A stretch of 63,986 bases of DNA, counting the filler, from Folioceros fuciformis (taxonomy: Eukaryota), in the NCBI GenBank assembly GCA_049999805.1. It is 14 parts of 14 records of this genome, joined end to end, with 100 filler letters (N's around TTAATTAATTAA, not from the genome) between each part and the next. Parts side by side here need not be neighbours in the genome. Positions count along the whole stretch, not along the records: positions 36,468 to 41,617 come from JBNGIO010002148.1; 13 more parts are not named here. One strand, written 5' to 3'. How positions within the stretch are numbered: the first letter of the stretch is position 1; every line of letters begins with the position of its first letter. The translations under genes were made by a program, and so were the position numbers. Shown here piece after piece: positions 1 through 63,986 of this stretch. The notes below the pieces were generated by a model. The model saw only the letters and a list, made by a program, of their open reading frames with translations, was not told the DNA's origin and made no database searches.

Positions 1-179
1 ATAACCAAACCAACTATTTCTTGGTCAATTAACCCAATTAGCACAAAGAAAAATAGGAAAAATGACCAGAAAATCAAGAAAAATTAGGGAAAATAAGTTG
101 AAAAAGAAAACCAAACCATACCACTATTAACCCTTTTTCAACCAAAACAAACTACTACCCCAAACTTTGGAGGTTCACA
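1..179. mobile_element. LTR terminus, family A (ends ...TTTGGAGGTTCACA)
   Basis: Near-identical to 3188-3278 and ~9516-9693. All three copies stop sharply at GGTTCACA (TGTGAACC on the - strand) and abut unrelated sequence. Confidence 0.8.
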
Positions 180-247
180 CTTCCTTCTGTAGAGCTCTAT
201 CTTTTTCTTCCAGCAGCTGTTGCTAGCGTCGATTTGTGTGATCAACC

Positions 248-708
248 ATGGGTGATGTCACACAAGGCCTAACGTGCTTAAGCTGTGATAGGATCTGGAT
301 TCCTGCCAAAAAGTTCTCTGAGAGACAGTCATGTCTGCATGCAATGAACTGCCTTGATTCTAACATAATCTGTTTCGAGTCTCTAGCTGGTGTGCCACTT
401 CCTTCGGATAGCTCAAAAGGAAAATGGTGAGAAGGGTACAAAACTTCGATGATAAGGGCGTTCCTCAAAAGGTGTTCGCAGCTCCAGCAGCTGACTTCCA
501 CAAGATGACCTACAAGGAAACTGAAGAGAAGAGCAAGGCGGGCATAGCATGGGTAGCTCTCATGCCCAACCCTAACGAGGTGAAGGCCTACTTGAAGGTC
601 CCCCTTCCTATGGATTCTGACGATGAGGCCTACATGGAGAAGGAGTGGGGATACAAGCCTGCCAGGACTGTCAAGAACATGAAGAAGAAAGGTAACAAGG
701 AAACCTAG
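248..708 (+). pseudogene. Frameshifted ORF remnant of unknown function, antisense and downstream of copia pol
   Basis: Overlapping ORFs 248-430 and 424-708 with protein-like composition; no motif recognised. Confidence 0.3.
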
Positions 709-885
709 CGACATGTGTTCAAGTGCTAGCAGCTGATGATTTGTGGTGCCAAAAGCTTATTATCACTGTGGGTTTCTAGCTTTGATAGAAGAGTTTGCCA
801 GAAACGGGTGATGCTAGAAAGGTCTGTGGAAGACACTCAGGAAACACAACAAGCTCCCACTGGATGATTAGCCACAAAAATCTAG

Positions 886-3087
886 CTAATGGGCAGTGCC
901 CTTAATGTCAGCGATAGGAATCTCACAAATGCCAGCAGAAGCAGTGGGCTTCTCATGTATTAGTTTCGAAAGGGCCTTGGTTAGAAGGTCCGAAACATTG
1001 TCTGTAGTAGAAACATATGACATTGTTACCTCTCCTGAATATGCTGCTTGACGAATGAAATGGTGGCTGATCTCGATGTGCTTCGACCTCGCATGGAAAA
1101 CTGGATTTCGGGAGAGTGCGATGGCGGATTGATTGTCACAATGTAATGGAATCGATACTGTCTGGGGTTGCTGTAGTCTGTTGAGGAAACTTCGTATCCA
1201 GATGATCTCCTTGGAAGCTTGGGTCATTGCTGCATTTTCGGCTTCCGTTGAAGAAAGACATATGGTAGAAAGCTTCCTGCTGGACCATGAAACAACTGAT
1301 GTGCCTAGGAAAGTGCAATAGGCAGATACACTTCATCGTGTATCAGGATCCCCGGCCCAATCCGCATCGCAATAAGCCGAAAGGTCCAAGCCATGGAAAG
1401 GCTTGGAAAAACACAAGCCAAGGCGAGAAGTGCCTTTTAAGTAGCAAAAAATTCTTTTGACAGCAGTCTAGTGAGGCTAGCGTGGATTCTCTAAGAACTG
1501 GCTCACAACTCCCACTGCACGAGTGATGTCCATGCGGGTCTGACCAGAAAGGTAGATCAGAGAGCCAACAGCTTGACGGTAGGGAATGTTGGCCTTGACC
1601 TTTTCTCCTCATCGCTGGTTGGATACTGTTCGACAGACAGCTTTTCACCTAAAGCCATGGGGGTTGCCACTGGTTTAGCATCAAGCATGTTAAAGCACTG
1701 GAGAAGCTGTCTCACAAAGTGTTCCTGGTGGATGTCGATGGTGCCTGCAGCCGAATGAAGATGAAACTAGACACCAAGGGAGAAGGTAAGTTTGCCAAGA
1801 TCAGTCATATCAAACTTAGAGAGTGGATTCTAGCCATAAGAGCAACTCTGCCACTCTTATGGCTGAATAGAGCTGCTGAAGAGGAAGTTGTCATCGACAT
1901 AAACAGTGAGAATCAAAAAGTCTTCTCCATCCCAAAGAATGTAAACACTCGTGTCGGCATCCAAGCAAGTGAAACCAAGCTCCATCAAGAGCTTGTGAAA
2001 AACTTCTTACTAGGCTCGTGAAGCCTGCTTGAGCCCATACAGAGTTTTGAGAAGCTTGCAAACCTTGTCCTTGTCAATGATAAAACCCTCAGGCTAAGTC
2101 ATGTATATGTCTTCCACTAGCAAGCCATTGAGAAAGGTTGTTTTGACATCCAGTTGGTGCACGAGAAGGCTGTAATGAACTGCAAGGGCTAATAGAATGC
2201 GGACAAAGGTAGACTTGATAACAGGAGCGAATGTTTCATAATAGTCTAGACCTGGAATTTGACTATAGCCCTTGGCCACTAGACGAGCTTTGTATCTTCC
2301 AACAGAGCCATCAATGTTCAGCTTTTTCTTGAAGACCCACTTGCAGTGAACAACCTTTCGACCAGGTGGGAAGTCCACTAACTTCCACATTTTGTTCTGA
2401 AGAAGGGACTTATACTCTGAATCTATGGCTGCCTGCAAAAAACAGCCTCAAGGCCAGCTAAAGCTTCAGTGTAAGTTAGAGGTTTGCCTAGGGAAGCTGT
2501 AACACTAAGAACAGTAGCTGGAGAAAATTCAGTAAAGGCTGTGTGTGTAGAAAAGGGAGGCTCCTTCCACTCATGCATGGGACGTCGAATTCAGGTAGAC
2601 CGACGGAGTGGTGAAGTTATCTCCATAGGGTCATTTTCGGCAACAGACGTGGGTATGGACTCAGCTGAAGGAACTTCTACGTCAGATAGAGTCGGAGAAT
2701 CATTGACATCACAAGGCTCTATTGTTGATAGCAAAGGCGTTGAAGGACACACTGCATCCGAAACCTTGTCATTCTCGCCATTTGGATGATCAGAAGTTGG
2801 AACTGCTCTAGCTGGCTCCTGAGAAGGAGAAGCATCCTCGTCGTCGAAGATACTGATTTCATCAGTATCCATGAGTGCTGAATCTTTGATTCCGTGGATA
2901 GAAGAAGGGAAAGGAGTAGCATTTGGAAGCAAAGCTGCAGTATGACGGCAAAGAAGGGCTGCCTCATGAAAAACCACACTCTTGGAGATGGTGAACTGAT
3001 GAGTGATAGGGTTGAACAACTTGTAACCCTTCACTTCTTTTGAGTAGCCAACAAAAACATGTCTTGAAGCCTTAGGATCTAATTTAG
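886..3087 (-). mobile_element. Ty1/copia pol remnant (integrase C-terminus, RT, RNase H), degenerate
   Basis: KLDPKASRHVFVGYSKEVKGYKLFNP; WKLVDFPPGRKVVHCKWVFKKK...RYKARLVAKGYSQIPGLDYYETFAPV; HQLDVKTTFLNG; CDNQSAIALSRNPVFHARSKHIEI; frameshifts. Confidence 0.95.
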
Positions 3088-3187
3088 NNNNNNNNNNNNN
3101 NNNNNNNNNNNNNNNNNNNNNNNNNNNNNNNTTAATTAATTAANNNNNNNNNNNNNNNNNNNNNNNNNNNNNNNNNNNNNNNNNNNN
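3088..3187. other. Artificial contig linker (44N-TTAATTAATTAA-44N). Others start at 5826, 9300, 12885, 20746, 24837, 29214, 36368, 41618, 44158, 56195, 60382, 62723
   Basis: Identical 100-bp structure 13 times; the 12-mer gives stop codons in all six frames. Confidence 0.98.
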
Positions 3188-3278
3188 GAAAATAAGTAGA
3201 AAAAGAAAACCAAACCATACCACTATTAACCCTTTTTCAACCAAAACCAACTACTACCCCAAACTTTGGAGGTTCACA
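3188..3278. mobile_element. LTR terminus, family A, inserted into a copia RT
   Basis: Matches 1-179 and interrupts RT directly after FSPVVRFQSVR. Confidence 0.8.
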
Positions 3279-3568
3279 CATCTAACGGATTGAAATCTTA
3301 CCACGGGGCTGAATGTCTCTTGATAGTCTAGGGCTTCAACTTGCGTGAACCCCTTGGCCATGAGTCTAGATCTATAATGTGCTATCTCTCCTTTTGAGTT
3401 GACCTTATGCTTGAAAACCCACTTGCACGAGATGGGTTTCCTGCCAGGTGGCAAATCCACTAACTTCCATGTATTATTCTTGATCAAGGATTGATACTCA
3501 TCCTCTATTGATATGCGCCACTTATCACCATCAGGGCCAGACAGGGCTTGCTTCAAACTAATTGGCAA
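3279..3568 (-). mobile_element. Ty1/copia RT N-terminal fragment
   Basis: EYQSLIKNNTWKLVDLPPGRKPISCKWVFKHK...RSRLMAKGFTQVEALDYQETFSPVV. Confidence 0.93.
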
Positions 3569-4341
3569 TGATCAAGTTTACTGACACTCCCAATCCCTAG
3601 ATTTTCTCCCATCCTATATGCCTTACATCCGCAAGTAGTTGGTTTTGAAAGCTCCTCACCGCCCCCTTGTCTAACAAATTTGGATAACGATTCAACAACT
3701 CCTGCACACGTGCTATTGTCACAACTTGAGCCTGCACATTTATGTCACAATAGACATATTTTCTGATCTTCACACCACTTCGCAACATTGCTTCCAGACC
3801 TGAGCATATGCCACCAAACGACTCCACCAGTGTGATGCCTTCATCGGTGACATTCCACTCAATGGTCCTTTAGTCCACTAGATGGTTGTTAGCAATCACA
3901 CTATGGTCTTGGCAGTATGATTTGGGGTGGTACTCCACATGCTCAACATCCTTTTGTTTGTACAACATTAGCTTTCTCATTGCTTGCTGAAATGTAGGCC
4001 TACCTTGGATTTGTAAAGGTGCTATTGTTTGCCTTTGTTGCTCCATTGCCGCCTCCACCAACAAGCTCTCAAATGTGGCTTCTTCAACGTTGTCTTCTTT
4101 CAGCTCGTGCATTGATGTCACTAACTCCCTCAGCTCCAGACTTGTTGTACACACTTGATACACCGTGCGAGCCATCATTGCCGCCTCCAATTGTCAACTC
4201 CTCCCCCTAGCAGGTACAATACTTCAAACCCTAACAAACATTGTAATCGGCCATGTCAGTAGCCAAACAAGTTACCTTAATGCATTTAGCATCATCTGTC
4301 CTCGGCTTCAATGCTATGTTTAGCGATTTGGCCGTCTCTCC
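3569..4341 (-). pseudogene. Retroelement aspartic-protease C-half + linker + N-terminal part of a C5-cytosine DNA methyltransferase (truncated)
   Basis: GETAKSLNIALKPRTDDAKCIKVTCLATDMADYNV/LGFEVLYLLGGGVDNW, then ITLVESFGGICSGLEAMLRSGVKIRKYVYCD...DVRHIGW...VNLIIA. Collinear with the fuller copy at 36849-38640. Confidence 0.8.
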
Positions 4342-5440
4342 TTAAAAGCTATGAAGCTAGCTATGGCACAATCGAGGTGAGGAGGCGAGGTGATGGATGT
4401 TCTTGGGACCCATGGAAGGAAAGCGTCCTCTCGAGTGTGAAGCAAAAAGGATATTGTTTATTGCTAAAACAAATTGTCTTATACAAAATATTAAGCTGTT
4501 ATTAAACCGTCTAAACTGTAAATGCGAAACTACCTGAATCGTTTGTTACTGTTCTTAACATAACGGCTCCTGCTTTTCTAATACTCCCACTTAGTTGAAG
4601 CATGTTTCAGTTCTAAGGGGAAATTAAGGCCTGTAAAAGTAGTGATGATGAATGCACGGTTGCATGCATATTGTGACACTCCTACACATGTCTAAGTTAC
4701 TCTCCACGATTACTCTTCAACGCTTCCTATAACTAGAGCTATGGTTGTCTTGAGTCCTCTAAAGCTGTCATCTTGGTGCTCTCAGTCTTGTGTCTTGCTT
4801 CCTGTGGAGGCAAAACCCCGGGCACTGATTGCCGACGGGTTCCACCTTTAGTGGCCACACTTATCCCACTGTCGTTGAGACATTGGGTTTCGTTCCCACG
4901 AAGGAGCGATGGGGTTCCTTGCTGCTGTGGATGGAGGGTCGGACTTGATCAACTCGATGATGGATTCGAGGGCTCCCCTCCAGCTCCGATCAGGCGTAGG
5001 ACAGGCCTCGCTGTCCGACGGTCAGCTGCACCTCTCTTGGTGCCCACAAACTCACTCCAGCCACTACAACGACTCTAACCTCTCAGATCTGCGACTTCCT
5101 TCACTCACTTCACTCACTCTCTTGTTCCAGCACCAACACCAACAACTACCAGCAACCAGCAACGACACCACTACCTTCTACACTTCCCTACGGACTCCTC
5201 CTACCCGGCAAGAGTCACTAGACTAACCCCAAACAAAAGGACGAAGGGAACACACTCCCCTCTTGGGTATCTCCTCCCCACAACCTTACCATACGCCATG
5301 AGACATGGCCGGCCTACAGCACTTGACCAAGCAAGGAACAAGAGTGGACAGGTTGAGAGAAAGACACACCCTTTACAATCAAGAGCTAGGGGCAAGCCCC
5401 TTCACCCTGGTCATTACACCTTGTGATCCTACAAGACACT

Positions 5441-5542
5441 ATACAACCGGCAACACGCTGCCCGCAATCCTACCAGACACTGTACAGCCGGCAACACGCT
5501 GCCCGCGATCCTACCAGACACTGCACAGCCGGCAACACACTG
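5441..5542. repeat. ~41-bp tandem repeat (x2.5) in LTR-like non-coding sequence
   Basis: ACAGCCGGCAACACGCTGCCCGCGATCCTACCAGACACTG units. Confidence 0.7.
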
Positions 5543-6413
5543 CAGGTCCTAGACCAAGCAGGGACAGACCACAAGAGCTCATGAAGAGAGGACCTCCAAG
5601 AGCTCACAAAGAGATAGACTGGCTTCCAAAAGTGAATGACTCCTTCTTCCTACAGGCTCACCTGATCTTATAGGAGCCTCTCTCTCTCTCTGACTTCACC
5701 TCTCTCTAACTTGAGAAATATTATTTTAATAGCCTATCCGGCTGTCACCAGCCACTTATTTAGACTTCTAGCACAACCTGCCACCAATGAGCTCCTGGCC
5801 CTACCACCACAAGGATCTACCACCTNNNNNNNNNNNNNNNNNNNNNNNNNNNNNNNNNNNNNNNNNNNNTTAATTAATTAANNNNNNNNNNNNNNNNNNN
5901 NNNNNNNNNNNNNNNNNNNNNNNNNAGGGTTGAGTTGCAGATTTTGGAAGTGGAAGTGTTGAAGTGAGGAGTTGAGCTGAAGTGAGGGGCTGGAGGGTGA
6001 AGTGAAGTGCTGAAGTGAAGGACTGAAGTGCTGAAGTGAAGGTCTGAAGTGCTCAAGTGAAGTGCTGAAGTGGTGGAATGAAGTGTTGGAGTTGGAGTGA
6101 GGAGCTAGCTGAAGTTGAGGTTCTCGTTCAGCTGCGGAGGTAGCTAGCACTAGGTGCTAGAGTTGGAGGCCAGACTTGGGGCTGGAGCCTCCTCTTAGCA
6201 CTGAAGTGATTCATACTTAGAGCTGGAAATGAAGGCTGAAGACAATGCTGGAGTTCTCATTTTGTTGAGGCTGGGGTTGGTGTTGTGGTAGGAGCCGAAG
6301 ACAGGACCGAGACTTCTGACCTATTGCTGTAGCACTTGGTATATGCTAATAGATAGGGTGAGATTAGGGAGATGTAGGTGACCTTGACATTAGTTCACTC
6401 CCTTGGGAGCGAA

Positions 6414-7812
6414 TCATAAGACTGCAACGATAATCAGGGGAAGTGTGGCCCCTTGGTGGTTCTTGGGAGCAAGTTTCACTCCACAAAGTGTCACACACTC
6501 ACACACTACGCTGCCCAAAGATTCTATTTGCTCCATTGTTTGCTCACCCACGAGCGCTCCTTCCTCCTCCACCTTACTCGCTGCTAAAGGTGCACCCACA
6601 CTCACTTCCTTGCTGATTTTGATTGCTCCTCTGACTCCCTTGCTAAAAATGCGTTCGTGCCCGCGCATGCTTCCTTTCTTGGTGATTTTGGCTCCCCCTT
6701 AAACTCCTCTGTTGGGAGCGCACTCGCGCTTGCGCCCACTTCCCTTCCTGTCAATTTTGACTCCTTCTCAAGCTTTTTTTCTTTTTGTTTCTGGAAATGC
6801 ACTCGCGCCCACGTTCGCTCCCTTTCTTGCTGCCTCCTTTGCCCTTTCTTGATCCTGTCATTTGGTAAGAAACATGCCTGCCATCTCTCCCTCACACGGC
6901 TTGTCCGTGCCTGCTGCCCCACGTACTTGTAGATCCGATCCTCCCAACCCCTATCCTCTCAAAGGGTCTTTTCTCCTCTTGACCTTTGTCCTCCCCTTCT
7001 TCACCCCTTTGGTCACCTGGGCATCCAACACCTTCTTAGAACTTTCTTGGCCTGAATTGCCTCTTGCTCCCAGACCCTGCAAGTGACCAAGCCCCAAAGG
7101 TGAAGGAAGAACGGGCGTCCCACAAATGTGAGTTACAACACCCTTCAACCACTCCAAGACAAGGTCTGTGATCTCCTTGAGCTGATCCAACTTAGTAGCT
7201 TGCTCTTGGTATTGTCGGAGAAGCTGAGCCTTGGTAATCCTACGCACTGACAGAACCTCGGAGCTATCTACGACGTGCCCACCAGCTTGAGCCCTAGAAG
7301 ACCTTGCAGAACTTGCCCTGTCCTTCCTCTTGCCTGCCATAGCTGCAGACTTCACTCCGCTCGTTTTCTCCAAAATTCTCCCGTAATCCTGCACGTTGAC
7401 AGAACCTCGGAGCCATCTTCGACGCGCCCACCAACTTGAGCCCTAGAAGACCCTGCAGAACTTGCCCTCTCCTTCCTCTTGCCTACCATAGCCGCCGCCC
7501 TTCACTCTTCTCGTTTTCTCCAAAATTCTCCTGTTTTTCTTGTTTCTGCTGGCTGATTTATCTGTTTTTGCTAGGTCTATTCTTGGCATGTCTTCTTGGT
7601 TGCGCCTTGGAAGATCTCGCACCTTTTGCCTCTTTCCCACCATAGCTGTAGCCCTTCACTGTGCTCGTTTTCTCCAAACTTCCCCTGTTTTCTTGGTTTT
7701 GCTGGTTGATTTGACTGTTCTCACTAGGTCTATTCTTAACACGTCTTCTTGGTTGCACCTTAGAAGATCCCACGCCTTTTTCCTGCTCCCTATTCTTGCC
7801 TGCCATGATCAC
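6414..7812 (-). pseudogene. Degenerate basic/charged ORF with internal segmental duplications, probably a retroelement accessory ORF
   Basis: ORF pieces 6414-6668, 6951-7394 and 7558-7812. Block ~7247-7385 is repeated at ~7397-7530, and ~7510-7640 at ~7663-7805. The contig has GAAGTGCT repeats at 5940-6075 and GGAGCCTAGTGCTGAGTCATGT repeats at 9110-9299. Confidence 0.4.
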
Positions 7813-9399
7813 AGCTCCCGCCGCCGCTCGCCTCCCTCACAGGTCTCCCGCTTTTAGAAACCCTAACCACACATAACCGTTTTTTTTTTTTTTTCCTGGA
7901 CATGCCAATTCACCATTGAATCCTAGTTATCTTCACCTCTCAAGACTTTGTAGATCTCAATGTAATTCTCCTAACAAGCTCACCAGTTAACTTCCTTTAT
8001 ACCAAGCTTTTATTACCTTCTTCATCTTTGCAACATAAATCTCACCCATAGTCTTCTTTGCTTAAGTACCTCTTCATCTCAAGTCCCTCTGTTAAATAAG
8101 TTTGAGACAAACAACAAAAGCCACCATCTATTCCTCTATCAACTTTCTCCCATCTTTAATTGTCTTTCTAAAGGCCTGTATCAAGCACTTCAACTTTGCC
8201 TCTCAAGTTCTCTCTAAAAGGGTTTGGTTCTCTCTAGTGTTTAACTTGAGACTAACACATTTATCATCAAACTCCACTTTGGAACTAACATTTATGGACC
8301 ATCACTACAAAGCAACTAAAAACAATTCTAAGACCCTTTAGCTCCAAGGTATTTATATATTTATGTACTCCAAGGTATTTATATATTTGTGTACTTTCTT
8401 CTCTTGAATCCACACAAGTGTCAATTCTTTTGATAGTGACAAGTTTTAAGATATTAGTATGATGATGCTCTGTGTCACGCCATCACAACGCTTTCTTATG
8501 CAGCAACATGTACAAATGCTGATTGGTAACACAAAATCTTTGATTCAATTGTTCAGTTCACTACAAGCTTCTCGGTTACAATTGCACATTGAAGACACTT
8601 AGTGCATTCCTGCTCCTCGAGCTTTCCAAGCGAACTATTAAAAGAATGTTCGATCATTCTTTCCTCATCACTATATACCTACACCATTTCGTTACCAACC
8701 ACCTGGATGATCATTCCCAAACCGTTATCAACTATCCACAAAGTTAACCACCAAAAACCGTACTCTCCAACCATTCCTTCGTGAGAACTTTTGCTTGTCA
8801 ACTGTTTCTTTAGTCAAAACGTAAGGGATTTACCCTTTCTGCAAGCATATTTATCTCAAGTAAACAGCTTACGCAGTCGCGACCTGCACACCAAGTTCAC
8901 ACAGATGCAAAACTCTAACAGACTTTCTAAGACATGACAGGATATACTTTGATACATGAGAGTTAGAGGTAGACAGTGAGAAGTCTAGCATTGAGACATA
9001 GCTATGGAGGGCTTGAAGAGCAAGCTCATCAGATTGAGTCTAGGGCAATAGCCAGTGGGGCATAGATCGCCAGACTCTTTTGTAAGTATCTGGAACAAAG
9101 AGCAGCACCTAGAGGAGATGTTCTACAAGTCATCAGTGGACGGCGGGCTACTTGGAGCCTAGAGGAGGTGTTCTGCAAGTCATCAGTGGACGGCGAGCTG
9201 TTTGGAGCCTAGTGCTGAGTCATGTGAGGTAATCTATTTGGAGCCTAATGCTGAGTCATGTGAGAGGTGATCTATTTGGAGCCTAGTGCTGAGTCATGTN
9301 NNNNNNNNNNNNNNNNNNNNNNNNNNNNNNNNNNNNNNNNNNNTTAATTAATTAANNNNNNNNNNNNNNNNNNNNNNNNNNNNNNNNNNNNNNNNNNNN

Positions 9400-9693
9400 A
9401 TCTTTAACTAATATTAAACTAATCACCAGACCTAGACTCAAACTTTTCCAACCCTATGGCCCGGTACCGGACCTAAAATTTCCCAGGTCTGGAACCAGAC
9501 CTGTACCCACTTTAATAACCAAACCAACTATTTCCTAGTCAATTAACCTAATTACCACAAAGAAAAATAGGAAAAATGACCACAAAATAAAGAAAAATTA
9601 GGAAAAAGAAGTAGAAAAAGAAAACCAAACCATACCACTATTAACCCTTTTTCAACCAAAACAAACTACTATCCCAAACTTTGGAGGTTCACA
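9400..9693. mobile_element. LTR terminus, family A, inserted into a family B LTR
   Basis: Matches 1-179; ends GGTTCACA at 9693. Confidence 0.8.
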
Positions 9694-10659
9694 CTGGGGA
9701 ATTTCTTAGGAATCCCTAGACATTTGTGGAGGATTATGGAAGGTCGTTGAAGTTGCTATAAGATTGCTGGAGAGTGGGGAACGTTGCTGGAGAACTGAAG
9801 AGAAAACGGCTGAGAAGTTGCTGAAGAAATGAGGAAGAGTGCTGAAGATTGAATACGAATTCTGGAAAATTTTTGAGAGATTCCGGAGTGTTTATGAGTA
9901 GCTGTTGTAGCTTGTTGAAATTCATGAGGGATTGTGGGAGATTGCTGAAGAATCGCTGAAGATTGGTGGACATTGCTGGAGATTGAAGCCCTTGGGGTAG
10001 GCCTGTGAGAATAATTGTGAACAGAGCTCCTCTGTGTGTTTTGTGTGTGAGGGGAGTGTTGTATGAGTGTGTGGGGAGGTGTGGCTGATCCACAAGGCTT
10101 CATTCCCCAAGGATCAGCCCTTGCATGTGTGAGGAGCATGGAATAAGCCAGCTCTGTGAGTTTGGAAGGCTTGGGCAAAAACCCGTGGGTAGAAACCCGC
10201 AGCAGTGCCTGCGCCGAAAATAATTAGTTAGGGTTTGGGGTGGGACCCACCAAGCTAGTGGAACCACGACGGCGGTAGTGGAACCACGACAGCGGTAGTG
10301 GAAACCAATACCGCAGTTGTTGTGTAACGGCCGAGGTAGTCGAGAGCCGAGGTACTACAAGCACCTCCGGGGTAGCTGAGAAGCCGGTGGTTGAAGGGAC
10401 CCCTTCCTGGTAGCCGAAAGAGCCCTTTAAGGTAGTGTAGGGTTGTGGTAGCTTAGTCGCGATGGAGGTAGTGGTAGTTGAACCAACAGGTAGTGGAGTT
10501 GGGGTAGTTAAAGTCCGACCTAGGCAGTAACTGACATTTAGAAGAAACCTCAGTTACTTGGCACAAATCATTCCCTTGGGATCGAATCCTAGTGCTATAA
10601 CGACATAGAGGGCTTGTGTGGACCTCGCAGTACCCCAGGGTACAATATTTTCCCCCACA
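9694..10659. mobile_element. Long LTR, family B (ends ...TTTTCCCCCACA), inserted into copia pol
   Basis: 10560-10659 is the reverse complement of 18485-18585. CA terminus followed directly by copia pol sequence. Confidence 0.7.
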
Positions 10660-12175
10660 ACTTCCAAGATTACCTTGTCATGAAGTGCTACTTTTACTGA
10701 GCTCACTTCTCCTCATTTTGATCTTGAAGTAACACGACTGTATGCGTCAGAACCATTCTCCACAACATAAGACTTGTTTGCTGGTCTAGATGTAGAACAG
10801 ACTCAAGTTCCTTTTACTTACCCGGATTCTGATGGTGAAGTATTGATTCTGGCTGATCTTGATGGTGGACGAGTTGCAATTGATGGTTCGCAGGCACAGG
10901 ATGCCCAACCAGCTATAAATCCTGCCAATCAAGATGACGACATTCGGTCAATTCAATTTGAAGACTCAATCAAATATGATGATTTGGTAGTAGAGGGGGT
11001 TCGTCAGGAAGTTGTGAATGAGGAGGATTTAACTGAAACTGACGTAGTAGCTCCTGTGGAAGTCCCTGAAGTTAAAACTTCTTGCTCTCCAGTGCAAGAG
11101 CTCAGGTCTCGGGACAACTGGCTTGAACCTCCATATCAAGCCCATGATTTTCGTAGACATGGAGCACATGTATCAGATCTTGATGTCCCAGATGTACGAC
11201 CAGACCCACAGAGTTATTCAGAGGCTATGTCAGGACCTAATGTTGAACACTGGAGAGTTTCCATTGATGATGAGTACAACTCGTTGATGAAGAACGGCAC
11301 ATGGGAACTTGCAGACCTTCCCCTTGGACGTAAGCCAATTACCTGCAAATGGGTTTTTAAAAACAAGCTTAAAGCTAATGGCACTATATCTAGATACAAG
11401 AGCAGACTTGTAGCTAGGGGATTCTCACAGGTTCCAGGAGTAGATTTTGGAGATACATTCTCACCTGTGGTCAAGCCACCTTCCGTCAGAATCTTACTTG
11501 CCCCTGCTGCCGAGTTTGATCTGGAGCTTCATCAAATGGATGTTTGTACGGCCTTCCTGCATGGAGAGCTTGAGGAGGCCCTGTATATGGTTCAACCTGA
11601 AGGGTTTTCAGTCAAAAGTGGCCTCATAAATTTTGTAAACTATTGAAGACAATCTATGGCCTAAAACAGAGTCCGAGAGCATGGTACAAACGTATCACGA
11701 AGTTTATGATTCAGTCTCGTTTCCTACAATCCTCGGCTGACTCAAACGTGTTTTACTTAGCTGAATCTGGCTCGTTTGTGATTCTGGCTCTGTATGTTGA
11801 TGACGCCATCCTCCTCAGGAACAGCATGTCTCAACTAAATACTGTTAAGGCTCTTCTGCGCAGTGAATTTGGGATGACGGATCAAGGCCCTCTTCGAATC
11901 TGCTTGGGCATACAGATTTTAAGAAACAGACAGAATGGTACCATAGTACTTCACCAAACTAAATATTTAAAGGAGATCTTAAAGCATTTTTACCTTGATG
12001 AAACTCAACCGGTGTCCACTCCCTTCGTCGTTGGTGAAAAGCTCACTGCAGATCAATTCCCAAAGTCTGCAGAGGAGGAAATGGAAATGGCCTCTGTCCC
12101 TTATGCAGAGGCAGTTGGGTGCCTAATCTTCTTGGCTAACTGGACTAGGCCTGACATTAGCTTCTCAGTTAGTGT
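10660..12175 (+). mobile_element. Ty1/copia pol remnant (INT-RT linker and RT)
   Basis: DPQSYSEAM...EYNSLMKNGTWELADLPLGRKPITCKWVFK; HQMDVCTAFLHG; IYGLKQSPRAW; LYVDD; TRPDISF. Confidence 0.95.
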
Positions 12176-12884
12176 AGTAGTGTTTGAGCAGGTGATTGCC
12201 CGCTATGGCTGTCCCTTGGAGTTGGTGAGTGATCGAGGCACACATTTCGTCAACGAGGTTTTCACTCACCTGGCAGAGCACTTCAACGTACAACACCGAT
12301 GAACGACCCCTTACAATCCGAAGGCTAATGGTTTGACAAAGAAAGCAAACGAACTCCTGTGCCAGATACTCAACAAGTTGACAGTGGAATATGCCTACGA
12401 CTGGGACCTCAAGCTTTATTTGGCACTATGGGCGTACAAGATAGCAGAAAGGATTACAACGCAGAGGACGCCCTAGTACCTCACTTATGGGCATCACCCG
12501 GTGACGCCAGTGGAATTTGAAGTTCCGACCCTGCGCATCTTGAGGGAGAAACGAATGTCAGTGGAAGAAAGTCAGCTGGAGAGCCTGGTCAGTTTCGTGA
12601 GGCACACTGAAAACAGGGAGCAGGCACTAGAGGCAATGTAGGAGATGCAAGCCAAGAGGAAGGAGTGGCACGATCGCAAGCTGAGGAAGTAGGATTGGGT
12701 GGGACCTAGAGATTTAGCCCTGCTGTATGACAATAGGTATATGCATTTTCCGGGAAAGTTGCATCTGAGTTGGATGGGACCATTCCAAGTAGTTGAAGTT
12801 TTCGACAAAGGCTCCATTCAGTTGCAGCAGATGGATGGGCAGCCACTGCCAACTAGAGTCAAAGGTTGGCGAGTGAAAAAGTAC
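12176..12884 (+). mobile_element. Ty3/gypsy integrase core and C-terminus, degenerate
   Basis: VIARYGCPLELVSDRGTHFVN...TTPYNPKANG...GKLHLSWMGPFQVVEV (GPY/F motif). Confidence 0.92.
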
Positions 12885-13085
12885 NNNNNNNNNNNNNNNN
12901 NNNNNNNNNNNNNNNNNNNNNNNNNNNNTTAATTAATTAANNNNNNNNNNNNNNNNNNNNNNNNNNNNNNNNNNNNNNNNNNNNGCGCAAACTTCTTTAG
13001 CCCAAAACTTTGTGGGCCCATGAGAGAATGGGTCTGTGCTGATTTCTTCATCAGCGTCTGGCAAAGACCCAAGGCCATTCACTCT

Positions 13086-13700
13086 CTACATCATGTATGT
13101 CGTGCATCGTATATCGATGTCCATCGCCTCAACATGCCTCCCCCTCTGAATAGCAGCATGAAGGAACAATCCGGATCCTGCGCAAGCATCCACAACCCAG
13201 TCTCCTTCAACCGAAAACATGTTCACTAGCATTCCCATCAACCCCAACGGCTTATGATATGGGGAGACGACCATCGAATCAACCGAGTGAAAAAGATGTT
13301 TTTTCACGACAGCCCCATGCCTTATCACTCTCGGCAGAAGAAATCCCTGATTCGCAAATAAGGCTGCTTTGGTGGTATGAGCTTCCGAGTGGACTGCACT
13401 TCCAACTATTAGGTACTCCACAGTCTCTACTGCCCCTGCATTTGGAGGAATGTTGGTCTTTTCCCAAACCAATGTTTGTATGGTGCCTTTCTTACACCAT
13501 GGCCTAAGTGCCTCTCTCGCCTTTGAGATGAGGTCAACCCCATGCATGAGGACCACTCGATAAACATTGCTACTTGTGCATTCAGAAAACCCCTTAATCA
13601 TGTCTTCAAGGTCCTCGCTAGTCAACTGCCTGTCATAGTCATGTCATATGAGACCATGAGGCAAATCAACGAACAATAGGGTATAAGGTCTCTTTACCAG
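13086..13700 (-). pseudogene. N6_N4 DNA methyltransferase domain (beta order: catalytic motif IV before SAM-binding motif I)
   Basis: DLPH(G) is in frame with ORF 13086-13625 across a single TGA at 13644-13646; HKP...VVDACAGSG motif. Confidence 0.88.
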
Positions 13701-13963
13701 AAATCCGCTCATCTCCAGAACGCTTCTCTGCATCACTTGATATTTTGTTTTTTGGTTGCTGTTGGGGACTCTGAACTCTGACAAACCAGCATCCATATCG
13801 GCGTTTGCTAGTTTATGCTTCTCCTCTTCTAATTGTTTCTAGTTCCTTGCTGAGTACGCGTAATCCTAGAACGGCTTGGGAAACAATTCCAGGTCGTTTA
13901 TATCTACAGGTTTCTACCAACAAATATCTTCATCAGCAAACTCTGTTACTTTCATTAGTCAAA

Positions 13964-14003
13964 GTGGTTGGAGTGCGCCGGTCGTCTAGCGCACTCCAAC
14001 CAC
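13964..14003. repeat. Intronic hairpin, 15-bp perfect stem, containing the 22-bp palindrome variant
   Basis: GTGGTTGGAGTGCGC-(CGGTCGTCTA)-GCGCACTCCAACCAC. Confidence 0.85.
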
Positions 14004-14744
14004 CTAACCATAGAAGTTGGACAGGATTCATGAAGCAATTGAAAGAAAACTTACCACTTTTGCAAAGGCCGTCTGGAATCGAAGAAGATTCGCGTCTTCA
14101 ATGTGCTTGGGGTATATTTGCTCAGTTTCTTCGAAGGTTGCGCATTTTAGAGCTATCTGGAACGCATGCTGTATCAGGTGAATCTTCTTCCTTTTGCCCA
14201 CCTCTGCGTCCATGTCCTTTAGTTGAAGCTTCCCCTGTCTGACCTTCTGGGTTACTGCGATGAGCATCTCCTCCCCTTTTGCACTTGCTGGAACTCCTTG
14301 AAAGGCCCCTCAAGGCCTGCCCTGCATTGCGGTAACCTTTTTTGTGGACTCATCAGCCATAGGGGTGCTATTGGAAGCTATGCCAGCTTCCCCTGGTTTC
14401 CTCTTTGCTTTCGCCCGCTTCTTCGTGCCTGTGCTCCCTCCTGCTACCTGTTCCGGACGCTCCTTCCTCTCCCACATCTTAAAAATCCTGTCAACATTTT
14501 CTCATAGGACTCCACTGCACCTTGCCACCCGATATGGTATTGTCTGCCTAGCTACCATCTTGTATACCTAGTCAGCATCCCTTGGGTCACCTGCCTCATC
14601 CGTCCTCCAGCAACCTGTAGAGATTAAACTTCCACTTCACTGGTGGCTTCTCGTCCAGTCCATGGCTCATGTAGAAAATATCCAACTTGTCATGGATGTA
14701 TCTTACTTGCTTGATGAAGCCCATCCTCTTCCGTTTGTCTGCAA

Positions 14745-15140
14745 AAACATTGTGATCTACTGCGAGGACTCGCTTTTCCTCATCCGTCAGGCCTGCATAA
14801 ACATGCCCTTCCATCCACTCGTATTTGTCCTTTGTTGGGTACATCTGATGCTTTTGCAACCCTAAAGCTTTTGCATAGCTGCGAAACAATGGTTGCCCCC
14901 AAGCACTCCCATCTGGTAACCCTACGCTGTGATCTTCTCCAGCAAAACATCTTCTTTCTTCGAACCCTGTTTCGAATCAATCATGCATAGGAGAGGTAAA
15001 ATACCTTCCTTCACAGACCCTGTCTGCATCTGCCTGACCCGGTACTTCATCCAGGCTTTGTCAACCTCACGAATCTATGCATCCGCTGTTATATAACTTA
15101 TAGGGTGGAGCATATCCACATGAAGATCAAATGTCGTCGA
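14745..15140 (-). pseudogene. ParB/Sulfiredoxin-like N-terminal domain
   Basis: GGNH-C at 14886-14900 (TGT could be deaminated CGT, giving GGNHR), followed by VYxGLTDEExxxLAxxHN. Confidence 0.7.
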
Positions 15141-15918
15141 GTGGATCCTTTTTGCATGCGCTTTTCTTCGAACAACATAGAGCTAGTCCTCATCCTGCAC
15201 AACCCTCTCCATCCGTTCAACGTCTGTCTCTACTGTTTGGGGCGGCTCGTCCTCGAAAGTAGGCCCTTGAGCCTGCCGCCTCTGTTTCTGCCTAGTAGAA
15301 GCCTCGTTGATAGGCCCTACCGACCTGCTCTTCCTCTTCAGGGGTGAAGCTGCCACTGAACCACATCAGCTGTTACATCCGATGTCCACGACAGGAAACC
15401 AGACTAGACCAAATTGCAAACCGATTAGCAAGATATGCACCTGTGGCTCTTTTTTGAGACCTCGCAGGAGGTCGTGGCTGTCTTCTTCTTCCTTTGGGCT
15501 GGGGCGCCGGTAGGCCGGCGCACCGTGTTCTGCTTCTTCCTTGGTGGCGTCACCTCAACGGGCGATTCCTCTTCTTCTTCCTGTTCATCGTGTGAGCCTC
15601 TTCCAGCATCCAGTGCCTCATTGAGGTTGTCTTCGGTGGAGGAGTAACCACCCATCTCCTTCTCTTGGTCACTGCTTAGCTCCTCCACCTCACGCAGTTA
15701 GTCTTCCGACAGCTCTAGCTGCATGCGCGGCATCTCCACCGGCCTCTTCGTCACCCTTCCTGTGCTAACACCAAAATCTGCGAAGGTCGCAATTCGTTGG
15801 CGCTCTCCGGCAATCCTGGATGCTAGGGCTTGGTTCTTCAGGACGCAATCCGCACACAATCGCAAGACAGTTTGACAGAATTGTTTGCCTCCCTGTTACA
15901 CCCACAAGATGCAAGTAA

Positions 15919-15958
15919 TTAGGGTTTAGGGTTTGCTGGGTTAATGAGCCTATATAAG
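15919..15958 (-). promoter_or_regulatory. Putative promoter of the ParB-MTase gene (TATA-like element followed by telo-boxes)
   Basis: CTTATATAGG, then AAACCCTAAACCCTAA on the - strand, about 200 bp upstream of the reading frame. Confidence 0.45.
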
Positions 15959-16018
15959 TAAGCAACAACAACTGGGATAATTAACTATTGGGTTAATAAA
16001 CTGAAATAAATGATTAAG

Positions 16019-16633
16019 CTAATCATATACTAACATCTTGCACATTCAGACAATCTGTGTTTCGTCTTCCACGCCATCAACGGATGCACAGAGAATCCAC
16101 CTAGGCCTCCTTCCCTCATTGTCCGGCAAGCCTTGGAAACCGTTAGTCCACAGAGCCATGAGCGGCACTCATGGCAAATTGTAGTCTTCTGGCTCCTCTT
16201 CGATCACTAAAAACCACTCTTTGTCTGTGTTGAACCTTTTGGCAAGGGTGTCTTCAAGTTTCTTTAGCTTCAAGCGCCCAACAAAGTTGTACGCATTTGG
16301 AATATTGGGGTTCTGACTACCACCATTGCTGCCACCCTGAGTCACATTCACAGGCACATGGTTAACATGAACCTCACTAGCTAAGCTGTTTGAGGCACGA
16401 ACGCTCCCTCCTGAATTGTCTTTCCTCAATGCGAGAGCTGTTGGCTGTGGTGTAACATCTCCTACTGTGATCACTTGTCTCCGCTAGTTTTCTCTCTCGA
16501 CAATAAGGCTAGATGCAGCGCAAGCTAAAGCTTTCGCTCCCTGTCGTGGTTTCTTCAGCCTTGATGGTGCCTCCAATACTTCCATATCAATGGCCGCATT
16601 TAGTTGCTTGTTGCTTTGCCAGCCAGCTGCCAT
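16019..16633 (-). pseudogene. Small accessory ORF (~204 codons, three in-frame stops), possible C-terminal SAM-like helical domain
   Basis: ATG at 16633 is in frame with ORF 16169-16474 and continues to TAG at 16019; FVGRLKLKKLEDTLAKRFNTDKEWFLVIEEE. Confidence 0.5.
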
Positions 16634-16934
16634 CTTCGCCTGTGCGTGAGAGGAAGTCAACGAGAAAACTTCAGAAGACTAGAGCTGATGCAGAAGCACT
16701 GAGGAATGAATTAAGCATTCAATGACAAGATTTGAAGTCCAACTGTGAAGTTGAATGTGTGTTGCCTGAAATAGGCAGAGTGTTTGAACAACGTCCTTTG
16801 CATTTATGCTAGAACAACGATTAAAGGCGTTGTTCCCGACAAACAACAGCTACTTGATTTGGTGATCAAACGTTCATATAAAAAAGGCGGCTTAATTATG
16901 CCAGCGTAACCTGTATTCAATGAATTGGTGAGTG

Positions 16935-18210
16935 ATGGTAGAATGCATCTTGCAAGGAAGCTCCTTTGCGATTAATCAGTGCAACATTGGCATGGATTGG
17001 CAGGCTTCTTCCTCAGGCGACATGGTGCCTATGAAAACATTGGAGTTCAATTCTCAAGGTAGGCGACAACTACGGTTGAAGACTGGCATTTGTTTTTTGA
17101 AGTTGAAAGTCTGATCTTCTTTGTTCGCGTCTTGCTGCTTTGTTCCCGAAGATTCGGAAGGAATCGACATCGACTTCCGACCATCTCTTGTACGTCTAAG
17201 TCTTCTGGATGGCATCCATACTCCGGCAAGCCCATTGCGAACCCAGTATCCTTTCACGCCAGCAACCAAGAAAACAACACCTCTGAAACGGAATGCGGAT
17301 CGCACAATCTTGGGCGAGGACTTTGATGATTCGGATGTAGAAGGAATTGCGAGTGGACATCAAGTACCGGGAGAATCGACCGGGGAGCACTTCTAGCCCG
17401 AAGCCAAAGGAGGGGATGTCATGGCCGTAGACTCTATAAGGACGACATGCATATCGTCCCGAAAAACATACAACCTGAAATCATCATCCGAGTCCTTGAT
17501 TGAAGTTCGTGGAGATCATCGACGCAGTCGGAAGAAAAAAATCTCGACTGTACCTGAGGAAAAGTGCTTTGAGATCCGCATTTCTGTAGATTACCTCAGA
17601 CTATGTTGTGCAAAGCAGTGTCTTAGATCCTTAGGTAAACCAAGCTTTCGAGATTTGAGATACCAATTTCTAAACCTGTGCAGGACAGAGCAAGAAATGT
17701 TTTTGCAGACCCTGTTTGATGTCAAGCGTACTTCATATGGATGCTCGACAGCGGTGGCTTTTCTCATTGGATCTGTTGAGATACGCTGTTGTTGGGATGC
17801 CTTTAGACGAGTTTTCTGTATCGGTGCGAACAGGTACGAGGCAACAAAAGAAAGAGCTTTGGATAACATTATGTGGGTGGGCTCTGTCCATGCAGAAAAG
17901 CGCACCCGGGACCACGCTATTGTTGCATGTGTTTGGATGGATCAATTATTTTGCCTCCTTGCAGAACGCATGCCAAACATTGAAGTGTACCATCTTCCCG
18001 ACTCGTACACAAAAGAGGAAACTTTTATGGAGTACAAGCAGCAAATGCAACGAGCAGAATAGTATAGTGTGTCTTACTCTTATTTCTGTCAATTGTGGGC
18101 TTCACATTTCTACAAGGTGCAAATTCCGAAGACCAACAGATTTTCGCTCTATATAATCTCGGATTACCTGAAAAGGAACATTAGAGCAGAGTCTAATAAG
18201 AAGAAACAAG
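16935..18210 (+). mobile_element. DNA transposase N-terminal region (Sola-like/DUF7869-type), pseudogenised and truncated by an LTR insertion
   Basis: Single frame across ORFs 16932-17114, 17121-17396, 17421-18062 and beyond. CCAKQC, RCCWDAFRRVFCIG, WM..AERMP..YHLP..Y, VSYSYFCQLWASHFYKVQIPKTNRFS. GTATGT donor at 18211; TATA-like element at ~16876. Confidence 0.62.
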
Positions 18211-18253
18211 GTATGTGAGCGCATTTTTTCAGTTACGTTTCAGGTAGGCATTT

Positions 18254-18446
18254 GAAGTGCGTCGGTCGATCGGCGCACTTCGCTCCATCCTTCCCTGATA
18301 AGTGCACTGGTTGACCGGCGCACATTTTTCTTCCCATTGATGTTGAGAGTGCGCCGGTCTACTGGCACACTCCCCCTGTTTTGCATCCTTTAGCTTTTCT
18401 TGTGACTGCTCTGTGGCAGGTGTGCGCCGGTAACCCACCAGTTCAC
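18254..18446. repeat. Cluster of 22-bp palindromes (consensus GTGCGCCGGTCGACCGGCGCAC)
   Basis: Copies at 18257-18278 (20/22), 18302-18323 (19/22), 18349-18370 (19/22) and a half copy at 18422-18431. Confidence 0.85.
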
Positions 18447-18484
18447 ACACTTTTTCCTTATTCTCATGTGTAGGTCTTTGCTGT

Positions 18485-19630
18485 TGTGGAGTTAAAATAT
18501 GGTACCTAGGGGTACCGCGAGGTCCAAACAAGCCCTCTATGTCGTTGTAGCTCTGGGATTCAATCCCAAGGGAATGATTTGTGTTAAACTACACAGGTTA
18601 GCATCTAAAGTCAAGTAGCACCTAAAGCTCGACTGACTCACACGCACACGTCCAGTGCTCAGACCTTACCAAGCCCCCTTACTTCTCCCACCAGATGACT
18701 CCTCGACCACCCGGTCACCCCAGGGACTACCTTCCCCTAGACTACTCTTGGTTGCCCAATGGGCTACCCCCGTTGCCTTTCGGGCGACGGTCGCCTGACA
18801 GTCTACCACTCGTGGGTCCCACTCTCTCTCTCTCTCCCTCAATTCTCTCTCTCTAGGATTTTCTCTTCCTCTAGGTCGTTCCTTCCCGACTGATTACCTC
18901 CTGCCCGTGCATCCCCTTTGGCGCTTCCCTTCCTTGGTTCACCACAAAACCGCCCTACTCACCTCATAAGCAAGCGCACGCACACATGAACAACAACAAT
19001 CTATTAGAGGCCTTCCACCCGCGGGATCTCACACCTTAGATACACCCCCTACGGTCTCCATTCAGCTTCTTCCCAGTCTCTCCAGTCTCATTGCGACCAG
19101 TCACTCATACACACCACGTCTCGTTGCACCCCACACACATTACCCACCTCGCCCCCGGGGTTTCCCCGGCTTTGTTCTCTCTTACCCCACTGCTCGGTCA
19201 CTCGCTCCTCCTCCTTCTCACACACGCGCACCCCCGTGCTCTCCTTTCTCTAGTTCTTCAATCTTCTTTCTCAGTGATGCCCCCGCTTGGGCTCCAATTA
19301 ACGTTGAGGAATGATGAGGTACTGGAGCTAAGAGAAGAGGAGTCCCTTCCACTCCGCACTCACGGATTCGGCTCCGACACCCGCACCACCCCACGTGACC
19401 ACCTCGAGGATAGCTGGGGAGCTTCTCTCCCACTCGGCGAGGCTCCTTCTCTCGATTCGTCCCTGGACCTGATCACGGAGCGCCCACCACCTACACCCGC
19501 ACCCCAGGTTGCTACGTGCGCTCGCTTGCCTGGACCTCCTGTCCAGCAACGGCCATCGCTAGGTCCCTGCAAGGTCGACTGTTCGGCTGGTTCTTGCTGA
19601 TTTCTTAGGCCTCCAAACCGGCCTCTTGTA
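18485..19630. mobile_element. LTR family B (left end TGTGGAG; right boundary approximate)
   Basis: 18485-18585 is the reverse complement of 10560-10659. Confidence 0.6.
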
Positions 19631-19760
19631 CACGGTGATGGCAGTTTTTTCCGCCATAAAGTTTGTCAGGCAGGGGAGCCGCGCTCTTAAATTCTGAGCG
19701 ACTTAGGTCCAAATAAAGCACGCTAAAAAATCCTATTCTAGCCTGCATTTACTATCGCCG

Positions 19761-20745
19761 TTACCCATGCCGCTGGCGGCTTCCTCCTGGCCTTCGCGTG
19801 TCACCCCTTGCTGCCCCTCCTCTTGCTCTTCTGCCCCTCCGTTGGTCCGGCACATCCTCCCAGAGGATCTCCACATCATTGCTGCTGCTGCTGGACCTAG
19901 CTGGCGGCACAGGTGGGTCCCGCCGCTGTGGTCCACCACTCCTCCTCCTTCTCTGGTTGCTGAGGACAGCCACAGGCCCCCATTCTTCCCAGCGCTGGGC
20001 CTCCTCTTCCGTTAGTTCCTCCAGAACTGCCTCCTCATAGTAGTGGGGCAATCCTGTCACCCACCATCTGTAGTGGTAGAGTCCCAGACGCGTCCTCAAC
20101 TGTAGGACGTAGCCCAACGTCCCTCCTGTGCCCATACGTACATACAGAAATAGCCTTGCTCTTCCCCTTCACTCTCTCTGGCCTCATCCCGCTCCCGCTT
20201 GTATCTGTCAGCCAACTTTTGAGTCTGCTCCACGGCGGCTATCTCCATATGCCTTGGCCATTTCCTGTTGCATCTCCAGGTTAGTCTCGTGAGCCTCCCT
20301 CCCCTGAGCTAGCAGGGTCCCCTGTTGCTCTTTCAGCGCCTGCAATTCAGCCCTCGCCTCGCGCGCCTCATCCTCGGCTTGAGCCTTCTCCCTGTCTAGG
20401 ACCCGCTGCTTCTCCTCCAGCAGCTACCGCGCCATCTCCGACTCCGCCAGTTGCCTCCTTGCTTCAGCCTCTCGCTCACGAGCCTTCTCCTCCTTTCCCC
20501 AAGCCTCGGCCTCTCGCTCCGCTTGTACACTTAACCGGGTCAGGGCCCTAGCAGCCTGATCCAGGAGGTCTGCTTGGGCTTGCACCATCGCAGCAGTCAG
20601 CTCGGGTAGGTCCACCTCTTGCACCCCTCCTGTGCCCATTCCTGTCGCCGTGATTTGTCTGCCCAGGAATTCTCGCAACTTGTCCAGGTCCCCCACCTGC
20701 AACCTGTCTCTCTGAGGCCTGCACTTGAAAATGTCCTTCCACCTT
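19761..20745 (-). pseudogene. Coiled-coil accessory ORF of an LTR retroelement
   Basis: E/Q/A/R-rich heptads; EAHETNLEMQQEM..QKLADRYKRERDEA is homologous to 27511-28026. Confidence 0.6.
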
Positions 20746-23420
20746 NNNNNNNNNNNNNNNNNNNNNNNNNNNNNNNNNNNNNNNNNNNNTTAATTAATTA
20801 ANNNNNNNNNNNNNNNNNNNNNNNNNNNNNNNNNNNNNNNNNNNNCAAGGAGAGGTCCGCCCACACGCTTCCCGCCTTCTCGCGCGCACAGCAGAGCAGA
20901 GCAGAGCAGAGCAGAGGGGCCGCAGAGCAGAAAGCAGAGCAGAGCAGAGCCGAGCGGCGCAGGAGCCAGCAGCAGAAGCAGCGGAGCAGGCAGCCAGCCA
21001 GCCAGCCAGAACAGCGCAAGCTGGAGAAGAGAGAGGGGAGCGCCACAGCACAGCTTACAGGCACGGAGGCACAGGCAACAGGTCAGGTCCTGGTAAGCAA
21101 GCGAGGCACGGAGGGAAAGGAAAGGAAGCAGCCAGGGAAGGGCGAGAAGGGAAAAGCGAGGCGTGTGCCCAAGTGCAAGTGCAAGCAAAGCAAGCCCGGC
21201 CCAGGCCGGGGGCCAGAGCCGGGGCCCTGGACACCCTCGTCCCACTGCGCATCAGAAGCTCTGCCCCTGACTCTGTCGCAGCAGAGAGAGAATGCGGAAA
21301 CGGCTACAGTCATCCCATCCGGCTTCCCTTCCTCATCAGCCACCGCCGATTATCGTCCTTTTCCCCCAAGAGAAAGAGAGAGGAAATGGGCTGGCTCGGC
21401 TCGGCTCCCGCTCGCTTCTCTGCGTCTGCCCCTTCCCTGCCAATGCTGGCTGCTCTTCCCACAATTAATCCCCCTCCCATCTGTCTAATAAATATCCAAG
21501 AGGTGCCTTCTCCTCCAAGCGTGTGCGTGCGTGCGACCTTGTGCTCTGCGCCACACCCCCTTTCCTTTCCTTTCCTTCCCCCACCGCTCACACCATCGCA
21601 CATACCCGATCACAACCATCCACTCTTCAACTCACAAACAAACAAACAAAAGGCAGAAAGGCAGATATGAAGGAAAACGTGGAACAAACACCCATCCCAA
21701 CCATATTAAGAACAACCCAACTCAAAAGAAGGAAGAGAGACAAGGCATGTCCGCACAAGGCTGGAATCAAATCCACTCCAATGGGTCTCTTTCTCACTCC
21801 CTCCATGGATGTGCAGCACCGGGAGCCCAAGGTACTTGCTTCAAATGTTGCCGTGACAACATCATCACGCGAAGAATGTTTCACGAATAAGTACCTCTAT
21901 GACAGGAAACTGACGAACCATACGGCCTCATGTGTGCGTGACATGCTCCCATGCTTCCATGGTACCTAGGACAGTTCAGGAGGTCACAAGGAAGATATGG
22001 TAGACAAACGGACCCAATACAACCGACTCTTGCACAACTGACAACGGTTGTCTCTTCTTTCTCAATTGACAATAGCTCTCCTCTCCTGCAACTCCTGCCT
22101 GCCTACCAGACTACCTCTCGAATGAATGAATACATGTGCTCCAACTGCAAATTGCTTTCTCTGCATGAATGAAGGTTGTCCTAGCAAGCGCTTGTAACGT
22201 CTTTGTTCCTCGACAGACACGGTACTAAGGCCTCATTGTCTCTGTTCCGCATTGTCTCTATTCTTGGACAGACAAGGTACCCAAAGCTTCACATGATGCA
22301 TGACGTGGTGCTCTTGGGGACAATGTTCAAATATCCTTGCTTCGAGAGTCAGAGTCACGCGGTTGGACAACCAATGCCCAGACCAAGTGTAGAAAACGAC
22401 AAACGTGAGCCCCTAAGCAAGGACACAATGAGCTCTACACCTAGAGCTGGTTTGCAAGGACAAGATAATAGGTGAAAGCAGCATCACATCTAATCAAAGA
22501 AAGATTATTAATAACTATTTAATCAATGATGGATTAGCATGAGTGACACTCGGCCTAAACATACATCGTTGTTATTGAAGAGCACAGATGTATGCAGCAT
22601 ATACCCCGCTCCTATAACTACATTAAACATCATAATGACAAGATATCATTATTTAAGAGTTTTAGAGATAGCCTTTTAATTTTGATCATGCTGTTTGATA
22701 TACGTTATCTCGGACAAGTTGTATGGATAAGCATGGACCATGCTTCTCTTGGGAGGGCCGGGCCGGGCTGGGCTGGGCTGGGCCATCCTCCCGGCTAGCT
22801 GTGAGAAATTCGGATGCGATGGATCTACGATCTAGAATCCGGCAGGGGCGAGGGCGATGGCGAGGGATAAAATACGTATGGGACGATATCCAATACGTTG
22901 CGCAGGTAGGTAGCGGTAAAAGAAATGTGGTGGAAGGGGGCCTGGGAGCTTCTAAGAAATATCGTATGACGTGTGGAAGCACAGATGAAGCAAAGGGGGG
23001 GCTCCAACACAGCGCAGTGCGCACGCTGGTGGTCGCAAGGACGCCGGCAAGCAGCGTGCCATGGTCGGTGCGCGTGACCTGTGATGGCCAAATCCGGTTG
23101 CCGCTGCCTGGACGCGATCAAATTTAGCCCGCCAGCAGCCACATCATGCATGCTTCAACAATTGCAGCCTCGAAGCCCCTTCCCTTCCCTTTTTTCTGCT
23201 GCTGTGTCTTCTCCCCCCCTTGGCGTCGCGTCGCCATCTCCACCCGGTCCGTAAGCGCGTCCTCGTCACTTGCCGCAAACCCAGTGGCGAGCAAGTTGCC
23301 CGCATCACGGCTCTCCCGCTGGGAGGCCCGGGTGAACGCGGCGCGCCGTGCCGTGCCGCGCCGCGGAGTGATGTGGTGCGGTGTGGCGTGGCGTGGAGTG
23401 GCGGAGACTAGACATCGGGA

Positions 23421-23450
23421 TTAGGATTAGGGTTAGGGTTAGGGTTAGGG
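23421..23450 (+). repeat. Short interstitial telomere-like repeat TTAGGA(TTAGGG)4
   Basis: Read directly from the sequence; lies in a GC-rich promoter-like region. Confidence 0.8.
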
Positions 23451-24630
23451 AGGAGAGCTTCTTCCAGGACGAGATGAAGTGAAGGAAGACGTCACCGGCA
23501 TTGAAAGATCGCAGGCATCGAGGGCGGGAGTGGCAGACGCCGCGGACAGACCGGAACGTGTGTTGGGAAGGGAGAGTAGTGTGTTGTGTGTATTTCCCCA
23601 AGTTCCCAGTGCCAAGTCCCCGAGACCAAGACCAAGTTTCCGGGTACGTGAAACGGGTGTGTGTGGGGTGCGGGCCCGGGCTGCTGCCGCGAGGGGCCCT
23701 TCCTTCGCTTGCACTACTACACTAGACAAGGGGCGTGGAAAGGTGTTCCGACTGGGGCCCCAGTCGGGGGCGGGACTCGAGCCCGCGCGTGCTCGTTGCA
23801 AGGGCTTGTCGCTAAGCCGAACTGCTATTCTCGCAGGGCAACGCCACAGTGTGCACCAAGTCTGCATGGCTGTAGGGCCAACAGGAGTACATAATGCGTA
23901 GCCCGGATGGGCGGGATCCAGTCGCGGGTGGCGGGTCGCGTGGCGCCTGTCCCCCCGCTCCCGCTCCCGCATTACGGCATTACCCTAAAGCCCAAATATA
24001 GCACACGCTCCACCTGCCTTGATGAGGAGCGAGGGGCGCGCGCGGAGAAAAGGGGGCTTTGGAACTTACCCACACAACAAAACCGGCACGCAACCCTTGG
24101 GAAATGCTTTCTTTTTTCCACCCTAATCCTCCCACTTGCATGCAGTAAACGAAGTCCCACCTCGGAGGGGGCCCCATTATGGCTCATAACTTGAGCCCCC
24201 CGGCCCGATTCGGGCCTCGTGCTCACAAACCGGCCGGCACTGCCTTGCTCATAAGGCGCCTGCACTCCCGTGGCAATAAATATACATACTTACTTACTTA
24301 CCTATGCTATGAATGTAAAAGGTGCGCAAATATGTAGCCTAACACGTGCTTTCACCCCGCCTCCCGGTTTATTTTAACATAATCTGCCGTCCTACTCACC
24401 AACCCGGGACCCCTTCAACCCGCGTCCCCCGCTGTGCTTCCCTTACCTTACGTACCCAATGTCAACACCAAAAGGCTGGAGACAACATGATCTCCTCACA
24501 GACGGCCAGGACTCGGACTCCGGGAGCCCTTTGTAGTAGGTAGGCACGTATGTATGTATGTATGTATGTGTGATTTTTTTATAAGGGCTACTCCGGATTC
24601 TCAGTTGGGTACCACTCTTTTTCGATCCTA

Positions 24631-24702
24631 TCGCGTTTGGTCGAGTGGTGAGGAACTTCCTCTCGGAAGTACAGATGCTGGAGTTCGATTCCCGGGAATG
24701 AG
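24631..24702 (+). ncRNA. tRNA-derived Pol III unit (SINE head or tRNA pseudogene)
   Basis: A box TGGTCGAGTGG (24638-24648) and B box GTTCGATTC (24683-24691) at canonical tRNA spacing. ACTTCC/GGAAGT stem at the anticodon position; acceptor stem does not pair well. Confidence 0.55.
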
Positions 24703-24936
24703 TAACAGAAAGCTTCGGAAAGCTGTGGATACTTACACCCACTGGGACTGCGCATGTCGGTATGACGCAAAGATTGGCGCCAGCGCCGGAACGGCCCGAT
24801 TCGGGCTGCGAAAGGAATGAAGGGGGAAGTAAATACNNNNNNNNNNNNNNNNNNNNNNNNNNNNNNNNNNNNNNNNNNNNTTAATTAATTAANNNNNNNN
24901 NNNNNNNNNNNNNNNNNNNNNNNNNNNNNNNNNNNN

Positions 24937-26265
24937 ACATTTGCTCCAGTTGTAAAATTTACAACTCTAAGGATGGTGTTAGCATTGGCAGCCCACCTGG
25001 ATTTAGATCTCGAGCAAATGGACGTGAAGACCGCCTTCCTACATGGCAAGCTGGAAGCGGAGATCTACATGCAATAGCCGGAGGGTTATGTGCAACAAGG
25101 AAAGGATCAACTAGTTTGTAGGTTGAACAAGACCTTGTACGGACTCAAACAGAGTCCGAGGGGATGGAACCAACGCATTGATGCATACCTGAAGAAGCTA
25201 GGCTTCAAGCAAGGGACAGCTGATCATGGGCTATACATGCTGAGAGAGGATGACAGGTTTCTCATCTTATTGCTGTACGTGGATGATCTTGTCTTGGCTG
25301 CCACTAAGGGAAGAAGTAGTCTGATGAGCAAAGTGAAAGATCTGTTAAAGCGTGAGTTCGAAATGACCGAACTTGGAGAGCTCACATGGTGCCTGGGCAT
25401 AGAAATTGCAAGGGACCGATCAGCCAGAAAGTTGTCAATTTGCTTGCGAAAATACATAAAAGAGGGCTTGAAAAGATTTAACCTGGCTGAAGCAAATGGG
25501 TGTGCAACTTCGCTTGCAACTGGTCTGAAGCTGACCAGGACTCTAGAACCATTGACACTTGAGGAAGTTGACGAATGGCAAAGACTCCGTATAGACATGC
25601 TGTGGGCACACTTATCTATCTTGCAAATGTAACAAGGCCAGATATTGCATTTGCTGTCAGCTTAGAGTCACAGTTTCTGGAGAACCCAAGTTCTGAGCAC
25701 TGGAGCCAGGTGAAACGCACCTTTAGATACCTGAAGTACACACCTACTCATGGGATAGTATATGCAGGCACAGAGGGAGGGAACCTTACCCTCGAAGGAT
25801 TTTGTGACTCGGATTGGGCTTCGGACCTGAACAACAGGAAATCACTGTCAGCATTCGTATTCATGCTAGCAGGGGGACCCGTCTCATGGTCAAGCAAGAA
25901 ACAGGCCACAATGTCCACCTCAAGCACTGAGGCCGAGTACAAGGCATTGACAGTAGCATCAAAAGAAACAATCTGGGCAAGGAGGAACTTAGCTGACGCT
26001 GGGGTGGCTCAGAAAGATGCAATAGTGGTGTATTGTGATAACCAAGGTGCAATTGCACTCACCAAGAATCCAGTATTCCACTCAAAAAACGAAGCATATA
26101 GAGATCCATCACCACTTTATAAGAGAAGTAGTAGCAGATGGAAAGATTGTTGTGACCTATATTTCTACAGCAGAAAACCCAGCCAACTTGCTCACCAAGG
26201 CCTTGTCTAAAGAGCTGCATACCAAACATGCAAAAAGACTAGGCATGACTGCCTGTGATCACTGA
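24937..26265 (+). mobile_element. Ty1/copia RT-RNase H remnant
   Basis: [58 protein letters not shown]. Confidence 0.96.
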
Positions 26266-26648
26266 AATGCACAACAGGCTGCAGGCTGCTGGACGTCAAT
26301 CACTCAGCGGCGCCTCGGCAAAGTAGAAGTTGCGTCTCACTCCTGGATCAGACTCATCATCGATGCTAACTCGCAGCAGGTAAGAGGCACCGTTGGGACA
26401 AGCTCAGATGCTGTGAAGTCGAAAAGGAGAGTGTTGCTTCAGTCTTGATTGCCTCTCAGACCAACGTAGCGGTGACCAAGTATGGTGGCGGGCAGTCCTG
26501 TTGCAGAGTACCATTCTAGGCGACTTCGAGCTCGGAGGTTAGAACATCAATCGTGACAAGAATGCAGGCAAGAAAGGCGATCAGTCGCGGGAGGTCTGGC
26601 AGCAGTCAAAGAGCGAGCGCCGCCATGGATAGATTAAGGCGTAAAGCT

Positions 26649-27030
26649 CAAGTGGGGGTGTTGGAAGGATGTTCGCTTTACCTAATTAGGCTATGTAGTT
26701 AAGTTAAATTTAAATATATATATATATATATATACATATTTTATCATAGGGCTACGAACGGCGATTAGTCGTTAGTAACTGCCATGTCTAGTGAACACCA
26801 CGCGAACGTCACTTGAATGCTAGTTCACTTGTTTGCACTCTAGCGTCGTGTATCTTTCCTAGCACAGTTGTGCGCTTAATGCAATCCTAATCGATGTTCA
26901 TAAACGACAAATCGTAGCCGCCATTAAGTCCAGTCTCAAGCAGTCAAGTGCTCTTCATTGCGAGCGGCATTAAGTCCAAGAAAGCATCTTCATCATATCT
27001 TAATTAAATATTATTCTAAGATGCAATGAA
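26649..27030 (+). mobile_element. Polypurine tract and start of copia 3' LTR (truncated)
   Basis: AAGTGGGGG followed by TGTTGGAAG at 26659; (TA)n inside. Confidence 0.75.
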
Positions 27031-27510
27031 TTCTAGCCTATCCTATTGTCGCGCTCACCTCCTATCTGGCCTTCGTGTACTCCTTCCCCGGCCGCCAAAT
27101 CCTCAAGCTCTTCGTCCTCTTCGCCGGTCAGGCAAATCCTCCCATAAAACCTCCACCTCACTCTCGCTGCCACCTGACTTCTCTTGTTGAGGGGTGGGTA
27201 GGGTCTGCCGAGGGGTTCTTCCCCCACCTTCTGGTCACCTGTTGTTGAGGACCGTCACAGGTTCTTGCTCCACCCATGACTGTGCTTCTTTCTCTATGAG
27301 TTTCTCCAAGACTGCCTCTGATTAACAGGGAGGCAATCCCCACACCCGGAAGCAGTGGGAGAAGCATCCCCCGCAATTCCTCAATTGCACGCAGTATGCC
27401 CTTAACCCTCCTATTTCCACACGCACATGGACAGTAAGGTTAAGTACACGGTCCCCATTCACATAGAGGCCAAGAATATAAGATTCCTCATTTAGATGCT
27501 GTAATACAAT

Positions 27511-28941
27511 CTAGCCTCCTATTGCAGATGAGTTGCTTACCCCCTCCTCTTGTGCATCTCTGGCTACCGCTGTTCCCATCCCCGTCCTCCATGTGCAGGT
27601 TGTCATTCCAACTCTTCCAGTTGCGGGTTCCGCTACCATTGCTGCTTCCTCAATCCTGGTGGGGCTATCCTCTACCGGGGTGGTCTCCCTCTGACCGGTA
27701 ACGGCTTGTGCTACCTCAATCGCGGACTTGCTGCTCCGTTTGACCTTCCCTTTCCTTTTTACTCGGCTCCAGGCCTCATCCCATTCTCGTTTGTAACGAT
27801 TCGCGAGCTTTTGGTCCTTCTCCACTGCAGCCGCCTCCTGCTCTTGTGCCCTGAACAGCTCCTGTTGCATTTCCTGGTTGGCTTCGTGGACCTCCTTAAC
27901 TTGAGTCAGGAGAAGTTCCTGCTGATCTTTCATGGCCTGCATTTCTTCCCAAGCCCAGCATACTTCCTCTTGTGCCTGTGCCTTTGCTGCACTCAAGGCT
28001 TGTCGGGCTTCCTCTAGTTCCTGCATAGCTCCCGCCTTACTTCCACTTCAGACAGCTTGGCCTGCACCTCCTCTTCTCTCTGTCCCTGATGCTCAGCCAA
28101 GTGAGTGCCCGTGCAGCTTGATCCAGCATATCCGCCTACGCCCAGACCCTGGCCGCTGTCAGGCCCGACAAATCCACCTGTTGGGGTGCGCCTCCAGTAG
28201 CCATTCCTTTGTCCAGGATCCCCCTCCCCAACAAGGTGCATACCCTGGCCAAGTCCTCCGCCAGTAAATTGCCACTAAGGGGGTGGCCTTGAAGATCTCT
28301 TCCCACCCTGGAAAGAGTTCTTCCCCCGGAGTCAGCCCTAACTTCCTTGCCACCTCAGCTGGTTTTGCCTCCTTAACTAGTGTCGATTCCTTGGGTTCGG
28401 CTGAGGGGGTGCTCGGTTGCCTATCCTCTGTTTTTCGGGCAGATTCCTGTAGCACCAAATCTGCTGCTGTCCTGATGACATGCACACTCACTTACCTCCT
28501 CTTTGCAGGGGTCTTCCGCCTAGCTCCTGCCTTCCGCTTCCTGCTGACCGACGCCTTCTCTTCCGAGCTCCCCGTCGCCCCGGACTCCCAGCTGCTAGAC
28601 TCTGCCTCCTCCTTGGGTTCTTTCAGCTTCCACTTGACCTCCCTGACAGGCTTCCACATGTGCAGGGAAGCCACAATCTCTAACTCTAGTAGACTGTTAG
28701 CATAAGAACACAAATGAACCAAGAAGGGTGAGATCAGAGACGGACAGGAGGTGGGAGAAGTCAGGTTATGCCTCTCCTCATTCAGTCGATCAAAAAGACA
28801 AATTTTCCACCAGTCAATCCTACTCCCCTTGACAACTTCATGCAGGAACAGCAGCATGTGGTCCAACAGGTAGTCTTGCTTCCTATGTTGCAAAAAACAC
28901 AGAAGCCACTTGGCAAGGCCCATGAGCTGGGTGGTCGCCAT
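27511..28941 (-). pseudogene. Ty3/gypsy-type accessory ORF (plant transposon-protein-like domain + coiled coil)
   Basis: EVVKGSRIDWWKICLFDRL...ISPFLVHL, then a coiled coil homologous to 19761-20745; stops and frameshifts. Confidence 0.6.
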
Positions 28942-30039
28942 CTCTCGTGCCAGCCAGCCATTGGCCTCCCTTCCTATCTGTAGATAGAAAAATGTTTAGA
29001 AATCCCCTCGCCAAGTGTGAGACTCGGTGGGTTTTTGTTTTTTTGACAAGATGGATGCGAAAGTAGCTTAAGTTATGAATGGGTTGGGGTATATATGCAC
29101 AAGACCTCCTTGGGTCTTGAAGTTTTAAGATAGACTAATAACTGGTCTGTGGATCAGATTGGGGCAAGTGTTACTTGGTCCTTGGGTCTCGATGTTTGAA
29201 TAAACTCTAGGAANNNNNNNNNNNNNNNNNNNNNNNNNNNNNNNNNNNNNNNNNNNNTTAATTAATTAANNNNNNNNNNNNNNNNNNNNNNNNNNNNNNN
29301 NNNNNNNNNNNNNACTCAAAGGTGCTGAGAATAATTAATCATATATGTATTTACTATTTCTATAAATTAACATTTCTACCTAAGGAACTTTTATAGCTGT
29401 TACCCCTTATTACAAACTTTACGTTTGAGGTTAGAGTACAAGATTCCATAGATTGAAATCTTTTGGGGAGGCTAAGGATTTAGCTAGTGAGAACTAGCTT
29501 TCCTTCATTAGAAACTAGAAAAATATACATGGGCCTAGCTAAGACATGGCCTAAAACGAAGGTAATCCAAAAGGGTTTTGGCTTGTGATAAGTTTTTTTT
29601 ACTACTTTGTTTTTCAATTGTAAAGAGCAATGGGTTGGGACTCTCAAATGTATCGAATTTGTCTCCATAATCTTAAGTATGTCATTGAAAAGTCTTAGCG
29701 ATAAGACTCTCTTACATCAATCCTAAGTATAGGATTGTAAAGTCTTATCACTCTAGCTCTCTCAATAGTCTCGAATATGAGATTGTAGAGTCTTAACAAT
29801 TAGGCTCCCCCAACTATTTCAACACTTAAGCTCTCCTAGCATTCTGGAGTATGGAACTACAAAGTCTCAGTAGTTGTTGGCATTCACTTGCCTCTAGAAG
29901 AGATTTTTTTCGCAATCGAAAGGAATTACAACTTGAAATTGAACGTAGTGACCAACCTAATCTACAGTGTTTAGTGTTGTCAGTGTTGACTTTGACACGA
30001 GTTGAAGAATCGCTAGAGGAGCTCCTTTGCAATATAGAG

Positions 30040-30145
30040 TGAGATTGGCTGAGACACTGAGAGTGTGACCTCTCTTTCTCCTTTCCTCCTTGCCTCCTCT
30101 TCTTCTCCTTCACCATGTAGCTCCTCTAACGATCCTTTAGTAGTT
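30040..30145 (+). mobile_element. Fragment of copia LTR family C
   Basis: Reverse complement matches ~58955-59050 (AAGGATCG..AGAGGAGC.ACATGGTGAAGGAG...AGAAAGAGAGGTC). Confidence 0.65.
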
Positions 30146-30302
30146 AGGAGGTTTTAAAGCATACCATTGAATTGCACAAGAAAGCATTGAGCCATTCGAA
30201 ACGCTATTTGTAACAAAACTACTAAAGATAGTGACCCATGGCTTCAGCTAGCAACATGCTCCAAGTGTGATTTGAGGGTATTGCTTTGTTAACTAAAACG
30301 CA

Positions 30303-30439
30303 AAGACTAAAATTCTAGGTCAATTAAAACTTGAAGACTAAAATTCGAGATCAACTAAAACTCGAAGACTAAAATTCGAGGTCAACTAAAACTTGAAGAC
30401 TAAAATTCTAGGTCAACTAAAACTCAAAGACTAAAATTT
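30303..30439. repeat. 31-bp tandem repeat, ~4.4 copies
   Basis: AAGACTAAAATTC(T/G)AGGTCAACTAAAACT(C/T)G units. Confidence 0.9.
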
Positions 30440-31752
30440 TAGCTACATCATCTCGCAACTTTCATGTAAATGTGAGTAAAGAGGAGGACGATACTCATAA
30501 CACTTCTAATATTAGCCATATTTGAGACAATCTCAATATCATTTGTACTCGAAACAATATTATCAAGTATACTTTAAACACCCTAACCTCACACGACACT
30601 ACGGTTCAAAAGGCAAAAGCAATTTAGGAATCTTGTGACTTAGCTAGATTCTAACTTCATCAACTGAATTTAGTTTGGGATCCAACTATCACCTCTTGTT
30701 GCCGTGATATGAGATTTAGGGTTTAGAATTTACAGAAAACTAGTAACCGGGGTAAGCAAGAGAAAGGAAAAGAATAAAATTATTCCCTATGCGAAAAAAA
30801 GAAAGACCGTAAATCAAAATTGGAGAAACTTTGGGAGAACCAATTGATCGAGGAAGGTCAACGGAAGAAAAGAGAAAATTTATACTATTACGAAGATAGA
30901 GAATTAACCTTATCGAATATAAAAATTGAAAAAATAAATAAATATAAAATTTATTCTTTATTCAAGCTCTATTTGCATCCAAACTATTTGGACAGCCAAG
31001 CTATGCAACCAATTAATTACTACCATGACTACTTGAGTAATTTTTTCTTAGCCCTCAAATTTAATAATCCAAAATCCTTATGAATATATATGTGTGATTT
31101 AATCCATGACATTCCCTATCAATAGAAGGGTGAGGAACATAGTAGGTAATTTTAATTTTATCTTTTATTTTTAAATAAAAAATCTAATTCCAACAGTTTC
31201 CTTAATGGAACTTCTTCAAGCACTTTAAATCAGTCCTAATTAGCGGGCGGACAATACCTATTCTCTTTAAAATTATTATATAATTTAGTGCTTATAACCA
31301 TTAAGATATAACGGTTTAACGATTTCTAACTTCTTGAGGAATCTTCTGGTGCCCAAGGAAAGGATAGAAGTATGATTTGTGGAACTCATATGTATCGGCT
31401 AATCCTAGGATAAATTACTAGTTGAGAGAGTGTTTGAGAAGAAAAAATTAGGTGCAATGACTATGACTAGTGAGTAGTTAGATAAGTTTAGAGTATTAAT
31501 TTGATGTACCAAAAACCAGCTAGTTTGAAACTCCTAACATTTGATGACCTATAGAGCATGCAAATATGGATCAAGAATGAAAACTAATTTCTCATAGAAT
31601 ATTTTCTGAGCAAATTAAGCACTTCGAGTGTAGACAATGTTATTGGATGACTGAGCCCTATGATTTTTTTTCCAGTAATATAAAAAAATTATTTAATTTA
31701 ATTTAAAATATTTGTATAAGTAAACTCATTCATTACCCTACCCAACCTCATT

Positions 31753-32757
31753 TCAAGGAGTAAAGATGATCTCATGTAGAAGCTTTGTGAAATAGTTCAT
31801 AGGATCTTTTGATATAACCGACATCTCTGAATAAAACTCATGGTACATATCCTTATATCTTGTCTCATCTATGCGAGTTTTGAAGTGTAAAATATTTAAG
31901 AATTCAGCTCTCTTAGAATTTGAACTAATTTGTTCTCTGTCATGGAATACTAGGTAGTGTTGCATTCTAGCCAGTAAATCAGTTCTTTTGCACAAGAGGA
32001 TTCTCATTCTATCCACTAAATGAAGTCCATCAGAATCCACATCATTCCACATCTCATCATTGTCGTCATCATCATCATCATCATCATTGTTGTCATCATC
32101 ATCATCCTTATGAAAGTTTTTGTCATTGTCCATGTAGTTGTAGATGCACTCGCAGAAGTTGTAGTCAAACTCAATATACTTCCAATTCATGCATTGGCAG
32201 TTGTAGTAATTTGTAACTTTGCCATCTGCAGGCTTCATGTGACTCTCCTCCAAACACTTCAATTTAGCATGAGTATTGTCCTCCTTGTGACTCTCATCCA
32301 TATCCTTTAATTTTGCATTAATACTCTCTTCGTTGTGGTTCTCATCCAGATGCTTTAGTTCTGCATCAGCATCATCCTCCTTGTGGCTCTCGTCTAGGCA
32401 CTTCAATTTTACATCATCCTCATTGTTCCTCTCATTCAGATGCTTCAATTCTATGTCACTTGCATCCGCAATACGACTCTCGTGCAAATGCTTCAGTTTT
32501 GCATCACTATCGTCGTTGTGATTCTCGTCTAGACATTTTAAATTACCATTGTCCATAGGATTCTCGAGCACCTTCTCCTCGTTCGTATCATTTTCACTTT
32601 CACATCCCTTCTTACTATCATTACGATGATTAAGAATTGCACTAATTTTTTGCTCCCTTGTTGAAGCATCAAAATTCATTGTGGAGAATGGAGAAGCCAA
32701 CTTGTCCATAACTTTGGAATAAGGAATGAACACCTCCTTACTTGAAGGAAAGATCAA
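31753..32757 (-). CDS. Orphan acidic protein with ~7 internal 15-16 aa repeats and a poly-Asp tract
   Basis: Uninterrupted 334-codon ORF in AT-rich DNA; (K/E)LK(C/H)LDE(S/N)H.E(D)D..A repeats. Start uncertain (no ATG at the 5' end). Confidence 0.5.
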   Translation of the reverse strand: MIFPSSKEVFIPYSKVMDKLASPFSTMNFDASTREQKISAILNHRNDSKKGCESENDTNEEKVLENPMDNGNLKCLDENHNDDSDAKLKHLHESRIADASDIELKHLNERNNEDDVKLKCLDESHKEDDADAELKHLDENHNEESINAKLKDMDESHKEDNTHAKLKCLEESHMKPADGKVTNYYNCQCMNWKYIEFDYNFCECIYNYMDNDKNFHKDDDDDNNDDDDDDDDNDEMWNDVDSDGLHLVDRMRILLCKRTDLLARMQHYLVFHDREQISSNSKRAEFLNILHFKTRIDETRYKDMYHEFYSEMSVISKDPMNYFTKLLHEIIFTP

Positions 32758-33164
32758 TACTACAACTTGGCTTGTAATTTTGTTGCTCCAAATATGAACA
32801 CAAGAAAATATTATACCGTGCCTTGAGAGGTAATATAGCCTTTCAATCCTTGGTCTTTGAAGCCGGTCCTTGATTCAGCTTGTCACTTTATCTTGACTTG
32901 TTGAGCTCTGATACTGTTTTATATATCTTGGAATATGGATGATTCACATATATAGACTAAGTGTTGAACAATAAACCCATGATAACATTGATATGCTCTC
33001 ACATTATATAGTCTATGAATCCTTGGTCTTTGAAAAGAATCCAATCCTCATGTCCTTGGCCTTTGGTCCTTTAACTCAAGTATAATGCACTTCAATGCTT
33101 TCATATTATCCAAGCATGTGGGTAGACCTAACCTCACCCCTACCTAGGAGATTATATTTGCATC

Positions 33165-33180
33165 TTAGGGTTTAGGGTTT
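33165..33180 (+). promoter_or_regulatory. Telo-boxes upstream of the ribosome-biogenesis gene
   Basis: TTAGGGTTTAGGGTTT about 170 bp upstream of the ATG; telo-boxes are typical of plant translation/ribosome genes. Confidence 0.5.
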
Positions 33181-33347
33181 AAATTGCCCTCTTCAGGTTT
33201 CGTTCTATCTTTGGGGTAGCTAAGGTTTCTATATCTTTTTCAATCACATATATCACTTTGAATGTTGGGCAAGAAAAGCTGGTATGCATCTATGGTAGGT
33301 ATTTCAGGTACAGAGGCCTCACCCGGGTAGAGATAGGTTTAGACTCG

Positions 33348-34313
33348 ATGGCTGCCGCGGGCGGCGGAGGTAAGACTGTGAGGAGTAGAGTGGACGACGA
33401 GCGTATCTCGAAGGCTGTAGATTCTCTGCTGAGATGGCTGGAGTCACAGAAATCGGGAGAGAAGGCGCAGCTGGTTGAGGATGACGAGCTCCTGTATGTT
33501 GTGGTGTCGATGAAAAAAGTACCGCAGGTGGCGCACACCAATCCGCATGCAATTCCACTGCCTCACCCGCTCATTCCCCTGGATGGTTCGAAAGAAATCT
33601 GCCTCTTTGTGAGCGATCGGAAGACGGGTCTGAAGCAGAAGGAAGCCAAGGACAGGGTTGCGCAGGAAGGAATACCTATTCAGAAGGTGGTAGCGCTGTC
33701 CAAGATGAAGAAGGACTACTTCGCGTTCGAGGCCAAGAGGAAGCTGTGTGGCTCGTACGACTTGTTCTTGGCGGATGATAGGATTCTCTCTGAGCTTCCC
33801 AAGTGCCTCGGTAGGACTTTCTTCAAGAAGAAGAAGCATCCTATTCCGGTGCGGTTGTCCAGGGGACAATGGAAAGAGCACATCAGGGCCGCGTGTGGCT
33901 CCGCCTTTTTCTATTTGGCGAGGGGGACGTGCAGTGTCATCAAGGCTGCCAAAGCGTCGCAGTCTAGGGATGAGATCAGGGACAACATACGAGCTGTTGT
34001 GGAAGGGGTAGCTCAGCTTATTCCTAAGAAGTGGTCCAACATCCAGTCCATTTTTTTGAAGACGTTGGGGTCCGTATCCCTTCCTTTGTATCAGGCAGGT
34101 CCGGACTTCCCATTGAAGATACAGGCCGTCAAGAAGTCCGAGTGCGAGGATTTGGATGCCCCGACGGAGGACTCGTCGCAGGAGAGCAAGTTGAAGGAGA
34201 AGAGGAGGGAGGGGAGCCAGTTGAGGGACAGCCAGGCCGCAAAGGACGTTGTGCTTTCGAAGAAAAGAAAGCAAGTTGATAGTTTTCGAGTGTCGAAGAA
34301 GAGTCGAACATGA
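33348..34313 (+). CDS. RSL1D1: Ribosomal protein L1p/L10e-domain protein (RSL1D1/CSIG/Cic1-like), intronless CDS
   Basis: IPLPHPL..EICLFV..KVVALSKMKKDY.AFEAKRKLCGSYDLFLADDRI...LGRTFFKKKKHPIPV...KKWSNIQSIFLKT..SVSLPLY; basic tail. Confidence 0.92.
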   Translation: MAAAGGGGKTVRSRVDDERISKAVDSLLRWLESQKSGEKAQLVEDDELLYVVVSMKKVPQVAHTNPHAIPLPHPLIPLDGSKEICLFVSDRKTGLKQKEAKDRVAQEGIPIQKVVALSKMKKDYFAFEAKRKLCGSYDLFLADDRILSELPKCLGRTFFKKKKHPIPVRLSRGQWKEHIRAACGSAFFYLARGTCSVIKAAKASQSRDEIRDNIRAVVEGVAQLIPKKWSNIQSIFLKTLGSVSLPLYQAGPDFPLKIQAVKKSECEDLDAPTEDSSQESKLKEKRREGSQLRDSQAAKDVVLSKKRKQVDSFRVSKKSRT

Positions 34314-34464
34314 TTCAAAATTGTGGGGGACGATCGGGTGGACTCTTACGTGCCGTTTTTTTTGTGAGTGGTTGTGTTTGGTGGAGACTCGGCTGCAAAG
34401 GGGTGCCTCATGTGCCGCGTCTTTTGAGGCGAGGCACAAGGCCCAAAAGTCTGCGGGACCATTA

Positions 34465-36339
34465 TCATTGCTTTTGTCTCGAGACGAGGTCCAGGCTCCA
34501 CAGAGGGACTGAATAGATTAGGATGCAAGGCAGGAGAGAACACGCGATGGATGAAACAAAGTAGGCGTAGGCACGCCAGGGCCTGTCTCCTTGATGCATC
34601 GTGTGCACCTCGACCACAACTGTGGAGACGGTGCTCATGCATCCCATGAGTCCAAGCTGCAGGGCTCCCGTCAAAAGGCTAGCATACCCACTGGCGGCCT
34701 GGAACATGGGCAAAGGCTAGCCGTGAGAATTAGGTACCCTAAACCCTTCAGGGTTGAGGAATAAATGGACATGAGGAGCGACGGTGGGGGTTTCTCGGCG
34801 CCTTACCACAACTTGCGCAGTGCCCAGGCTCGCTTCCAGCCATGACGCGATGACGTTGGCAAGAAGTGTACCAACAGGAAACCATTTAATCCAATGCTCT
34901 GGTCCGACGCCCTGGCCATTCAGCCGGGCAAGTTGCCACCTTGTCCAGACCCCGAAAGGTGCCACAATGCAAGCCATCCAGAGTTGTCTTTGATCCACGT
35001 GCAGCAGGGTGAGAAGCGTAGATGCCACCCACATTCCACCCCCTAGAAGTGAGAAGGATACAAAGAAAATCCATGTACGGGCAGGGTGGTCTTCTGCACT
35101 TCTTTGCAGCTTCCTCACATCCTTCTCAGGTGTCTTCCGTCGCCAACACTGAATGAGGGCTAACAATGCCCTCGAAGAGTCCATGCCGAAAATGAGACAC
35201 ATCCATGATAACTGCATACCTTGGATACACCAACACGAGGTCTCATCAAATTTCGTCGCCGCACAGAAATCAGCACCCCACCATCCCAATTCATGAGCGT
35301 GAAGAGGAATATACCAATGAGAATGCCGACAAAAGCATGGACCCAGCGGCCCCCCGTGAGCAGTTCAAGCATGTGCTGGTTCCAGGATGCAAACGTTGTG
35401 ATGCTGCCCATGAGTCCAGTTGATAGGCCGACAGCCAAGATCTCCGAGTAACTCGAAATATGCGCCTTCAAAGTGACTCCCACCCATCCCATAAAAAAGG
35501 ACCCAACCTGCGAAAGGCTAGAATAGCTGTAAACAACCATCTGAACAGCAACAGGTGAACCGCCGAATCCCGAACATTGCCATTACAGACCATGTTTGCC
35601 GGCAAATCAATGAAAAGCGCACTCTCCTTTCCAGTGACGTCGGCCACTTTGGGGCCAAACAAAGTTTGCAGTCCGAATCTTATGAGCACCTGCACTTGCA
35701 GCCAAAACCACGTGATTACGTGAAAGCATAGCTCAAGCTTGTCGTGCTACTGCTACTGGTTCATGCATCTGGTAAGGAGTACTATGCTACGTTCCACCCT
35801 ACAAAACGACCCTGTTCAGTTAGCAACTAATTTTGTTAACGAAAACCATTACGTTACCCCTAGCATCCCGAACACAGCAAGATGAGCCAGGGTCGATAGG
35901 TACTCAAGAACTGGCGACAACTCGCGTGTATCGGACCTGACAGGAAAGGCCGAGACTATGTCACTGCAAAGGACAGGAATTTGACATGGTCAAAAAAACC
36001 AAGAATGAGGCCAGCAAAAGGCGTCGATGCACACTTGGAGAGCCCTGTCCAAACCGCAGGTCGTGGTTGCAGAGGAGACGCCTTCTCAAGTGGTTGCTCA
36101 TCGTCCAGCTTACTGGACCGGACAGCCTTGTCTCCATCAGCGAACCTGGTTCGTTCAACGGATGGTCCGGCGTCGGATAATCCTCGCGCCAGGCTTGGCA
36201 GTGGAGGTGGCGCAGAGGCCCCGTTGCCTGTGGCTGGCCGTACCCTAGAGACGGGACCAGAAGAGTAACCTCCGTCGCTCCTGGAGTCGAGACGGCCAGA
36301 GTCGCCGGCAGTGGCTTCTAACTGATCCTCGTCGTCCAT
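34465..36339 (-). CDS. FEX: Fluoride export protein (two CrcB/Fluc domains), ~6 exons
   Basis: LAHLAVFGMLG|VLIRFGLQTLFG..DLPANM|VGSFFMGW..GLSTGLMGSITTFASWNQ..APFGVWTRWQLARLNG..WFPVGTLLANV..GLMGCMSTVSTVVVE; GT-AG introns. Confidence 0.93.
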
Positions 36340-36467
36340 AGACAGCGGGGGTGGTATTCCTAGACACNNNNNNNNNNNNNNNNNNNNNNNNNNNNNNNNN
36401 NNNNNNNNNNNTTAATTAATTAANNNNNNNNNNNNNNNNNNNNNNNNNNNNNNNNNNNNNNNNNNNN

Positions 36468-36708
36468 TGCTCTAAAAGATCTTGACTTCTTACATCCAAC
36501 TTCCCTCAACTCTATGACCGACCAAGTCTAGCATGTAAGTTTGCATTATATATATATATCTGTATATATATGTGAGGTGGCCAGCCCCTATAGGAATATA
36601 CACACACTCTCATAACAATGCACATAGATGCCTTCGCTTGGGTGCTTCCTCCCCATCGTGCACACCAAGGCTACCGACTATCCCTCCACTCTTTGGTGGT
36701 TCACTACA
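36468..36708. mobile_element. LTR terminus (TGTAGTGAACCACCAAAG on the - strand) truncating the DNMT-carrying element
   Basis: Terminus resembles family A (TGTGAACCTCCAAAG); TA-rich tract inside. Confidence 0.55.
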
Positions 36709-39326
36709 CATGAGATCGACGAAAGGAGTAGCACCTAAGGGGAGGTTAACACCACTTCCAGATCCCTCTCCAAGTTCTTCAATCTTTTCATCATACCTCA
36801 CCTGCCTCTTTTGCTTACAAGCACCACCTAACACGTCATCAACTTCCCTCATCCTCTTGATCTCCCCCCAACTTCTAGACTTTCGTCCCTTTTTACTTCA
36901 CCCAAATTACGCTCTTCTATCCTTGTATTCAAAATAACTTTCCACTTCTTCTTCCACTCTTGATAAACTTTTATAGGCATCATAAGCCACTTAATGGTAT
37001 TTAAATCCATAGCTTGCCCAAGCTTTTTGTTCCTCTGCTCAAATGTTATGCCTTCCGCCTCAATGGTATTTGTGTCAAAACCCATCGCTTTCTCTCTATC
37101 CATGAGAGATGGCACATCCCACATATTTCTCTTTGTGTCAAATATCATCCCAGGTCCATCCCCCTTAAATGCATTAGTATTTTCAAAACTAACAAATGTT
37201 GGCAATGCTCTCCTAAGCTCACCCTTTCTATTTATTTTATAAAAAGGTTGTATGTCATCTGAAGTCACCCGCTTACTTACTCGCCCCTCATCTATTTGCA
37301 TGCCTTTGCAACAAATGCCTGGGCATCATGTTATTCCCAAAACACCGGTGCCTATGAGCCTTGGATCCCAATTGCACTGCATCCAACTTTATAGGTTCAC
37401 CTAAATAATACTTGATCTCCTCAAAATCTTGCCTCAACACAACTCTCTTATGCATCTGTGAGTCTACATTTTCAGTCAAAAACCCACATTCTTTCTTTTG
37501 ATGTTTTTGCACCAAATTCAAAATTCTTTTTAGTTCATAAAACAACACCAACCTATAATCTAACAGGCCCTTTCCTTTGCCTGCCATTAAGTGCCCTTGG
37601 CATTCCCAACCAGCTATTATAAGATCAATTTCTTCCTCTATCCGAAATTGTATCCACCCAATAAGCCTAACATTCTACAGCCAAGCAGAAAACACTTGCT
37701 TCACAACTTCAACCTTTAACTGTTCAAGATACTTTTTACATAGCATGAACACTACTCTTGTCTTTGCAATTGTCTGACAAACTTCATCTGGATCACAATA
37801 AATGTAACGTCTAACCACATATCCAGCAGCTAGCACAGCCTCCAAACCAAATGCAATTCCAGCAAACAGCTCAACCAAAACCAATCCATACATAGACGAA
37901 CTCAACGTTACAAGTTTATTACACACAGGTTCAAGTTTACAAACTGCTTCCTTTGTACAAGGTCAAATCTTATCATCTAGTTGAAACTTAGTCTATCGCT
38001 TTTCAAGCTCTCTAAAAATTTCAGTTAATGCTCTATCAACATATTCTCTCATTGAATCCTCTTCCAATCTGACATTAATACATTTTTTAAAACACAACTT
38101 ATCCACGTGACGTAAAACCCACAATCTATGATCTTCATCTTCTTCATCCTGTTCATCCAAAGAGGTTGTTATGTTCACTATGCATGCCTCTTGCCCATCC
38201 TCATGTGACTGCAGTTTAAGTGGAATTGTTGCCACTCTTATTCCCTCACCTTGTTGCCACCCTAGGCGACAATAAAACTTCTCTATCCACAAATCCATTC
38301 CTCCTCCAGGCACAAACAAAGCTTCTGTTCCCAAGATGACATCAAAATTTCCAGATTTAATAATCAAGCACTTTATACAAATTACAAGTCTCCTTCTCTA
38401 TTCCAGGTTTAAAACATAATTGCAATTTCTCCCTAGTCTCCCCATTCACTGCCTCCAAACCTCCATTGGCCATTCTTATCTTCCATCTTGTATCCTGTAT
38501 GTCCCCCTTCCTCAATCCCATGGCATATACTGCATTGAAATGAATCAACGTAGGCTATGCTCTCGAATCTATCAATACCCTTTTTGGTGCAAAACCATCT
38601 ATCAAAAACTCGGATCTACTATTATCCAAAAATGCAATTCCTAGTTTAACTTTTGATTTGTCTTCATTATTTCGACTATTATTGTTTAAACAAAGTGAAA
38701 CCACCTAGCTCAACTTATTAGTCTCATCAGACCACTCCGACATCACGTCTTGCAAAAGTTCTTGAATTTTTGCCTCACCCACTCTCACCTTGATACCCAA
38801 CTCCAACATGCTCCGAATACAACCCATCAAATCACTTTGAAACACTTGTGCTTTCTTACTCCCGTATTGTTCTATCACCTTCACTGCTCTGTCATGTACC
38901 CTCTTACTAAAATCTTTCACATCCACATCCAACACTTCAAATGATTGCGAATACTTCCAATCTGCCACCAACGATCTTCCACGATCCTCATTCTGCCCTC
39001 CAAACCTTGTGTTATGCTTTCTTGTACAACTTCCACCTCCAATGCTTGTTCCATGTTCACCTCACAAACAAACACATCCAACTAAAATTTCCTATAAGCC
39101 TCCTTCTTACTCAAGTCCTTCCTTTTCTCCATTGTTTTAACTTACTTGATCTTGACTCCATTATTCTGGACTGCCTTCAATCAATCAATTTCAGCTTTTA
39201 AATTTGCGACATGTAGCTCCAACAATTTGTGAGACTTATCCATTTCCACGGACCCCCAAACCGACTTCCTCTTGCTCTTTGCACTTGCCTAACATTCTTA
39301 ACATTTTGCCCCCTCAGACCAAACTT
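36709..39326 (-). mobile_element. Retroelement polyprotein remnant: gag-like/coiled region, aspartic protease, C5 DNA methyltransferase
   Basis: KRVLIDSRA (DSGA-like, ~38560-38585), WKIRMANG, FDVILG, followed on the same strand by a complete DNMT. Confidence 0.8.
36849..37926 (-). pseudogene. C5-cytosine DNA methyltransferase domain (one stop, one frameshift)
   Basis: Motif I LVELFAGIAFGLEA; II YCD; IV IDLIIAGWECQG (37597-37608); VI ENV; VIII AHRHRCF; IX/X DREKAMGF...RNKKLGQAMDL. Confidence 0.9.
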
Positions 39327-39646
39327 TATAGGCTTAAGAGATAGGCTTAAGAGATATGAGAAAATCCTAACAGTAGGATTGTATAACATGAGATATGAGA
39401 AAATCCTAACAGTAGGATTGTATAACATGCATCTAACCCATAATACTATCTAACCCATAATACTATGTAAGATATGCTCTTTGCTAATTAGTTAAACAAA
39501 AGATACACAAAGTGTGTTTTAAGGTGGTGTAGGGTGTTCGTTCATGAAGAGGCACACCGACCTACGTAGTGACCTAATCCTCTAGACGATAACTAATCAC
39601 GGGTAGGGACAGGGGAGATTAGCCGTTCCGTAACACTCCCTCTTAA
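39327..39646 (-). mobile_element. 3' LTR with polypurine tract of a different element
   Basis: AAGAGGGAG followed by TGTTACGG at 39635 (- strand); internal tandem duplications. Left boundary approximate. Confidence 0.6.
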
Positions 39647-41717
39647 GCTGAGTGTAACCTGGGGATTATGGAACCCCATATGAAGACATCTGGTTTGCCC
39701 ACCCTGGTGAAAACGCCCATGGCCTCTGTAGCCTACCTCCACTTGCATTCACATGCGCAAAATACGGTTCCCCAAGTATACGTTTGCCTCAAACCCAAGT
39801 TTGCCACAAAGATCAGTGAGCCAGATCCTTTTTAACTGTACACACTTTCAACACGATGTACAGATCAGTGAGCCAGATCCTTTTTAACTGTACACACTTT
39901 CAACACGATGTACAACAAAGACACAGGAATGCAACAGGCTGTCTGCGCCATGGATTCCGGGGCTCCCAAGGCCTCAATTAGCTTCCCCTGCTGGCACAAC
40001 GTTGTCAAGGAGACAGCTGATCCTGCACACCCGCCAGTCTCAGGCTAATCCGGAAACATCGGGCTCGAAGGAGAGGTACCGTAACCCATCCGCATATCCC
40101 AAGAAAGGAGCTGTTCATCCACCCAAGGTAGCTTGCACATGTTGCTTAACCAGAGGACCTCGCCAGACCCCTTACGCCGGAAGTCAGGCGAACGTGAGCT
40201 CCTCTTATCCCGCCTCCTGTCCCGCCACCTTTGGAAGGATCCAGAAAGACTGTCACCACAGCAGCTCCTGCTGCTGGTCCTGGCGATGACCATCGCTAGA
40301 AAATCCTTCCACCGTCACACAGTTTCGGGGGTGGGCTGGTTTCGCTAAAATGCTGCACCCGGATGCTTGGTTGAATTCCAGCGGTTGACGCCCTACAGTG
40401 GGGAGAGCAGGAGCCCCTCTCAGAATCCCAGGGCAATCTGTTTGGAAGACCACGAATCCAGTCGCCGAACTGTCGTCATAGAGGCACCGCCCCTCGGAAG
40501 AAGAAACAAATTGCACACAACACAGCCCCTCGCGAGGTGCCTAAATTCTGAGAGCGCTCATGCCCGTATCACCCTGACCGGCAGCATCGCACACCGTCTT
40601 CTCCCAAACGCCAAACGACAATGGACGCACTGGAAAATTACGATCGGCAAATGAAAAATGCATCAAAGCGGAAAATAAAAAATCAAGAAAGAAGCAGACG
40701 GGAGATCGAAAATCAGGAATGCGAACGGCAAACAAACGGAAAGCGAGAAATTGAGTCGAGCGGAGTGTAATAGTGGAAGATGGACTTGATAAACGCAAAA
40801 GACGACATGAACCGCGCGAATCGTGATAGTTCGTGCCTGTCTACGTTCTAGATCGGGCAGCGAAAGGTGCTCCATTATTTGCACCAGGCTGGAACTCTAG
40901 CTAGCCCATCGCCAGGAACAGTTGCATTCTAGGGTTCACAGACCATAATCGGGTGCAACCACATCGATGTAACGACACCTATAAATTAGGGGACTTTCGC
41001 CCAACGTCGTGCCTCATATCATGGGAGCTGGCCGGACTTCTGAAGCAGAGCGCTTTCGTTCCCTTGACTTCGACAGACCCCTGGGCTGGAGGTCAGGCGA
41101 ACGGGAGCACTCTTCTTTGCCTTGTCTGTCTTATCACCACACCGTCGGCTATCGCGGCAGTGCTTCTGGTGCTACTGTCGTCGGCCATCGTCGGAGAGGT
41201 GCGTTGCCCACCAACATATCTTATCGGAGGTGGAAGGGGAATGGCTGGACTTTCCGCACCTGAGGACTGGCTGCTAGCCAAGGTTTCAGTCTCTTCCTCG
41301 AGGACAGAGGACACTCGTGGTGGACGACCCTGCGCATGCGCAACCAATTGTCAGATCTGCACGGTTCCCGTGGCCATCTGATGTCCATAATTCGCGTTTG
41401 GTAAGACCAGGCGGCTCCCTCGCCTGCCTTGTCTGCATCATAGCTTGAAGTTTGTGATAGAAACCCTAAACCTTCACAGGTGACAGTATGCGTGCCTGCA
41501 TGAGACTTCTGGCCAGCTCCCGCTCCTCACCAGCTTTCAGGAGGGGAGTCTGCGTTAGTTTCATCATCAAGCTCTTCCGTGTGTCTTCAACAAATCCTGT
41601 GCAGCCCTTTGGCCTCTNNNNNNNNNNNNNNNNNNNNNNNNNNNNNNNNNNNNNNNNNNNNTTAATTAATTAANNNNNNNNNNNNNNNNNNNNNNNNNNN
41701 NNNNNNNNNNNNNNNNN

Positions 41718-43396
41718 TGCGAAAGGCAGTTAGGGCTTCGTGCTTATGACGAAGAAAGTAGAGGTGTGTGTAATGGCTGAAATCATCCAGGAGCAAGAAG
41801 AGATATGAATGGCCACTTAGGGAGACAGTTTGCATCGGACCACTGAGATCGGCATGGATAAGTTCGAGAACCTTGGAGGTGCGACTGGAAGAGTGAGGAT
41901 AAGGGTGAACCTTATGTTTTCCAAGAACGCAACCCCTACAAAGTGGTAGATCTCTAATGAACTTAGGAAGGCCAAGAACCATGTCCTCCTTAGACATTCT
42001 TTTGATGCCGTGAAGGTGATGATGGGTTAACCATAAATGCCAGAGCTTTGATGATGGGTTAACCATAAATGCCAGAGCTTTGATTCTAATTCCACAGGCA
42101 AGTAGGTAGCGCTAAAACTAAGAACGGGAGCCATTGGCTAGGAAATTTGCCACGAGCTACCAGAAACAATCTGCTACAGGGAGGGCACGTGAAAGTCACA
42201 ACGTCACCCTCTCGTGAAAAGGTATGTATGGTACAACCTTGTTGAGTGAAAGGAATCCTACTTTGATCATGTGAGAGGCACTTGAATACAGAAAGCAAAT
42301 TGATTACCAAGCCACGGACATGAAGAATGTCCCTGATCATAACCACTTGATTAGTAGGAAGTTGAACTTGGACAACACCCTTGCCGGTGGCATGCAGAGT
42401 GACAACACTTCCAACTTGAACAGGGAAAGGTGCTGATAATTCGTCAAGAGTGAGAAACCACTCACGATGAGAGGTCATGTGCTCCATAGCGCTAGAATCC
42501 ATGAGCCATTCATCATTGGCTTGGAAGAAAGGAAAAGTACTGGCCATGAAGACAAAAGCAGACTTAGTAGCATGAGCAGAGGGGTTAGATGTGGAACTCG
42601 AAGAAGGTATGTCAACACCATTAGCCCTATCCCTTTTACGCTTCCTACAATCAGGGGCTATATGTCCTCGTTTGACACAATAATGGTAGACTTTGTCTTT
42701 ATGTGCAAGATAAGGAGGAGAAAACCGAGGTGTTTAATCAGCGCCAAAACGAGGCTTCCAAGGTTTCCTACCACTAGTAAAGAACCGCAGAGCCCTGTGG
42801 AGGAGGAGACATAGAGAGGGAAGACTACTTCATCATGGCTTCATGCATGATAAGAGCAATAAGGGAGGTCAGGGATAGAGCCTTAGAAGTACTCGTTGGA
42901 GTAGAAATAAAGGGACCCCAAGAAGGGGGGAGAGCCCTAAGGAGATGCATGACTTGAGTCTCTTCATCTAATTTGAGACATGTAGAAATTGCAGCATTTA
43001 AAATCCTTGCCATGATTCGAGGAATTCTAAGACAGGTTGATTTTCACCTGGCTTGCAGGCTAAAACGAGATCTTGAGCATGTAACCGGGAAGCTACACTC
43101 GACTCTTGGTAAGTAATTGTAAGTTTGTCCCCCTTCTCTTTAGAAGTAGGTAATCGTTTGATGATGGGGATCAAGCGATCACCTACATGTAATAAAATAT
43201 CTGACCTAGCTTGTGCATCTTTGGCTAACTAGTCAGGTAAATCGGCATGCCCTTTGGCAGGTTGGGGAATATTGCCATCTACAATGCCCCATACAGAATT
43301 CCTAAGAAGGAGCATCTCGATCCTAGCAGACCAGGTATGGTAATTTATACTAGTCAATTTATCTATTTGATATGCATGAGTGGTAGATTGCACCAT
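41718..43396 (-). mobile_element. Ty1/copia gag-protease-integrase N-terminus, degenerate
   Basis: IDKLTSINYHTWSARIEMLL; YHYCVKRGHIAPDC (zinc knuckle); WLMDSSAMEHM; LWHLWLTH; CRGCVLGK; LELIHADLSGPM. Confidence 0.95.
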
Positions 43397-43638
43397 GATA
43401 GTGGGTTTAAATGGGACCTTGCTTGATGATAGCTGAATAATTGCCTCAAAAGTGTTTAAGTAGTTTTCTGGTGAGACAGACTCACTTGGAATTTAGACTG
43501 ACCTATTTGAGGTGCCTTGTGAATTTTATGTTTTCCACCTCTCGAAGCACTGGGACAGTTTCGAGAAAGATGGGATCTTCTCTTATCCATGATGGTAGCT
43601 TCAAAGAGGAAGTAGACATGATCATTCAAGCTCGTCAG

Positions 43639-44157
43639 CCTCTGATACCATGAAAGGAAAGGAAGATGTTGATTGTGATCAATATACAAGGGGCTCAGGC
43701 TTATGAGAGCGGTTCGTGAAACGTCGTGGCGGTTCGTGAAACGTCGTGGCGGTTCTCTTGACAATTGAGCTTAGGCTAGCTTATGTTATTCCTTATAGTC
43801 TCTACCTCAATTCCCAGAGCAAAGAACTTGGTAAAGTAGGCAGCGGCTGTGCTCCTACAGGAGAACTCCGCCAAGACCACCAATGGGTAGTTAATCCATA
43901 ATATCTTGGATCCCCAGATCAGAGGAGTAGCCCAACTCATTGTCGATTGGTTGTTCGTGTCCAAGACGGACCACATCATGGATGGAGTTCTTCTCCTTCT
44001 CTGTGGGCGGTAGTACATCAGATTCAGTTCGATGTTAGAAAGCTCGGGACTGTCCCCCTTGCTTTTTCATATTTGGGAGCTCGGGACTGTCCCCCTTGCT
44101 TTTTCATATTTGGGAGCTCGGGACTGTCCCCCTTGCTTTTTCATATTTGGGAGCTCG
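43639..44157 (-). mobile_element. tRNA-iMet primer-binding site and 5' LTR
   Basis: ...CCTTTCA|TGGTATCAGAGG on the - strand (LTR ends at 43651); 37-bp tandem repeat x3 at 44041-44157. Confidence 0.88.
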
Positions 44158-44257
44158 NNNNNNNNNNNNNNNNNNNNNNNNNNNNNNNNNNNNNNNNNNN
44201 NTTAATTAATTAANNNNNNNNNNNNNNNNNNNNNNNNNNNNNNNNNNNNNNNNNNNN

Positions 44258-45142
44258 CAAAATGGTAATTCTCCTCTTATTGATGTATATCATGCTGTAA
44301 CTATGTTGGGAAAAGCTTGGCGTATCGATGTTAAAGGGAAAATCATTAGAAATCGTTGGAAACATTCTGGGTTATGGTGAGAGAGAGCAAGTGCTAGCGT
44401 GTCGGATATAGACTTGAATTAACTTAGTTTTGAGACATGGAATGCTAACAGTGATGATAAGCAACTGGAAGACAACCAAGCAACATGTGAAGATTTGTTC
44501 AATAGAGATTACGCAGAAATAGAAATGCTTCTTTGTCAGCTGAGGGATTTGGGACTTGAAACAAGAGGATTGACTTCTACTATGTCTGCACAAGAATTTG
44601 TTGATTATGAAGTGACAAATGCATGTGCTATCTTTTTTACTCTGGATGCAAATGATACATGGGCTTCCGTTCAACCTCCACCCGAAAATGAAGTTGTCAA
44701 TATTGAAAGTTCTTCTGAAGAATATTATCAAGAAAGGCCTATTTTAGGTCGTGCTCAAGTGGAAGATGCACTTGGGGTGATACGCATGTTTCTGGAGCAA
44801 CAACCAAATGACACGATGTCTACAATTAGGAATTTGCAACAAATTGAGAAAGAAGTTTTAAAGCAAGTTAGGTCCTCTTTGAAACAAGTACAAATAACCC
44901 GTTTTTTTAACCCATTTTGAAGTTCATTTCTTATTTCATTTATTATACTTTTATAATATTATTAAGTATAAAATATGAGTCGGTGATTGTCTTTAAAAGA
45001 TATGTATAAGAAACAGCAATATATAATATATAATATATTTTAAATATTTTTTATAAATACTTAAATTCTCTAATTGTTACACCTCCTTAAATGTTACCCA
45101 ATGCCCTACTCCCAACAGGTAACATTTAGGGAGGGTGGACTG
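44258..45142 (+). mobile_element. pogo/Tigger-like (Tc1/mariner superfamily) transposon 3' end with TIR
   Basis: IDVYHAVTMLGKAWRIDV..IIRNRWKHSGL and the KQVQITRFF C-terminus. Ends GGTAACATTTAGGGAGGGTGGACTG|TA, with subterminal TAAATGTTACC inverted copies. Confidence 0.8.
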
Positions 45143-45169
45143 TATTGTGGTTGTTATGAATATTACTAG

Positions 45170-45455
45170 GGAGTCAATTTGTGATCACGTTGTCGTCAAC
45201 TTCCTTAGATGGGAGGTGGAGGGTTAGGCAATTCCCATAGTCCATAAGTATTCTTCCATATAAGACGAGCATGTTTTCATCCCCCTTATTCTTAAGACCC
45301 ACGAGGCTATAGGCAACGCCTTTTCAAGTTTCATCAAAGAGTGTGCAAAGGTGTATTATAGTCATAGGAATGAGGTTCTTCCTCATTCCTTAGAAGTGGT
45401 CTTCTTTCGACAATGCATATCCATTGCTTTATAAAGAGAATTGACCAATGCAATC
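45170..45455 (+). mobile_element. Non-LTR retrotransposon REL-endonuclease C-terminal fragment (CRE/R2/NeSL-like)
   Basis: From 45243: HKYSSI*DEHVFIPLILKTHEAIGNAFSSFIKECAK...FFRQCISIAL*RELTNAI. Confidence 0.6.
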
Positions 45456-46799
45456 TTTGGAACAACAACAAGTACAAATCAAGCAACTTCTTTTGCACCA
45501 ATGGTAGACATCTTGCTATTCCACATCATGACATTTTGGGAGTAGTAGGTAGTTTTAAGAATAATGTTGGAAGGGGCTACCACTTCATTTAGCCTTTAGC
45601 CCTATTCGGGTTGTTCCTCCTCAATTTTGGAGTAGTTGGGATTTTCCATGTCATTTTCAATATTAGAAAATAACAATGGATATTTGTCTTTGTATCCTTC
45701 ATACTCTTATGTATTTGAAGCTTTATGTTGAAATTGCTCAATTGCTAGGATGATTATATTTTTAGCACTATGACTCCTTTATATTAAAAGCACTAATACT
45801 TTGTCTTGATTTAAATTGAAGACGCGTTGCAACATGAATTGGGACATTCGAGTACTTAAATTTACTCCCATCTCATGAAGAAGAAAGCTAAAATAATGCT
45901 ATGTTACGTTATATTCTATAAATATTTATCTTTGTACTCATCAAACTTCTATGTATTTAATGAATTGTTATCTGCTCATGATTGGTGTTGTAAAGAGTGG
46001 TAGTCCATCGGTAGACTCAAATGCTTTGCCAAAAATGCCTGAGGAAATGACTTCGACAAGTATTTTATAAGACTTGTGGCTATTAAGGCTATCAAGTTTA
46101 GGGTTCCCTCCATGAGTTGTTTGTCCTTCTGCAGCAGGGTTGGAATCTGCGTGGTCGATTCGAACCCCAGATGCACCTACGATTCCATAATTCGGGATAC
46201 GACGAAGATTGCCGCCGCGTGCAAACCCGTCCTTGAGCACTGCGTTACGAAGCGGGCATGGAATCCAGTCTTGTCGACAATCAAGCATGGCAAAAGTGTG
46301 CGGAGTTGTATCGTGTACCAGGGGCATCAGAGACGTCAGGTAATAAATCTCGTCGCCACTCACAGATGGAGGAAGGCATATACATAGAAGCCGGAAGCCC
46401 TTGAATGCGAAGGCGTGGAGGCAGCATTACATTCAAGGAGACACTGCCTGTCGGAGTGTCAGACACAAGGGCCAGAGAGCAATGTAAAGAGCAGTGCCTG
46501 AAGCCGAGCAACATTCCAATAGATGATAGTCGCCGGATAGATTACACAGCTGCCCGAAGAGAGTCTTTGGTACAGCTTGCCTTAGGAATAGCAAGAAAGC
46601 TTCCTCTACAAAGTTAGGGATGCAGCCTGCCGGTGGTTCCATTGCTACCACCATTACTACCGACTATCAAAATAGTTTTTTACAATTCGGAAAAAAAAAT
46701 CAGCGAGCGCTCCTTCTGCAACGACAAATCTGCGATGGCTCGCAGACGGCCCCACAAGAATGGCAACCCAAAACCTCAATGAAATAAGCCAAGTCACAA

Positions 46800-49700
46800 T
46801 TAATCATCAACGTCGGTATCGTCTGCCCGGACTTTTCTCTTTCTTCCTCGCTTCTTCGGCTGGACTGGCCCAACCTCGTAGCTTGTGGCTGAATCAAGCG
46901 CACATAAGCGCAATGCAACGGAAGTGATGTTTGATACCTTCACGGCTGCTGATAGTGAATACCAGTGCCTCCAGGATGATCGAAGGTAGTCGGTCTTTAT
47001 CATCAGTTCCAGAACAAAAAGGGCCTGTGTCACCTGGACCAACAACAACAACTGTCAGATACACTTGCGGCCAGCCTGGGACAAATTCTGTACTCAATTC
47101 AAGAAAGCACCAGGGCATTACCTCAAACAAGCACTTCGCTGCCTTCACCAATGCCCGCCATGCCCTCCGTCTGCTCTCCTCACCCTTCCCAGCTTCCAGC
47201 ATGCCAGGAGTCAACACAGCTTCCACATCAAGGATACTCATCTTCAGCCATTTCAGCAGCACAGCTCGCGAACCATCCAACGGCTTCATTGAGCTTTCTG
47301 GTATACTTAACTTCTTCCCAGGTTCCTGAGCCACTCCGGCAGTTTTGGCTACCAAAGGCCCTCCTGCTTTGGAAGGCATACCTTGCTGACCTGCCTCCGC
47401 CATAGAGTCCTTCACACCAGTTGCCGCTGTCAGGATAGCTGTAGTAGATCCATAAACTATCTCAGACTTTTCATTCCTAGACTGTACAGGGATTGAGCTA
47501 ACATCTTGTACATGAACAGGCTGCCTTTCAGATATCTGGGAACCGTTGACAGTTCCCAGGTCAGCTTGCAACTTCGGTCCACCTTCACAGATGTCACCCA
47601 ATTTGTTTTCCTGCGCCTCAAAGGAAGTCCCGTCACCAGTGATCTTGGGGGGCAGCGCACAAGATGAATTAACACCAGCTCCTGTAAAATCTGCTCCCGG
47701 ACTGCATTGGGCCTCAGATTCAGGTTCCATTACCGGCTTGCTAATCGACTCCTCCAACAAAGAACTTGAGACTGGTATATATACATCACATTCATTTTTG
47801 ACAGCATCCTTCTCTCCAGCATTGAGATCCTCACACCTGCTTTGATGCACAGAAACCGGTTCACAAAACCCAGCCTGGGTCCCTGGTGGCATATCACTTG
47901 CTTGATTCCTTTGTGTGGAAACATCTGTTGTGCCCACCATAGCAGCAGGGTAGTTCATAGGCTGGTTCAGTGTCAACAGGCCTGATACCAGTCCATCATG
48001 GGTAGCAATACTTCCAAAATTATCTACAGTCCACCCTGTATGAGGATTAGCCTCCAGTGCAAAGATATCAACCCCCCCATCTCCTGCTTCTGTGAAGCAA
48101 ATCATATCTTCAGGGCCGCCATTGGGCAGAAAACATGAATGGTCAGCTCGACTATCAGGTTTTGTACTCTCGAAACAGGTTCCCATACCTGAATTCGGAG
48201 GCTGCACACGTCCAAGTTCAGGGTCATCGGCACATGGGGGAAGTCCAGAACAGGCATCTCCCATTCTTGAGTCGGACATCAAACAAAGGGATGGATCAAA
48301 AGCAGGAGAGCACGGAAGGGCAGGAACAAAAAGAGGCCCCTCATTTGCAATGAATCCTATCTGGAGAACCCGATCTCGTGTAGAATCAGGGGTACCAAAT
48401 GGAATAAATGTTCCTCCACCATGGAGGCCCCATTTTGCAGTCGGCGCGCCTCCAAAAGAGGTTGCTACACCCAATGAATCCTTTTGACTGCCGGTCAATA
48501 GTACATCCTCAGGCTGTATGTTTTCAGACAGCTGCTTGATCTCTTGAATAATTTTTTCCCGAGAAGGCAACCTTGGAGTTTCTGATGTGCTTTGTGGCTG
48601 CTCACCAGATGCAGACAATCCTTTCCTCTTACCTAGCCTCTTGGTGCTACCTGATTTGTTTGACACAACCATATACCCGAAGCCCAAAGCCTGACCCTGC
48701 ACACCATCATGGATGCCTGATTCATCCTCAACACATCCAATCTCTAAAATACCTCCATCACTACTTTCCCGCGTATCACGAACAGCTGTAGCCCCTGCAT
48801 CCACAATCGGTAAGGCAGAAGAATCCCAATCTCCATAGATCTGCTGTCGACTTTGCACTTGTTCTGTTTGAGCATTGCCAGATGCAGAGATTGCTGGTTG
48901 CTTCTTCCTCACAGTCAGTTTCTTAGACCGATGCAACTCATGTGCCCGATTCAAGAAGGTTGAGCTGTGAATATGGCTCACATCCTTTCGTTTCCGCCCA
49001 ACTGACTCTGTAACCTTGTAGCCACCTGGCACTGGTAAGGTAGTGACAACCTTCTTGGATGCCTTCCGATTCCTCACATGCTGGCCACGACATTTGTGTG
49101 TAAACAGCTCAGTTTCGTTAGCATATGATTCATGGCAAAGCTTGCAATGTGGTCTGCCTGCCCATACAGGTTCCAGGCAAGCACATCGGAACATTGTATC
49201 AGCCTTTCTCAGGTTGGCCTTCTTCGTGTCAGACTTCCTCATGTTGCCTTTACTGCTCTTGCTATCAGAAGGCACCTCGCATGACCGAAAGGGACCAAAT
49301 ATCCTCTCAAGGATTCGCGTAGCCCTTAGGACTGGAAAACCCTTGGTAAACACTTTATCTCCTTCCTCCTGGAAAAGCATAACGCGAGAGGATGGCAGCC
49401 CTCGGTCCTGCTTCCTGTGTTCCTGCAAATCACTTCCTAATAGTCCTGCAGCCAATGACTTCTTCCACAATGAAAGATTTGCTCTCAGGGCCTTTTCTTG
49501 CTTGCTGTATCGAAGGCTGCTAATCAGTGCATCCAACTGAGACTCTGTTTCATACAGTGTCCACTGGGAACGCTCACATTTTTCATTATTGATCCCAGTG
49601 CATTCATAATCCACAGGTGGCGCCGCATCCAACTTACTGGTGTCTGCTGTACCAGCACAACGTACCACCAAACGTTCTTCCACAGCCACTTGAGGTCTCA

Positions 49701-52700
49701 TTCTTGGCCCACATATGACCCAGTAGGCGCGTCCTGAATTGTCTTGCCCAAGATAGTCTCTTCTCAAGCTCGTATTCATAATCTGCAGCTCGAGCTTCTC
49801 GATTTCTACAGTCAAAGCATCTGTACACGCTTTCTCAGCGGTATCTACAGACCCTTCCCCATCGCTTTGTTGCCTACTTCTTAGCCCAGCCACGTTAAGA
49901 GACTCTGCATGGACTGCATCTTCCTGCATCTCCGTGTGACTGTCAGGTGTGGGAATTGCAGACGGTACAACCATTTGCTTAACTGTACAACCTGCATCAG
50001 CTGGCGATTCCACTTGCAAACGTGCTTCATTCAAGGGCAACTCTGCCGGCAAGAGGCCCTTCCCCTCGTTTGAATGCAGTGTGTCTACATAACTGATTTG
50101 ACCATCCCTACACACACCAAGGATCGATTGATCTTCTGGAGGATTCCAATTAACTGCTTGCCTAGCATCCTGAATACTGCCAGTTTTATCCAAAGGTGCT
50201 TCAACTTCGATCTCAGGAATCTGATCAAGCTGAGAACTCTGTTCTAGCTTTGCACCTGACACACAGCTATTGATATCCAAGGCACCTTCTTCCCTGATCG
50301 GACTCTGCACAACCCTTTTGGGAGGTCTTCCACGTTTCCGTGCAGGCACGATTTCACCCATTTCTGTCTGTAGTTTGCGTTTCGGTGGTCTACCCCGTCT
50401 TTTTTCCAAACTTGGGTGCATATCCCGTTCTACAGCCCTGGAAAGTCCATCCTTCGGAGGTCGACCTCGTCGTTTTGCACCAACGGAGATAGTCACCTGC
50501 AGACTTTCAAATGATTTTACCTTCGGCGGCCGTCCTCGTTTGCGTTTTTGTGTCACCACAGGTGACTGCACATTTTCCAATTCATTCTCTGCAGCAGCCC
50601 TCCCTGTCGGGATTCTGCTTCGAATATCCTCTCCAGTATTTTGAAGAACCCCTCTCTCGAGACAGTCTGCACGAGTTTGTACCCTGGAACCACTGCTGAC
50701 AACAGTCCCCGCTATGGATTCCATCTCTTTCTTAATCTGCAGAACCTTTCTTGGTTGTGACCTTTCAGCAACCAGTGATTGTAATTTTTGTTGCAGCTCC
50801 ACAGACAGATCTAGGGACTTCTCCAAATTTGCCCTTACAGGTGTCGTTTGAAGGGCCTCATCACAGAGGGTTTTCAGCAAAAGCACCATCTGCAGACGAA
50901 ATTCAAACGAGAAAATATCCTCAATACTCCGAATTAAATAAGTAAAGCACTGCAGGTAAACGATAGGGGGGACATACTTCTGCAGTGCTTAACTGCCAGT
51001 ACTCTCTTTCTTCCATCCTTTCTGCTAAAGCATGGAGTGGGCTCCTTTCGATTGAAGCCCTCTCAACATAACCTCCGCTGTCTTGACCCTCACTGATGCC
51101 GCCCTCTGCCTCAGGTCTCTCAGGGAAACTGTTTTCCAGCGCCAAACACTGTGGGCAAAACCACTTTCCTTCTGGAACTTTGGCCAAGGGAGGACTCAGG
51201 CAGTATGTGTGATACTCTGCCTCACATCCATCACACAACAGTACATTGTCATAGTCAGCATCAACTCCACAAACTCTACATGATTCATCATCCCATGGCG
51301 CTTTCGCAAGTTCACCCCCTTCTGCCTTTTCAGCTAACACCTTATTGCTGTTAACATCAGGTACCGATATGGGAGCTCCAGACTTCTCAAGGGAATCCCC
51401 TAATATTTTGCCAATGTCCACAAGTTCATATTGGGCTGCGCTGGTAGCATCATCCGCCATATCCTTGCGCTTTTTCTGTGAAGCTCCTCCATGCAACAAA
51501 CTCAGAACCTGCACAAACAGAGGGCCTAGGTGACTTATTGGTTTGGGATGAAAGATGGTAGACAATGAATAACGCAACAAGTGGCAGCAAAGAGCTGCAC
51601 TGAACATCCACCACCATCACGCAGATATTCTGACGTTGAATACCTGCTTAGCATACAAATCCTCAAAGAGCTCAGACAGCTTTTGAGAGAGTCGCAACAT
51701 TTTGCTGCCATCTTTGTACACTGCTTCTGCATTCTTCCAAATCTGATGAGCAGAACAAAACATTACGCTAGAGTGACTGAAGGAGACTAAAAAGGTTAGG
51801 TGGTGCAACAACTTGAGAAAAGGCACCAGAAGGAAAAGGAAAACTGATGGCAACCATCACTACCTGTCGAACATCAGCTGCAAATCCTTCAGGGGACTGC
51901 AAATAAACTCCAGCCTCCAACCTCAAATCTATAGTCCTCAAATCCAGGGGCCTTACAACCCCAGAAACTGCCTTCAGTGACCCATCTCCGTCAGTGGCAT
52001 CAAACAGCCCATTCCCATAAAGGAAGCAGAAAACTCGGGAAGTATCAGCAGCTGCAACTTCACGAAGAACAAGGCGACAGCGCTGTGCGATCAATGCTGG
52101 CGAGGGAGCAGTAGTCCGAACCCGAACCCTGCACTTCCTTGGCTTCACTTCTTCCCCACGGAGCGTCGCTAAAACTGTGAGGACAGCATGCTGCATCAGG
52201 TCGAACAAGGACAACTAAGTGAAGACTACGTAAGCACAAATCAAAGTTCGTCCATCATAGGCCACCACCAAGACCAATTACACAGAAAAGATAAAACACT
52301 GAAACATAGAAGGTACTCACCTTTGTTGGTCCTGCCGCATTGCCTTTAAAAACTTCTTTGCTAATAGACCATTCCAGCATCGTCCTTGCCCATTCTGGAG
52401 GCCCTAGCTTGAGGGCCTCCTGGACTCTGTTTCTGATCCTTGCCCCCGTATTTGTGGGGATGTGTGCAATGGGATCAAGAACCTCAATCCAGCGTTCCTG
52501 CTCCTCACCCATCTGCTGTTCACCAACGGCTTCAACCTTGTTCTCTCTTCCACTGGCTTCGAGAGCCTTACTGCTCGCGGTAGGATCAGCTGGGTTTCCT
52601 CCACTGGGAAAACCTTTCCACAACGCCCTCTCTACATTGCCCAGAAGCTGAACACATTCATGACAATCAGACAATTGACTTGCAGACAAAAAGGACAGTG

Positions 52701-55700
52701 CTACTTCATGGCCGTCCAAGGGTGAAACAGACAAACCTGTGCATCTGCTTCAGCACCTGCCATGCCATCTAATCCCCCATACAAAACTCCACCATCCCCT
52801 TGAATAAGCCGATAAATTCTTGAATACTGCAAATTCCGCCTCTCCAGATCATCATCCTCCTTTTTCAGAGCAATGAGAGCAAGGATGTACCGATAGGCAA
52901 CATCCGGCCAGGTGATCACATTCAACGGTAGGCAAAACTCTCTCTCAGGCTCAGCCAAAGGCTCATCCTCAGGAGATTTTTTGTTGCCTGGTTTGGGCTT
53001 GAGTTCCTCAAAATCCAAACTCTGAATTCCAAGAATCTTCTGCTTCATATCGAATATGAGGAGCCTGATCAACGGAATGTGAATGTTGGCTAGGACTGTC
53101 ATACCACGACTTGCTATCTGTTGCAGGCCTTTGGTTGGTCCAACCAGGCTTTGTTTCTCACCTGTCAAGTTTCCTGGATCACACGAGACTGCAGTGTCGT
53201 TTAGCCCAACAGACTGTGAGGAGGCAGGATTGGCTTGCTCGGCAGTGATTTCTGTGGCTTCCCAATGGTCAACGAGCGCATCTTGAAAGTCCTTGAAAGC
53301 AGGCAGTTGCATCCCAACAACGTCACAAAATCTACAGAGGAACTCCCATATCTGTAAATAGGACATCAAACAACAACAGGTGATCAACAATTCGCCTGTG
53401 TAACTGACACCTTTCCTACCGATCCACATCAGTAGTGATAGACGTACTAGTGCCTTCAGAAAAACGCTGTAAAGGAGAATGCCACAGCTTTGATAACAAA
53501 ATGTTCAAGGTCACAAGCATAAGTATCCACCTGAAGGACATCGCTGCTAAGATGAGACGGAAGGTTTGCCCCAAATTGGAGGCCTGCCGGCTGATTGTTC
53601 TTGTGTTGCAGAGGACTATCTACAGCTGCTGTAACGTCCTGAGTCTCTTGATAGTCTTCAATTGATACCAACTTCTCAGGAGGCTCGGAAAGATTTTCCT
53701 CTTGGATCTCTTGATTGTCTTCAACTGATACCAGCTTCTCACGAGGCTCGGAAAGCTTCTCCTCCTGAATCTCTTGATTGTCTAACTCTGATACCAACGC
53801 CTCAGTAGGCTCGGAAAGCTTCTCCTCGGCAAGGCACGCCCCTTCTTCTGGAGGTTTTTGTGGAGAACGAGAACCCTCTACCATCCCCTCCATAGAGCCC
53901 ACCTCCTCTGAAGGTGGAGCCGGGGGTTGATCAGCTACCTGAAAATCATCTTGCTGTTCAGAATCGTTTTCCCCTAAATTCTTGCATACCTCTGCACCTG
54001 GAAGCAACAACTGCAGCTGACTTCGTGAACTCCCCTTCTCCAGAACCTGTGCCAGTCTTTCCAACAATGTGGAACAGTTCATTTCGAAGTCCAGATCCAC
54101 CACCACATTACTGGGACACAGGATTGCCTCGTCTTCATTCGAGGTATCCCGGCCAAGAAGAAGAGCCAGTGAGCTCATCGATAGTGGCTGCTTACCGCGT
54201 GCAACATCTGAATGTGAGATCACCCATTGAATAAATCGTTCTGCGAACCTTTTCCACGCTTCCGATGGAGAGTTAGCTTCAACAGCAAACTCGCCCATTT
54301 CACTGTTGAGGTCCAACTGCACATCTACCTGAGTCACAGTGTGCCCTTGCCCAATGGGACATCTACCAAGATCATCCTGCCTGCCTGCAGTACAGAGAGA
54401 TCAGATGTAAAACATGGAAAACACTGCCGAGCATTGGCCATCTTGCAGATAGTTCAACCCCCTATTGCCCCCTGACGAGACAACACAATGAAAACGGGGG
54501 CTGCTCAAGAGAGAAACTCACCTACCAACGTCGAGCAGGATCGTCTCGTCATTCTGAAAACAGAACCAGCATCGTCCACGTCTAAAATTTCACTGATGCA
54601 AAGGGATCCTGTGCTGGTATCATGCCAGGTGGACCAATGCAGCACAGGAGAAGTAGCAGATCCGTTATCACCCGCCTCTGCTGTTTCAAGCTTCTCGAAA
54701 CATGATTCGATACAAGGCTTCCCACATGAAACGGGCTGCTCCAATTTGGACTGTAACCCGAGAGACAGAGACCGTCAGACACCTTCTATAATGGACTAAA
54801 TCTGTAAAACTGAACGAAAGGGAAAACCCACCCACCTTATCAACACTGCCTTGGCTTCTGTTCTTACTCGTGTGCAGGCCAAGAAACCTAGCAACCTCAA
54901 CTCGAGAGCGAAATTTATGGTTGTCAGGCGACACAAAAGTCTTATCAACCGTATTACTACCAGCCCGCTTCTTGAGCTCCACATCCCAGCCATTTCCCAA
55001 GGTGCCATTCTTCTCAGCAATAAAACTCCTCAGCTGCTCCATGATGGCGACCTTGTCGAATGACTCAGTGGCAACCGACAGCCTCCTAGCCTTTGACTGC
55101 GCAGCCGAATCCAAAAGCCCAAGATGCCGGGCCACTTCTGCACATGATCTGAACAATTTCTGGTCTGGCGAGAAGTATTTGACGGTAGCCATTCCACTCC
55201 TATGGCGACTCGTCACATCAGCTCTCCAGCCATCTTCTAGCACACCATTTCTTTCAGCCACGTAATTCCGCAGTTCCAGAATAGCCTCAGCCTCCCTGTC
55301 ACTATTTACTTGACGCCCATCATGTTCCAAACCTTCCTTCAAAATCGAGTCAAAGAACTCGCCTGAACAAATGTCGGCCTGAAACGCATTGTCATCCGCT
55401 AGATCAACATGTATTGAGTTCAAGTCGTCGTTGAGGAGCCCAATCCCATTATCGAAACTCTCGATCATTTCACTGTCCCTGTTTAAAGTCAAACGCATCA
55501 CGTCCGCGTAGTCCAACTCCCCCCGGTATGGCACAAGTTCCTGACCCTCCACCCGTGACGGCACCTCAGCCTTACTGGCTCTCGCTCGAGTCCTAGGAGT
55601 GGGTGTGCAAACACTCTGCGCCTCTAAACCGTCGAAGTACCTGGCGACCTCTAGCTTCGAGTGGAAGCGCCTTCTCTCCGGCTGGGGCGAGAAGTAAAAA

Positions 55701-56186
55701 TGGCGGACGCTGCCCACTTTGCCATCGGGCTTCAACCTGTCCTTCACCGCAGCGGTCCAGCCGTCAAGGCACACGTTCTTGTCGGCAAGGAACTCTTTGA
55801 GCTGCTCGAGCGCCTGAAGCGATCGCGCATCCATAACCACTTCCTTCTTCTTCCGATTATTGCGAGACAAGGCTGTCCCTGACTCCGTCCCCTCGCCACT
55901 ACACACCCCATCGACTATCGCAACATCACGCGAATTCCTATCCGCCGGAGACCCCTCCCTCTCCCGCCCAAGACAGGGAAAAAAAGCGTCTGCTGCCAAC
56001 TTCGGAACTATCCTACTTGCAGGCTTCCCCGCACTCCGATCCAACTCATGGTCCCCCTTCTCGCCCCTGCAAAAGCCACACCCACGTCAGCCACCCCGTT
56101 TCGCGGACCCAGGCAAAATCCAAACCCAAGGACCCAACATGCACTTGCCTTCCGACTCTTCGCCCAGCCTCCTCCTTGCCTCCCAT
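46800..56186 (-). CDS. MBD9: Methyl-CpG-binding domain protein 9-like (3x MBD-like, FYR-like, DDT-like, bromodomain, PHD, AT-hooks, WHIM), multi-exon
   Basis: LRNYVAERNGVLEDGWR..FRSCAEVARHLGL; IWEFLCRF; PTNTGARIRNRV..PPEWAR..LEWSISKEVFKGNAAGPTK; RPLDLRTIDLRL; APWDDESCRVCGVDADYDNVLLCDGCEAEYHTYCL; LRRDYLGQD; terminal MIKTDYLRSSWRHWYSLSAA..ALRLCALDSA. 5' start tentative. Confidence 0.93.
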
Positions 56187-56933
56187 CCCCACCTNNNNNN
56201 NNNNNNNNNNNNNNNNNNNNNNNNNNNNNNNNNNNNNNTTAATTAATTAANNNNNNNNNNNNNNNNNNNNNNNNNNNNNNNNNNNNNNNNNNNNAGCTTA
56301 AGCAAGTGTTAGGTGGATGTAGAAGGGTGGTGATGGGGGTGGTGGGTGTAATTATAGAGCTTAAGCAAGTGCTAGGTGGATGTAGAATGGTGGTGATGGG
56401 GTGGTGGGTGTAGAATGGTGGTGACATTCTTAGCAATTTCTCATAGGCCGGAGTTAGGGTTAAGTTCTTGGTGGGTGTGTGGGAGATTCTTTTGAGCATG
56501 TGAAGGGATGCTGATCCTAGTACGTAGTGATGGGCAGTTCTTGGCCAAGGTAGTATAAGAACTGCCCAAGGTAGTATAAGGGGGTAGCTCTTCCATTTAG
56601 GAAGGAATAGTCTTTGGTGTGATTGCCCTTTGTGTAGGCTGCTGGGTTGGGATGCTGACCCTAGCCTCACGCACACACCCTAGCCTCAGGCACACACCCT
56701 AGCCTTAGGCACACACACAAATCTGCCTAAATCCACACCTGAATTTTTAATAAAGGACCCTGTTCTTTCCTTTATTTGCGATATGCCATCTTCACCCAAA
56801 GTTTTTGATATGGCATATTGCCCATTACTAGAACCAACTGATTTGAGTTCATACAAACCTCTCCCTGAACTTGTAGAGAGTGCACTTGCAGGAATAGCCT
56901 CACTCTTCAAGAGCTCTTCTACCATCCTGTAAG

Positions 56934-58945
56934 ATGGCGAGTCGCGAACCCCTACAGGTAGAACCTGGAGAATCAGCACACACCTCAAGCACATTAGCAC
57001 TGGTCATCACACCATTACTAACACTAAAATTGAAATAAAGGACAAAGACAGGTTCAATGGCTCAGACTTTGCAGTTTGGGAAATGCGCATGGTTGGCATT
57101 TTTGAAGAGCATGAATTCATGGATGTCGTGGATGGCTCCCTTGGTGTTCCAGCAGCAAATCTTGCAACTCTACAAGGCCAACTAGCAATTAATGTCATCG
57201 CAAAATGGCACAAGAAGGATAAGAAGGCAAGAAATATATTACTCTCTGCCCTGGATCGCAATATGATGCAACATACTCAAGGGCAAGCAACCGCACACAA
57301 TGTTTAGAAGGTATTCCAAGACATGTTTGTTGCGAAAGATTCTATGTCTCTTATCAATTGCACACGTGTTTTCTACTCACTCCGCATGAAAGACAATGAG
57401 ACCATGGAACACCATATACATAGGTTTCGAACCTTAAGAGCAAGATTAGCAGCTGCTGGAGAAACGCTAACAGAGTTGAAGGCGTCTACAGTCCTACTAA
57501 CTTCATTGCCTACAAGTTATCGAACTTTTGTCAGGTCACAGGCAACCTTACTTAGACAAGTAGGTGCAAGTATTACCTTGTCATAAGTTGTTGGAGCTCT
57601 GTTGGAATAGGAATCCAGTCGAGTTGGATCTGAAAGACCTTCTTCCTCCAATCAACAACATGTTCTCTACACCTCTCGCGGAAGAGGTAGAGGACGTAGA
57701 AGGGGACAAAGTTTTGGTCCTCGACGTCCATATTCTGCTCAGCTAAATACATTTCCTCCACGGCGAGTGAAAGGCCCATGTAATTGGTGCTGAATTCCAG
57801 GGCATTTCGAGTATGAATGCCCGAAGAAGCAAGAAGGCGAGCCACAACGAGCTACAGCAGAAACCAACATGGCGTCAGACCCATCAACAACAACAACAAC
57901 AAATCTCCAGCAATTTTGGTTGTTTGCCTATCTCTTACAAGAGCCGACATTAACATCTGGTTTCTGGACTCCGCTGCCACCAACTCCATCTACCACTCAC
58001 GTGAGACGTTCAGTAATTATACCTCTTCTACAACTAGCCAATTTGTTCTATTAGGAGATGACAGCAGACTGTCCATCTAAGGGACAGGCGAAATCAAGTT
58101 GCAGCTCAATCATGGACATAGTTTTCAGCTTAGAGGGGTACTCCATGTTCCTAATATGACCAAAAACTTGCTTTCAATACACAAACTAACTTGTGATCAC
58201 AACTTGTAGGTCATATTTACCCTAGGTTCATGTGTAGTCTCCTCAGTTTCAGAGCCCTCGCTGGTCCTAGCTAATGGTTTTCCTTACCATGACCTATATC
58301 ATCTGCATATTACCACCAAGCATGTTCAGTCAAACACACAACAAGCTTTTGTAGCAGATGCTAAACCAGTAGTAAGCCCCTCTTTCTTATGGCACTGTAG
58401 ATTAGGTCACCATAGTCTAGCATACATAGATAGGGTATTGAAAAATAAAGCCTTATACAAAGACAGGCTTACCTTCAAACATGATGCCACACTTTTTTGC
58501 GAAAGCTGTCAAGTTGGGAAACTTACTCAAAAGCCTTACAATGACCCCTCACCTATAAGAGCCACCTCTTTACTGGAAGTCATACACTCGGATGTTTGTG
58601 GACCCATGTCTACACAATCCTTTGAAGAAGCAGTGTATTTCTTGTCATTCTTAGATGAATGGAGCCACTTTTGCAAGCTCTATTTCCTTCACCATAGACA
58701 TTAAGTTTTCAGCCAATTTTAGGAATATGTAGCCATGGCAAAAACTCAAACAAGCTCCACCATCAAATGCCTACAGATTGACAATGCCAAAGAATACCTC
58801 ATTCATGAATTTATTGAATTTTGTAAGCATAAGGGTATCATTCATCAGTTGATAGTGCCCTACCATCCTCCTCAGAATCCATATGCAAAAAGGTATAATC
58901 GCACACTACAAGGTCGTTCAAGAGCAACTCTTATAATACAAGACT
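56934..58945 (+). mobile_element. Ty1/copia gag-protease-integrase, degenerate
   Basis: DRFNGSDFAVWEMRM; CNWC*IPGHFEYEC; WFLDSAATNSI; LWHCRLGH; CESCQVGK; LEVIHSDVCGPM; QNPYAKRYNRTL. Confidence 0.95.
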
Positions 58946-59246
58946 TACCGGGGTTGAAGGATCGCAAGAGGAGCCACATGGTGAAGGAGGAGAGGAGGAA
59001 GCAAGAAGGAGAGGAGAAAGAGAGGTCTCACACTCTCACAATGTCTCAATAGCAAGGGAACTCCAGGGGGTATTTATACCATCTAGAATAACTCCCAAGG
59101 AAGCTTCACAAGAAGCTGCGCAAGAAGCTTCCTACATATTAGCTTAAGCTAATCTAAATAAATGATACTTAACTAGACACTATTCTTAGACTAAACACAT
59201 TAGTCTAAGCACATTGGGCTTTAATAAGCCTACAACCTCCCACTTA
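58946..59246 (-). mobile_element. Copia 3' LTR (family C, truncated) with polypurine tract
   Basis: AAGTGGGAGGT|TGTAGGC at 59234; TATAAATACCCC at ~59067-59078. Confidence 0.8.
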
Positions 59247-59279
59247 AAGGCCAATTTACCTTCATAGGAGAGTGGTCTA

Positions 59280-60381
59280 CCTCATGCCCATGAGTGTCCG
59301 AGCTTGTGCAAATTGCTCCACAAAGAGCCCCTTGATAAGAATATCTGCAGGGTTCCGACTAGTGTGAACTTTGACAAGCTGTACCCTCGTCTTCCAATAC
59401 CTCTCGAATGAAGTCATCCTTCACTTCCACATGTTTGGTCTTTGCATGAAACACTAGATTCTTCGTCAATTGGATAGCACTTTGGCTATCACAATGCAAC
59501 ACTGGCAGCTCAACCTTGATCCCCAAATCTCCTACTAAATGAGCAAGCCACATGGCTTCCTTGCAAGCCTCAATCGGTGCAACATACTCGACCTCTATGG
59601 TAGATAGCATTATGCACGATTACAAACGAGATCGCCATGAGAATGCCCCTCCAGTGCACATGAAGACATAACCTGATGTGGACCTCCTTTTGTCCATATC
59701 CCCTACATAATCAGCATCCGTGTATCCTACGACAGATGCATCTTCACTACCAAAACATAAGCACAAAGCTTTCATCCCATCTAAGTACCTCACAACTCCT
59801 TTCACTGCCTCCCAATGCTTTCTGCTTGGGTTTAACATAAACCTGCTAACCACTCCCACTGCAAAACCAATGTCAGGACGTGTAGCAATCATTGCATACA
59901 TCAAACTTCCTACAGCTGATGAGTATGGAACTTTCTCCATTTCAGCTTTGTTCTCCGCAGAACTTGGGCAATCCTTGCTCGACAGTTTCACATATAGAGG
60001 AAACGGAGTACTCAATACCTTCCCCTTCTCCATATTGAAACGTTGAAGCACCTTGTTAATGTATTTAGTATGAGACAAGTAAAGCAAATGCTTCTGTCTG
60101 TCTTGATGAATACGCATGCTAAGAATATGGCTTGCCTCTGCCAAGTTTGTCATGTCAAAATGACCATTCAACTTTGACTTCAACGCTGAAATCTCATTAC
60201 TGTTAGTCCCAGCAATTAGCATGTCATCCACATAGAGGACCAGAATGAGCAACCTTCCATCCTTAGCTTGCTTCGTATAGAAGCAATGATCCTCATCGCT
60301 TTGTTTGTAACCTTGAGGAAGCATAAATGAGTGGAACTTGAAATACCACTCCCTGGGTGCCTGCTTCAAACCATAAAGGCT
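59280..60381 (-). mobile_element. Ty1/copia RT-RNase H remnant
   Basis: LYGLKQAPREWY; LYVDDML; TRPDIGFAVG; GYTDADY; CDSQSAIQLTKNLVFHAKTKHVEV. Confidence 0.96.
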
Positions 60382-60813
60382 NNNNNNNNNNNNNNNNNNN
60401 NNNNNNNNNNNNNNNNNNNNNNNNNTTAATTAATTAANNNNNNNNNNNNNNNNNNNNNNNNNNNNNNNNNNNNNNNNNNNNACCAAATGCCAGTAAGAAC
60501 AAGCATAAATAAATAGTACTGGTTTCTCGAAATCCGTTTAAAAATCTAAATGATCTGATCTGCAGGTTTCTCGCTACCAAGAGAAAAAAATCTGCGGGTT
60601 CCTCTCTGTAGGAGGGAAAGAGGCAGGAGCGGGTACTGAAAATCTGGTGACCTGGAACCGGGGTTTCCCGGCTATCCGGTCGCCGCAACAACATGGGACG
60701 GGGTCTGGACGGGGCCAGGACGCTGGTTTTGCTATTAAGGTAACGATTCTGAGATCGGAGGATTGGGGAAGAAGGAGCGCTCATGTCGGACCGGGACATG
60801 CTTGCGAGCGAGT

Positions 60814-62118
60814 ATGGCTCAAGCTAATGGAAGTCAGGCCAATTGGATGGTGGAGCTTGCGCACGATCCAGGGCTGTCCCTGGATTGGTCTGCGGAAGAG
60901 CAGGCCATTTTGGATGATGGACTGAACAGGTAGGTGCGGGGTTGGAGCTGGGATTTGTCGGGTGTTGGTGCTGTGGTTTGTGCGGGATGCGGTTTCTGCT
61001 CGTCCCACATGGCTGGTGTGGTGTTGCAGTTATGCGAATGAAGCGAGCGTCCTGGTGAAGTACCTCAAGATTGCGAATGACTTACCTGAGAAGACTGTGC
61101 GTGATGTGGCCTTGCGGTGCAGATGGATGACGGTACAATCTTGTTGCCGAACTGTGCACGTACTTCACCCTGTTTCCATGAAAAGAATGAGCTCTGATTT
61201 TGATGAGTGTGCTGCCTTGATCAGAAGAAGGAGAATGGGAAGAGGAGAAAAGCGGATGAGCAGATGCTGAACAGATCGAAATCGAAGGATGCTAAAAAGG
61301 TGTGGCTGCAGTCTGTGAGTTTTTGTGAGCAGTGAGTCTTGCCAAGTTGTTCAACGCAGTGAACGGGGTTACGGTAGTCTGATTCGATGAACACTGCGTA
61401 TCGTATCGTGTGGGAAGTGATGCCACTTTGTGTCCTACTTGTCACAGGAGAAATTTCCAGATTCCACTTCGAGGCCGGTCATTGCAGCAACAAGGTCCGC
61501 AGTTCCGATGTATACTCCTCCACCTCCTCCCATTGACAACGACGATGGCATCTCTAACGACGGTACGTCACCTCACACAAGCTTTGCAACTCAGAAAGAC
61601 ATACTCATGCCGATGCTCTGCGTTTCCGTGTGTGTCAACAGTTATAGGAGGCACAACGGGCAAGCTATTTGAGCAGAACGCACAGGTCATAACTCAAATT
61701 CGAAGCAACCTTGCTGCTTGCAAGGTATGGCCCCTTTCCCCCCTTTGGCCGCTTTGCGCCACTTCTTCCGTCCAACATTTTTATAAGCCAAGCTGCCGCT
61801 CATACCCTGGTGGAAATCTTCAGCTGCAGGAAAATACGGAACTTCTATCCAAGTTCAGGGACAACATTCTGGCCATAATGGAAGGGTGAGCAATACTATC
61901 CGCTGGAACAACCCTAAACTCAAAACGATGGAGAGGTCTATCTCTGGGGCCAAAACGTGTTTCTAACTAGACATCCTTTCTGTGTGCACAGGATGACCAC
62001 CATGCCTGGCATCATGAGCCAAATGCCTGCTCTTCCTGTAACCCTCAACACCGAACTAGCAGACCAGATCCTGTCGCCCTTGCCCCCTCCAAGCTCCAGC
62101 CCAATGTCCGTGCAGTGA
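60814..62118 (+). CDS. DUF3755 family Myb/SANT-like protein, 7 exons (60814-60929, 61030-61132, 61225-61299, 61448-61562, 61642-61724, 61824-61885, 61992-62118)
   Basis: HDPGLSLDWSAEEQAILDDGL..YLKIANDLPEKTVRDVALRCRWMTKKENGKRRK..LFEQNAQ..QENTELLSKFRDNIL..MPGIMSQMPALPV.LN.ELA; all introns GT-AG. Confidence 0.9.
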
Positions 62119-62822
62119 CATGGGCGGGCGGAAGACACATTGTATATCATGTCAGAAGTCACAGCCGGATAGGGATTGGGCGGGCTCATGGTTTGTGCAT
62201 CCTGCTCCAGTTCTCCCGGGCCTTGCGGGCTGCATCCCTGGCCCTAGCAAGCTCCGCGTCGGTGAAACGGTGCTCCACCACTCCAAGGGGTCCAGGCTGC
62301 AGGACCTCGATCACGCTCTCCAAATCCCTCTCCAATTCCCTGCCATAATCACGTTGTGGTACTTCAATGCTGCATTCGAGTTGGCTTACAGATGGAAAGC
62401 TCTCACCTCAGGGAGGCCCTCCCTCGACCAAGAAGCTGGAGGATCTTCCGTGGCCCCATGTGCTGCAACTTGTGGACAAGCGGTCTCTCGGCACTCCTGG
62501 GCAAAGTGCACTTATGTGGTCCTGTGGACGGTTTGTTTCCACCACGGTTGCAAGGATTCGCACCCGTCTGGAGAAATGATTGAAATAAAAAACAGTTTTA
62601 TCTTATTTTATTTTAATTCGTATCGGAATTTTTTTTCATTTTCATATTTGCTAAAGAGCATCAAAGTACGCAAGGAAAAATATGTACAGCCTTTGGTCTG
62701 TGTGGTAGCGGGAGTGGTAGTGNNNNNNNNNNNNNNNNNNNNNNNNNNNNNNNNNNNNNNNNNNNNTTAATTAATTAANNNNNNNNNNNNNNNNNNNNNN
62801 NNNNNNNNNNNNNNNNNNNNNN

Positions 62823-63419
62823 GAAAGACATAATTGGCATGTCTACTCCCTATTGCTGAGCTAGAAGTGCCACTTGTGTTTGAGCAGCAGTGTGTGAGGT
62901 CACGAAATGAGACCAGGATTTAAGAAGGGAGAGCATGAGCCTCATCACCATTTCGTCATCAGTCATACTAACTTTGGAAGCTCCTTCCAATCTTGAGCCT
63001 AGAATCCTGCAGGTATTCACGTGCTTCTCCACTGAATCACCTTCTCTCATTCTCAAGTTTTGGAAGTTCCTCAAAGCGGTCATTGCACTGACCATATTAT
63101 GACCTGCATACAGTTCCTTAAGGCGTGTCCAGATCTCAGCTGAAGTCTTCATCCCTGCAGTTTGCCTCAACATTTTAGATGTTAGGCCACTACAAATGAG
63201 GTCTTTGGCTGCGCTGTCTTCAGCTAACCAATCTGCTTCGGCTGCAATCCCCACGCTAGGAAAAGATATATTTCCAGTTGCATATTTCAGGAGTCCTCTC
63301 ATTTTAAGGACGCCTTCCATTCGGATAAGCCAGATATCAAAGTCAGTACCATTAAATCTATCCCTGTCTTAAAAAGTTTTTGTGCTAAGGATAAATAATG
63401 ACAAAACTGTATCACCCAT
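62823..63419 (-). mobile_element. Ty1/copia gag remnant
   Basis: DRFNGTDFDIWLIRMEGVL..TSAEIWTRLKELY..LRMREGDSVEKHV..LMLSL..SW; related to the gag at 57000-57590. Confidence 0.9.
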
Positions 63420-63986
63420 ATTGGATCTGGATGATGTAAATATAGGCTCTACTCTGTTTATATCAAAATTTATTTCCTGATCACTGTTTGATTAGGCCAT
63501 ACACTTCTACTCATAGTGCATGTTTTTGGCGCTGCAGAATCCACCCCCATACACCTCTTCTAGTTGTAGGCTTGGAGTTTCTCATATCAACTTTGTTATA
63601 AATATTTGTGGAGCACGAGGAACATATATTGGGTAAAGTGCTGCAATTAAAACATTGAAAGCTAAAAAAAAATGTATAATAAACAAGGATTGTGACTGAT
63701 TTATTCAGCTCCACTGCAGAATTCTTTGCTGGAGTTGGGATGCGACTGACAATCCATCAGAAATTCTAGCTTTATTATAAATAGGGATCCTTTCTATAGG
63801 ACATCGATCCCTACGCTGGTGGTCATAATTACTGGCCATGGCTGCCAGATAATTTCTTGAATTTTAAAATGCAGAAACTTTGCATTGTTTGTTTTCTTTA
63901 TTTGATATTTGACATATAATTGTGCCAGCCAAGCAGCTACTCTTGTGGGCCTTCATTTAATTAATCTAAGTATCAATTCAGATGGA

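Follow-up and report, generated by a model that had tools for sequence, protein, structure and literature searches.

A decayed ParB-like methyltransferase fusion gene beside a transposase-like gene in a repeated stretch of the Folioceros fuciformis genome

Genes of the contig

The window analysed here is a stretch of 63,986 nucleotides from Folioceros fuciformis, made up of 14 contigs with a linker (N44-TTAATTAATTAA-N44) between neighbours. Three genes are all confined to one of these contigs (12985-20745), the left end of which lies 100 bases beyond the stop codon of a minus-strand methyltransferase gene (Table 1). The upstream limit of this pseudogene is uncertain above 15365, with a candidate ATG at 15731-15733.

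Table 1. Features of the contig, in window positions
Feature	Position	Strand	Basis
Pseudogene of a protein of ~800 aa: ParB-like N-terminal domain, helical middle, beta-class N6/N4 DNA methyltransferase	13086..15733	-	P0010 alignment, stops
Last exon, methyltransferase domain	13086..13838	-	Pfam, PDB matches, family alignment
Spliceosomal intron, 216 nt, GTAAGT...CTAG	13839..14054	-	Splice sites, frame kept across intron
ParB_N-like domain over two frames	14599..15365	-	P0010 alignment, hhalign, language-model look-up
Further dyad copy (GGCGCCGGT..CCGGCGCAC), 5' part of methyltransferase gene	15501..15526		Motif count, fold
Small ORF, 154 codons from ATG at 16633	16169..16633	-	ORF call, stop count
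Cys-rich transposase-like first exon, 406 codons	16992..18210	+	Open frame, splice donor, look-up
Array of three dyad units and one half unit, core GTGCGCCGGT / ACCGGCGCAC	18248..18437		Repeat families D1-D3, inverted repeats I1-I5, I15
Other repeat, far more abundant, closing the element's right side in the contig	18475..20745		Depth, loose ends, blastn

The methyltransferase domain is recognizable despite its decay. The ORF at 13089-13643 matches the Pfam family N6_N4_Mtase (PF01555; E 3.2e-7, 31 bits, cut-off 26.7), as do ten of the ten relatives tested, and a PDB search adds matches to motif I of TTHA0409 and M.RsrI, both of them beta-class enzymes. Motif IV (DLPH, 13656-13667) precedes motif I (DACAGSG, 13170-13190), which is the permuted order of the beta class. 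Motif IV reads D-L-P-H in the window copy and D-x-P-Y-G in the family, neither of which is the canonical DPPY. The reading frame is not intact, with an in-frame TGA (13644-13646) directly behind motif IV, and in SPYHKP (13248-13265) an H stands in place of the nearly invariant Q of the family QKP. The intron contains a perfect 15+15 nt hairpin at 13964-14003 (-19.7 kcal/mol, z -7.06), the stability of which was equalled in none of 200 shuffles.

A relative of 789 aa, P0010, is collinear with the pseudogene: its residues 41-198 correspond to 15362-14865, 215-248 to 14802-14701, 405-477 to 14273-14055 and 528-781 to 13769-13008. This shared order between 15362 and 13008 places the N-terminal region in one gene with the methyltransferase. 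The initial annotation had described a spliced, minus-strand fusion of a ParB-like part with an N6/N4 methyltransferase, and this is borne out by the GT..AG intron, the Pfam match and P0010, as well as by hhalign and a language-model look-up for the likeness to ParB. Sequence comparison identifies the gene as eukaryotic, with an intron and with a ParB_N-like domain fused to a beta-class amino-methyltransferase whose motif IV follows D-x-P-[YH]-G.

The N-terminal domain resembles ParB_N. Its core includes VLGGNHCFAAMQKL (14865-14906) and HVYAGLTDEEKRVLAVDHN (14749-14805), and it is interrupted by a frameshift between 14865 and 14802 and by four in-frame TAG stops. Searches of Pfam, PDB, PHROG and NCBIfam with window pieces or with family alignment A1 gave no ParB_N profile match. 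When the N-terminal domain of the family was aligned with the phage ParB_N part by hhalign, the score was 26.4 (P 0.0021) at a probability of only 13%, and the aligned part covered the GxxR box and the next strand-helix of the ParB core. The reversed control scored 13.2, and none of 40 column shuffles reached 26.4 (highest 15.8); when one phage sequence alone was used, the comparison did not succeed (probability 0.3). In the language-model look-up, ParB_N clusters made up 8 of 30 hits (best 0.94) and DUF6551, which we take to be a ParB clan member, another 7 (0.91). DUF6551 also gave sub-threshold matches to the Ginkgo protein (E 0.0017 to 0.019), one of five family members. Structure prediction with AlphaFold gave no usable model of this domain (pLDDT 47.9).

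Among 1.84 billion library proteins, only 56 match the methyltransferase protein at E 1e-3 or better, and its nearest relatives, 589-1825 aa long, are nuclear proteins of streptophytes. Full-length relatives that are collinear over both domains, P0010 among them, are found in Chara (P0012 and P0028), Ginkgo (P0013), Adiantum (P0040 and P0051) and a liverwort. Family members are annotated in Chara, the liverwort Riccia, the fern Adiantum and Ginkgo, and many database relatives are fragments of 93-250 aa on small contigs. Judged by these relatives, conservation of the gene family reaches from Chara to Ginkgo. Because the family is small and distinct, both in its few matches and in its D-x-P-Y-G motif IV, it would be easy to trace.

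The small ORF is present on the minus strand as first described, although not at the ~204 codons then given: between flanking stops it measures 169 codons, one of them a TAG (16484-16486), or 154 when counted from its ATG, and no Pfam family was found for it. Its ATG lies 359 bases from that of the plus-strand gene in divergent orientation, confirming the head-to-head arrangement reported initially. The plus-strand frame encodes 16 Cys, contains three stops (17112, 17394 and 18060) and is followed by a GTATGT donor at 18211; its coding-like character ends after 18210. No Pfam family matched this ORF even at E up to 10, word-index searches found no relatives, and no DDE catalytic domain was seen in the contig. 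In the look-up, the nearest clusters are eukaryotic hypothetical proteins (0.95, 0.93 and 0.93), and the nearest Pfam-bearing cluster, at 0.76, has DUF7869 in 11% of its members. The Pfam domains predicted beforehand were recovered in part, with N6_N4_Mtase found, no match to the ParB profile, and DUF7869 appearing in the look-up only. The plus-strand gene could plausibly be a Sola transposase; the tie between DUF7869 and Sola comes from the initial annotation.

Palindromes, decay and copy number

The two outer genes had been noted to share a distinctive palindrome, and motif counts agree. With the core GTGCGCCGGT, this 24-bp dyad motif recurs within and beside genes, and its units form hairpins in a folding test. 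Sites of AGTGCGCCGGTC with at most two mismatches number 7 in the window, all within 13972-18432; chance would give 2.07, and 7 were reached in none of 100 shuffles. Across the 64-kb window, the motif is confined to the two outer genes and their flanks. The copy in the 5' part of the methyltransferase gene folds at -13.2 kcal/mol (z -3.4), and the units of the right-hand array are spaced at 45-92 bases.

All three genes are broken, in keeping with the shared decay claimed initially. Over the three there are 13 in-frame stops (8 TAG, 4 TGA and 1 TAA), of transition type, and at least two frameshifts; CpG observed/expected is 0.66. The window copy is dead and gives no information on activity. 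Other copies read C at 18060, so that the TAG becomes CAG there, and 2-bp insertions at 14606 and 15467, missing from the window copy, are present in about half of the depth.

The stretch is a diverged, multi-copy repeat, with many variant contigs in each of three sequencing runs of one sample. In these runs, 1994, 2202 and 2174 contigs fall on the 7.75-kb stretch. To the left of 18428, the tabulated places show the variant letter in 1 to 20 contigs per run, and in at least 5 in all but one X1 and X2 entry. The stretch 12990-18428 is repeated many times in the organism at ~80-99% identity, the listed pieces differing from the window by ~7-20%. Summed depth is even over all three genes, at 100-400. 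A second copy with the same gene order was not readable in the run contigs, which are ~150-350 nt long, none bridging two genes.

On the right, an abundant repeat unrelated to the gene stretch starts at ~18475-18494. Summed depth in the run contigs is 1000-5000 over this repeat versus 100-400 to its left, and its loose ends lie at 18514, 18583 and 18599. Its first part (18475-18583) is 86% identical by blastn to 10562-10669 on another contig, just upstream of a Copia ORF. No element ends, inverted terminal repeats or target-site duplications were seen in the contig.

Interpretation of the locus

We propose, with somewhat better than even confidence, that the locus is a dead inner piece of a DNA transposon present in many copies in a nuclear genome of streptophyte (land-plant-like) type. 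The transposon would be of the algal type, in which a cut-and-paste transposase gene is accompanied by an oppositely transcribed ParB-like DNA methyltransferase accessory gene. It is plausible that the three genes form one element, and the layout of an accessory ParB-methyltransferase opposite a transposase-like gene would apply only if the plus-strand gene is a transposase.

Because the locus sits in a patchwork of repeats, an unrelated and abundant one taking over from ~18475, the adjacency of the genes could instead reflect nesting. The methyltransferase gene and the Cys-rich gene would then come from separate families or elements, joined by nested insertion or rearrangement, and the contig and run contigs provide neither termini nor a second same-order copy that would speak to the contrary. 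Red-algal accessory genes are described as shifting between transposon superfamilies in the accessible text of bioRxiv 10.1101/2025.02.11.637652. We nevertheless consider this explanation unlikely, given the similar summed depth and the same type of decay across the three genes, the restriction of the dyad motif to the outer genes and their flanks, and the same opposite-strand layout in the published outline of Ectocarpus Sola1-1_Ec32 (PMC12477816).

The many diverged contigs that cover the gene region itself in each run, together with the short database fragments on small contigs, make it very improbable that the gene descends, as a pseudogene, from a domesticated host family of DNA methyltransferases in non-flowering plants, has no connection with transposition and lies by chance beside transposon debris. 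The annotated proteins in Chara, Riccia, Adiantum and Ginkgo would fit such a family, as would the use of beta-class N4-cytosine methyltransferases in Marchantia sperm, although the Marchantia enzymes, as far as their report is accessible, carry TSPPY and not D-x-P-Y (bioRxiv 10.1101/2021.02.12.428880). Also very improbable is an endogenised relic of giant-virus or phage-like DNA with a viral DNA-modification gene: fusions of ParB with a methyltransferase are typical phage genes (relatives of one such fusion are encoded by 542 of 592 IMG/VR candidate stretches) and 136 phage records hold DNA methylases that the methyltransferase part matches (best E 1e-7), but the gene has a spliceosomal intron, high copy number, graded divergence and few library relatives, the closest of them streptophyte nuclear proteins, and ORF and Pfam searches found no capsid, packaging or polymerase gene in the contig.

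If the locus does derive from a transposon, the plus-strand protein of intact copies, possibly of Sola1 type, would move the element. The ParB-like part might bring the methyltransferase to the element's own palindrome arrays, where it could deposit 6mA or 4mC. Bacterial Dam methylation controls IS10 and IS50, and by analogy the mark could counter host silencing or time transposition. That intact relatives are active now or were recently in large-genome streptophytes (charophytes, liverworts, ferns and Ginkgo), with a ParB-like methyltransferase that binds the GTGCGCCGGT dyad arrays of its own element and marks them with 6mA or 4mC, is a speculative extension that we regard as distinctly unlikely. 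If true, the land-plant lineage would have transposons that mark themselves, and plants would have a hidden source of DNA methylation other than 5mC. Active copies, should they exist, would give plants a source of 6mA or 4mC carried by a transposon and could offer a natural example of a sequence-targeted methyltransferase.

Comparison with known systems

The combination of a ParB-methyltransferase with a transposase is already published for algae, and the novelty implied by the initial annotation is not supported. In the accessible parts of its report (Dinatale et al., Genome Biol 2025, PMC12477816), Ectocarpus Sola1-1_Ec32 is a DNA transposon of 21.5 kb that carries an accessory gene for a ParB-like DNA methyltransferase; this gene runs opposite to that of the transposase, and its 1104-aa product is a predicted 4mC or 6mA maker. 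Compared by description only, the two loci have in common a ParB-like part and a methyltransferase in one protein, the opposite strand and a repeated element, whereas the Folioceros locus differs from this brown-algal one in its streptophyte host, its ~800-aa protein and its dead copy.

A related cassette, PAG1-3, is carried in red algae by Plavaka (EnSpm), Zisupton, Mutator and Fanzor elements (Petroll et al. 2025, bioRxiv 10.1101/2025.02.11.637652). As outlined in the accessible text of that preprint, it combines a ParB-like domain with a PF01555 methyltransferase and a gene of unknown function, tandem inverted-repeat arrays lying beside the ParB gene, and the copies bearing it are multi-copy and mostly degenerate. 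Multiple copies and inverted-repeat arrays beside the ParB gene recur in Folioceros. The red-algal fusions described there are methyltransferase-SET (PAG2) and ParB-2OG oxygenase (PAG3), in separate genes, while Folioceros has ParB and methyltransferase in one gene; no SET or oxygenase domain was found in its contig.

Phage and prophage ParB_N-methyltransferase fusions (e.g. locus L009 3570-4769) have the identical domain order and clearly homologous methyltransferase domains, the family aligning with 56 such fusions at an hhalign probability of 99.3 (E 1.8e-20). Unlike the Folioceros gene, they are ~400 aa long, lack the middle region of ~300 aa, carry the canonical DPPY and have no introns.

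Other eukaryotic parallels are known from reports that we cite for their accessible parts. Fungal DNA transposons carry TET/JBP (PMC12730594), and retrotransposons of dinoflagellates and charophytes carry DNMTs (PMC5890265). These resemble our proposed element as mobile elements with their own DNA-modification enzyme, thought to affect silencing, and differ in enzyme class (5mC oxidation or C5 methylation) and element type. Bdelloid N4CMT, a single host gene with a chromodomain (PMC8885841), and Marchantia DN4MT1, a single, sperm-specific host gene with a TSPPY motif (bioRxiv 10.1101/2021.02.12.428880), are likewise permuted PF01555-type enzymes that are encoded in eukaryotic nuclear genomes and derive from bacteria or phages; in contrast to the Folioceros gene, neither is described there as repeated or fused to ParB. 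The literature searched yielded no land-plant or charophyte report of a ParB-methyltransferase transposon. The Folioceros locus would extend to the streptophyte line a class known from brown, red and green algae, in which the accessory protein may bind and chemically mark the DNA of its own element.

A decayed methyltransferase gene and its neighbours

The 14 separate contigs of the window are joined by N44-TTAATTAATTAA-N44 linkers, so sequences on either side of a linker are not true neighbours; everything described here as one locus lies within the contig at 12985-20745. The Copia reverse transcriptase and gag, the ribosomal L1 gene and the large MBD-DDT-WSD gene found on other contigs of the window mark it as a plant-like nuclear assembly. 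The last of these occupies 46897-56086 (-), where long open frames of 1364, 267, 314 and 466 aa carry WSD, DDT and methyl-CpG-binding (MBD) domains, probably all from a single large chromatin-reader gene whose exons are very long.

The spliced minus-strand amino-methyltransferase gene proposed in the initial annotation was borne out. The ORF at 13089-13643 (-) matches Pfam N6_N4_Mtase (E 3.2e-7, 31 bits, cut-off 26.7) and also motif I of beta-class TTHA0409 and M.RsrI, and a GTAAGT...CTAG intron keeps the reading frame. A second intron at 15370-15440 was considered and set aside because the spliced frame runs into a TGA. Another in-frame TGA directly follows motif IV; its reading as a tryptophan codon was dropped, because TAG predominates among the remaining stops and other copies read CAG at one of them. 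At 15941-15965 (-), some 215 bases ahead of the candidate ATG, stands a TATA-box-like motif, CTTATATAGG, which suggests that the methyltransferase gene has a promoter of its own, separate from the small ORF.

Features of the element and their positions along the window
Feature	Position	Strand	Remarks
Motif I, DACAGSG	13170-13190	-	permuted order
Motif IV, DLPH	13656-13667	-	upstream of motif I
Methyltransferase intron	13839-14054	-	216 nt; joins methyltransferase exon in frame to upstream exon
Dyad unit in methyltransferase intron	13964-14003		perfect 15-nt arms; -19.7 kcal/mol, z -7.06
Dyad unit	15501-15526		
Small ORF	16169-16633	-	154 codons from ATG; one TAG; no family found
Plus-strand frame	16992-18210	+	ATG at 16992; 406 codons, 16 Cys, then GTATGT donor
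Array of dyad units	18248-18437		three and a half units

A HMMER search that covered 1.84 billion representative proteins in full, with the 185-aa ORF as query, yielded only 56 with E no higher than 1e-3, and 11 of these reach 1e-10 or lower. P0016 and P0026, which are among the 56, consist of simple repeats and were discounted. Eight of the 30 matches looked up bear an organism name: three proteins of Chara braunii (589, 699 and 1825 aa), Gb_37443 of Ginkgo, two proteins of Adiantum nelumboides and two of Riccia sorocarpa. The other matches looked up are annotated, where at all, only as "hypothetical protein" or "DNA modification methylase". Every named holder is a streptophyte with motile sperm, and most have large genomes; flowering plants are absent from these eight, which sampling alone may explain. 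Hallmarks in the family alignment are motif IV as D-x-P-[YH]-G, a nearly invariant QKP, in which H replaces Q in the window copy, and motif I. Kinship with Marchantia DN4MT1 was rejected on motif difference alone.

When all matches were placed back onto the contig by tblastn, the long ones proved collinear with the whole gene. Segments 41-198, 215-248, 405-477 and 528-781 of the 789-aa relative P0010 fall at 15362-14865, 14802-14701, 14273-14055 and 13769-13008. Matches to the upstream region as well as to the methyltransferase were also obtained with Chara P0012 and P0028, Ginkgo P0013, and Adiantum P0040 and P0051. This collinearity shows that the fusion of upstream domain and methyltransferase in one gene, as initially annotated, is real and conserved. 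P0012 (Chara braunii GBG86584, 1825 aa) holds the ParB-like and methyltransferase module twice, at about 97-569 and 1097-1726, with low-complexity sequence rich in Ala/Pro and Glu in between; either annotation has merged a tandem pair of element copies, or the duplication is genuine.

Other searches returned little. A word-index search with the methyltransferase part against longer proteins gave no match, and a scan of metagenome and viral contigs with the Chara-type alignment confirmed none of 75 stretches. With the alignment of closest relatives, the only finds in such contigs, in 4 of 28 and 2 of 53 stretches, were phage-like methyltransferases of 20-27% identity; of the closest phage enzymes, the three inspected by tblastn are each encoded by a separate gene, about 236-254 aa long, with no ParB fusion.

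The small minus-strand ORF exists, though it is shorter than the roughly 204 codons first claimed. The plus-strand frame is interrupted by stops at 17112, 17394 and 18060, and a word-index search with it against longer and similar-length proteins found no relative. Language-model look-up placed it among eukaryotic hypothetical-protein clusters, commonest in arthropods (0.95, 0.93, 0.93); the nearest Pfam-bearing cluster is DUF7869 at 0.76, a domain carried by 11% of its members and treated as a lead only. No catalytic domain lies downstream of the frame in the contig, where a different repeat begins at about 18475. The protein may resemble the N-terminal region of a transposase family widespread among eukaryotes.

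A putative ParB-like N-terminal domain

The domain upstream of the methyltransferase is probably ParB_N-like, as judged from three softer lines of sequence comparison that agree with this: the look-up, the phage fusions and the profile-profile match. Of the Pfam families initially anticipated, N6_N4_Mtase was recovered, ParB_N was not, and the plus-strand frame gave no family even at E 10. Pieces of the N-terminal domain from the window match nothing in Pfam or PDB, and give no match or chance-level matches only against phages. The five-member domain alignment (A1) likewise has no match in PDB, PHROGs or NCBIfam; in Pfam it reaches only DUF6551, below threshold and through the Ginkgo member (segment E 0.0017, whole-protein E 0.019). 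An AlphaFold2 model built from the five-sequence alignment has a pLDDT of 47.9, too poor for use.

In the look-up, residues 105-262 of P0010 retrieved ParB_N clusters in 8 of 30 places (best 0.94) and DUF6551 in 7 of 30 (0.91), and the same query also gave DUF3723 and an unnamed cnidarian cluster at 0.96. Phages do carry such a fusion: one locus (L009, 3570-4769) matches N6_N4_Mtase at E 8e-28 and ParB_N at E 2.7e-4, the latter below Pfam's own cut-off. From 542 confirmed loci, 80 related ones were kept, giving 56 distinct ORFs of 340-470 aa. Compared profile to profile, the methyltransferase domains of the family and the phage fusions match at probability 99.3 and E 1.8e-20. For the N-terminal domains, hhalign gave a score of 26.4 (P 0.0021, probability only 13%) over the GxxR box and the next strand-helix, against 13.2 for a reversed template and none of 40 column-shuffled templates above 15.8. 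Comparison with a single phage sequence gave a probability of 0.3, and global mode gave nothing.

Palindromes, copy number and decay

The palindrome shared by the outer genes, as first reported, is a dyad motif with core GTGCGCCGGT, and it is real: AGTGCGCCGGTC at two mismatches or fewer occurs seven times in the 64-kb window, all within 13972-18432, against a chance expectation of 2.07 and with seven reached in none of 100 shuffles. Some contigs of the sequencing runs join one dyad unit to another (for example 13995 to 18345). Deletion derivatives were rejected as their source, since the shared motif explains the joints.

Three public runs of a single sample (X1-X3) contributed 1994, 2202 and 2174 contigs that align to 12990-20740 at 80% identity or more, spread over all identity classes; in X1, 248 are at 99% or above, 441 at 95-99%, 693 at 90-95% and 612 below 90%. 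Summed contig depth, which is not copy number, is 100-400 left of 18428 in X1 and X2, alike over all three genes, and 1000-5000 to the right. At the tabulated places left of 18428 a variant letter is carried by 1 to 20 contigs per run (at least 5 in all but one X1/X2 entry), and the listed contig pieces differ from the window by about 7-20%. By contig numbers, identity spread, variants and divergence, the stretch 12990-18428 is an old, multi-copy family. The single run presumed to be RNA gave no contig here, which is no evidence on expression either way.

The co-decay of the three genes was confirmed, with 13 in-frame stops (8 TAG, 4 TGA, 1 TAA) and at least two frameshifts. Other copies have C at 18060, giving CAG where the window copy has TAG, and 2-bp insertions at 14606 and 15467, present in about half of the depth, are missing from the window copy. 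The window copy is dead, with private lesions. Differences between copies are dominated by transitions, and CpG is depleted (observed/expected 0.66), a pattern that would fit deamination of methylated cytosines in silenced plant repeats. In X3, G>A (337) and C>T (188) differences are over-represented across 12990-20740, and many sites are altered in that run only (e.g. 14228, 14241, 15042, 15725, 17903 and 17905); the pattern suggests either a library that was converted (bisulfite-type) or damaged, or else a separate subfamily.

Beyond the element, a segment of about 110 bases at 18475-18600 is 86% alike to 10562-10669 on another contig. Its summed depth in the runs is extremely high, at 3700-5300, and loose ends are numerous at 18514, 18583 and 18599. 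Because the second copy lies just upstream of the Copia ORF on its contig, the segment may belong to an LTR or leader; it could also be a small repeat in its own right. From 18600 to 20745 follows a pyrimidine-rich, GC-rich (0.54-0.59) repeat at summed depth 1000-3000, with no recognised coding content and unrelated to the element on its left. No Rfam family was found in the window.

A proposed transposon with its own modification module

Adjacency, equal abundance, the shared motif and precedent make a transposon with its own DNA-modification module the best reading of this locus, one that we hold with moderate confidence. Our literature search found no such element reported for land plants or charophytes, and the element deserves the notice of transposon and plant-epigenetics specialists.

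The combination was at first not recognised as a described plant transposon family; the novelty this implied does not stand, as the same kind has already been reported in algae (PMC12477816; bioRxiv 10.1101/2025.02.11.637652). A 2016 survey describes ParB-linked clades of eukaryotic adenine methyltransferases in chlorophytes, chytrids and haptophytes (PMC4738411), but no streptophyte clade like the Folioceros family. In Ectocarpus, a 21.5-kb Sola1 transposon family carries an oppositely transcribed gene for a 1104-aa ParB-like and DNA methyltransferase protein, and such proteins are put forward as a possible new accessory class that binds and modifies its own element (PMC12477816). A mobile cassette of Bostrychia combines an unknown gene, a PF01555 and SET gene and a ParB-like and 2OG oxygenase gene, with tandem inverted-repeat arrays beside the ParB gene, and is hosted by Plavaka, Zisupton, Mutator and Fanzor elements (bioRxiv 10.1101/2025.02.11.637652). 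On this reading the Folioceros element is a streptophyte member of this kind known from algae, not a new category.

Follow-up and report, generated by a model that had tools for sequence, protein, structure and literature searches.

The window, meaning the whole 63,986-nt stretch of Folioceros fuciformis DNA that was analysed (assembly GCA_049999805.1, filler included), consists of 14 short contigs joined by N44-TTAATTAATTAA-N44 linkers. One of these, flanked by others, carries on its minus strand the remains of a gene with a methyltransferase domain. The copia reverse transcriptase at 10771-12302 and this gene are therefore on separate contigs. Domains encoded on the other contigs are MBD, WSD and copia reverse transcriptase. 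The gene-bearing contig ends only 23 bp past the last detected homology to the methyltransferase gene. Its features are:

12985..20745, no strand: the contig itself (7761 bp, GC 0.50)
13008..13913, minus: last exon-like block, with a linker, the whole beta-class methyltransferase domain and the start of the C-terminal tail
13089..13643, minus: open frame of 185 aa, the middle and SAM-binding half of the methyltransferase domain
13170..13190, minus: motif I, D-A-C-A-G-S-G, the SAM-binding loop (D217 and G221 invariant in alignment A1)
13248..13259, minus: Y-H-K-P, the (Y)QKP motif of the family (K196 and P197 invariant in A1)
13644..13646, minus: in-frame TGA separating motif IV from the remaining domain; the family alignment has a variable loop at this place
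13653..13667, minus: motif IV, D-L-P-H-G, aligned to DPPY of MboIIA and to DxPYG or DLPRG of the relatives
13914..14054, minus: intervening segment of 141 nt, GTAAGT...TAG, phase 0, probably a spliceosomal intron
14055..14600, minus: middle region, basic linker and helical part, homologous to P0010 residues 405-477 and to P0084
14599..14856, minus: latter half of the N-terminal domain (HVYAGLTDEEKRVLAVDHN...), sharing 51% identity with Adiantum P0020 over 39 aa
14865..15362, minus: basic N-terminal region and first half of the N-terminal domain (...VLGGNHCFAAMQKL, compared with GGGH[ST]REAR in relatives)
18248..18437, no strand: cluster of four palindromes with core AGTGCGCCGGTC

Methyltransferase domain. 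The minus-strand ORF at 13086-13643 (185 aa, including the stop TAG 13088-13086) reads HDYDRQ...YHKPLGL...VVDACAGSG. As the initial annotation had proposed, motif IV lies upstream of a TGA and ahead of motif I: read from 13838 through TGA 13646-13644, the minus strand gives ...LLFVDLPHG...YHKP...VVDACAGSG, the stretch in frame before the stop being ...KRPYTLLFVDLPHGLI. In P0001, the translated protein of the window's copy, DLPHG occupies residues 58-62 and DACAGSG residues 217-223, which is the circularly permuted, beta order of IV before I. In the HMMER alignment, vDiPyG of the family profile falls on IDPPYN of MboIIA. Pfam PF01555 (N6_N4_Mtase) is matched at 30.1 bits against a gathering cut-off of 26.7 (E 5.9e-07), although just positions 159-211 of the 221 in the profile are matched. 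Scores of the relatives lie at 30-66 bits; Riccia P0023, at 20.6 bits, falls under the cut-off. A phmmer search of 1.84 billion representatives returned 75 proteins at E<=1e-3 (best 1.9e-32), and in the protein atlas PF01555 is present in 30/30 nearest clusters, so by sequence the match to a methyltransferase domain is well beyond chance. A word-index neighbour search with P0001 scored none of 268 candidates, and the same kind of search with alignment A5 found four proteins, all of the same clade or generic.

The fold agrees. An AlphaFold model of the window's domain (pLDDT 83.8, pTM 0.84) has its best Foldseek matches in CcrM (4.7e-13), RsrI (1.8e-11) and MboIIA (4.1e-11), followed by BceJIV, TTHA0409, PvuII and rotifer N4CMT (8s9m, 5.5e-10). 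The model of the full-length relative P0010 aligns to CcrM with Z 23.4 and rmsd 3.2 over 214 residues; a wide structure search with this 789-aa model covered residues 531-765. An RNA or protein methyltransferase as the best structural match would have pointed elsewhere, and the best matches (CcrM, RsrI, MboIIA, BceJIV, PvuII, N4CMT) are all DNA methyltransferases. The domain is thus, by sequence and fold, a beta-class DNA amino-methyltransferase of bacterial or phage type, which bears out the class first assigned to it.

Its closest counterparts by both sequence profile and structure are bacterial beta-class N6-adenine enzymes. With CcrM, M.RsrI, M.MboIIA, M1.HpyAVI/DpnA-type enzymes and M.BceJIV the family shares fold, motif order, the (x)QKP motif and the DxxxGSG SAM loop. 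It differs from them in sequence (11-22% identity) and in motif IV, which is DPPY in the bacterial enzymes, D-L-P-H in the window and D-x-P-Y or DLPRG in the family; unlike theirs, the window's gene is eukaryotic, intron-bearing, multi-copy and broken. The A1 profile matches N6-adenine enzymes at 1.9e-12 to 1.2e-10, whereas confirmed N4-cytosine enzymes (1.6e-7 and 1.6e-4) come 3-8 orders of magnitude worse.

Extent and state of the gene. When P0010, P0008, P0022, P0020, P0003 and P0084 were used as tblastn queries, the gene could be followed from 15362 to 13008 across stops and frames, collinear with the full-length relatives. The last exon-like block was mapped by P0003 (E 1e-37), P0002, P0004 and P0010, and contains TAG 13868-13866, TAG 13841-13839, TGA 13646-13644 and TAG 13088-13086, the last of these premature because homology runs on to 13008. 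The middle region contains TAG 14570-14568, TGA 14504-14502 and TGA 14312-14310, and the region 14865..15362 contains TAG at 15185-15183, 15077-15075 and 14924-14922. One frame change lies near 14600, where other copies differ by an indel at 14606, and a second between 14865 and 14856. The initial annotation had described motif IV as hidden behind one stop; there are ten in-frame stops (7 TAG, 3 TGA) and two frame changes, which make this copy a pseudogene. The stops at 13868 and 14502 are private to it, since nearly all other copies in the DNA runs differ there. Being dead, this copy yields no protein and serves no function itself.

Intron-like segment. The segment at 14054-13914 contains a palindrome with a 16-bp stem. 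It is present in other genomic copies and absent from the relative P0084, whose single HSP (14564 to 13374, E 7e-34) has a 47-codon gap exactly over it; beyond that boundary, on its upstream side, the P0019 and P0003 ORFs part from P0084. The DNA runs cover the segment, with no joint across 14054-13914 among those listed. From these alignments it is probably a real intron, with an exon boundary common to two relatives. The upstream GT-AG intron of the initial annotation thus has a counterpart in an intron-like segment, which spans 14054-13914; 13913-13839 is homologous coding sequence. An introner-like origin of the 141 nt is conceivable, with an intron preferred. Origin from a MITE was considered and rejected, as there is no terminal inverted repeat, the hairpin is internal, and the boundary is common to P0003 and P0019.

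Copies in DNA runs. Three DNA runs of the same organism yielded 562 (X1), 617 (X2) and 562 (X3) contigs aligned to 12985-16000, at 80-100% identity to the window's gene; these are Logan contig counts, which sum everything in a sample and are not a copy number. By identity, the X1 contigs divide into 56 at >=99%, 117 at 95-99%, 198 at 90-95% and 191 below 90%. All 30 of 30 bins of 12985-16000 are covered, and transitions dominate among the differences. So many short contigs over this range of identity indicate a high-copy, decaying repeat, whose multiple copies are seen here as short contigs. A fourth run (X4), possibly of RNA, aligned 0 contigs, a result that carries no information on expression. 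The presence of an intron argues for propagation at the DNA level and against retrotransposition.

Family and hosts. Eight of the 30 clusters looked up are named, and all eight come from streptophytes (Chara 4, Adiantum 2, Ginkgo 1, Riccia 1); further relatives are eukaryote-like metagenome and transcriptome records. Scaffolds carrying the relatives are 1-3.7 Mb in Chara and 0.8-3.5 Mb in Adiantum, and in Riccia the record is 51 Mb. Chara and Adiantum each hold several diverged paralogue clusters. The family is found in the nuclear genomes of Chara, Riccia, Adiantum, Ginkgo and the window's organism. Metagenome-contig pattern scans with A2 and P0003 found no member. Literature searches, which did not extend to the supplementary lists of PMC4738411 and of the preprint on the DAM family cited below, found no description of the family.

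We consider it probable that what survives here is a decayed copy, no longer functional, of a gene that is repeated in high copy and encodes a protein with a beta-class methyltransferase domain. The intact gene would encode a protein of roughly 700-800 aa, ordered as a basic N-terminus, a GG[GN]H[ST]R domain, a helical middle and a C-terminal beta-class N6_N4 methyltransferase. For members with D-x-P-Y-G, the prediction is SAM binding by the conserved DxxxGSG loop and methyl transfer to an exocyclic amino group in DNA, most likely adenine N6. In the window's clade the base-stacking aromatic residue is replaced by Arg (DLPRG), and in the window's own copy by His. The carrier repeat may propagate at the DNA level.

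The best-surviving of the other explanations, although we think it unlikely, is that the locus is a relic of an endogenised DNA virus (giant virus, polinton-like or virophage-like) that brought a phage-type methyltransferase. Megaviridae and Pandoravirus methyltransferases are among the best viral structural matches. Sperm are free-swimming in Chara, Riccia, Adiantum and Ginkgo alike, and also in the bryophytes from which giant-virus relics have been reported. However, viral proteins resemble the domain no more closely than bacterial ones do (12-20% identity), and an intron together with copies in the hundreds suits a cellular repeat better. Genes for a capsid, a polymerase or packaging are absent from the 7.8-kb contig. 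IMG/VR, scanned with four patterns, gave no family member: those from A2, P0040 and P0039 found none, and that from A3 picked up just two generic phage methyltransferases, matched at motif I, with no ParB domain (PF02195) in either viral record.

Few amino-methyltransferases of prokaryote type are known from eukaryotic nuclei, and they have drawn much discussion: N4CMT, DN4MT1 and, in DIRS and LTR elements, the DAM domains. The last of these, DIRS and DAM-LTR elements, are the known transposon-borne adenine methyltransferases of eukaryotes, as described in a recent preprint (bioRxiv 10.64898/2026.05.21.726589), and like the present family they are prokaryote-type enzymes multiplied inside eukaryotic repeats. 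Membership in this retrotransposon-borne family would also fit the copia elements on other contigs of the window, yet it is very improbable. DAM enzymes carry an Asn-Pro-Pro triplet and are encoded with a reverse transcriptase or tyrosine recombinase, and the preprint reports DAM-LTRs to be absent from Streptophyta (bioRxiv 10.64898/2026.05.21.726589); the window has PF01555, motif IV before motif I and D-L-P-H, besides an intron. Fusion to a reverse transcriptase was found in 0/75 relatives, the exception being the chimeric gene model P0085, which starts integrase-like. Pfam scans of seven contig ORFs gave no hit to a transposase, reverse transcriptase or recombinase, and terminal repeats were likewise not detected on the 7.8-kb contig, so copy number is the one line of evidence that points to a mobile element. 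The transposon-borne origin proposed initially therefore holds as regards a high-copy repeat and lacks a mobility gene on the contig.

A host gene gained by horizontal transfer and still working as a writer of 6mA (or 4mC), its TGA read through or recoded, could account for the preserved fold and SAM loop, for the intron-like segment and for the intact ORFs of 288-446 aa in the related clusters P0002-P0004. For the window's copy it is already contradicted, and we give it hardly any weight: recoding of TGA was rejected because 7/10 stops are TAG, so that it would by itself leave the frame closed, and two frame changes, hundreds of diverged repeat copies and a motif IV lacking the aromatic residue count against it as well. 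Marchantia DN4MT1a/b and rotifer N4CMT are the comparable horizontally derived PF01555-type enzymes of eukaryotic nuclei. Those genes belong to the host, number one or two copies and have a demonstrated function, whereas the window's gene is a high-copy repeat. Motif IV of Marchantia DN4MT1 is TSPPY in the published account; the Ser-initiated form of DN4MT1 and N4CMT is thus not that of the window, which begins with Asp, and the family stands apart from the Marchantia enzyme, as had been supposed.

Contamination of the assembly by a bacterium or phage, whose genomes are where this domain family is typically found, is already contradicted and practically out of the question, as the nearest relatives lie on large (Mb-scale) scaffolds of Chara, Riccia and Adiantum, the sequence is CpG-depleted (o/e 0.58), intron-bearing and heavily decayed, and DNA runs of the organism itself contain diverged copies by the hundred; the initial view of a eukaryotic locus stands.

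Motif IV and activity. Among 39 alignment rows covering motif IV, D-[IVFAL]-P-[YF] occurs in 24, DLPRG in 6, DPPYG in 3, DIPHG in 2 and other forms in 3, with DLPHG in the window; Asp comes first in the window and in 37/39 rows. The window departs from the canonical (D/N/S)-P-P-(Y/F/W), with both the first Pro and the aromatic residue replaced. In the tree it joins the DLPRG rows (SH-aLRT 96), within a group of 17 rows to which Riccia, Ginkgo and Adiantum belong. Chara GBG66685.1 and P0010 are examples of members with DxPYG, and P0003 of one with DLPRG. The initial annotation had left the consensus between DLPY and DLPH; D-L-P-R-G is read in 6/6 clusters of the window's clade that cover the motif, and not DLPY. 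DLPRG in place of DxPYG means loss of the base-stacking aromatic residue in this clade.

The proposed source of 6mA thus fails for the window's locus, where such activity is excluded, and judging by motif IV it is doubtful for the clade. The DLPRG proteins are more likely to be catalytically impaired or re-purposed proteins that would bind SAM and DNA. Their Arg is conserved over six clusters that differ by >50%, which suggests function over decay, so that 'impaired' may be the wrong word; a changed substrate is possible. METTL14, the inactive partner of METTL3, offers an analogy of working mode only: the amino-methyltransferase scaffold is kept while the catalytic or aromatic residues of motif IV are lost. 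It belongs to the MT-A70 clade and is a second-tier structural match, METTL3/METTL14 chains aligning to the P0010 model at Z 12.9-14.1 compared with 23.4 for CcrM. According to Iyer et al. (PMC4738411), METTL14 representatives often have disrupted active-site motifs.

Streptophytes thus carry a beta-class family unlike DAM, multiplied as a repeat, with an N-terminal domain and an intron of its own, and with a subclade in which a conserved Arg takes the place of the catalytic aromatic residue. If intact members are active, they would be candidate 6mA writers in charophytes, bryophytes, ferns and Ginkgo; if inactive, they would be a new case of a methyltransferase fold turned into a non-catalytic DNA-binding module.

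N-terminal domain. In the relatives GG[GN]H[ST]R follows a predicted strand and is followed by VYxGLTxxEA...HN, which may point to a ParB/sulfiredoxin-like domain; significant sequence matches are absent, with no Pfam ParB match in any relative, and a profile search of PDB sequences gave no ParB at E<=10. The model is of low confidence in this region (pLDDT 41-65). Phage and prophage fusions of a ParB-CTPase fold with N6_N4_Mtase, as described in PMC12704722, are similar in having an N-terminal accessory domain followed by a PF01555 methyltransferase. They align over 428-683 columns with the full-length model and 253-296 with the methyltransferase-only model, a weak match at an rmsd of ~20 A. 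The family differs in its ~250-aa helical region between the domains, in its streptophyte hosts and in having no significant ParB match. The best phage family is PHROG 67, 'DNA methyltransferase', which matches relatives down to 1.5e-27 and the window's protein at 6.3e-08.

A more speculative extension, to which we attach a low probability, is that the family is the signature gene of an unrecognised DNA-level selfish element with a ParB-like clamp, a methyltransferase-derived module and parS-like palindromes. The clamp would bind the AGTGCGCCGGTC-core hairpins of the element (18248-18437 and intron) as parS-like sites, and the methyltransferase module would either place 6mA on the element's DNA or, among DLPRG proteins, bind DNA together with SAM and transfer no methyl group; the hosts would be streptophytes with free-swimming sperm (Chara, liverworts, ferns, Ginkgo). 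If true, a phage partition and anti-restriction module would have been re-used to persist in a plant nucleus.

Elsewhere on the contig, the ORF at 17397-18062 gave 0/395 scored candidates in a word-index protein search, and within the window Rfam gave no matches at the gathering threshold. The AGTGCGCCGGTC core of the palindrome cluster recurs inside the intron-like segment, at 13964-13997, and all seven of its matches in the window fall on the methyltransferase-gene contig.

The window's 63,986 bases are 14 short contigs (1.2-11.9 kb) rather than one genome piece, joined by linkers that stop all six frames (N44-TTAATTAATTAA-N44 at 3088-3187, 5826-5925, 9300-9399, 12885-12984, 20746-20845 and eight more), so that any feature or 'neighbourhood' crossing a linker is an artefact. 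The methyltransferase (MTase) gene is on the fifth contig (12985-20745; 7761 bp, GC 0.50), where no transposase, reverse transcriptase or recombinase was found. Other contigs encode eukaryotic domains (MBD, WSD, Ribosomal_L1 and copia reverse transcriptase). The Ty1/copia reverse transcriptase left of the MTase locus (10771-12302, Pfam RVT_2) is on one of these and therefore says nothing about the surroundings of the MTase gene. A 109-bp repeat is common to the MTase contig (18475-18583; contig positions 5491-5599) and the copia contig (10562-10669; contig 4, 1163-1270), with 86% identity in opposite orientation.

Homology detected by tblastn with full-length relatives outlines a single collinear minus-strand gene at about 15362-13008, which runs beyond the contig end.

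15362-14865, minus: basic N-terminus and first half of the N-terminal domain (...VLGGNHCFAAMQKL vs GGGHCREARERL)
14856-14599, minus: second half of the N-terminal domain, after a frame change (HVYAGLTDEEKRVLAVDHN)
about 14600-14055, minus: basic linker and helical region, after a second frame change
14054-13914, minus: intervening segment of 141 nt, GTAAGT...TAG, phase 0
13913-13008, minus: MTase exon
13667-13653, minus: motif DLPHG
13646-13644, minus: in-frame TGA directly upstream of the open reading frame (ORF), preceded by ...KRPYTLLFVDLPHGLI
13086-13643, minus: ORF, HDYDRQ...SPYHKPLGL...WVVDACAGSG...TYMM
13259-13248, minus: YHKP
13190-13170, minus: DACAGSG
15185-83, 15077-75, 14924-22, 14570-68, 13868-66, 13841-39, 13088-86, minus: in-frame TAG stops
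14504-02, 14312-10, 13646-44, minus: in-frame TGA stops

The product of 14856-14599 is 51% identical over 39 aa to P0020 of Adiantum. The initial annotation had placed DLPHG in frame upstream of the ORF, with motif IV before motif I, and the coordinates (13667-13653, then 13190-13170) bear this out, the minus-strand order being DLPHG, YHKP, DACAGSG. Its picture of a motif hidden behind one stop gives way to ten in-frame stops in the homologous frames; seven are TAG and three TGA, so a single recoding could not open the frame. The TAG at 13088-13086 is premature, since homology goes on past it (SLPDADEEIS vs TLPDEDQEIG of the relative P0004). The locus is a dead copy.

It is also a high-copy repeat. 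When 12985-16000 was compared at >=80% identity with three DNA runs from one sample of the organism (X1, X2 and X3), 562, 617 and 562 short contigs matched, covering all 30 bins; these numbers count contigs in one sample and do not measure copy number. In X1, 56 were at >=99% identity, 117 at 95-99%, 198 at 90-95% and 191 at <90%. Differences to the window copy are dominated by transitions (e.g. C>T 85 and G>A 105, vs 19-31 per transversion type), and CpG observed/expected is 0.58 in the MTase gene and 0.33-0.78 across the window's contigs, which together fit methylated, decaying repeats. Run X3 had 189 G>A and 65 C>T, unlike X1 (105/85) and X2 (90/84); this strong G>A excess may be a library effect (strand-specific base conversion) and not biological. 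The stops at 13868 and 14502 are private to the window copy, because nearly all other copies carry another letter there, and five X1 contigs differ by an indel at 14606, where the second frame change lies.

The initial annotation also reported an upstream intron, which is real in essence (14054-13914) though it takes up less than the whole apparent gap: positions 13913-13839 are coding, contain two stops and are homologous to ...LPSTFQEHITKAKAW... of the relative P0003. The 418-aa ORF P0084, which belongs to the same clade, gives one HSP (14564 to 13374, E 7e-34) in which a gap of 47 codons falls exactly at 14054-13914. P0019 is identical to P0084 downstream of this boundary; upstream of it the P0019 and P0003 ORFs diverge, ending ...Q before RVRSVGNL, as would be expected of frames that read out from an intron ending in CAG. 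The DNA runs cover the segment, other copies vary within the acceptor, at 13916, and no joint across it was among those listed for the runs. We read the segment as a conserved spliceosomal intron, in which case P0084 would represent either a spliced transcript or a copy lacking the intron. The intron contains a palindrome with a 16-bp stem, one of several palindromes of ~28 bp with the core AGTGCGCCGGTC: one at 13964-13997, and four, in which the core recurs, clustered 4.3 kb away at 18248-18437. All seven core matches in the window are on the MTase contig (2.07 expected; none of 100 shuffles reached seven). Such palindromes might serve as binding sites for a protein or mark the termini of a small element. 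A 221-aa open frame (17397-18062, plus strand) lies head-to-head with the MTase gene; for this frame there was no Pfam match and no relative by word search of proteins. Its nearest atlas clusters are arthropod 'hypothetical proteins' (score 0.95), a weak recognition (2093, below the 2300 mark), and the nearest named cluster, DUF7869, scores only 0.76.

The 250-residue read-through protein (P0001, with X placed at the TGA) scored 30.1 bits against Pfam N6_N4_Mtase, above the threshold of 26.7. Among 1.84 billion representatives it has 75 relatives at E<=1e-3, of which 14 reach <=1e-10; the top match (1.9e-32) is 43% identical. Of these relatives, about 64 carry the family signatures, (Y)QKP together with W[VI]LD.C.GSG, nine resemble common HPTQKP-type enzymes of bacteria, and two are noise from low-complexity sequence; in the protein atlas, all 30 clusters nearest the ORF carry PF01555. 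The MTase domain was modelled with good confidence from a 14-sequence alignment, A1 (pLDDT 83.8, pTM 0.84). Its best solved-structure matches are all beta-class DNA amino-MTases, CcrM first (4.7e-13), with RsrI, MboIIA, M.BceJIV, TTHA0409, PvuII, M1.HpyAVI and rotifer N4CMT; METTL3 is far weaker. The model of a full-length relative, P0010, matched CcrM with Z 23.4 (rmsd 3.2 over 214 residues), BceJIV with Z 22.2 and MboIIA with Z 21.4, METTL3 and MTA1 reaching ~14. The proposed beta-class assignment therefore stands, with CcrM and not an RNA or protein MTase as best fold match. Scores of the A1 profile (1.9e-12 to 1.2e-10 for N6-adenine enzymes, 1.6e-7 for rotifer N4CMT, 1.6e-4 for PvuII) lean mildly towards adenine ancestry.

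DLPHG is motif IV, since the HMMER alignment sets vDiPyG of the family profile against IDPPYN in MboIIA. Among 39 rows covering this motif, 24 have D-[IVFAL]-P-[YF], six DLPRG, three the canonical DPPYG, two DIPHG (one from Ginkgo) and three other forms; DLPHG is the window's alone. In a tree of the 37 rows filled in >=150 columns (excluding 39 that were shorter or noisy), the window groups on a long branch with DLPRG rows P0002, P0003, P0004 and P0019 (SH-aLRT 96). The larger group in which this clade is nested (17 rows, support 91) includes Riccia, Ginkgo and Adiantum; lack of the aromatic residue is thus a derived state. The motif IV Arg is conserved across clusters differing by >50%, and we infer that a single transition separates the window's His codon (CAT) from one for Arg. 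Motif IV of amino-MTases contributes an aromatic residue that stacks against the flipped base, so DxPYG members are plausible adenine MTases. The DLPRG clade is more likely impaired or re-purposed, though its SAM loop is kept. The initial preference for 6mA is probably wrong for this clade, which has lost the aromatic residue, and moot for a dead copy.

Eight of 30 clusters looked up have organism names, all streptophytes: four from Chara braunii (GBG86584.1, GBG75370.1, GBG66685.1, GBG82070.1), two from Adiantum nelumboides (three proteins), and one each from Ginkgo biloba (Gb_37443) and Riccia sorocarpa (KAL3677677.1). The others are Logan, ENA or JGI records. Most named relatives are on scaffolds of 0.8-51 Mb, and the earlier view of the gene as resident in a eukaryote was right. 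Full-length members (P0010, 789 aa; P0022, 699 aa; P0011, 670 aa; and P0030, P0039 and P0040 from ENA) share one architecture: a basic N-terminus, a domain in which GG[GN]H[ST]R precedes VYxGLTxxEA...HN, a helical region and the MTase. The N-terminal domain may be ParB/sulfiredoxin-like, judging by the motifs of ParB proteins and by fusions of a ParB fold to N6_N4_Mtase, which are described as typical of phages (PMC12704722). ParB had no Pfam match in the relatives and no match among PDB sequences, model confidence is low in this region, and the full-length model's alignments to phage ParB-MTase proteins are longer than those of the MTase-only model but poor. The gene model P0085 (Adiantum MCO5614432.1) joins an integrase-like LTR-retrotransposon start to the N-terminal domain's second half and the MTase. 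Rather than a genuine fusion, it seems to be an annotation chimera from a region rich in repeats.

Marchantia DN4MT1a/b are described as having TSPPY, where the window has DLPHG, and as clustering with N4C enzymes (bioRxiv 10.1101/2021.02.12.428880), and are thus a different family. So is the retrotransposon DAM family, described as having an Asn-Pro-Pro triplet and travelling with a reverse transcriptase or tyrosine recombinase, its DAM-LTRs being reported absent from Streptophyta (bioRxiv 10.64898/2026.05.21.726589). None of the six eukaryotic acquisitions of this MTase group, as outlined by Iyer et al. (PMC4738411), has the window family's architecture or host range, and Rodriguez et al. 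report the rotifer enzyme as without eukaryotic homologues (PMC8885841). We found no description of the family in the literature, though supplementary lists may include members; it is apparently an undescribed variant of 'prokaryote-type MTase multiplied by eukaryotic repeats'.

Among the other contigs, contig 8 has an uninterrupted 376-aa frame (33183-34313, plus strand) with a full Ribosomal_L1 domain (E 1.7e-45), overlapped by a 357-aa frame on the opposite strand (33444-34517). Contig 11 has, on the minus strand, an uninterrupted 1364-aa frame with a WSD/DDT-type motif (46894-50988) and a 466-aa frame with a methyl-CpG-binding domain (54686-56086, E 1e-16), which look like parts of a single large MBD-WSD chromatin gene whose exons are very long.

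Follow-up and report, generated by a model that had tools for sequence, protein, structure and literature searches.

The palindromes described here lie in a 63,986-nucleotide stretch of Folioceros fuciformis DNA (the window), which comprises 14 unrelated short contigs separated by linkers of 44 N, 12 letters and 44 N (N44-TTAATTAATTAA-N44). All palindrome copies are located on a single 7.8-kb assembly contig (JBNGIO010002144.1, positions 12985–20745), bounded by the linkers at 12885–12984 and 20746–20845, where they accompany two divergent genes. On the minus strand, a multi-exon methylase (MTase) accessory pseudogene spans 13089–16633, whereas the plus strand carries, at 17115–18210, the N-terminal exon or exons of a DUF7869-type putative transposase gene, the catalytic part of which lies outside the window. 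The right-hand part of the contig (18600–20745) yielded no Pfam family above the cut-off.

The methylase gene opens at a putative ATG at 16633 and is disrupted by at least six in-frame stops as well as by frame changes; at one of these stops, 16169–16171, every other contig aligned at that place encodes Trp. The open reading frame at its C-terminal end (13089–13643) contains an N6_N4 MTase domain, so that the methylase recognized in an earlier note on this DNA is real: it matches PF01555 with an E-value of 3.2e-7 and 31 bits, compared with a curated cut-off of 26.7 bits. The methylase belongs to the beta class, since motif IV (FVDLPHG) comes before motif I (VVDACAGSG), and the four closest phage methylases that were inspected are stand-alone proteins of 236–267 aa. 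A putative GT-AG intron of 216 nt (13839–14054, minus strand), which keeps the phase and contains stops in all frames, interrupts the gene.

The proposal that this methylase is fused to a ParB domain found no support. Pfam searches of seven stop-free pieces upstream of the methylase domain, with E-values up to 10, returned neither ParB nor another DNA-binding domain, and no ParB was detected by Pfam in an 86-aa read-through containing X residues. Similarly, PHROGs gave no ParB match, the PDB sequences nothing relevant to ParB, and the protein atlas no ParB for the query region, with a best score of 0.79. The AlphaFold model of the 126-aa exon alone is too poor for use (pLDDT 47.6), and a word-index search of the transposase exon, the MTase open reading frame and the 126-aa exon against longer proteins produced no match, which is weak evidence. 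The one hint of ParB is a GEDHS stretch identified by eye. These searches do not establish the absence of ParB, because stops and a frameshift break the gene in exactly that region.

The transposase-like exon (17397–18212) matches 62 proteins, partly in line with its earlier assignment, and DUF7869 lies downstream in 3 of the 16 relatives scanned, one of which carries Ulp1 as well. The exon corresponds to the N-terminal region of DUF7869 proteins and includes a conserved Cys-rich CC..C region. Two in-frame stops are present (17394–17396 and 18060–18062), and position 18060 is a C (CAG) in every other contig aligned there. Homology to the relatives stops at 18212, beside a GT at 18211 that is a putative splice donor. 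A model of the DUF7869 relative P0005, built from a three-row alignment, was too poor for use (pLDDT 38), and a profile of three DUF7869 proteins matched only the SENP/Ulp1 part among PDB sequences (E 0.028). With the catalytic part outside the window and the fold of the relative unusable, the designation as a transposase draws on the repeat context and on D/E motifs that the alignment shows to be conserved. The accessible portions of PMC5751038 and PMC12730594 offered no signature of Sola1 or another superfamily for comparison.

The palindrome itself is GC-rich and 22–24 nt long; all six copies fit into 4.5 kb, and the methylase gene contains two of them. A scan with GTGCGCCGGTCGACCGGCGCAC allowing up to three mismatches recovered the five copies reported earlier, at 13973, 15502, 18257, 18302 and 18349 (3, 3, 2, 3 and 3 mismatches, respectively), and none of 100 dinucleotide-preserving shuffles contained any match. 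The 10-nt half-site, with up to one mismatch, matches eight times in the window compared with 1.14 expected, a count that no shuffle reached, and all eight matches, including an exact one at 18422, lie within 13973–18431. The majority-rule consensus over the five copies, counted from the 22-mer matches, is a perfect palindrome. In three copies the match continues by one base at each end (A...T), giving 24 nt, and a fourth has the left-hand addition alone. The earlier observation of no further copies in the window is correct; since all copies share one contig, it amounts to absence from the 13 remaining contigs, unrelated repeats totalling approximately 55 kb, and is a weak control. Beyond the window, the exact 22-mer has no match in viral contigs, two in metagenome contigs (a bacterial terminator-like hairpin and a contig-end hairpin in DNA of 72% GC) and six in prokaryote genomes, which are single copies in DNA of 66–75% GC with none clustered. 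These metagenome and prokaryote matches are chance.

Copy 1 (13964–14003, core 13973–13994, 19/22) resides within the putative methylase intron, as had been suggested, where a perfect 15-bp stem pairs 13964–13978 with 13989–14003 across a 10-nt loop; its DNA folds with −19.7 kcal/mol (z −7.1), and among the three hairpins with stems of at least 10 bp found in a scan of the whole window it is the only GC-rich one. Copy 2 (15502–15523, 19/22) is coding, lying within the open frame of the methylase gene in a basic low-complexity linker (...PPRKKQNTVRRPTGAPAQRKKK...). The remaining copies follow the putative transposase splice donor, as the earlier note had placed them: copy 3 (18257–18278, 20/22) begins 47 nt past the exon end at 18210, and copies 4 (18302–18323) and 5 (18349–18370) each match at 19/22. 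What had been called a half site at 18422 does contain an exact left half-site (18422–18431), but the label itself does not hold, as the interval 18422–18448 looks like a sixth, decayed full copy in which the centre is longer and the right arm retains 7 of 10 positions.

The four clustered palindromes (18257–18448) form an array approximately 1.6 kb upstream of where the methylase gene putatively starts, and the intergenic promoter region (16680–17100) contains no palindrome site. The cluster spacers measure 45, 47 and 73 nt from start to start and have pyrimidine richness alone in common. TRF detected no tandem repeat at 18150–18650, no longer homology links the cluster to other parts of the window, and the flanks of the copies are unrelated. 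Judging from these comparisons, 18257–18448 is a cluster of sites and not a duplicated unit, the recurring part being the motif itself. Inspection by eye of the 30-nt flanks of all six copies revealed neither target-site duplications nor direct repeats.

Public contigs of the same organism establish that 13050–18285 belongs to a multi-copy repeat family. Summed contig depth is 103–594 in all 28 bins of this interval, the intergenic part included (runs X1 and X2), which bears out the earlier view that the two genes form one repeated unit, and more than 1000 contigs per DNA run align to 13050–18650 at 80–99% identity, most of them at 80–95%. Of the other runs, X3 shows the C>T/G>A pattern of a bisulfite-type library, and X4, presumed to be RNA, gave no alignments, which is uninformative about expression. 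The motif is not confined to the present copy, as palindrome clusters with different spacers occur in other genomic copies; contig joints fall exactly at palindrome borders, with 15, 17 or 40 letters between units. The spacer 18324–18338 is covered by contigs of the same organism, and one contig bridges 18387–18403 with at least 94 letters on either side, thereby reaching approximately 18497. Depth is lower over 18286–18472 (62, 150 and 33), indicating that many family copies lack this part or are variable in it.

Immediately beyond, a repeat of approximately 100 nt outside the element family (18494–18599) serves as a boundary marker. Its depth of 5082 and 7054, compared with 62–594 to its left, indicates a far higher copy number, and many loose contig ends fall at 18514 and 18583–18599. 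Another contig carries a second copy in inverted orientation (10546–10651); the resulting 106-nt inverted repeat was rejected as the terminal inverted repeat (TIR) of the element, as its arms are on different contigs and the repeat is far more abundant. No other TIR was found: the left part of the contig gave none, and the sole long inverted repeat is the one that spans two contigs. A Helitron 3′ hairpin was likewise rejected, Rep/helicase being absent.

Both genes are pseudogenes in the present copy, which is dead. The five scored palindromes depart from the consensus at 14 positions, 9 of which are C>T or G>A, consistent with the predominance of such changes noted previously, and among the private changes listed for the remainder of the copy the bias is similar (14 of 26). 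The sites are 9–14% diverged from the consensus, like the copy as a whole. We see no sign of selection on the sites, which in this copy are decaying neutrally together with both genes. A possible lead to conservation comes from P0002, a relative 42% identical in the exon, the read-through tail of which ends ...QQVCAGPLV, while the window frame over 18418–18432 reads QVCAG across the half-site; by a rough estimate, the chance of such a match is about 1e-3. This tail may point to a conserved half-site in a diverged relative. A search of viral contigs with P0002 recovered no relatives.

In our best reading, the palindromes are cis sites of a multi-copy DNA-transposon family bearing a beta-class N6-adenine/N4-cytosine methylase gene divergent from a DUF7869-type putative transposase gene. 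More specifically, we tentatively favour, with a probability of roughly 0.35, sites bound by a protein that the element itself encodes, the methylase accessory protein being the likeliest. The motif occurs far more often than chance allows and, within the window, only in the element, and the perfect 22–24-bp palindromic consensus of its decayed copies is the form expected of a site bound by a symmetric dimer. The binder would be a DNA-binding module that acts as a dimer and is specified by the element; our first candidate is the long N-terminal stretch of the methylase accessory protein. Such a protein would dock on the 24-bp palindromes, four of them clustered next to the transposase exon and two standing singly within the protein's own gene, and would methylate the DNA of the element around them. 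The element may thus mark itself, either for regulation of its own genes or for escape from host silencing. We infer the binding of a protein to the sites, the identity of that protein and the effect of methylation. Several observations count against this reading: no DNA-binding domain was detected upstream of the methylase domain, the phage methylases inspected are stand-alone proteins, the sites are as diverged as the copy as a whole and share its mutation bias, the intergenic promoter region has no site, and many family copies lack 18286–18472 or vary there.

The alternatives differ in whether a protein partner is needed at all and, if so, which. The layout of the sites is partly what would be expected of a selfish or structural micro-repeat, a hairpin-prone GC-rich palindrome with no protein partner whose copies multiply in the family through slippage, recombination or gene conversion, comparable to the mobile GC-rich palindromes of organelle genomes. 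One copy is coding, one is in a putative intron and the flanks are unrelated, while among genomic copies the spacers and order differ and the joints lie at palindrome borders, as in recombination-prone units; neither selection nor a DNA-binding domain came to light. Such an origin is possible, if rather unlikely, given that the copies lack target-site duplications, that some 55 kb of other repeat contigs are free of the motif and that a half-site may be conserved in P0002 despite only 42% identity in the exon. Alternatively, 18257–18450 could be a subterminal repeat region close to one end of the element, to which the DUF7869-type transposase would bind through its Cys-rich N-terminal domain; many DDE transposons have several subterminal binding motifs. 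Here the cluster adjoins the exon for the conserved CC..C region, and family depth is even to 18285, drops over 18286–18472 and gives way to a different repeat from about 18494, so that the element, or the present copy, could end there. Two sites lie deep within the methylase gene, however, and no TIR was found; moreover, the GT donor precedes the cluster exactly where homology to the relatives ends, which fits an intron, and one contig crosses 18387–18403 and continues out to about 18497. We therefore consider transposase-binding sites unlikely.

The methylase itself suggests a further role, namely that the palindromes are chiefly its substrates and act as a methylation-sensitive switch, for example by tying transposase expression or activity to replication, which would resemble Dam control of IS10/Tn10 in bacteria. 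The element encodes its own beta-class N6A/N4C enzyme, and the consensus includes nested short palindromes of the kind recognized by such enzymes, one of them the central TCGA, in which either strand has an adenine. Typical targets of these enzymes span only 4–6 bp, however, nothing calls for a site of 22–24 bp, and the central TCGA is kept in one of five copies, which makes this role decidedly improbable. At the level of RNA, hairpins in the pre-mRNAs might play a part in splicing or in making small RNAs: copy 1, which has a strong fold, and the cluster are both in putative introns, and G-U pairs remain in the plus-strand RNA after C>T changes. Nevertheless, copy 2 falls in an exon, copies 4–6 show no folding advantage over shuffled sequence (z −0.96, −2.0 and +0.44), no compensatory double changes were seen, the single Rfam match (E 0.61) reaches 22 bits compared with a gathering score of 66 bits, and small-RNA precursors would be expected to have a stem longer than 15 bp. 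A function as RNA is accordingly very improbable indeed.

A bolder version of the favoured binding-site reading has the palindromes load a ParB-like clamp fused to the methylase, which would spread along the transposon and write 6mA/4mC over the whole element. We regard this version as improbable; were it true, it would represent parS/ParB-style self-marking on eukaryotic nuclear DNA, with a site conserved across diverged elements, as the P0002 lead would suggest. Clustered or dispersed palindromic sites are known from ParB-family systems such as chromosomal parS, the F-plasmid sopC repeats and the RK2 KorB operators, and such bacterial and plasmid sites are about 13–16 bp long. In general layout, as opposed to compared sequence, the Folioceros sites are alike in that several copies of one perfect palindrome lie near the gene of the presumed binder, some of them coding and some clustered at approximately 45-nt spacing. 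They differ in being longer (22–24 bp) and in belonging to a eukaryotic nuclear transposon in which no ParB domain was found.

Closer parallels come from algal transposons, as far as the available parts of two reports describe them. Red-algal Plavaka elements, and Zisupton or Fanzor-linked ones, encode PAG2, a PF01555 methylase with SET, and PAG3, a ParB-like protein with a 2OG oxygenase, and in Plavaka tandem arrays of inverted repeats adjoin PAG3 (bioRxiv 10.1101/2025.02.11.637652). According to the portion of that report available, the Folioceros element resembles these in being a DNA transposon with a PF01555 methylase accessory gene and a palindromic or inverted-repeat cluster nearby, and it shares the proposal that an accessory protein binds and modifies its own element (bioRxiv 10.1101/2025.02.11.637652). 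It differs in that SET, 2OG and ParB-like domains were not detected, that its transposase is of the DUF7869 type and not EnSpm/Plavaka, and that two sites lie inside the methylase gene itself, the repeats being compared by description and not by sequence or unit length. In Ectocarpus, the 21.5-kb Sola1-1_Ec32, with 282-bp TIRs and a 4-bp TSD, carries a gene for a 1104-aa ParB-like protein with an N4C/N6A methylase on the strand opposite the transposase (PMC12477816). To judge from the sections accessible, both elements are multi-copy, and in both the methylase accessory gene and the transposase gene are divergent or on opposite strands; the accessory gene is long, multi-exon and similar in size, and encodes the methylase domain at its C-terminal end. 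By contrast, the ParB-like domain is not confirmed in the Folioceros copy, and palindrome sites are not reported for the Ectocarpus element in the same accessible sections (PMC12477816). In our assessment, the parS-like idea is less new than the earlier note implied, because of this published precedent in algal transposons.

Two papers of 2025 propose, as a proposal only, that some algal transposons carry proteins that bind and chemically mark their own DNA. On present evidence, the Folioceros element is a decayed example of this recently described kind, with no new principle. Its contribution to that proposal is a specific candidate for the bound site: a 24-bp palindrome, arranged in multiple copies, whose consensus is clear. 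The methylase gene that it adjoins is confirmed and of prokaryote type. Should the genome contain an intact copy, the pair of protein and site could show whether eukaryotic transposons use a bacterial-style logic of site plus binder for their control or protection.

All five copies of the 22-nt palindrome that an earlier note had described are recovered when the window is searched with GTGCGCCGGTCGACCGGCGCAC at up to three mismatches, namely at 13973, 15502, 18302 and 18349 (three mismatches each) and at 18257 (two mismatches), with no match in any of 100 dinucleotide-preserving shuffles. The majority-letter consensus of the five copies is itself a perfect palindrome, and 9 of the 14 departures from it are C>T or G>A, in agreement with the predominance of such changes claimed before. 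In addition, three copies have the palindrome lengthened by one further A...T pair, of which a fourth copy has the left member only. The 10-nt half-site, allowing one mismatch, is found eight times in the window against 1.14 expected, with all eight matches confined to 13973-18431; the exact one is located at 18422, where a half site had been reported, but the surrounding sequence looks like a sixth full copy that has decayed. The palindrome observation is real and non-random. At 18257-18448, three to four sites follow one another at 45, 47 and 73 nt, TRF finds no tandem repeat there and pyrimidine richness is the sole feature common to the spacers; this is a site cluster rather than a duplicated unit.

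The window comprises several loci, since 13 identical linkers (44 N, TTAATTAATTAA, 44 N; 3088-3187, 5826-5925, 9300-9399, 12885-12984, 20746-20845 and eight more) separate 14 contigs of 1.2-11.9 kb, and any feature spanning a linker is an artefact of chaining separate contigs. All palindromes and both genes of the element reside within the contig at 12985-20745. The claim that no palindrome occurs elsewhere in the window holds in both the 22-mer and half-site scans, but is a weak control because the window consists of 14 separate contigs. A 106-nt inverted repeat (10546-10651 and 18494-18599) was rejected as the TIR of the element, as its arms lie on two contigs. The Copia reverse transcriptase to the left of the element is likewise on a different contig (contig 4, 10771-12884; RVT_2, E 1.6e-35 and 6.6e-28), where it abuts an integrase core fragment of another type at about 12170-12300, apparently a point where two retroelement fragments meet. 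At the right end of the element's own contig, a charged, coiled-coil-like open frame (20208-20745, minus strand) has no Pfam family above cut-off and a GC content of 54-59%, unlike the element.

The proposed methyltransferase gene is borne out by an N6_N4 DNA methylase domain in the ORF at 13089-13643 on the minus strand (PF01555, E 3.2e-7, above the curated cut-off). This ORF scores 0.96 against the protein atlas, where 26 of 30 matches fall in clusters with PF01555 only, and also matches the M.RsrI class in the PDB (E 0.005-0.04), DNA methyltransferase families of PHROGs and, by tblastn, 65 phage records. Such methylases are classed by motif order, and the position of motif IV (FVDLPHG) upstream of motif I (VVDACAGSG) marks the predicted enzyme as beta class. 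Upstream of the ORF, coding-like frames extend to a putative ATG at 16633, interrupted by at least six in-frame stops as well as frame changes. The AT-rich putative methylase intron includes two plant-type telomere-like units (TTAGGGTTTAGGG) at about 15921-15935. The observed/expected CpG ratio, 0.46-0.72 across the methylase part (13001-17000), rises to 0.8-1.0 across the transposase exon (17001-18500). The suggested fusion to ParB could not be confirmed: upstream of the methylase domain, Pfam at E <= 10 yields no family on seven stop-free exon pieces, Pfam yields none on an 86-aa read-through carrying X in place of one stop, and PHROGs, PDB sequences and the atlas return nothing relevant, within a region whose two stops and one frameshift limit what absence of a match means. 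A single-sequence structure model of an upstream exon was too poor for use, and the four closest phage methylases inspected are stand-alone proteins. We note that, for the published red-algal elements, the ParB-like assignment was itself based on an HHpred match with an E-value of 0.29 (bioRxiv 10.1101/2025.02.11.637652).

The putative transposase exon (17397-18212, plus strand) has 62 protein matches with E-values of 1e-3 or less and a best E-value of 2.3e-18. A Pfam search of 16 of these relatives places DUF7869 downstream of the match in three, one of which also has a Ulp1 protease domain, and finds no family in the other 13. The stretches LDN...ENKN and GHTH..DQ, invariant in the three DUF7869 proteins, would fit an acidic catalytic core; the fold model of a DUF7869 relative has a pLDDT of 38. 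By tblastn, 11 of the 62 relatives match the window exclusively at 17403-18212, and the transposase catalytic part is therefore absent from it. Similarity ends at a GT at 18211, and in the conserved C..C motif of the exon two Cys are replaced by Tyr. A perfect 15-nt inverted repeat links an exon of the methylase gene (14737-14751) and the transposase exon (17696-17710), with an estimated 0.03 or so expected by chance in the contig; the sense strands of both genes therefore contain one and the same 15-mer, read in different frames.

Both genes are dead in the window copy. On the coding strand, position 16169 reads TGA where all other contigs have TGG, and position 18060 reads TAG where all others have CAG; C>T or G>A accounts for 14 of the 26 best-supported private differences (sequencing runs X1 and X2), a share similar to the 9 of 14 in the palindromes. 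The palindrome sites, at 9-14% divergence, about that of the whole copy, decay like the rest of it.

Three DNA runs from one sample of the same organism (X1-X3) contain 1330, 1346 and 1060 contigs matching 13050-18650, most of them 80-95% identical. Summed depth in X1 and X2 is 103-594 in all 28 bins of 13050-18285, the intergenic part included. Thus, as far as depth shows, the two genes belong to one unit, as had been claimed, and this unit is multi-copy, though no single contig of X1-X3 spans both. Depth falls to 62, 150 and 33 (X1, X2, X3) over 18286-18472 and jumps to 5082 and 7054 (X1, X2) over 18473-18650; the latter interval belongs to another repeat, ~100 nt long and much more abundant. 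The two copies of this repeat (18494-18599 and, inverted on the other contig, 10546-10651) are 85% identical, its depth exceeds that of the methylase element by a factor of 10-50 and many contigs end at 18514 and 18583-18599; it may represent a SINE-/MITE-like module or else belong to a very abundant retroelement. In X3, C>T (166) and G>A (280) places are strongly over-represented, and many places are converted in X3 alone, as a bisulfite-type library would give, so that cytosine-methylation data have probably been generated for Folioceros fuciformis.

We tentatively suggest, as the likeliest reading but with a probability of roughly 0.35, that the palindromes are candidate binding sites for the accessory protein encoded by the element's own methylase gene, which would bind them and, once bound, would methylate the element. 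One lead would favour constraint on the sites: the relative P0002 (42% identical in the exon) continues past the same exon end into ...QQVCAGPLV, and the window frame over 18418-18432 reads QVCAG across the half-site, though this is a single five-residue coincidence. A recombination-prone palindromic micro-repeat with no protein partner is a doubtful but possible explanation. Four joints fall exactly at palindrome borders (13995>18345, 13997>18348, 18372>18256 and 18373>13956), and the units are 15, 17 and 40 letters apart in the three joints whose intervening letters are given; palindrome units therefore adjoin elsewhere in the genome, with other spacers. The cluster is present in other copies too: its spacer 18324-18338 is covered by their contigs, and 18387-18403 is bridged by one contig that extends at least 94 letters to either side.

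The cluster follows the transposase exon, and subterminal sites bound by the transposase are an unlikely alternative reading of it. It is improbable that the palindromes are a switch acting purely as methylase substrate, and RNA hairpins are very improbable; the 15-bp perfect stem reported at copy 1 (13973) is present, using flanking bases (-19.7 kcal/mol, z -7.1).

The proposed binding by the accessory protein has published parallels. In Ectocarpus, Sola1-1_Ec32 carries a gene for a 1104-aa ParB-like and N4C/N6A methylase protein on the strand opposite the transposase, and the authors suggest that proteins of this type bind the element that encodes them and modify it (PMC12477816); Iyer et al. 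list adenine methylases fused to ParB-HTH from chlorophytes and chytrids (PMC4738411). Our literature search, at the level of accessible text, returned nothing beyond these two papers and the red-algal preprint. Compared through text descriptions, the present element shares gene arrangement, methylase family and a palindrome cluster with the published algal transposons as there described, but differs in transposase type, in having two sites within the methylase gene and in lacking a demonstrable ParB-like domain. The interpretation in the earlier note is a reasonable hypothesis and was foreshadowed by the 2025 papers, with its ParB premise remaining putative. The element joins a recently described kind, of which the window copy is a decayed pseudogene pair.

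Follow-up and report, generated by a model that had tools for sequence, protein, structure and literature searches.

Background

Cytosine methylation is the means by which land plants silence retrotransposons, and an element that keeps its own de novo DNA methyltransferase (DNMT) into land plants tests whether anything is gained by arriving pre-methylated. The closest described system is KnitGypsy-Dnmt3 of the green alga Klebsormidium nitens, in which an intronless, non-rearranged DNMT3-type domain lies within a Ty3/gypsy polyprotein. According to the accessible text of PMC5890265, this family is multi-copy and under purifying selection, has host-methylated copies and bears repeats in the DIRS-like arrangement A-coding-B-A-B. 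The same text describes SymbioDIRS-Dnmt3 of Symbiodinium, a DIRS element with a tyrosine recombinase, split direct repeats and a DNMT3-type domain in Pol, and reports that this domain methylates CG de novo in yeast. The gypsy DNMT of K. nitens gave no methylation in yeast, a result that is termed inconclusive by the authors themselves.

Gypsy-type elements with a cytosine DNMT are also described from Euglena and Cymbomonas. In these EpiLTRs the DNMT is sister to DNMT4 and is accompanied by a DAM and a chromodomain, and the streptophyte Gypsy-DNMT3 elements are set apart from them in the accessible part of the same preprint (bioRxiv 10.64898/2026.05.21.726589). Later papers cite Gypsy-DNMT3 for 'streptophytes', with no land plant named in their accessible text. 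In a literature search no retrotransposon bearing a DNMT was seen to be reported from a land plant, although subscription papers and supplements could hold some; none is mentioned in the accessible parts of PMC12344493, PMC11244446, PMC10952607, PMC12513842, PMC6453930 and bioRxiv 10.1101/2021.11.30.470311.

The sequence analysed here, referred to as the window, is a stretch of 63,986 nucleotides from an assembly labelled Folioceros fuciformis (GCA_049999805.1), formed of 14 short contigs with 100-nt spacers between them. The element lies on the minus strand of a 5150-nt contig at 36468-41617 and is read, with good confidence, as a dead, doubly truncated Ty3/gypsy copy of KnitGypsy-Dnmt3 type in the genome of a hornwort.

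Layout and boundaries of the element

The features of this copy are listed below in the order of the element, where iE is the value obtained with the relatives' HMM.

39331..39660, minus strand: segment resembling an LTR, in which a polypurine tract (about 39636-39645) and short tandem duplications occur, the 5' bound of the copy (sequence, tandem repeats)
38663..39330, minus strand: probable decayed gag 3' part or gag-protease spacer (position and continuous repeat cover)
38381..38662, minus strand: aspartic protease (retropepsin-type), N-terminal half, with LIDSRA, the active-site Gly lost and a stop directly after (iE 4.3e-11)
38218..38418, minus strand: aspartic protease, C-terminal half (FDVILG), in the next frame past a frameshift (iE 3.9e-10)
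37945..38217, minus strand: protease-DNMT linker in the frame of the DNMT, with stops at 37995-37993 and 37965-37963 (co-linear with ORF1 of the relative L015)
37291..37944, minus strand: DNMT3-like C5 methyltransferase, motifs I-VIII (iE 5e-69; motif table; Pfam PF00145)
36978..37292, minus strand: C-terminal part of the DNMT (target-recognition region, motifs IX and X), in the next frame past a frameshift (iE 2.6e-28)
36733..36977, minus strand: post-DNMT linker of 245 nt, ending short of the RT start of the relatives
36468..36732, strand not assigned: inner piece of a higher-copy repeat that abuts the truncation, up to the contig end (depth, loose contig ends)

The motifs reported in the initial annotation (LIDSRA, MANG, FDVILG, ELFAGI, YCD, DLIIAGWECQ, ENV, AHRHR, EKAMGF and LGQAMD) are all found on the minus strand and in the order that it gave. 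The DNMT and protease are co-linear with those of the intact relative L015 (E 8e-42 and 5e-09), the N-terminal half of the protease being 37% identical to it over 62 aa (E 5e-09). No gag or zinc-knuckle homology was detected by HMM upstream of the protease (38700-39326). The summed depth over 38663-39330 is 33-123 in the contig set X1, compared with 6-7 on the unique flank, and the sequence of the segment beyond it suggests that it may be an LTR. Over the element as a whole the summed depth is 33-240 against the same 6-7, a figure that is not a copy number, and 730 X1 contigs were placed on the 5150-nt contig, 604 of which are less than 95% alike.

At its other end the copy breaks off 245 nt past the DNMT, whereas the RT of the relatives starts at a median of 353 nt past it (334-1174, n=63), and the RT is missing because the break precedes this point. 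No profile for RT, RNase H or gypsy integrase matched this copy or its contig. A visual resemblance of 36733-36980 to an RT start was discarded, with 219 of 1000 shuffles scoring equally well. The loss of the RT had been ascribed to an LTR ending at 36708; the copy is indeed cut before the RT position, but there is no evidence for an LTR end at 36708, and the truncation is found at 36732/36733, against the inner part of another repeat. This repeat is matched up to 36732 and is then followed by other sequence in nine contigs of X1 and nine of X2, and since these siblings run past 36732 in this way the window must carry an inner piece of it. The summed depth in the bin 36640-36811 rises to 660 (X1) and 1020 (X2). 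The junction is bridged by identical X1 and X2 contigs and is therefore not a scaffolding artefact, X1 and X2 being probably the source sample and hence not independent.

The abutting repeat may belong to an LTR of unrelated origin or be the 3' repeat of the element itself. In the latter case the copy could belong to a non-autonomous hornwort family, in which an internal deletion has fused gag-protease-DNMT to the 3' terminal repeat of the element (36468-36732) and a helper mobilises it in trans. A break just short of the RT fits such a family, and the siblings of the abutting repeat are purine-rich past 36732 on the element strand, which could represent a polypurine tract followed by a non-TG repeat, as in the relatives. 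There is precedent in L020, a relative with an internal RT deletion, and in L071, which has no RT past its DNMT. Against this, the depth of the abutting repeat exceeds that of the DNMT several-fold, blastn gives no match between this repeat and the ends of the relatives, 62 of 63 informative relatives retain RT, RNase H and integrase, and the two copies in the window are both cut by other repeats and at differing places, as nested debris would be. A non-autonomous family is consequently judged improbable, and the reading of a truncated copy is retained.

The second of these copies is found on another part of the window.

3564..4335, minus strand: second protease-DNMT copy, deeply diverged, cut by a Copia RT/LTR fragment (tblastn, HMM)

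It consists of the C-terminal half of the protease at 4335-4154 (HMM iE 0.002) and DNMT motifs I-III at 3893-3564 (iE 1.2e-27). No blastn match was found between this copy (4335-3564) and the first, and the synonymous sites of the two are saturated (pS 0.80, pN 0.45). A weak DNMT match is also seen at 6910-6671 (iE 0.083). The stretch 57371-57844 was considered as a third copy and rejected, the gag-profile match there being to a Copia gag.

The methyltransferase domain

The positions of the DNMT motifs, all taken from the motif table, are as follows.

37872, minus strand: motif I
37806, minus strand: motif II
Minus strand, with a stop at 37677-37675: motif III, degenerate
37626, minus strand: motif IV with the catalytic Cys
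37479, minus strand: motif VI, ENV
37362, minus strand: motif VIII, RxR
37205, minus strand: target-recognition region
37097, minus strand: motif IX
37025, minus strand: motif X

The domain is intronless and non-permuted, with motifs I-X in linear order and co-linear with the protease, and it matches the Pfam family DNA_methylase (PF00145) above the cut-off (E 2.7e-07). Conservation across the aligned relatives is 94-100% at the catalytic Cys, ENV and RxR, all of which this copy shares. Motif IV reads GWECQ, without the usual Pro, in the window and in 78 of the 134 scored relatives, and GWPCQ in 36 of them.

With regard to the type of enzyme, the family profile matches structures of DNMT3A/B/C best (E 5e-23 to 8e-20), followed by HhaI (2e-11) and DRM (6e-11 to 4e-07). 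The model of the L015 DNMT has a pLDDT of 97.3 and retrieves DNMT3A/B/C chains alone among the matches listed (best E 1e-19, TM 0.70/0.82). The DNMT3 assignment is based on this profile and this model rather than on the window frame, which by itself gives weak PDB matches (best HhaI, E 0.0055) and is too decayed to rank types. A single-sequence fold was discarded at pLDDT 33. An identity as DRM was rejected on the grounds that the motif order is linear rather than circularly permuted and that DRM structures score far below DNMT3. In an atlas look-up of the L015 DNMT the first cluster is mostly Streptophyta and the next two are phage methylases at a near-equal score, which is a lead only.

Non-flowering streptophytes carry host DNMT3 genes (PMC6453930, accessible text), and the initial annotation had itself raised the alternative of a single-copy host gene, here a DNMT3 gene, pseudogene or retrocopy, that lies beside a protease by chance. 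The DUF3444 of such genes is absent after the DNMT, no Pfam family being matched on 36849-37325 or 36978-37292, and introns are lacking. Moreover, the frame and the spacing to the protease are those seen in dozens of elements, and the DNMT is multi-copy, with a second protease-DNMT pair in the window itself. A chance neighbour is thereby largely refuted and is scarcely credible. Neither a DAM nor a chromodomain was found by Pfam in the window frames or in the intact L015, which ends in a PHD.

Decay of the copy

The DNMT had been described as complete, which holds in so far as all of its motifs can be traced, but it is a pseudogene with stops and frameshifts. The 369-codon frame at 38397-37291 has three stops and the 241-codon frame at 39100-38378 has four, and there are two frameshifts, one within the protease and one past DNMT motif VIII. 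The active-site Gly of the protease is replaced by Arg (DSR), which is then followed by a stop. An active C5 methyltransferase calls for an open frame; the domain here holds one stop and one frameshift, with more upstream, and this copy cannot encode an enzyme.

A comparison was made at 11 DNMT codons at which this copy departs from the majority of its siblings, drawn from the 40 best-supported of 1068 differences. The siblings have the family-typical residue at seven, the difference is synonymous at three, one is a tie and none favours this copy. With family-typical residues kept by the siblings at seven of the scored codons, the decay appears to be this copy's own.

Relatives of the element

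A phmmer search returned 527 related proteins at E<=0.001. Among the 150 of these that were listed, the DNMT lies after the protease or before the RT in 34, between RNase H and integrase in 60 and alone in 56; in three of the 34 the RT call is doubtful and the protease-DNMT arrangement is kept. The two layouts split apart in both the DNMT and RT trees with support of 0.97 each. The DNMT of the window copy is not part of the RNaseH-DNMT-integrase clade but goes with the first layout, on a long and poorly placed branch whose nearest neighbour is about 41% identical. When 27 DNMT relatives were looked up by name, six were from Closterium, one was from Mesostigma and 20 had no taxon, and no K. nitens sequence was identified among 30 proteins looked up in this way. 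Word-index protein searches with the alignment, which are insensitive, gave two matches and one match.

The order gag-protease-DNMT-RT-RNaseH-integrase is found in metagenome loci, of which the best 80 of 374 were taken; 64 of the 80 fall into a single subfamily, and some insertions recur, being represented by several loci from different assemblies. The RT, RNase H and integrase follow the DNMT in 62 of the 63 informative loci, and a PHD-like motif is present past the integrase in 23 of 25. Full-length copies lacking these enzymes or terminal repeats would have spoken against the initial annotation; what is seen instead in the relatives is the full enzyme set together with terminal repeats. 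These repeats are, nevertheless, not the ordinary LTR pairs that had been envisaged but are split. The arrangement A-coding-B-A-B occurs in eight of the 12 loci with room on both sides, with a polypurine tract ahead of the first B, a layout that is reportedly similar to that of REM1. The outer ends are TG...CA and, across eight distinct insertions, a 4-bp duplication is exact in four, matches at three of four positions in three and is absent in one. The ends and the duplication are those expected when a DDE integrase inserts an element whose LTR is split. No nucleotide match of the window copies to 85 loci was found, and viral contigs yielded five weak DNMT-only loci with no retroelement domains.

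The substitution rates point to purifying selection on the DNMT in the relatives. Its dN/dS is 0.11-0.19 in six between-lineage pairs of relatives and 0.27-0.41 in four pairs of decayed siblings, while within the 64-locus subfamily it is 0.27-0.28, near that of the RT, as expected of decaying copies.

In four relatives (L008, L015, L050 and L055) DNMT and RT are separated by a single stop, a TAG in frame that directly precedes CARYYA, which is the readthrough signal of tobacco mosaic virus (PMC4132726, accessible text), and near matches are seen in L016 and in L025/L030/L032/L056. Across all loci CARYYA follows 67 of 44,013 stop triplets. The TAG-CARYYA loci form one clade in both the DNMT and RT trees, and two proteins that end shortly past the DNMT join this clade in the DNMT tree. 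Its members would be expected to make the DNMT at the level of Gag, with the RT and integrase arising in minor amounts by readthrough. In the 64-locus subfamily there is a single open frame. No stop-CARYYA is present in the remaining linker of the window copy, and in the relatives the motif lies 255-366 nt past the DNMT, beyond the break in the window.

Host and methylation state

On a neighbouring contig of the window, an RSL1D1 gene at 33183-34313 has its best match in Nothoceros aenigmaticus (69%) and groups with Nothoceros at 99/99 within embryophytes (98/99). On the sequence of this one gene the host is most likely a hornwort. The proposal that a multi-copy Ty3/gypsy lineage of Klebsormidium type, with the DNMT directly after the protease, is present in a land plant is thus supported, with the host resting on that gene.

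As the window consists of 14 short contigs strung together with spacers, the element contig might alternatively derive from a streptophyte alga or another co-sequenced organism, in which case the family would not be in a land plant. All of the named relatives are algal (Closterium, Mesostigma), and no repeat is common to the element contig and the host-gene contig. However, the run X4, which bears the same species label but stems from a different sample and study, shows full identity to the element contig in four stretches between 39465 and 41617, and the two copies in 64 kb sit among contigs that are similar in GC content and in CpG depletion. X4 is guessed to be RNA and leaves 36984-39047 uncovered, which is not evidence on expression.

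The methylation state also tells against a contaminant. The run X3 behaves as though it were a base-converted library. In five X3 contigs, 78 differences match 83 minus-strand CHH cytosines, 32 CG/CHG cytosines are apparently unconverted, and 13 of the 14 changes found in X3 only are CHH. This copy thus looks to be methylated at CG and CHG and not at CHH, which agrees with what has been reported for Anthoceros agrestis (PMC10952607, accessible text) and fits methylation by host MET1 and CMT, whereas CHH methylation is relatively high in K. nitens (PMC5890265, accessible text). The CpG o/e is 0.26 in the DNMT against 0.80 in the host gene RSL1D1. A contaminant origin is taken to be very improbable, and the hornwort is retained as host.

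Proposed mechanism

Live members of the family would produce a gag-protease-DNMT-RT-RNaseH-integrase-PHD polyprotein, a domain order observed in the relatives. Within the particle the DNMT would be released by the protease and could act on the newly made double-stranded cDNA, methylating it, probably at CG sites, ahead of integration. The DDE integrase would then insert the cDNA with a 4-bp target duplication, as seen in the relatives. By being pre-methylated the new insert may join the methylated-transposon state of the host, or escape recognition as foreign DNA. In the clade with the leaky stop between DNMT and RT, readthrough would place the DNMT at Gag level. The present copy itself was silenced and has decayed.

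By analogy with SymbioDIRS-Dnmt3, methylation of the cDNA by the element's own enzyme prior to integration is, by a modest degree, the expectation we favour. A different function for the same domain is less likely but deserves weight: it may bind DNA or RNA, or methylate the target site or the RNA genome. The failure of the K. nitens domain to act in yeast (PMC5890265, accessible text) agrees with this, as do the non-canonical WEC motif IV of most members and the putative Gag-level expression in one clade, which suits a stoichiometric, structural role. On the other hand, the conservation of the catalytic Cys, ENV and RxR, the signs of purifying selection and the predicted DNMT3 fold argue for catalysis, and the related SymbioDIRS domains are de novo CG methyltransferases (PMC5890265, accessible text), which is in keeping with cDNA methylation.

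A wider proposal is put forward tentatively, with the doubts outweighing the support. A streptophyte-wide DNMT3-gypsy lineage, with split LTRs and a DDE integrase, may predate the Mesostigma split and have been carried onto land, where at least two long-separated sublineages would persist in one hornwort; one clade might use a leaky TAG-CARYYA stop to make its methyltransferase at the level of Gag, many enzymes per particle pre-methylating the cDNA. If true, this lineage may contribute de novo cytosine methylation to the genomes of bryophytes, as a source that has so far gone unrecognised. Hornworts, which are nearly without CHH methylation, offer a clean background for the footprint of a transposon enzyme, and intact relatives such as L015 are natural sequences for enzyme and readthrough assays.

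Comparison with known systems

Host plant DNMT3 shares the DNMT3-type catalytic domain with the element and differs in having a C-terminal DUF3444, a low copy number and no preceding protease, and DRM is distinguished by permuted motifs and by being neither placed after a protease nor multi-copy (PMC6453930, accessible text). The EpiLTRs resemble the element in joining a cytosine DNMT to a Gypsy-type element, but their DNMT4-sister enzyme with DAM and chromodomain (bioRxiv 10.64898/2026.05.21.726589, accessible part) contrasts with the DNMT3-like domain here, neither addition being found in the window frames or in L015. SymbioDIRS-Dnmt3, with its DNMT3-type domain in Pol and split direct repeats, is the best functional analogue, although it uses a tyrosine recombinase (PMC5890265, accessible text) where a DDE integrase, ends of the form TG...CA and target duplications of 4 bp are the features of the relatives here.

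Polyproteins from Closterium and Mesostigma (such as GJP34393.1, CAI5973665.1 and EP00899 P003960) have zf-CCHC, protease and DNMT, followed by RT in the longer ones, and share with the element the WEC/WPC motif IV and the insertion between motifs II and III. They differ in coming from algal hosts and in being annotated merely as hypothetical or unnamed, and those of Closterium are 33-36% identical to the read-through frame of the window.

The element very probably belongs to the KnitGypsy-Dnmt3 kind, a kinship judged by shared features rather than by direct comparison with the K. nitens sequence. Two of the defining features given above from PMC5890265 (accessible text) are found in the window, namely the DNMT3-type domain and its multi-copy state, and three are found in the relatives only, namely the Ty3/gypsy RT, RNase H and integrase, the A-coding-B-A-B repeats and purifying selection; methylation attributable to the host is a likeness of the window copy. 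The differences are that the window copy is dead and without RT, RNase H, integrase and ends, that CHH methylation is apparently absent from it and relatively high in K. nitens, and that the host is a land plant. In print the family is placed in one alga, and with a hornwort host and relatives in Closterium and Mesostigma its age and mode of inheritance become testable. What is already known is thus the kind, KnitGypsy-Dnmt3 of a green alga, and what is new is its land-plant member in a hornwort.

Retroelements and host genes of the window

Besides the main protease-DNMT copy, the window holds a second one, deeply diverged and interrupted by a Copia fragment, together with host genes and numerous decayed Ty1/copia fragments (RVT_2, SH3, Pol_BBD, gag and integrase). 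One LTR piece is common to 89-183, 3188-3282 and 9603-9697.

3564-4335 (-), second protease-DNMT copy
223-3560, 10771-12515, 25078-26210, 42086-42733 and 57000-60429, decayed Ty1/copia fragments
33183-34313 (+), intronless RSL1D1/UTP30 gene
34717-35364 (-), weak CrcB/fluoride-exporter-like match (E 5e-05, below cut-off)
44258-56194 (-), host MBD9-like gene (MBD, DDT, PHD, bromodomain-like, WSD, AT-hook)

The RSL1D1/UTP30 gene, the basis of the host placement, and the CrcB-like match face each other, and the MBD9-like gene contains an open stretch of 1364 codons (46894-50988). Sequence from X4, a run from another sample and study that is only guessed to be RNA, is identical to the window over four stretches between 39465 and 41617, with a depth of 42 over 40756-41617, a segment that is single-copy in the DNA runs. 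This region, in which neither of the two ORFs tested contained a Pfam family, is possibly transcribed.

Position of the DNMT in related elements

In 60 of the 150 listed protein matches, including P0008, P0032, P0033, P0036 and P0288, the same DNMT family lies after RNase H and before integrase, and a PHD stands at the C-terminus. Both the RT and the DNMT trees set this second lineage apart, which implies that the domain changed position or passed between gypsy lineages. In two Closterium gene models (P0035, P0285) the protease-DNMT is joined with SH3 and RVT_2 domains from Copia; these fusions are probably nested insertions and may be relevant to the term 'LTR Copia' for DNMT3 elements in PMC12344493.

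In one clade of metagenome loci, the sole stop separating DNMT from RT is an in-frame TAG-CARYYA, a probable readthrough junction judging from its sequence, sited after the DNMT and not after gag.

L008:2080-2088, TAG-CARYYA
L015:5083-5091, TAG-CARYYA
L050:4509-4517, TAG-CARYYA
L055:4661-4669, TAG-CARYYA

Terminal repeats

Four further loci, encoding a DDE integrase, have split LTRs in the layout A-coding-PPT-B-A-B.

L005:6111-15425, split-LTR element
L044:5730-15399, split-LTR element
L054:6102-14972, split-LTR element
L076:4961-15400, split-LTR element

Their outer ends are TG...CA, flanked by 4-bp target duplications, and the inner junction of the repeats, formed of CA, a few bases and TG, resembles that of a two-LTR circle.
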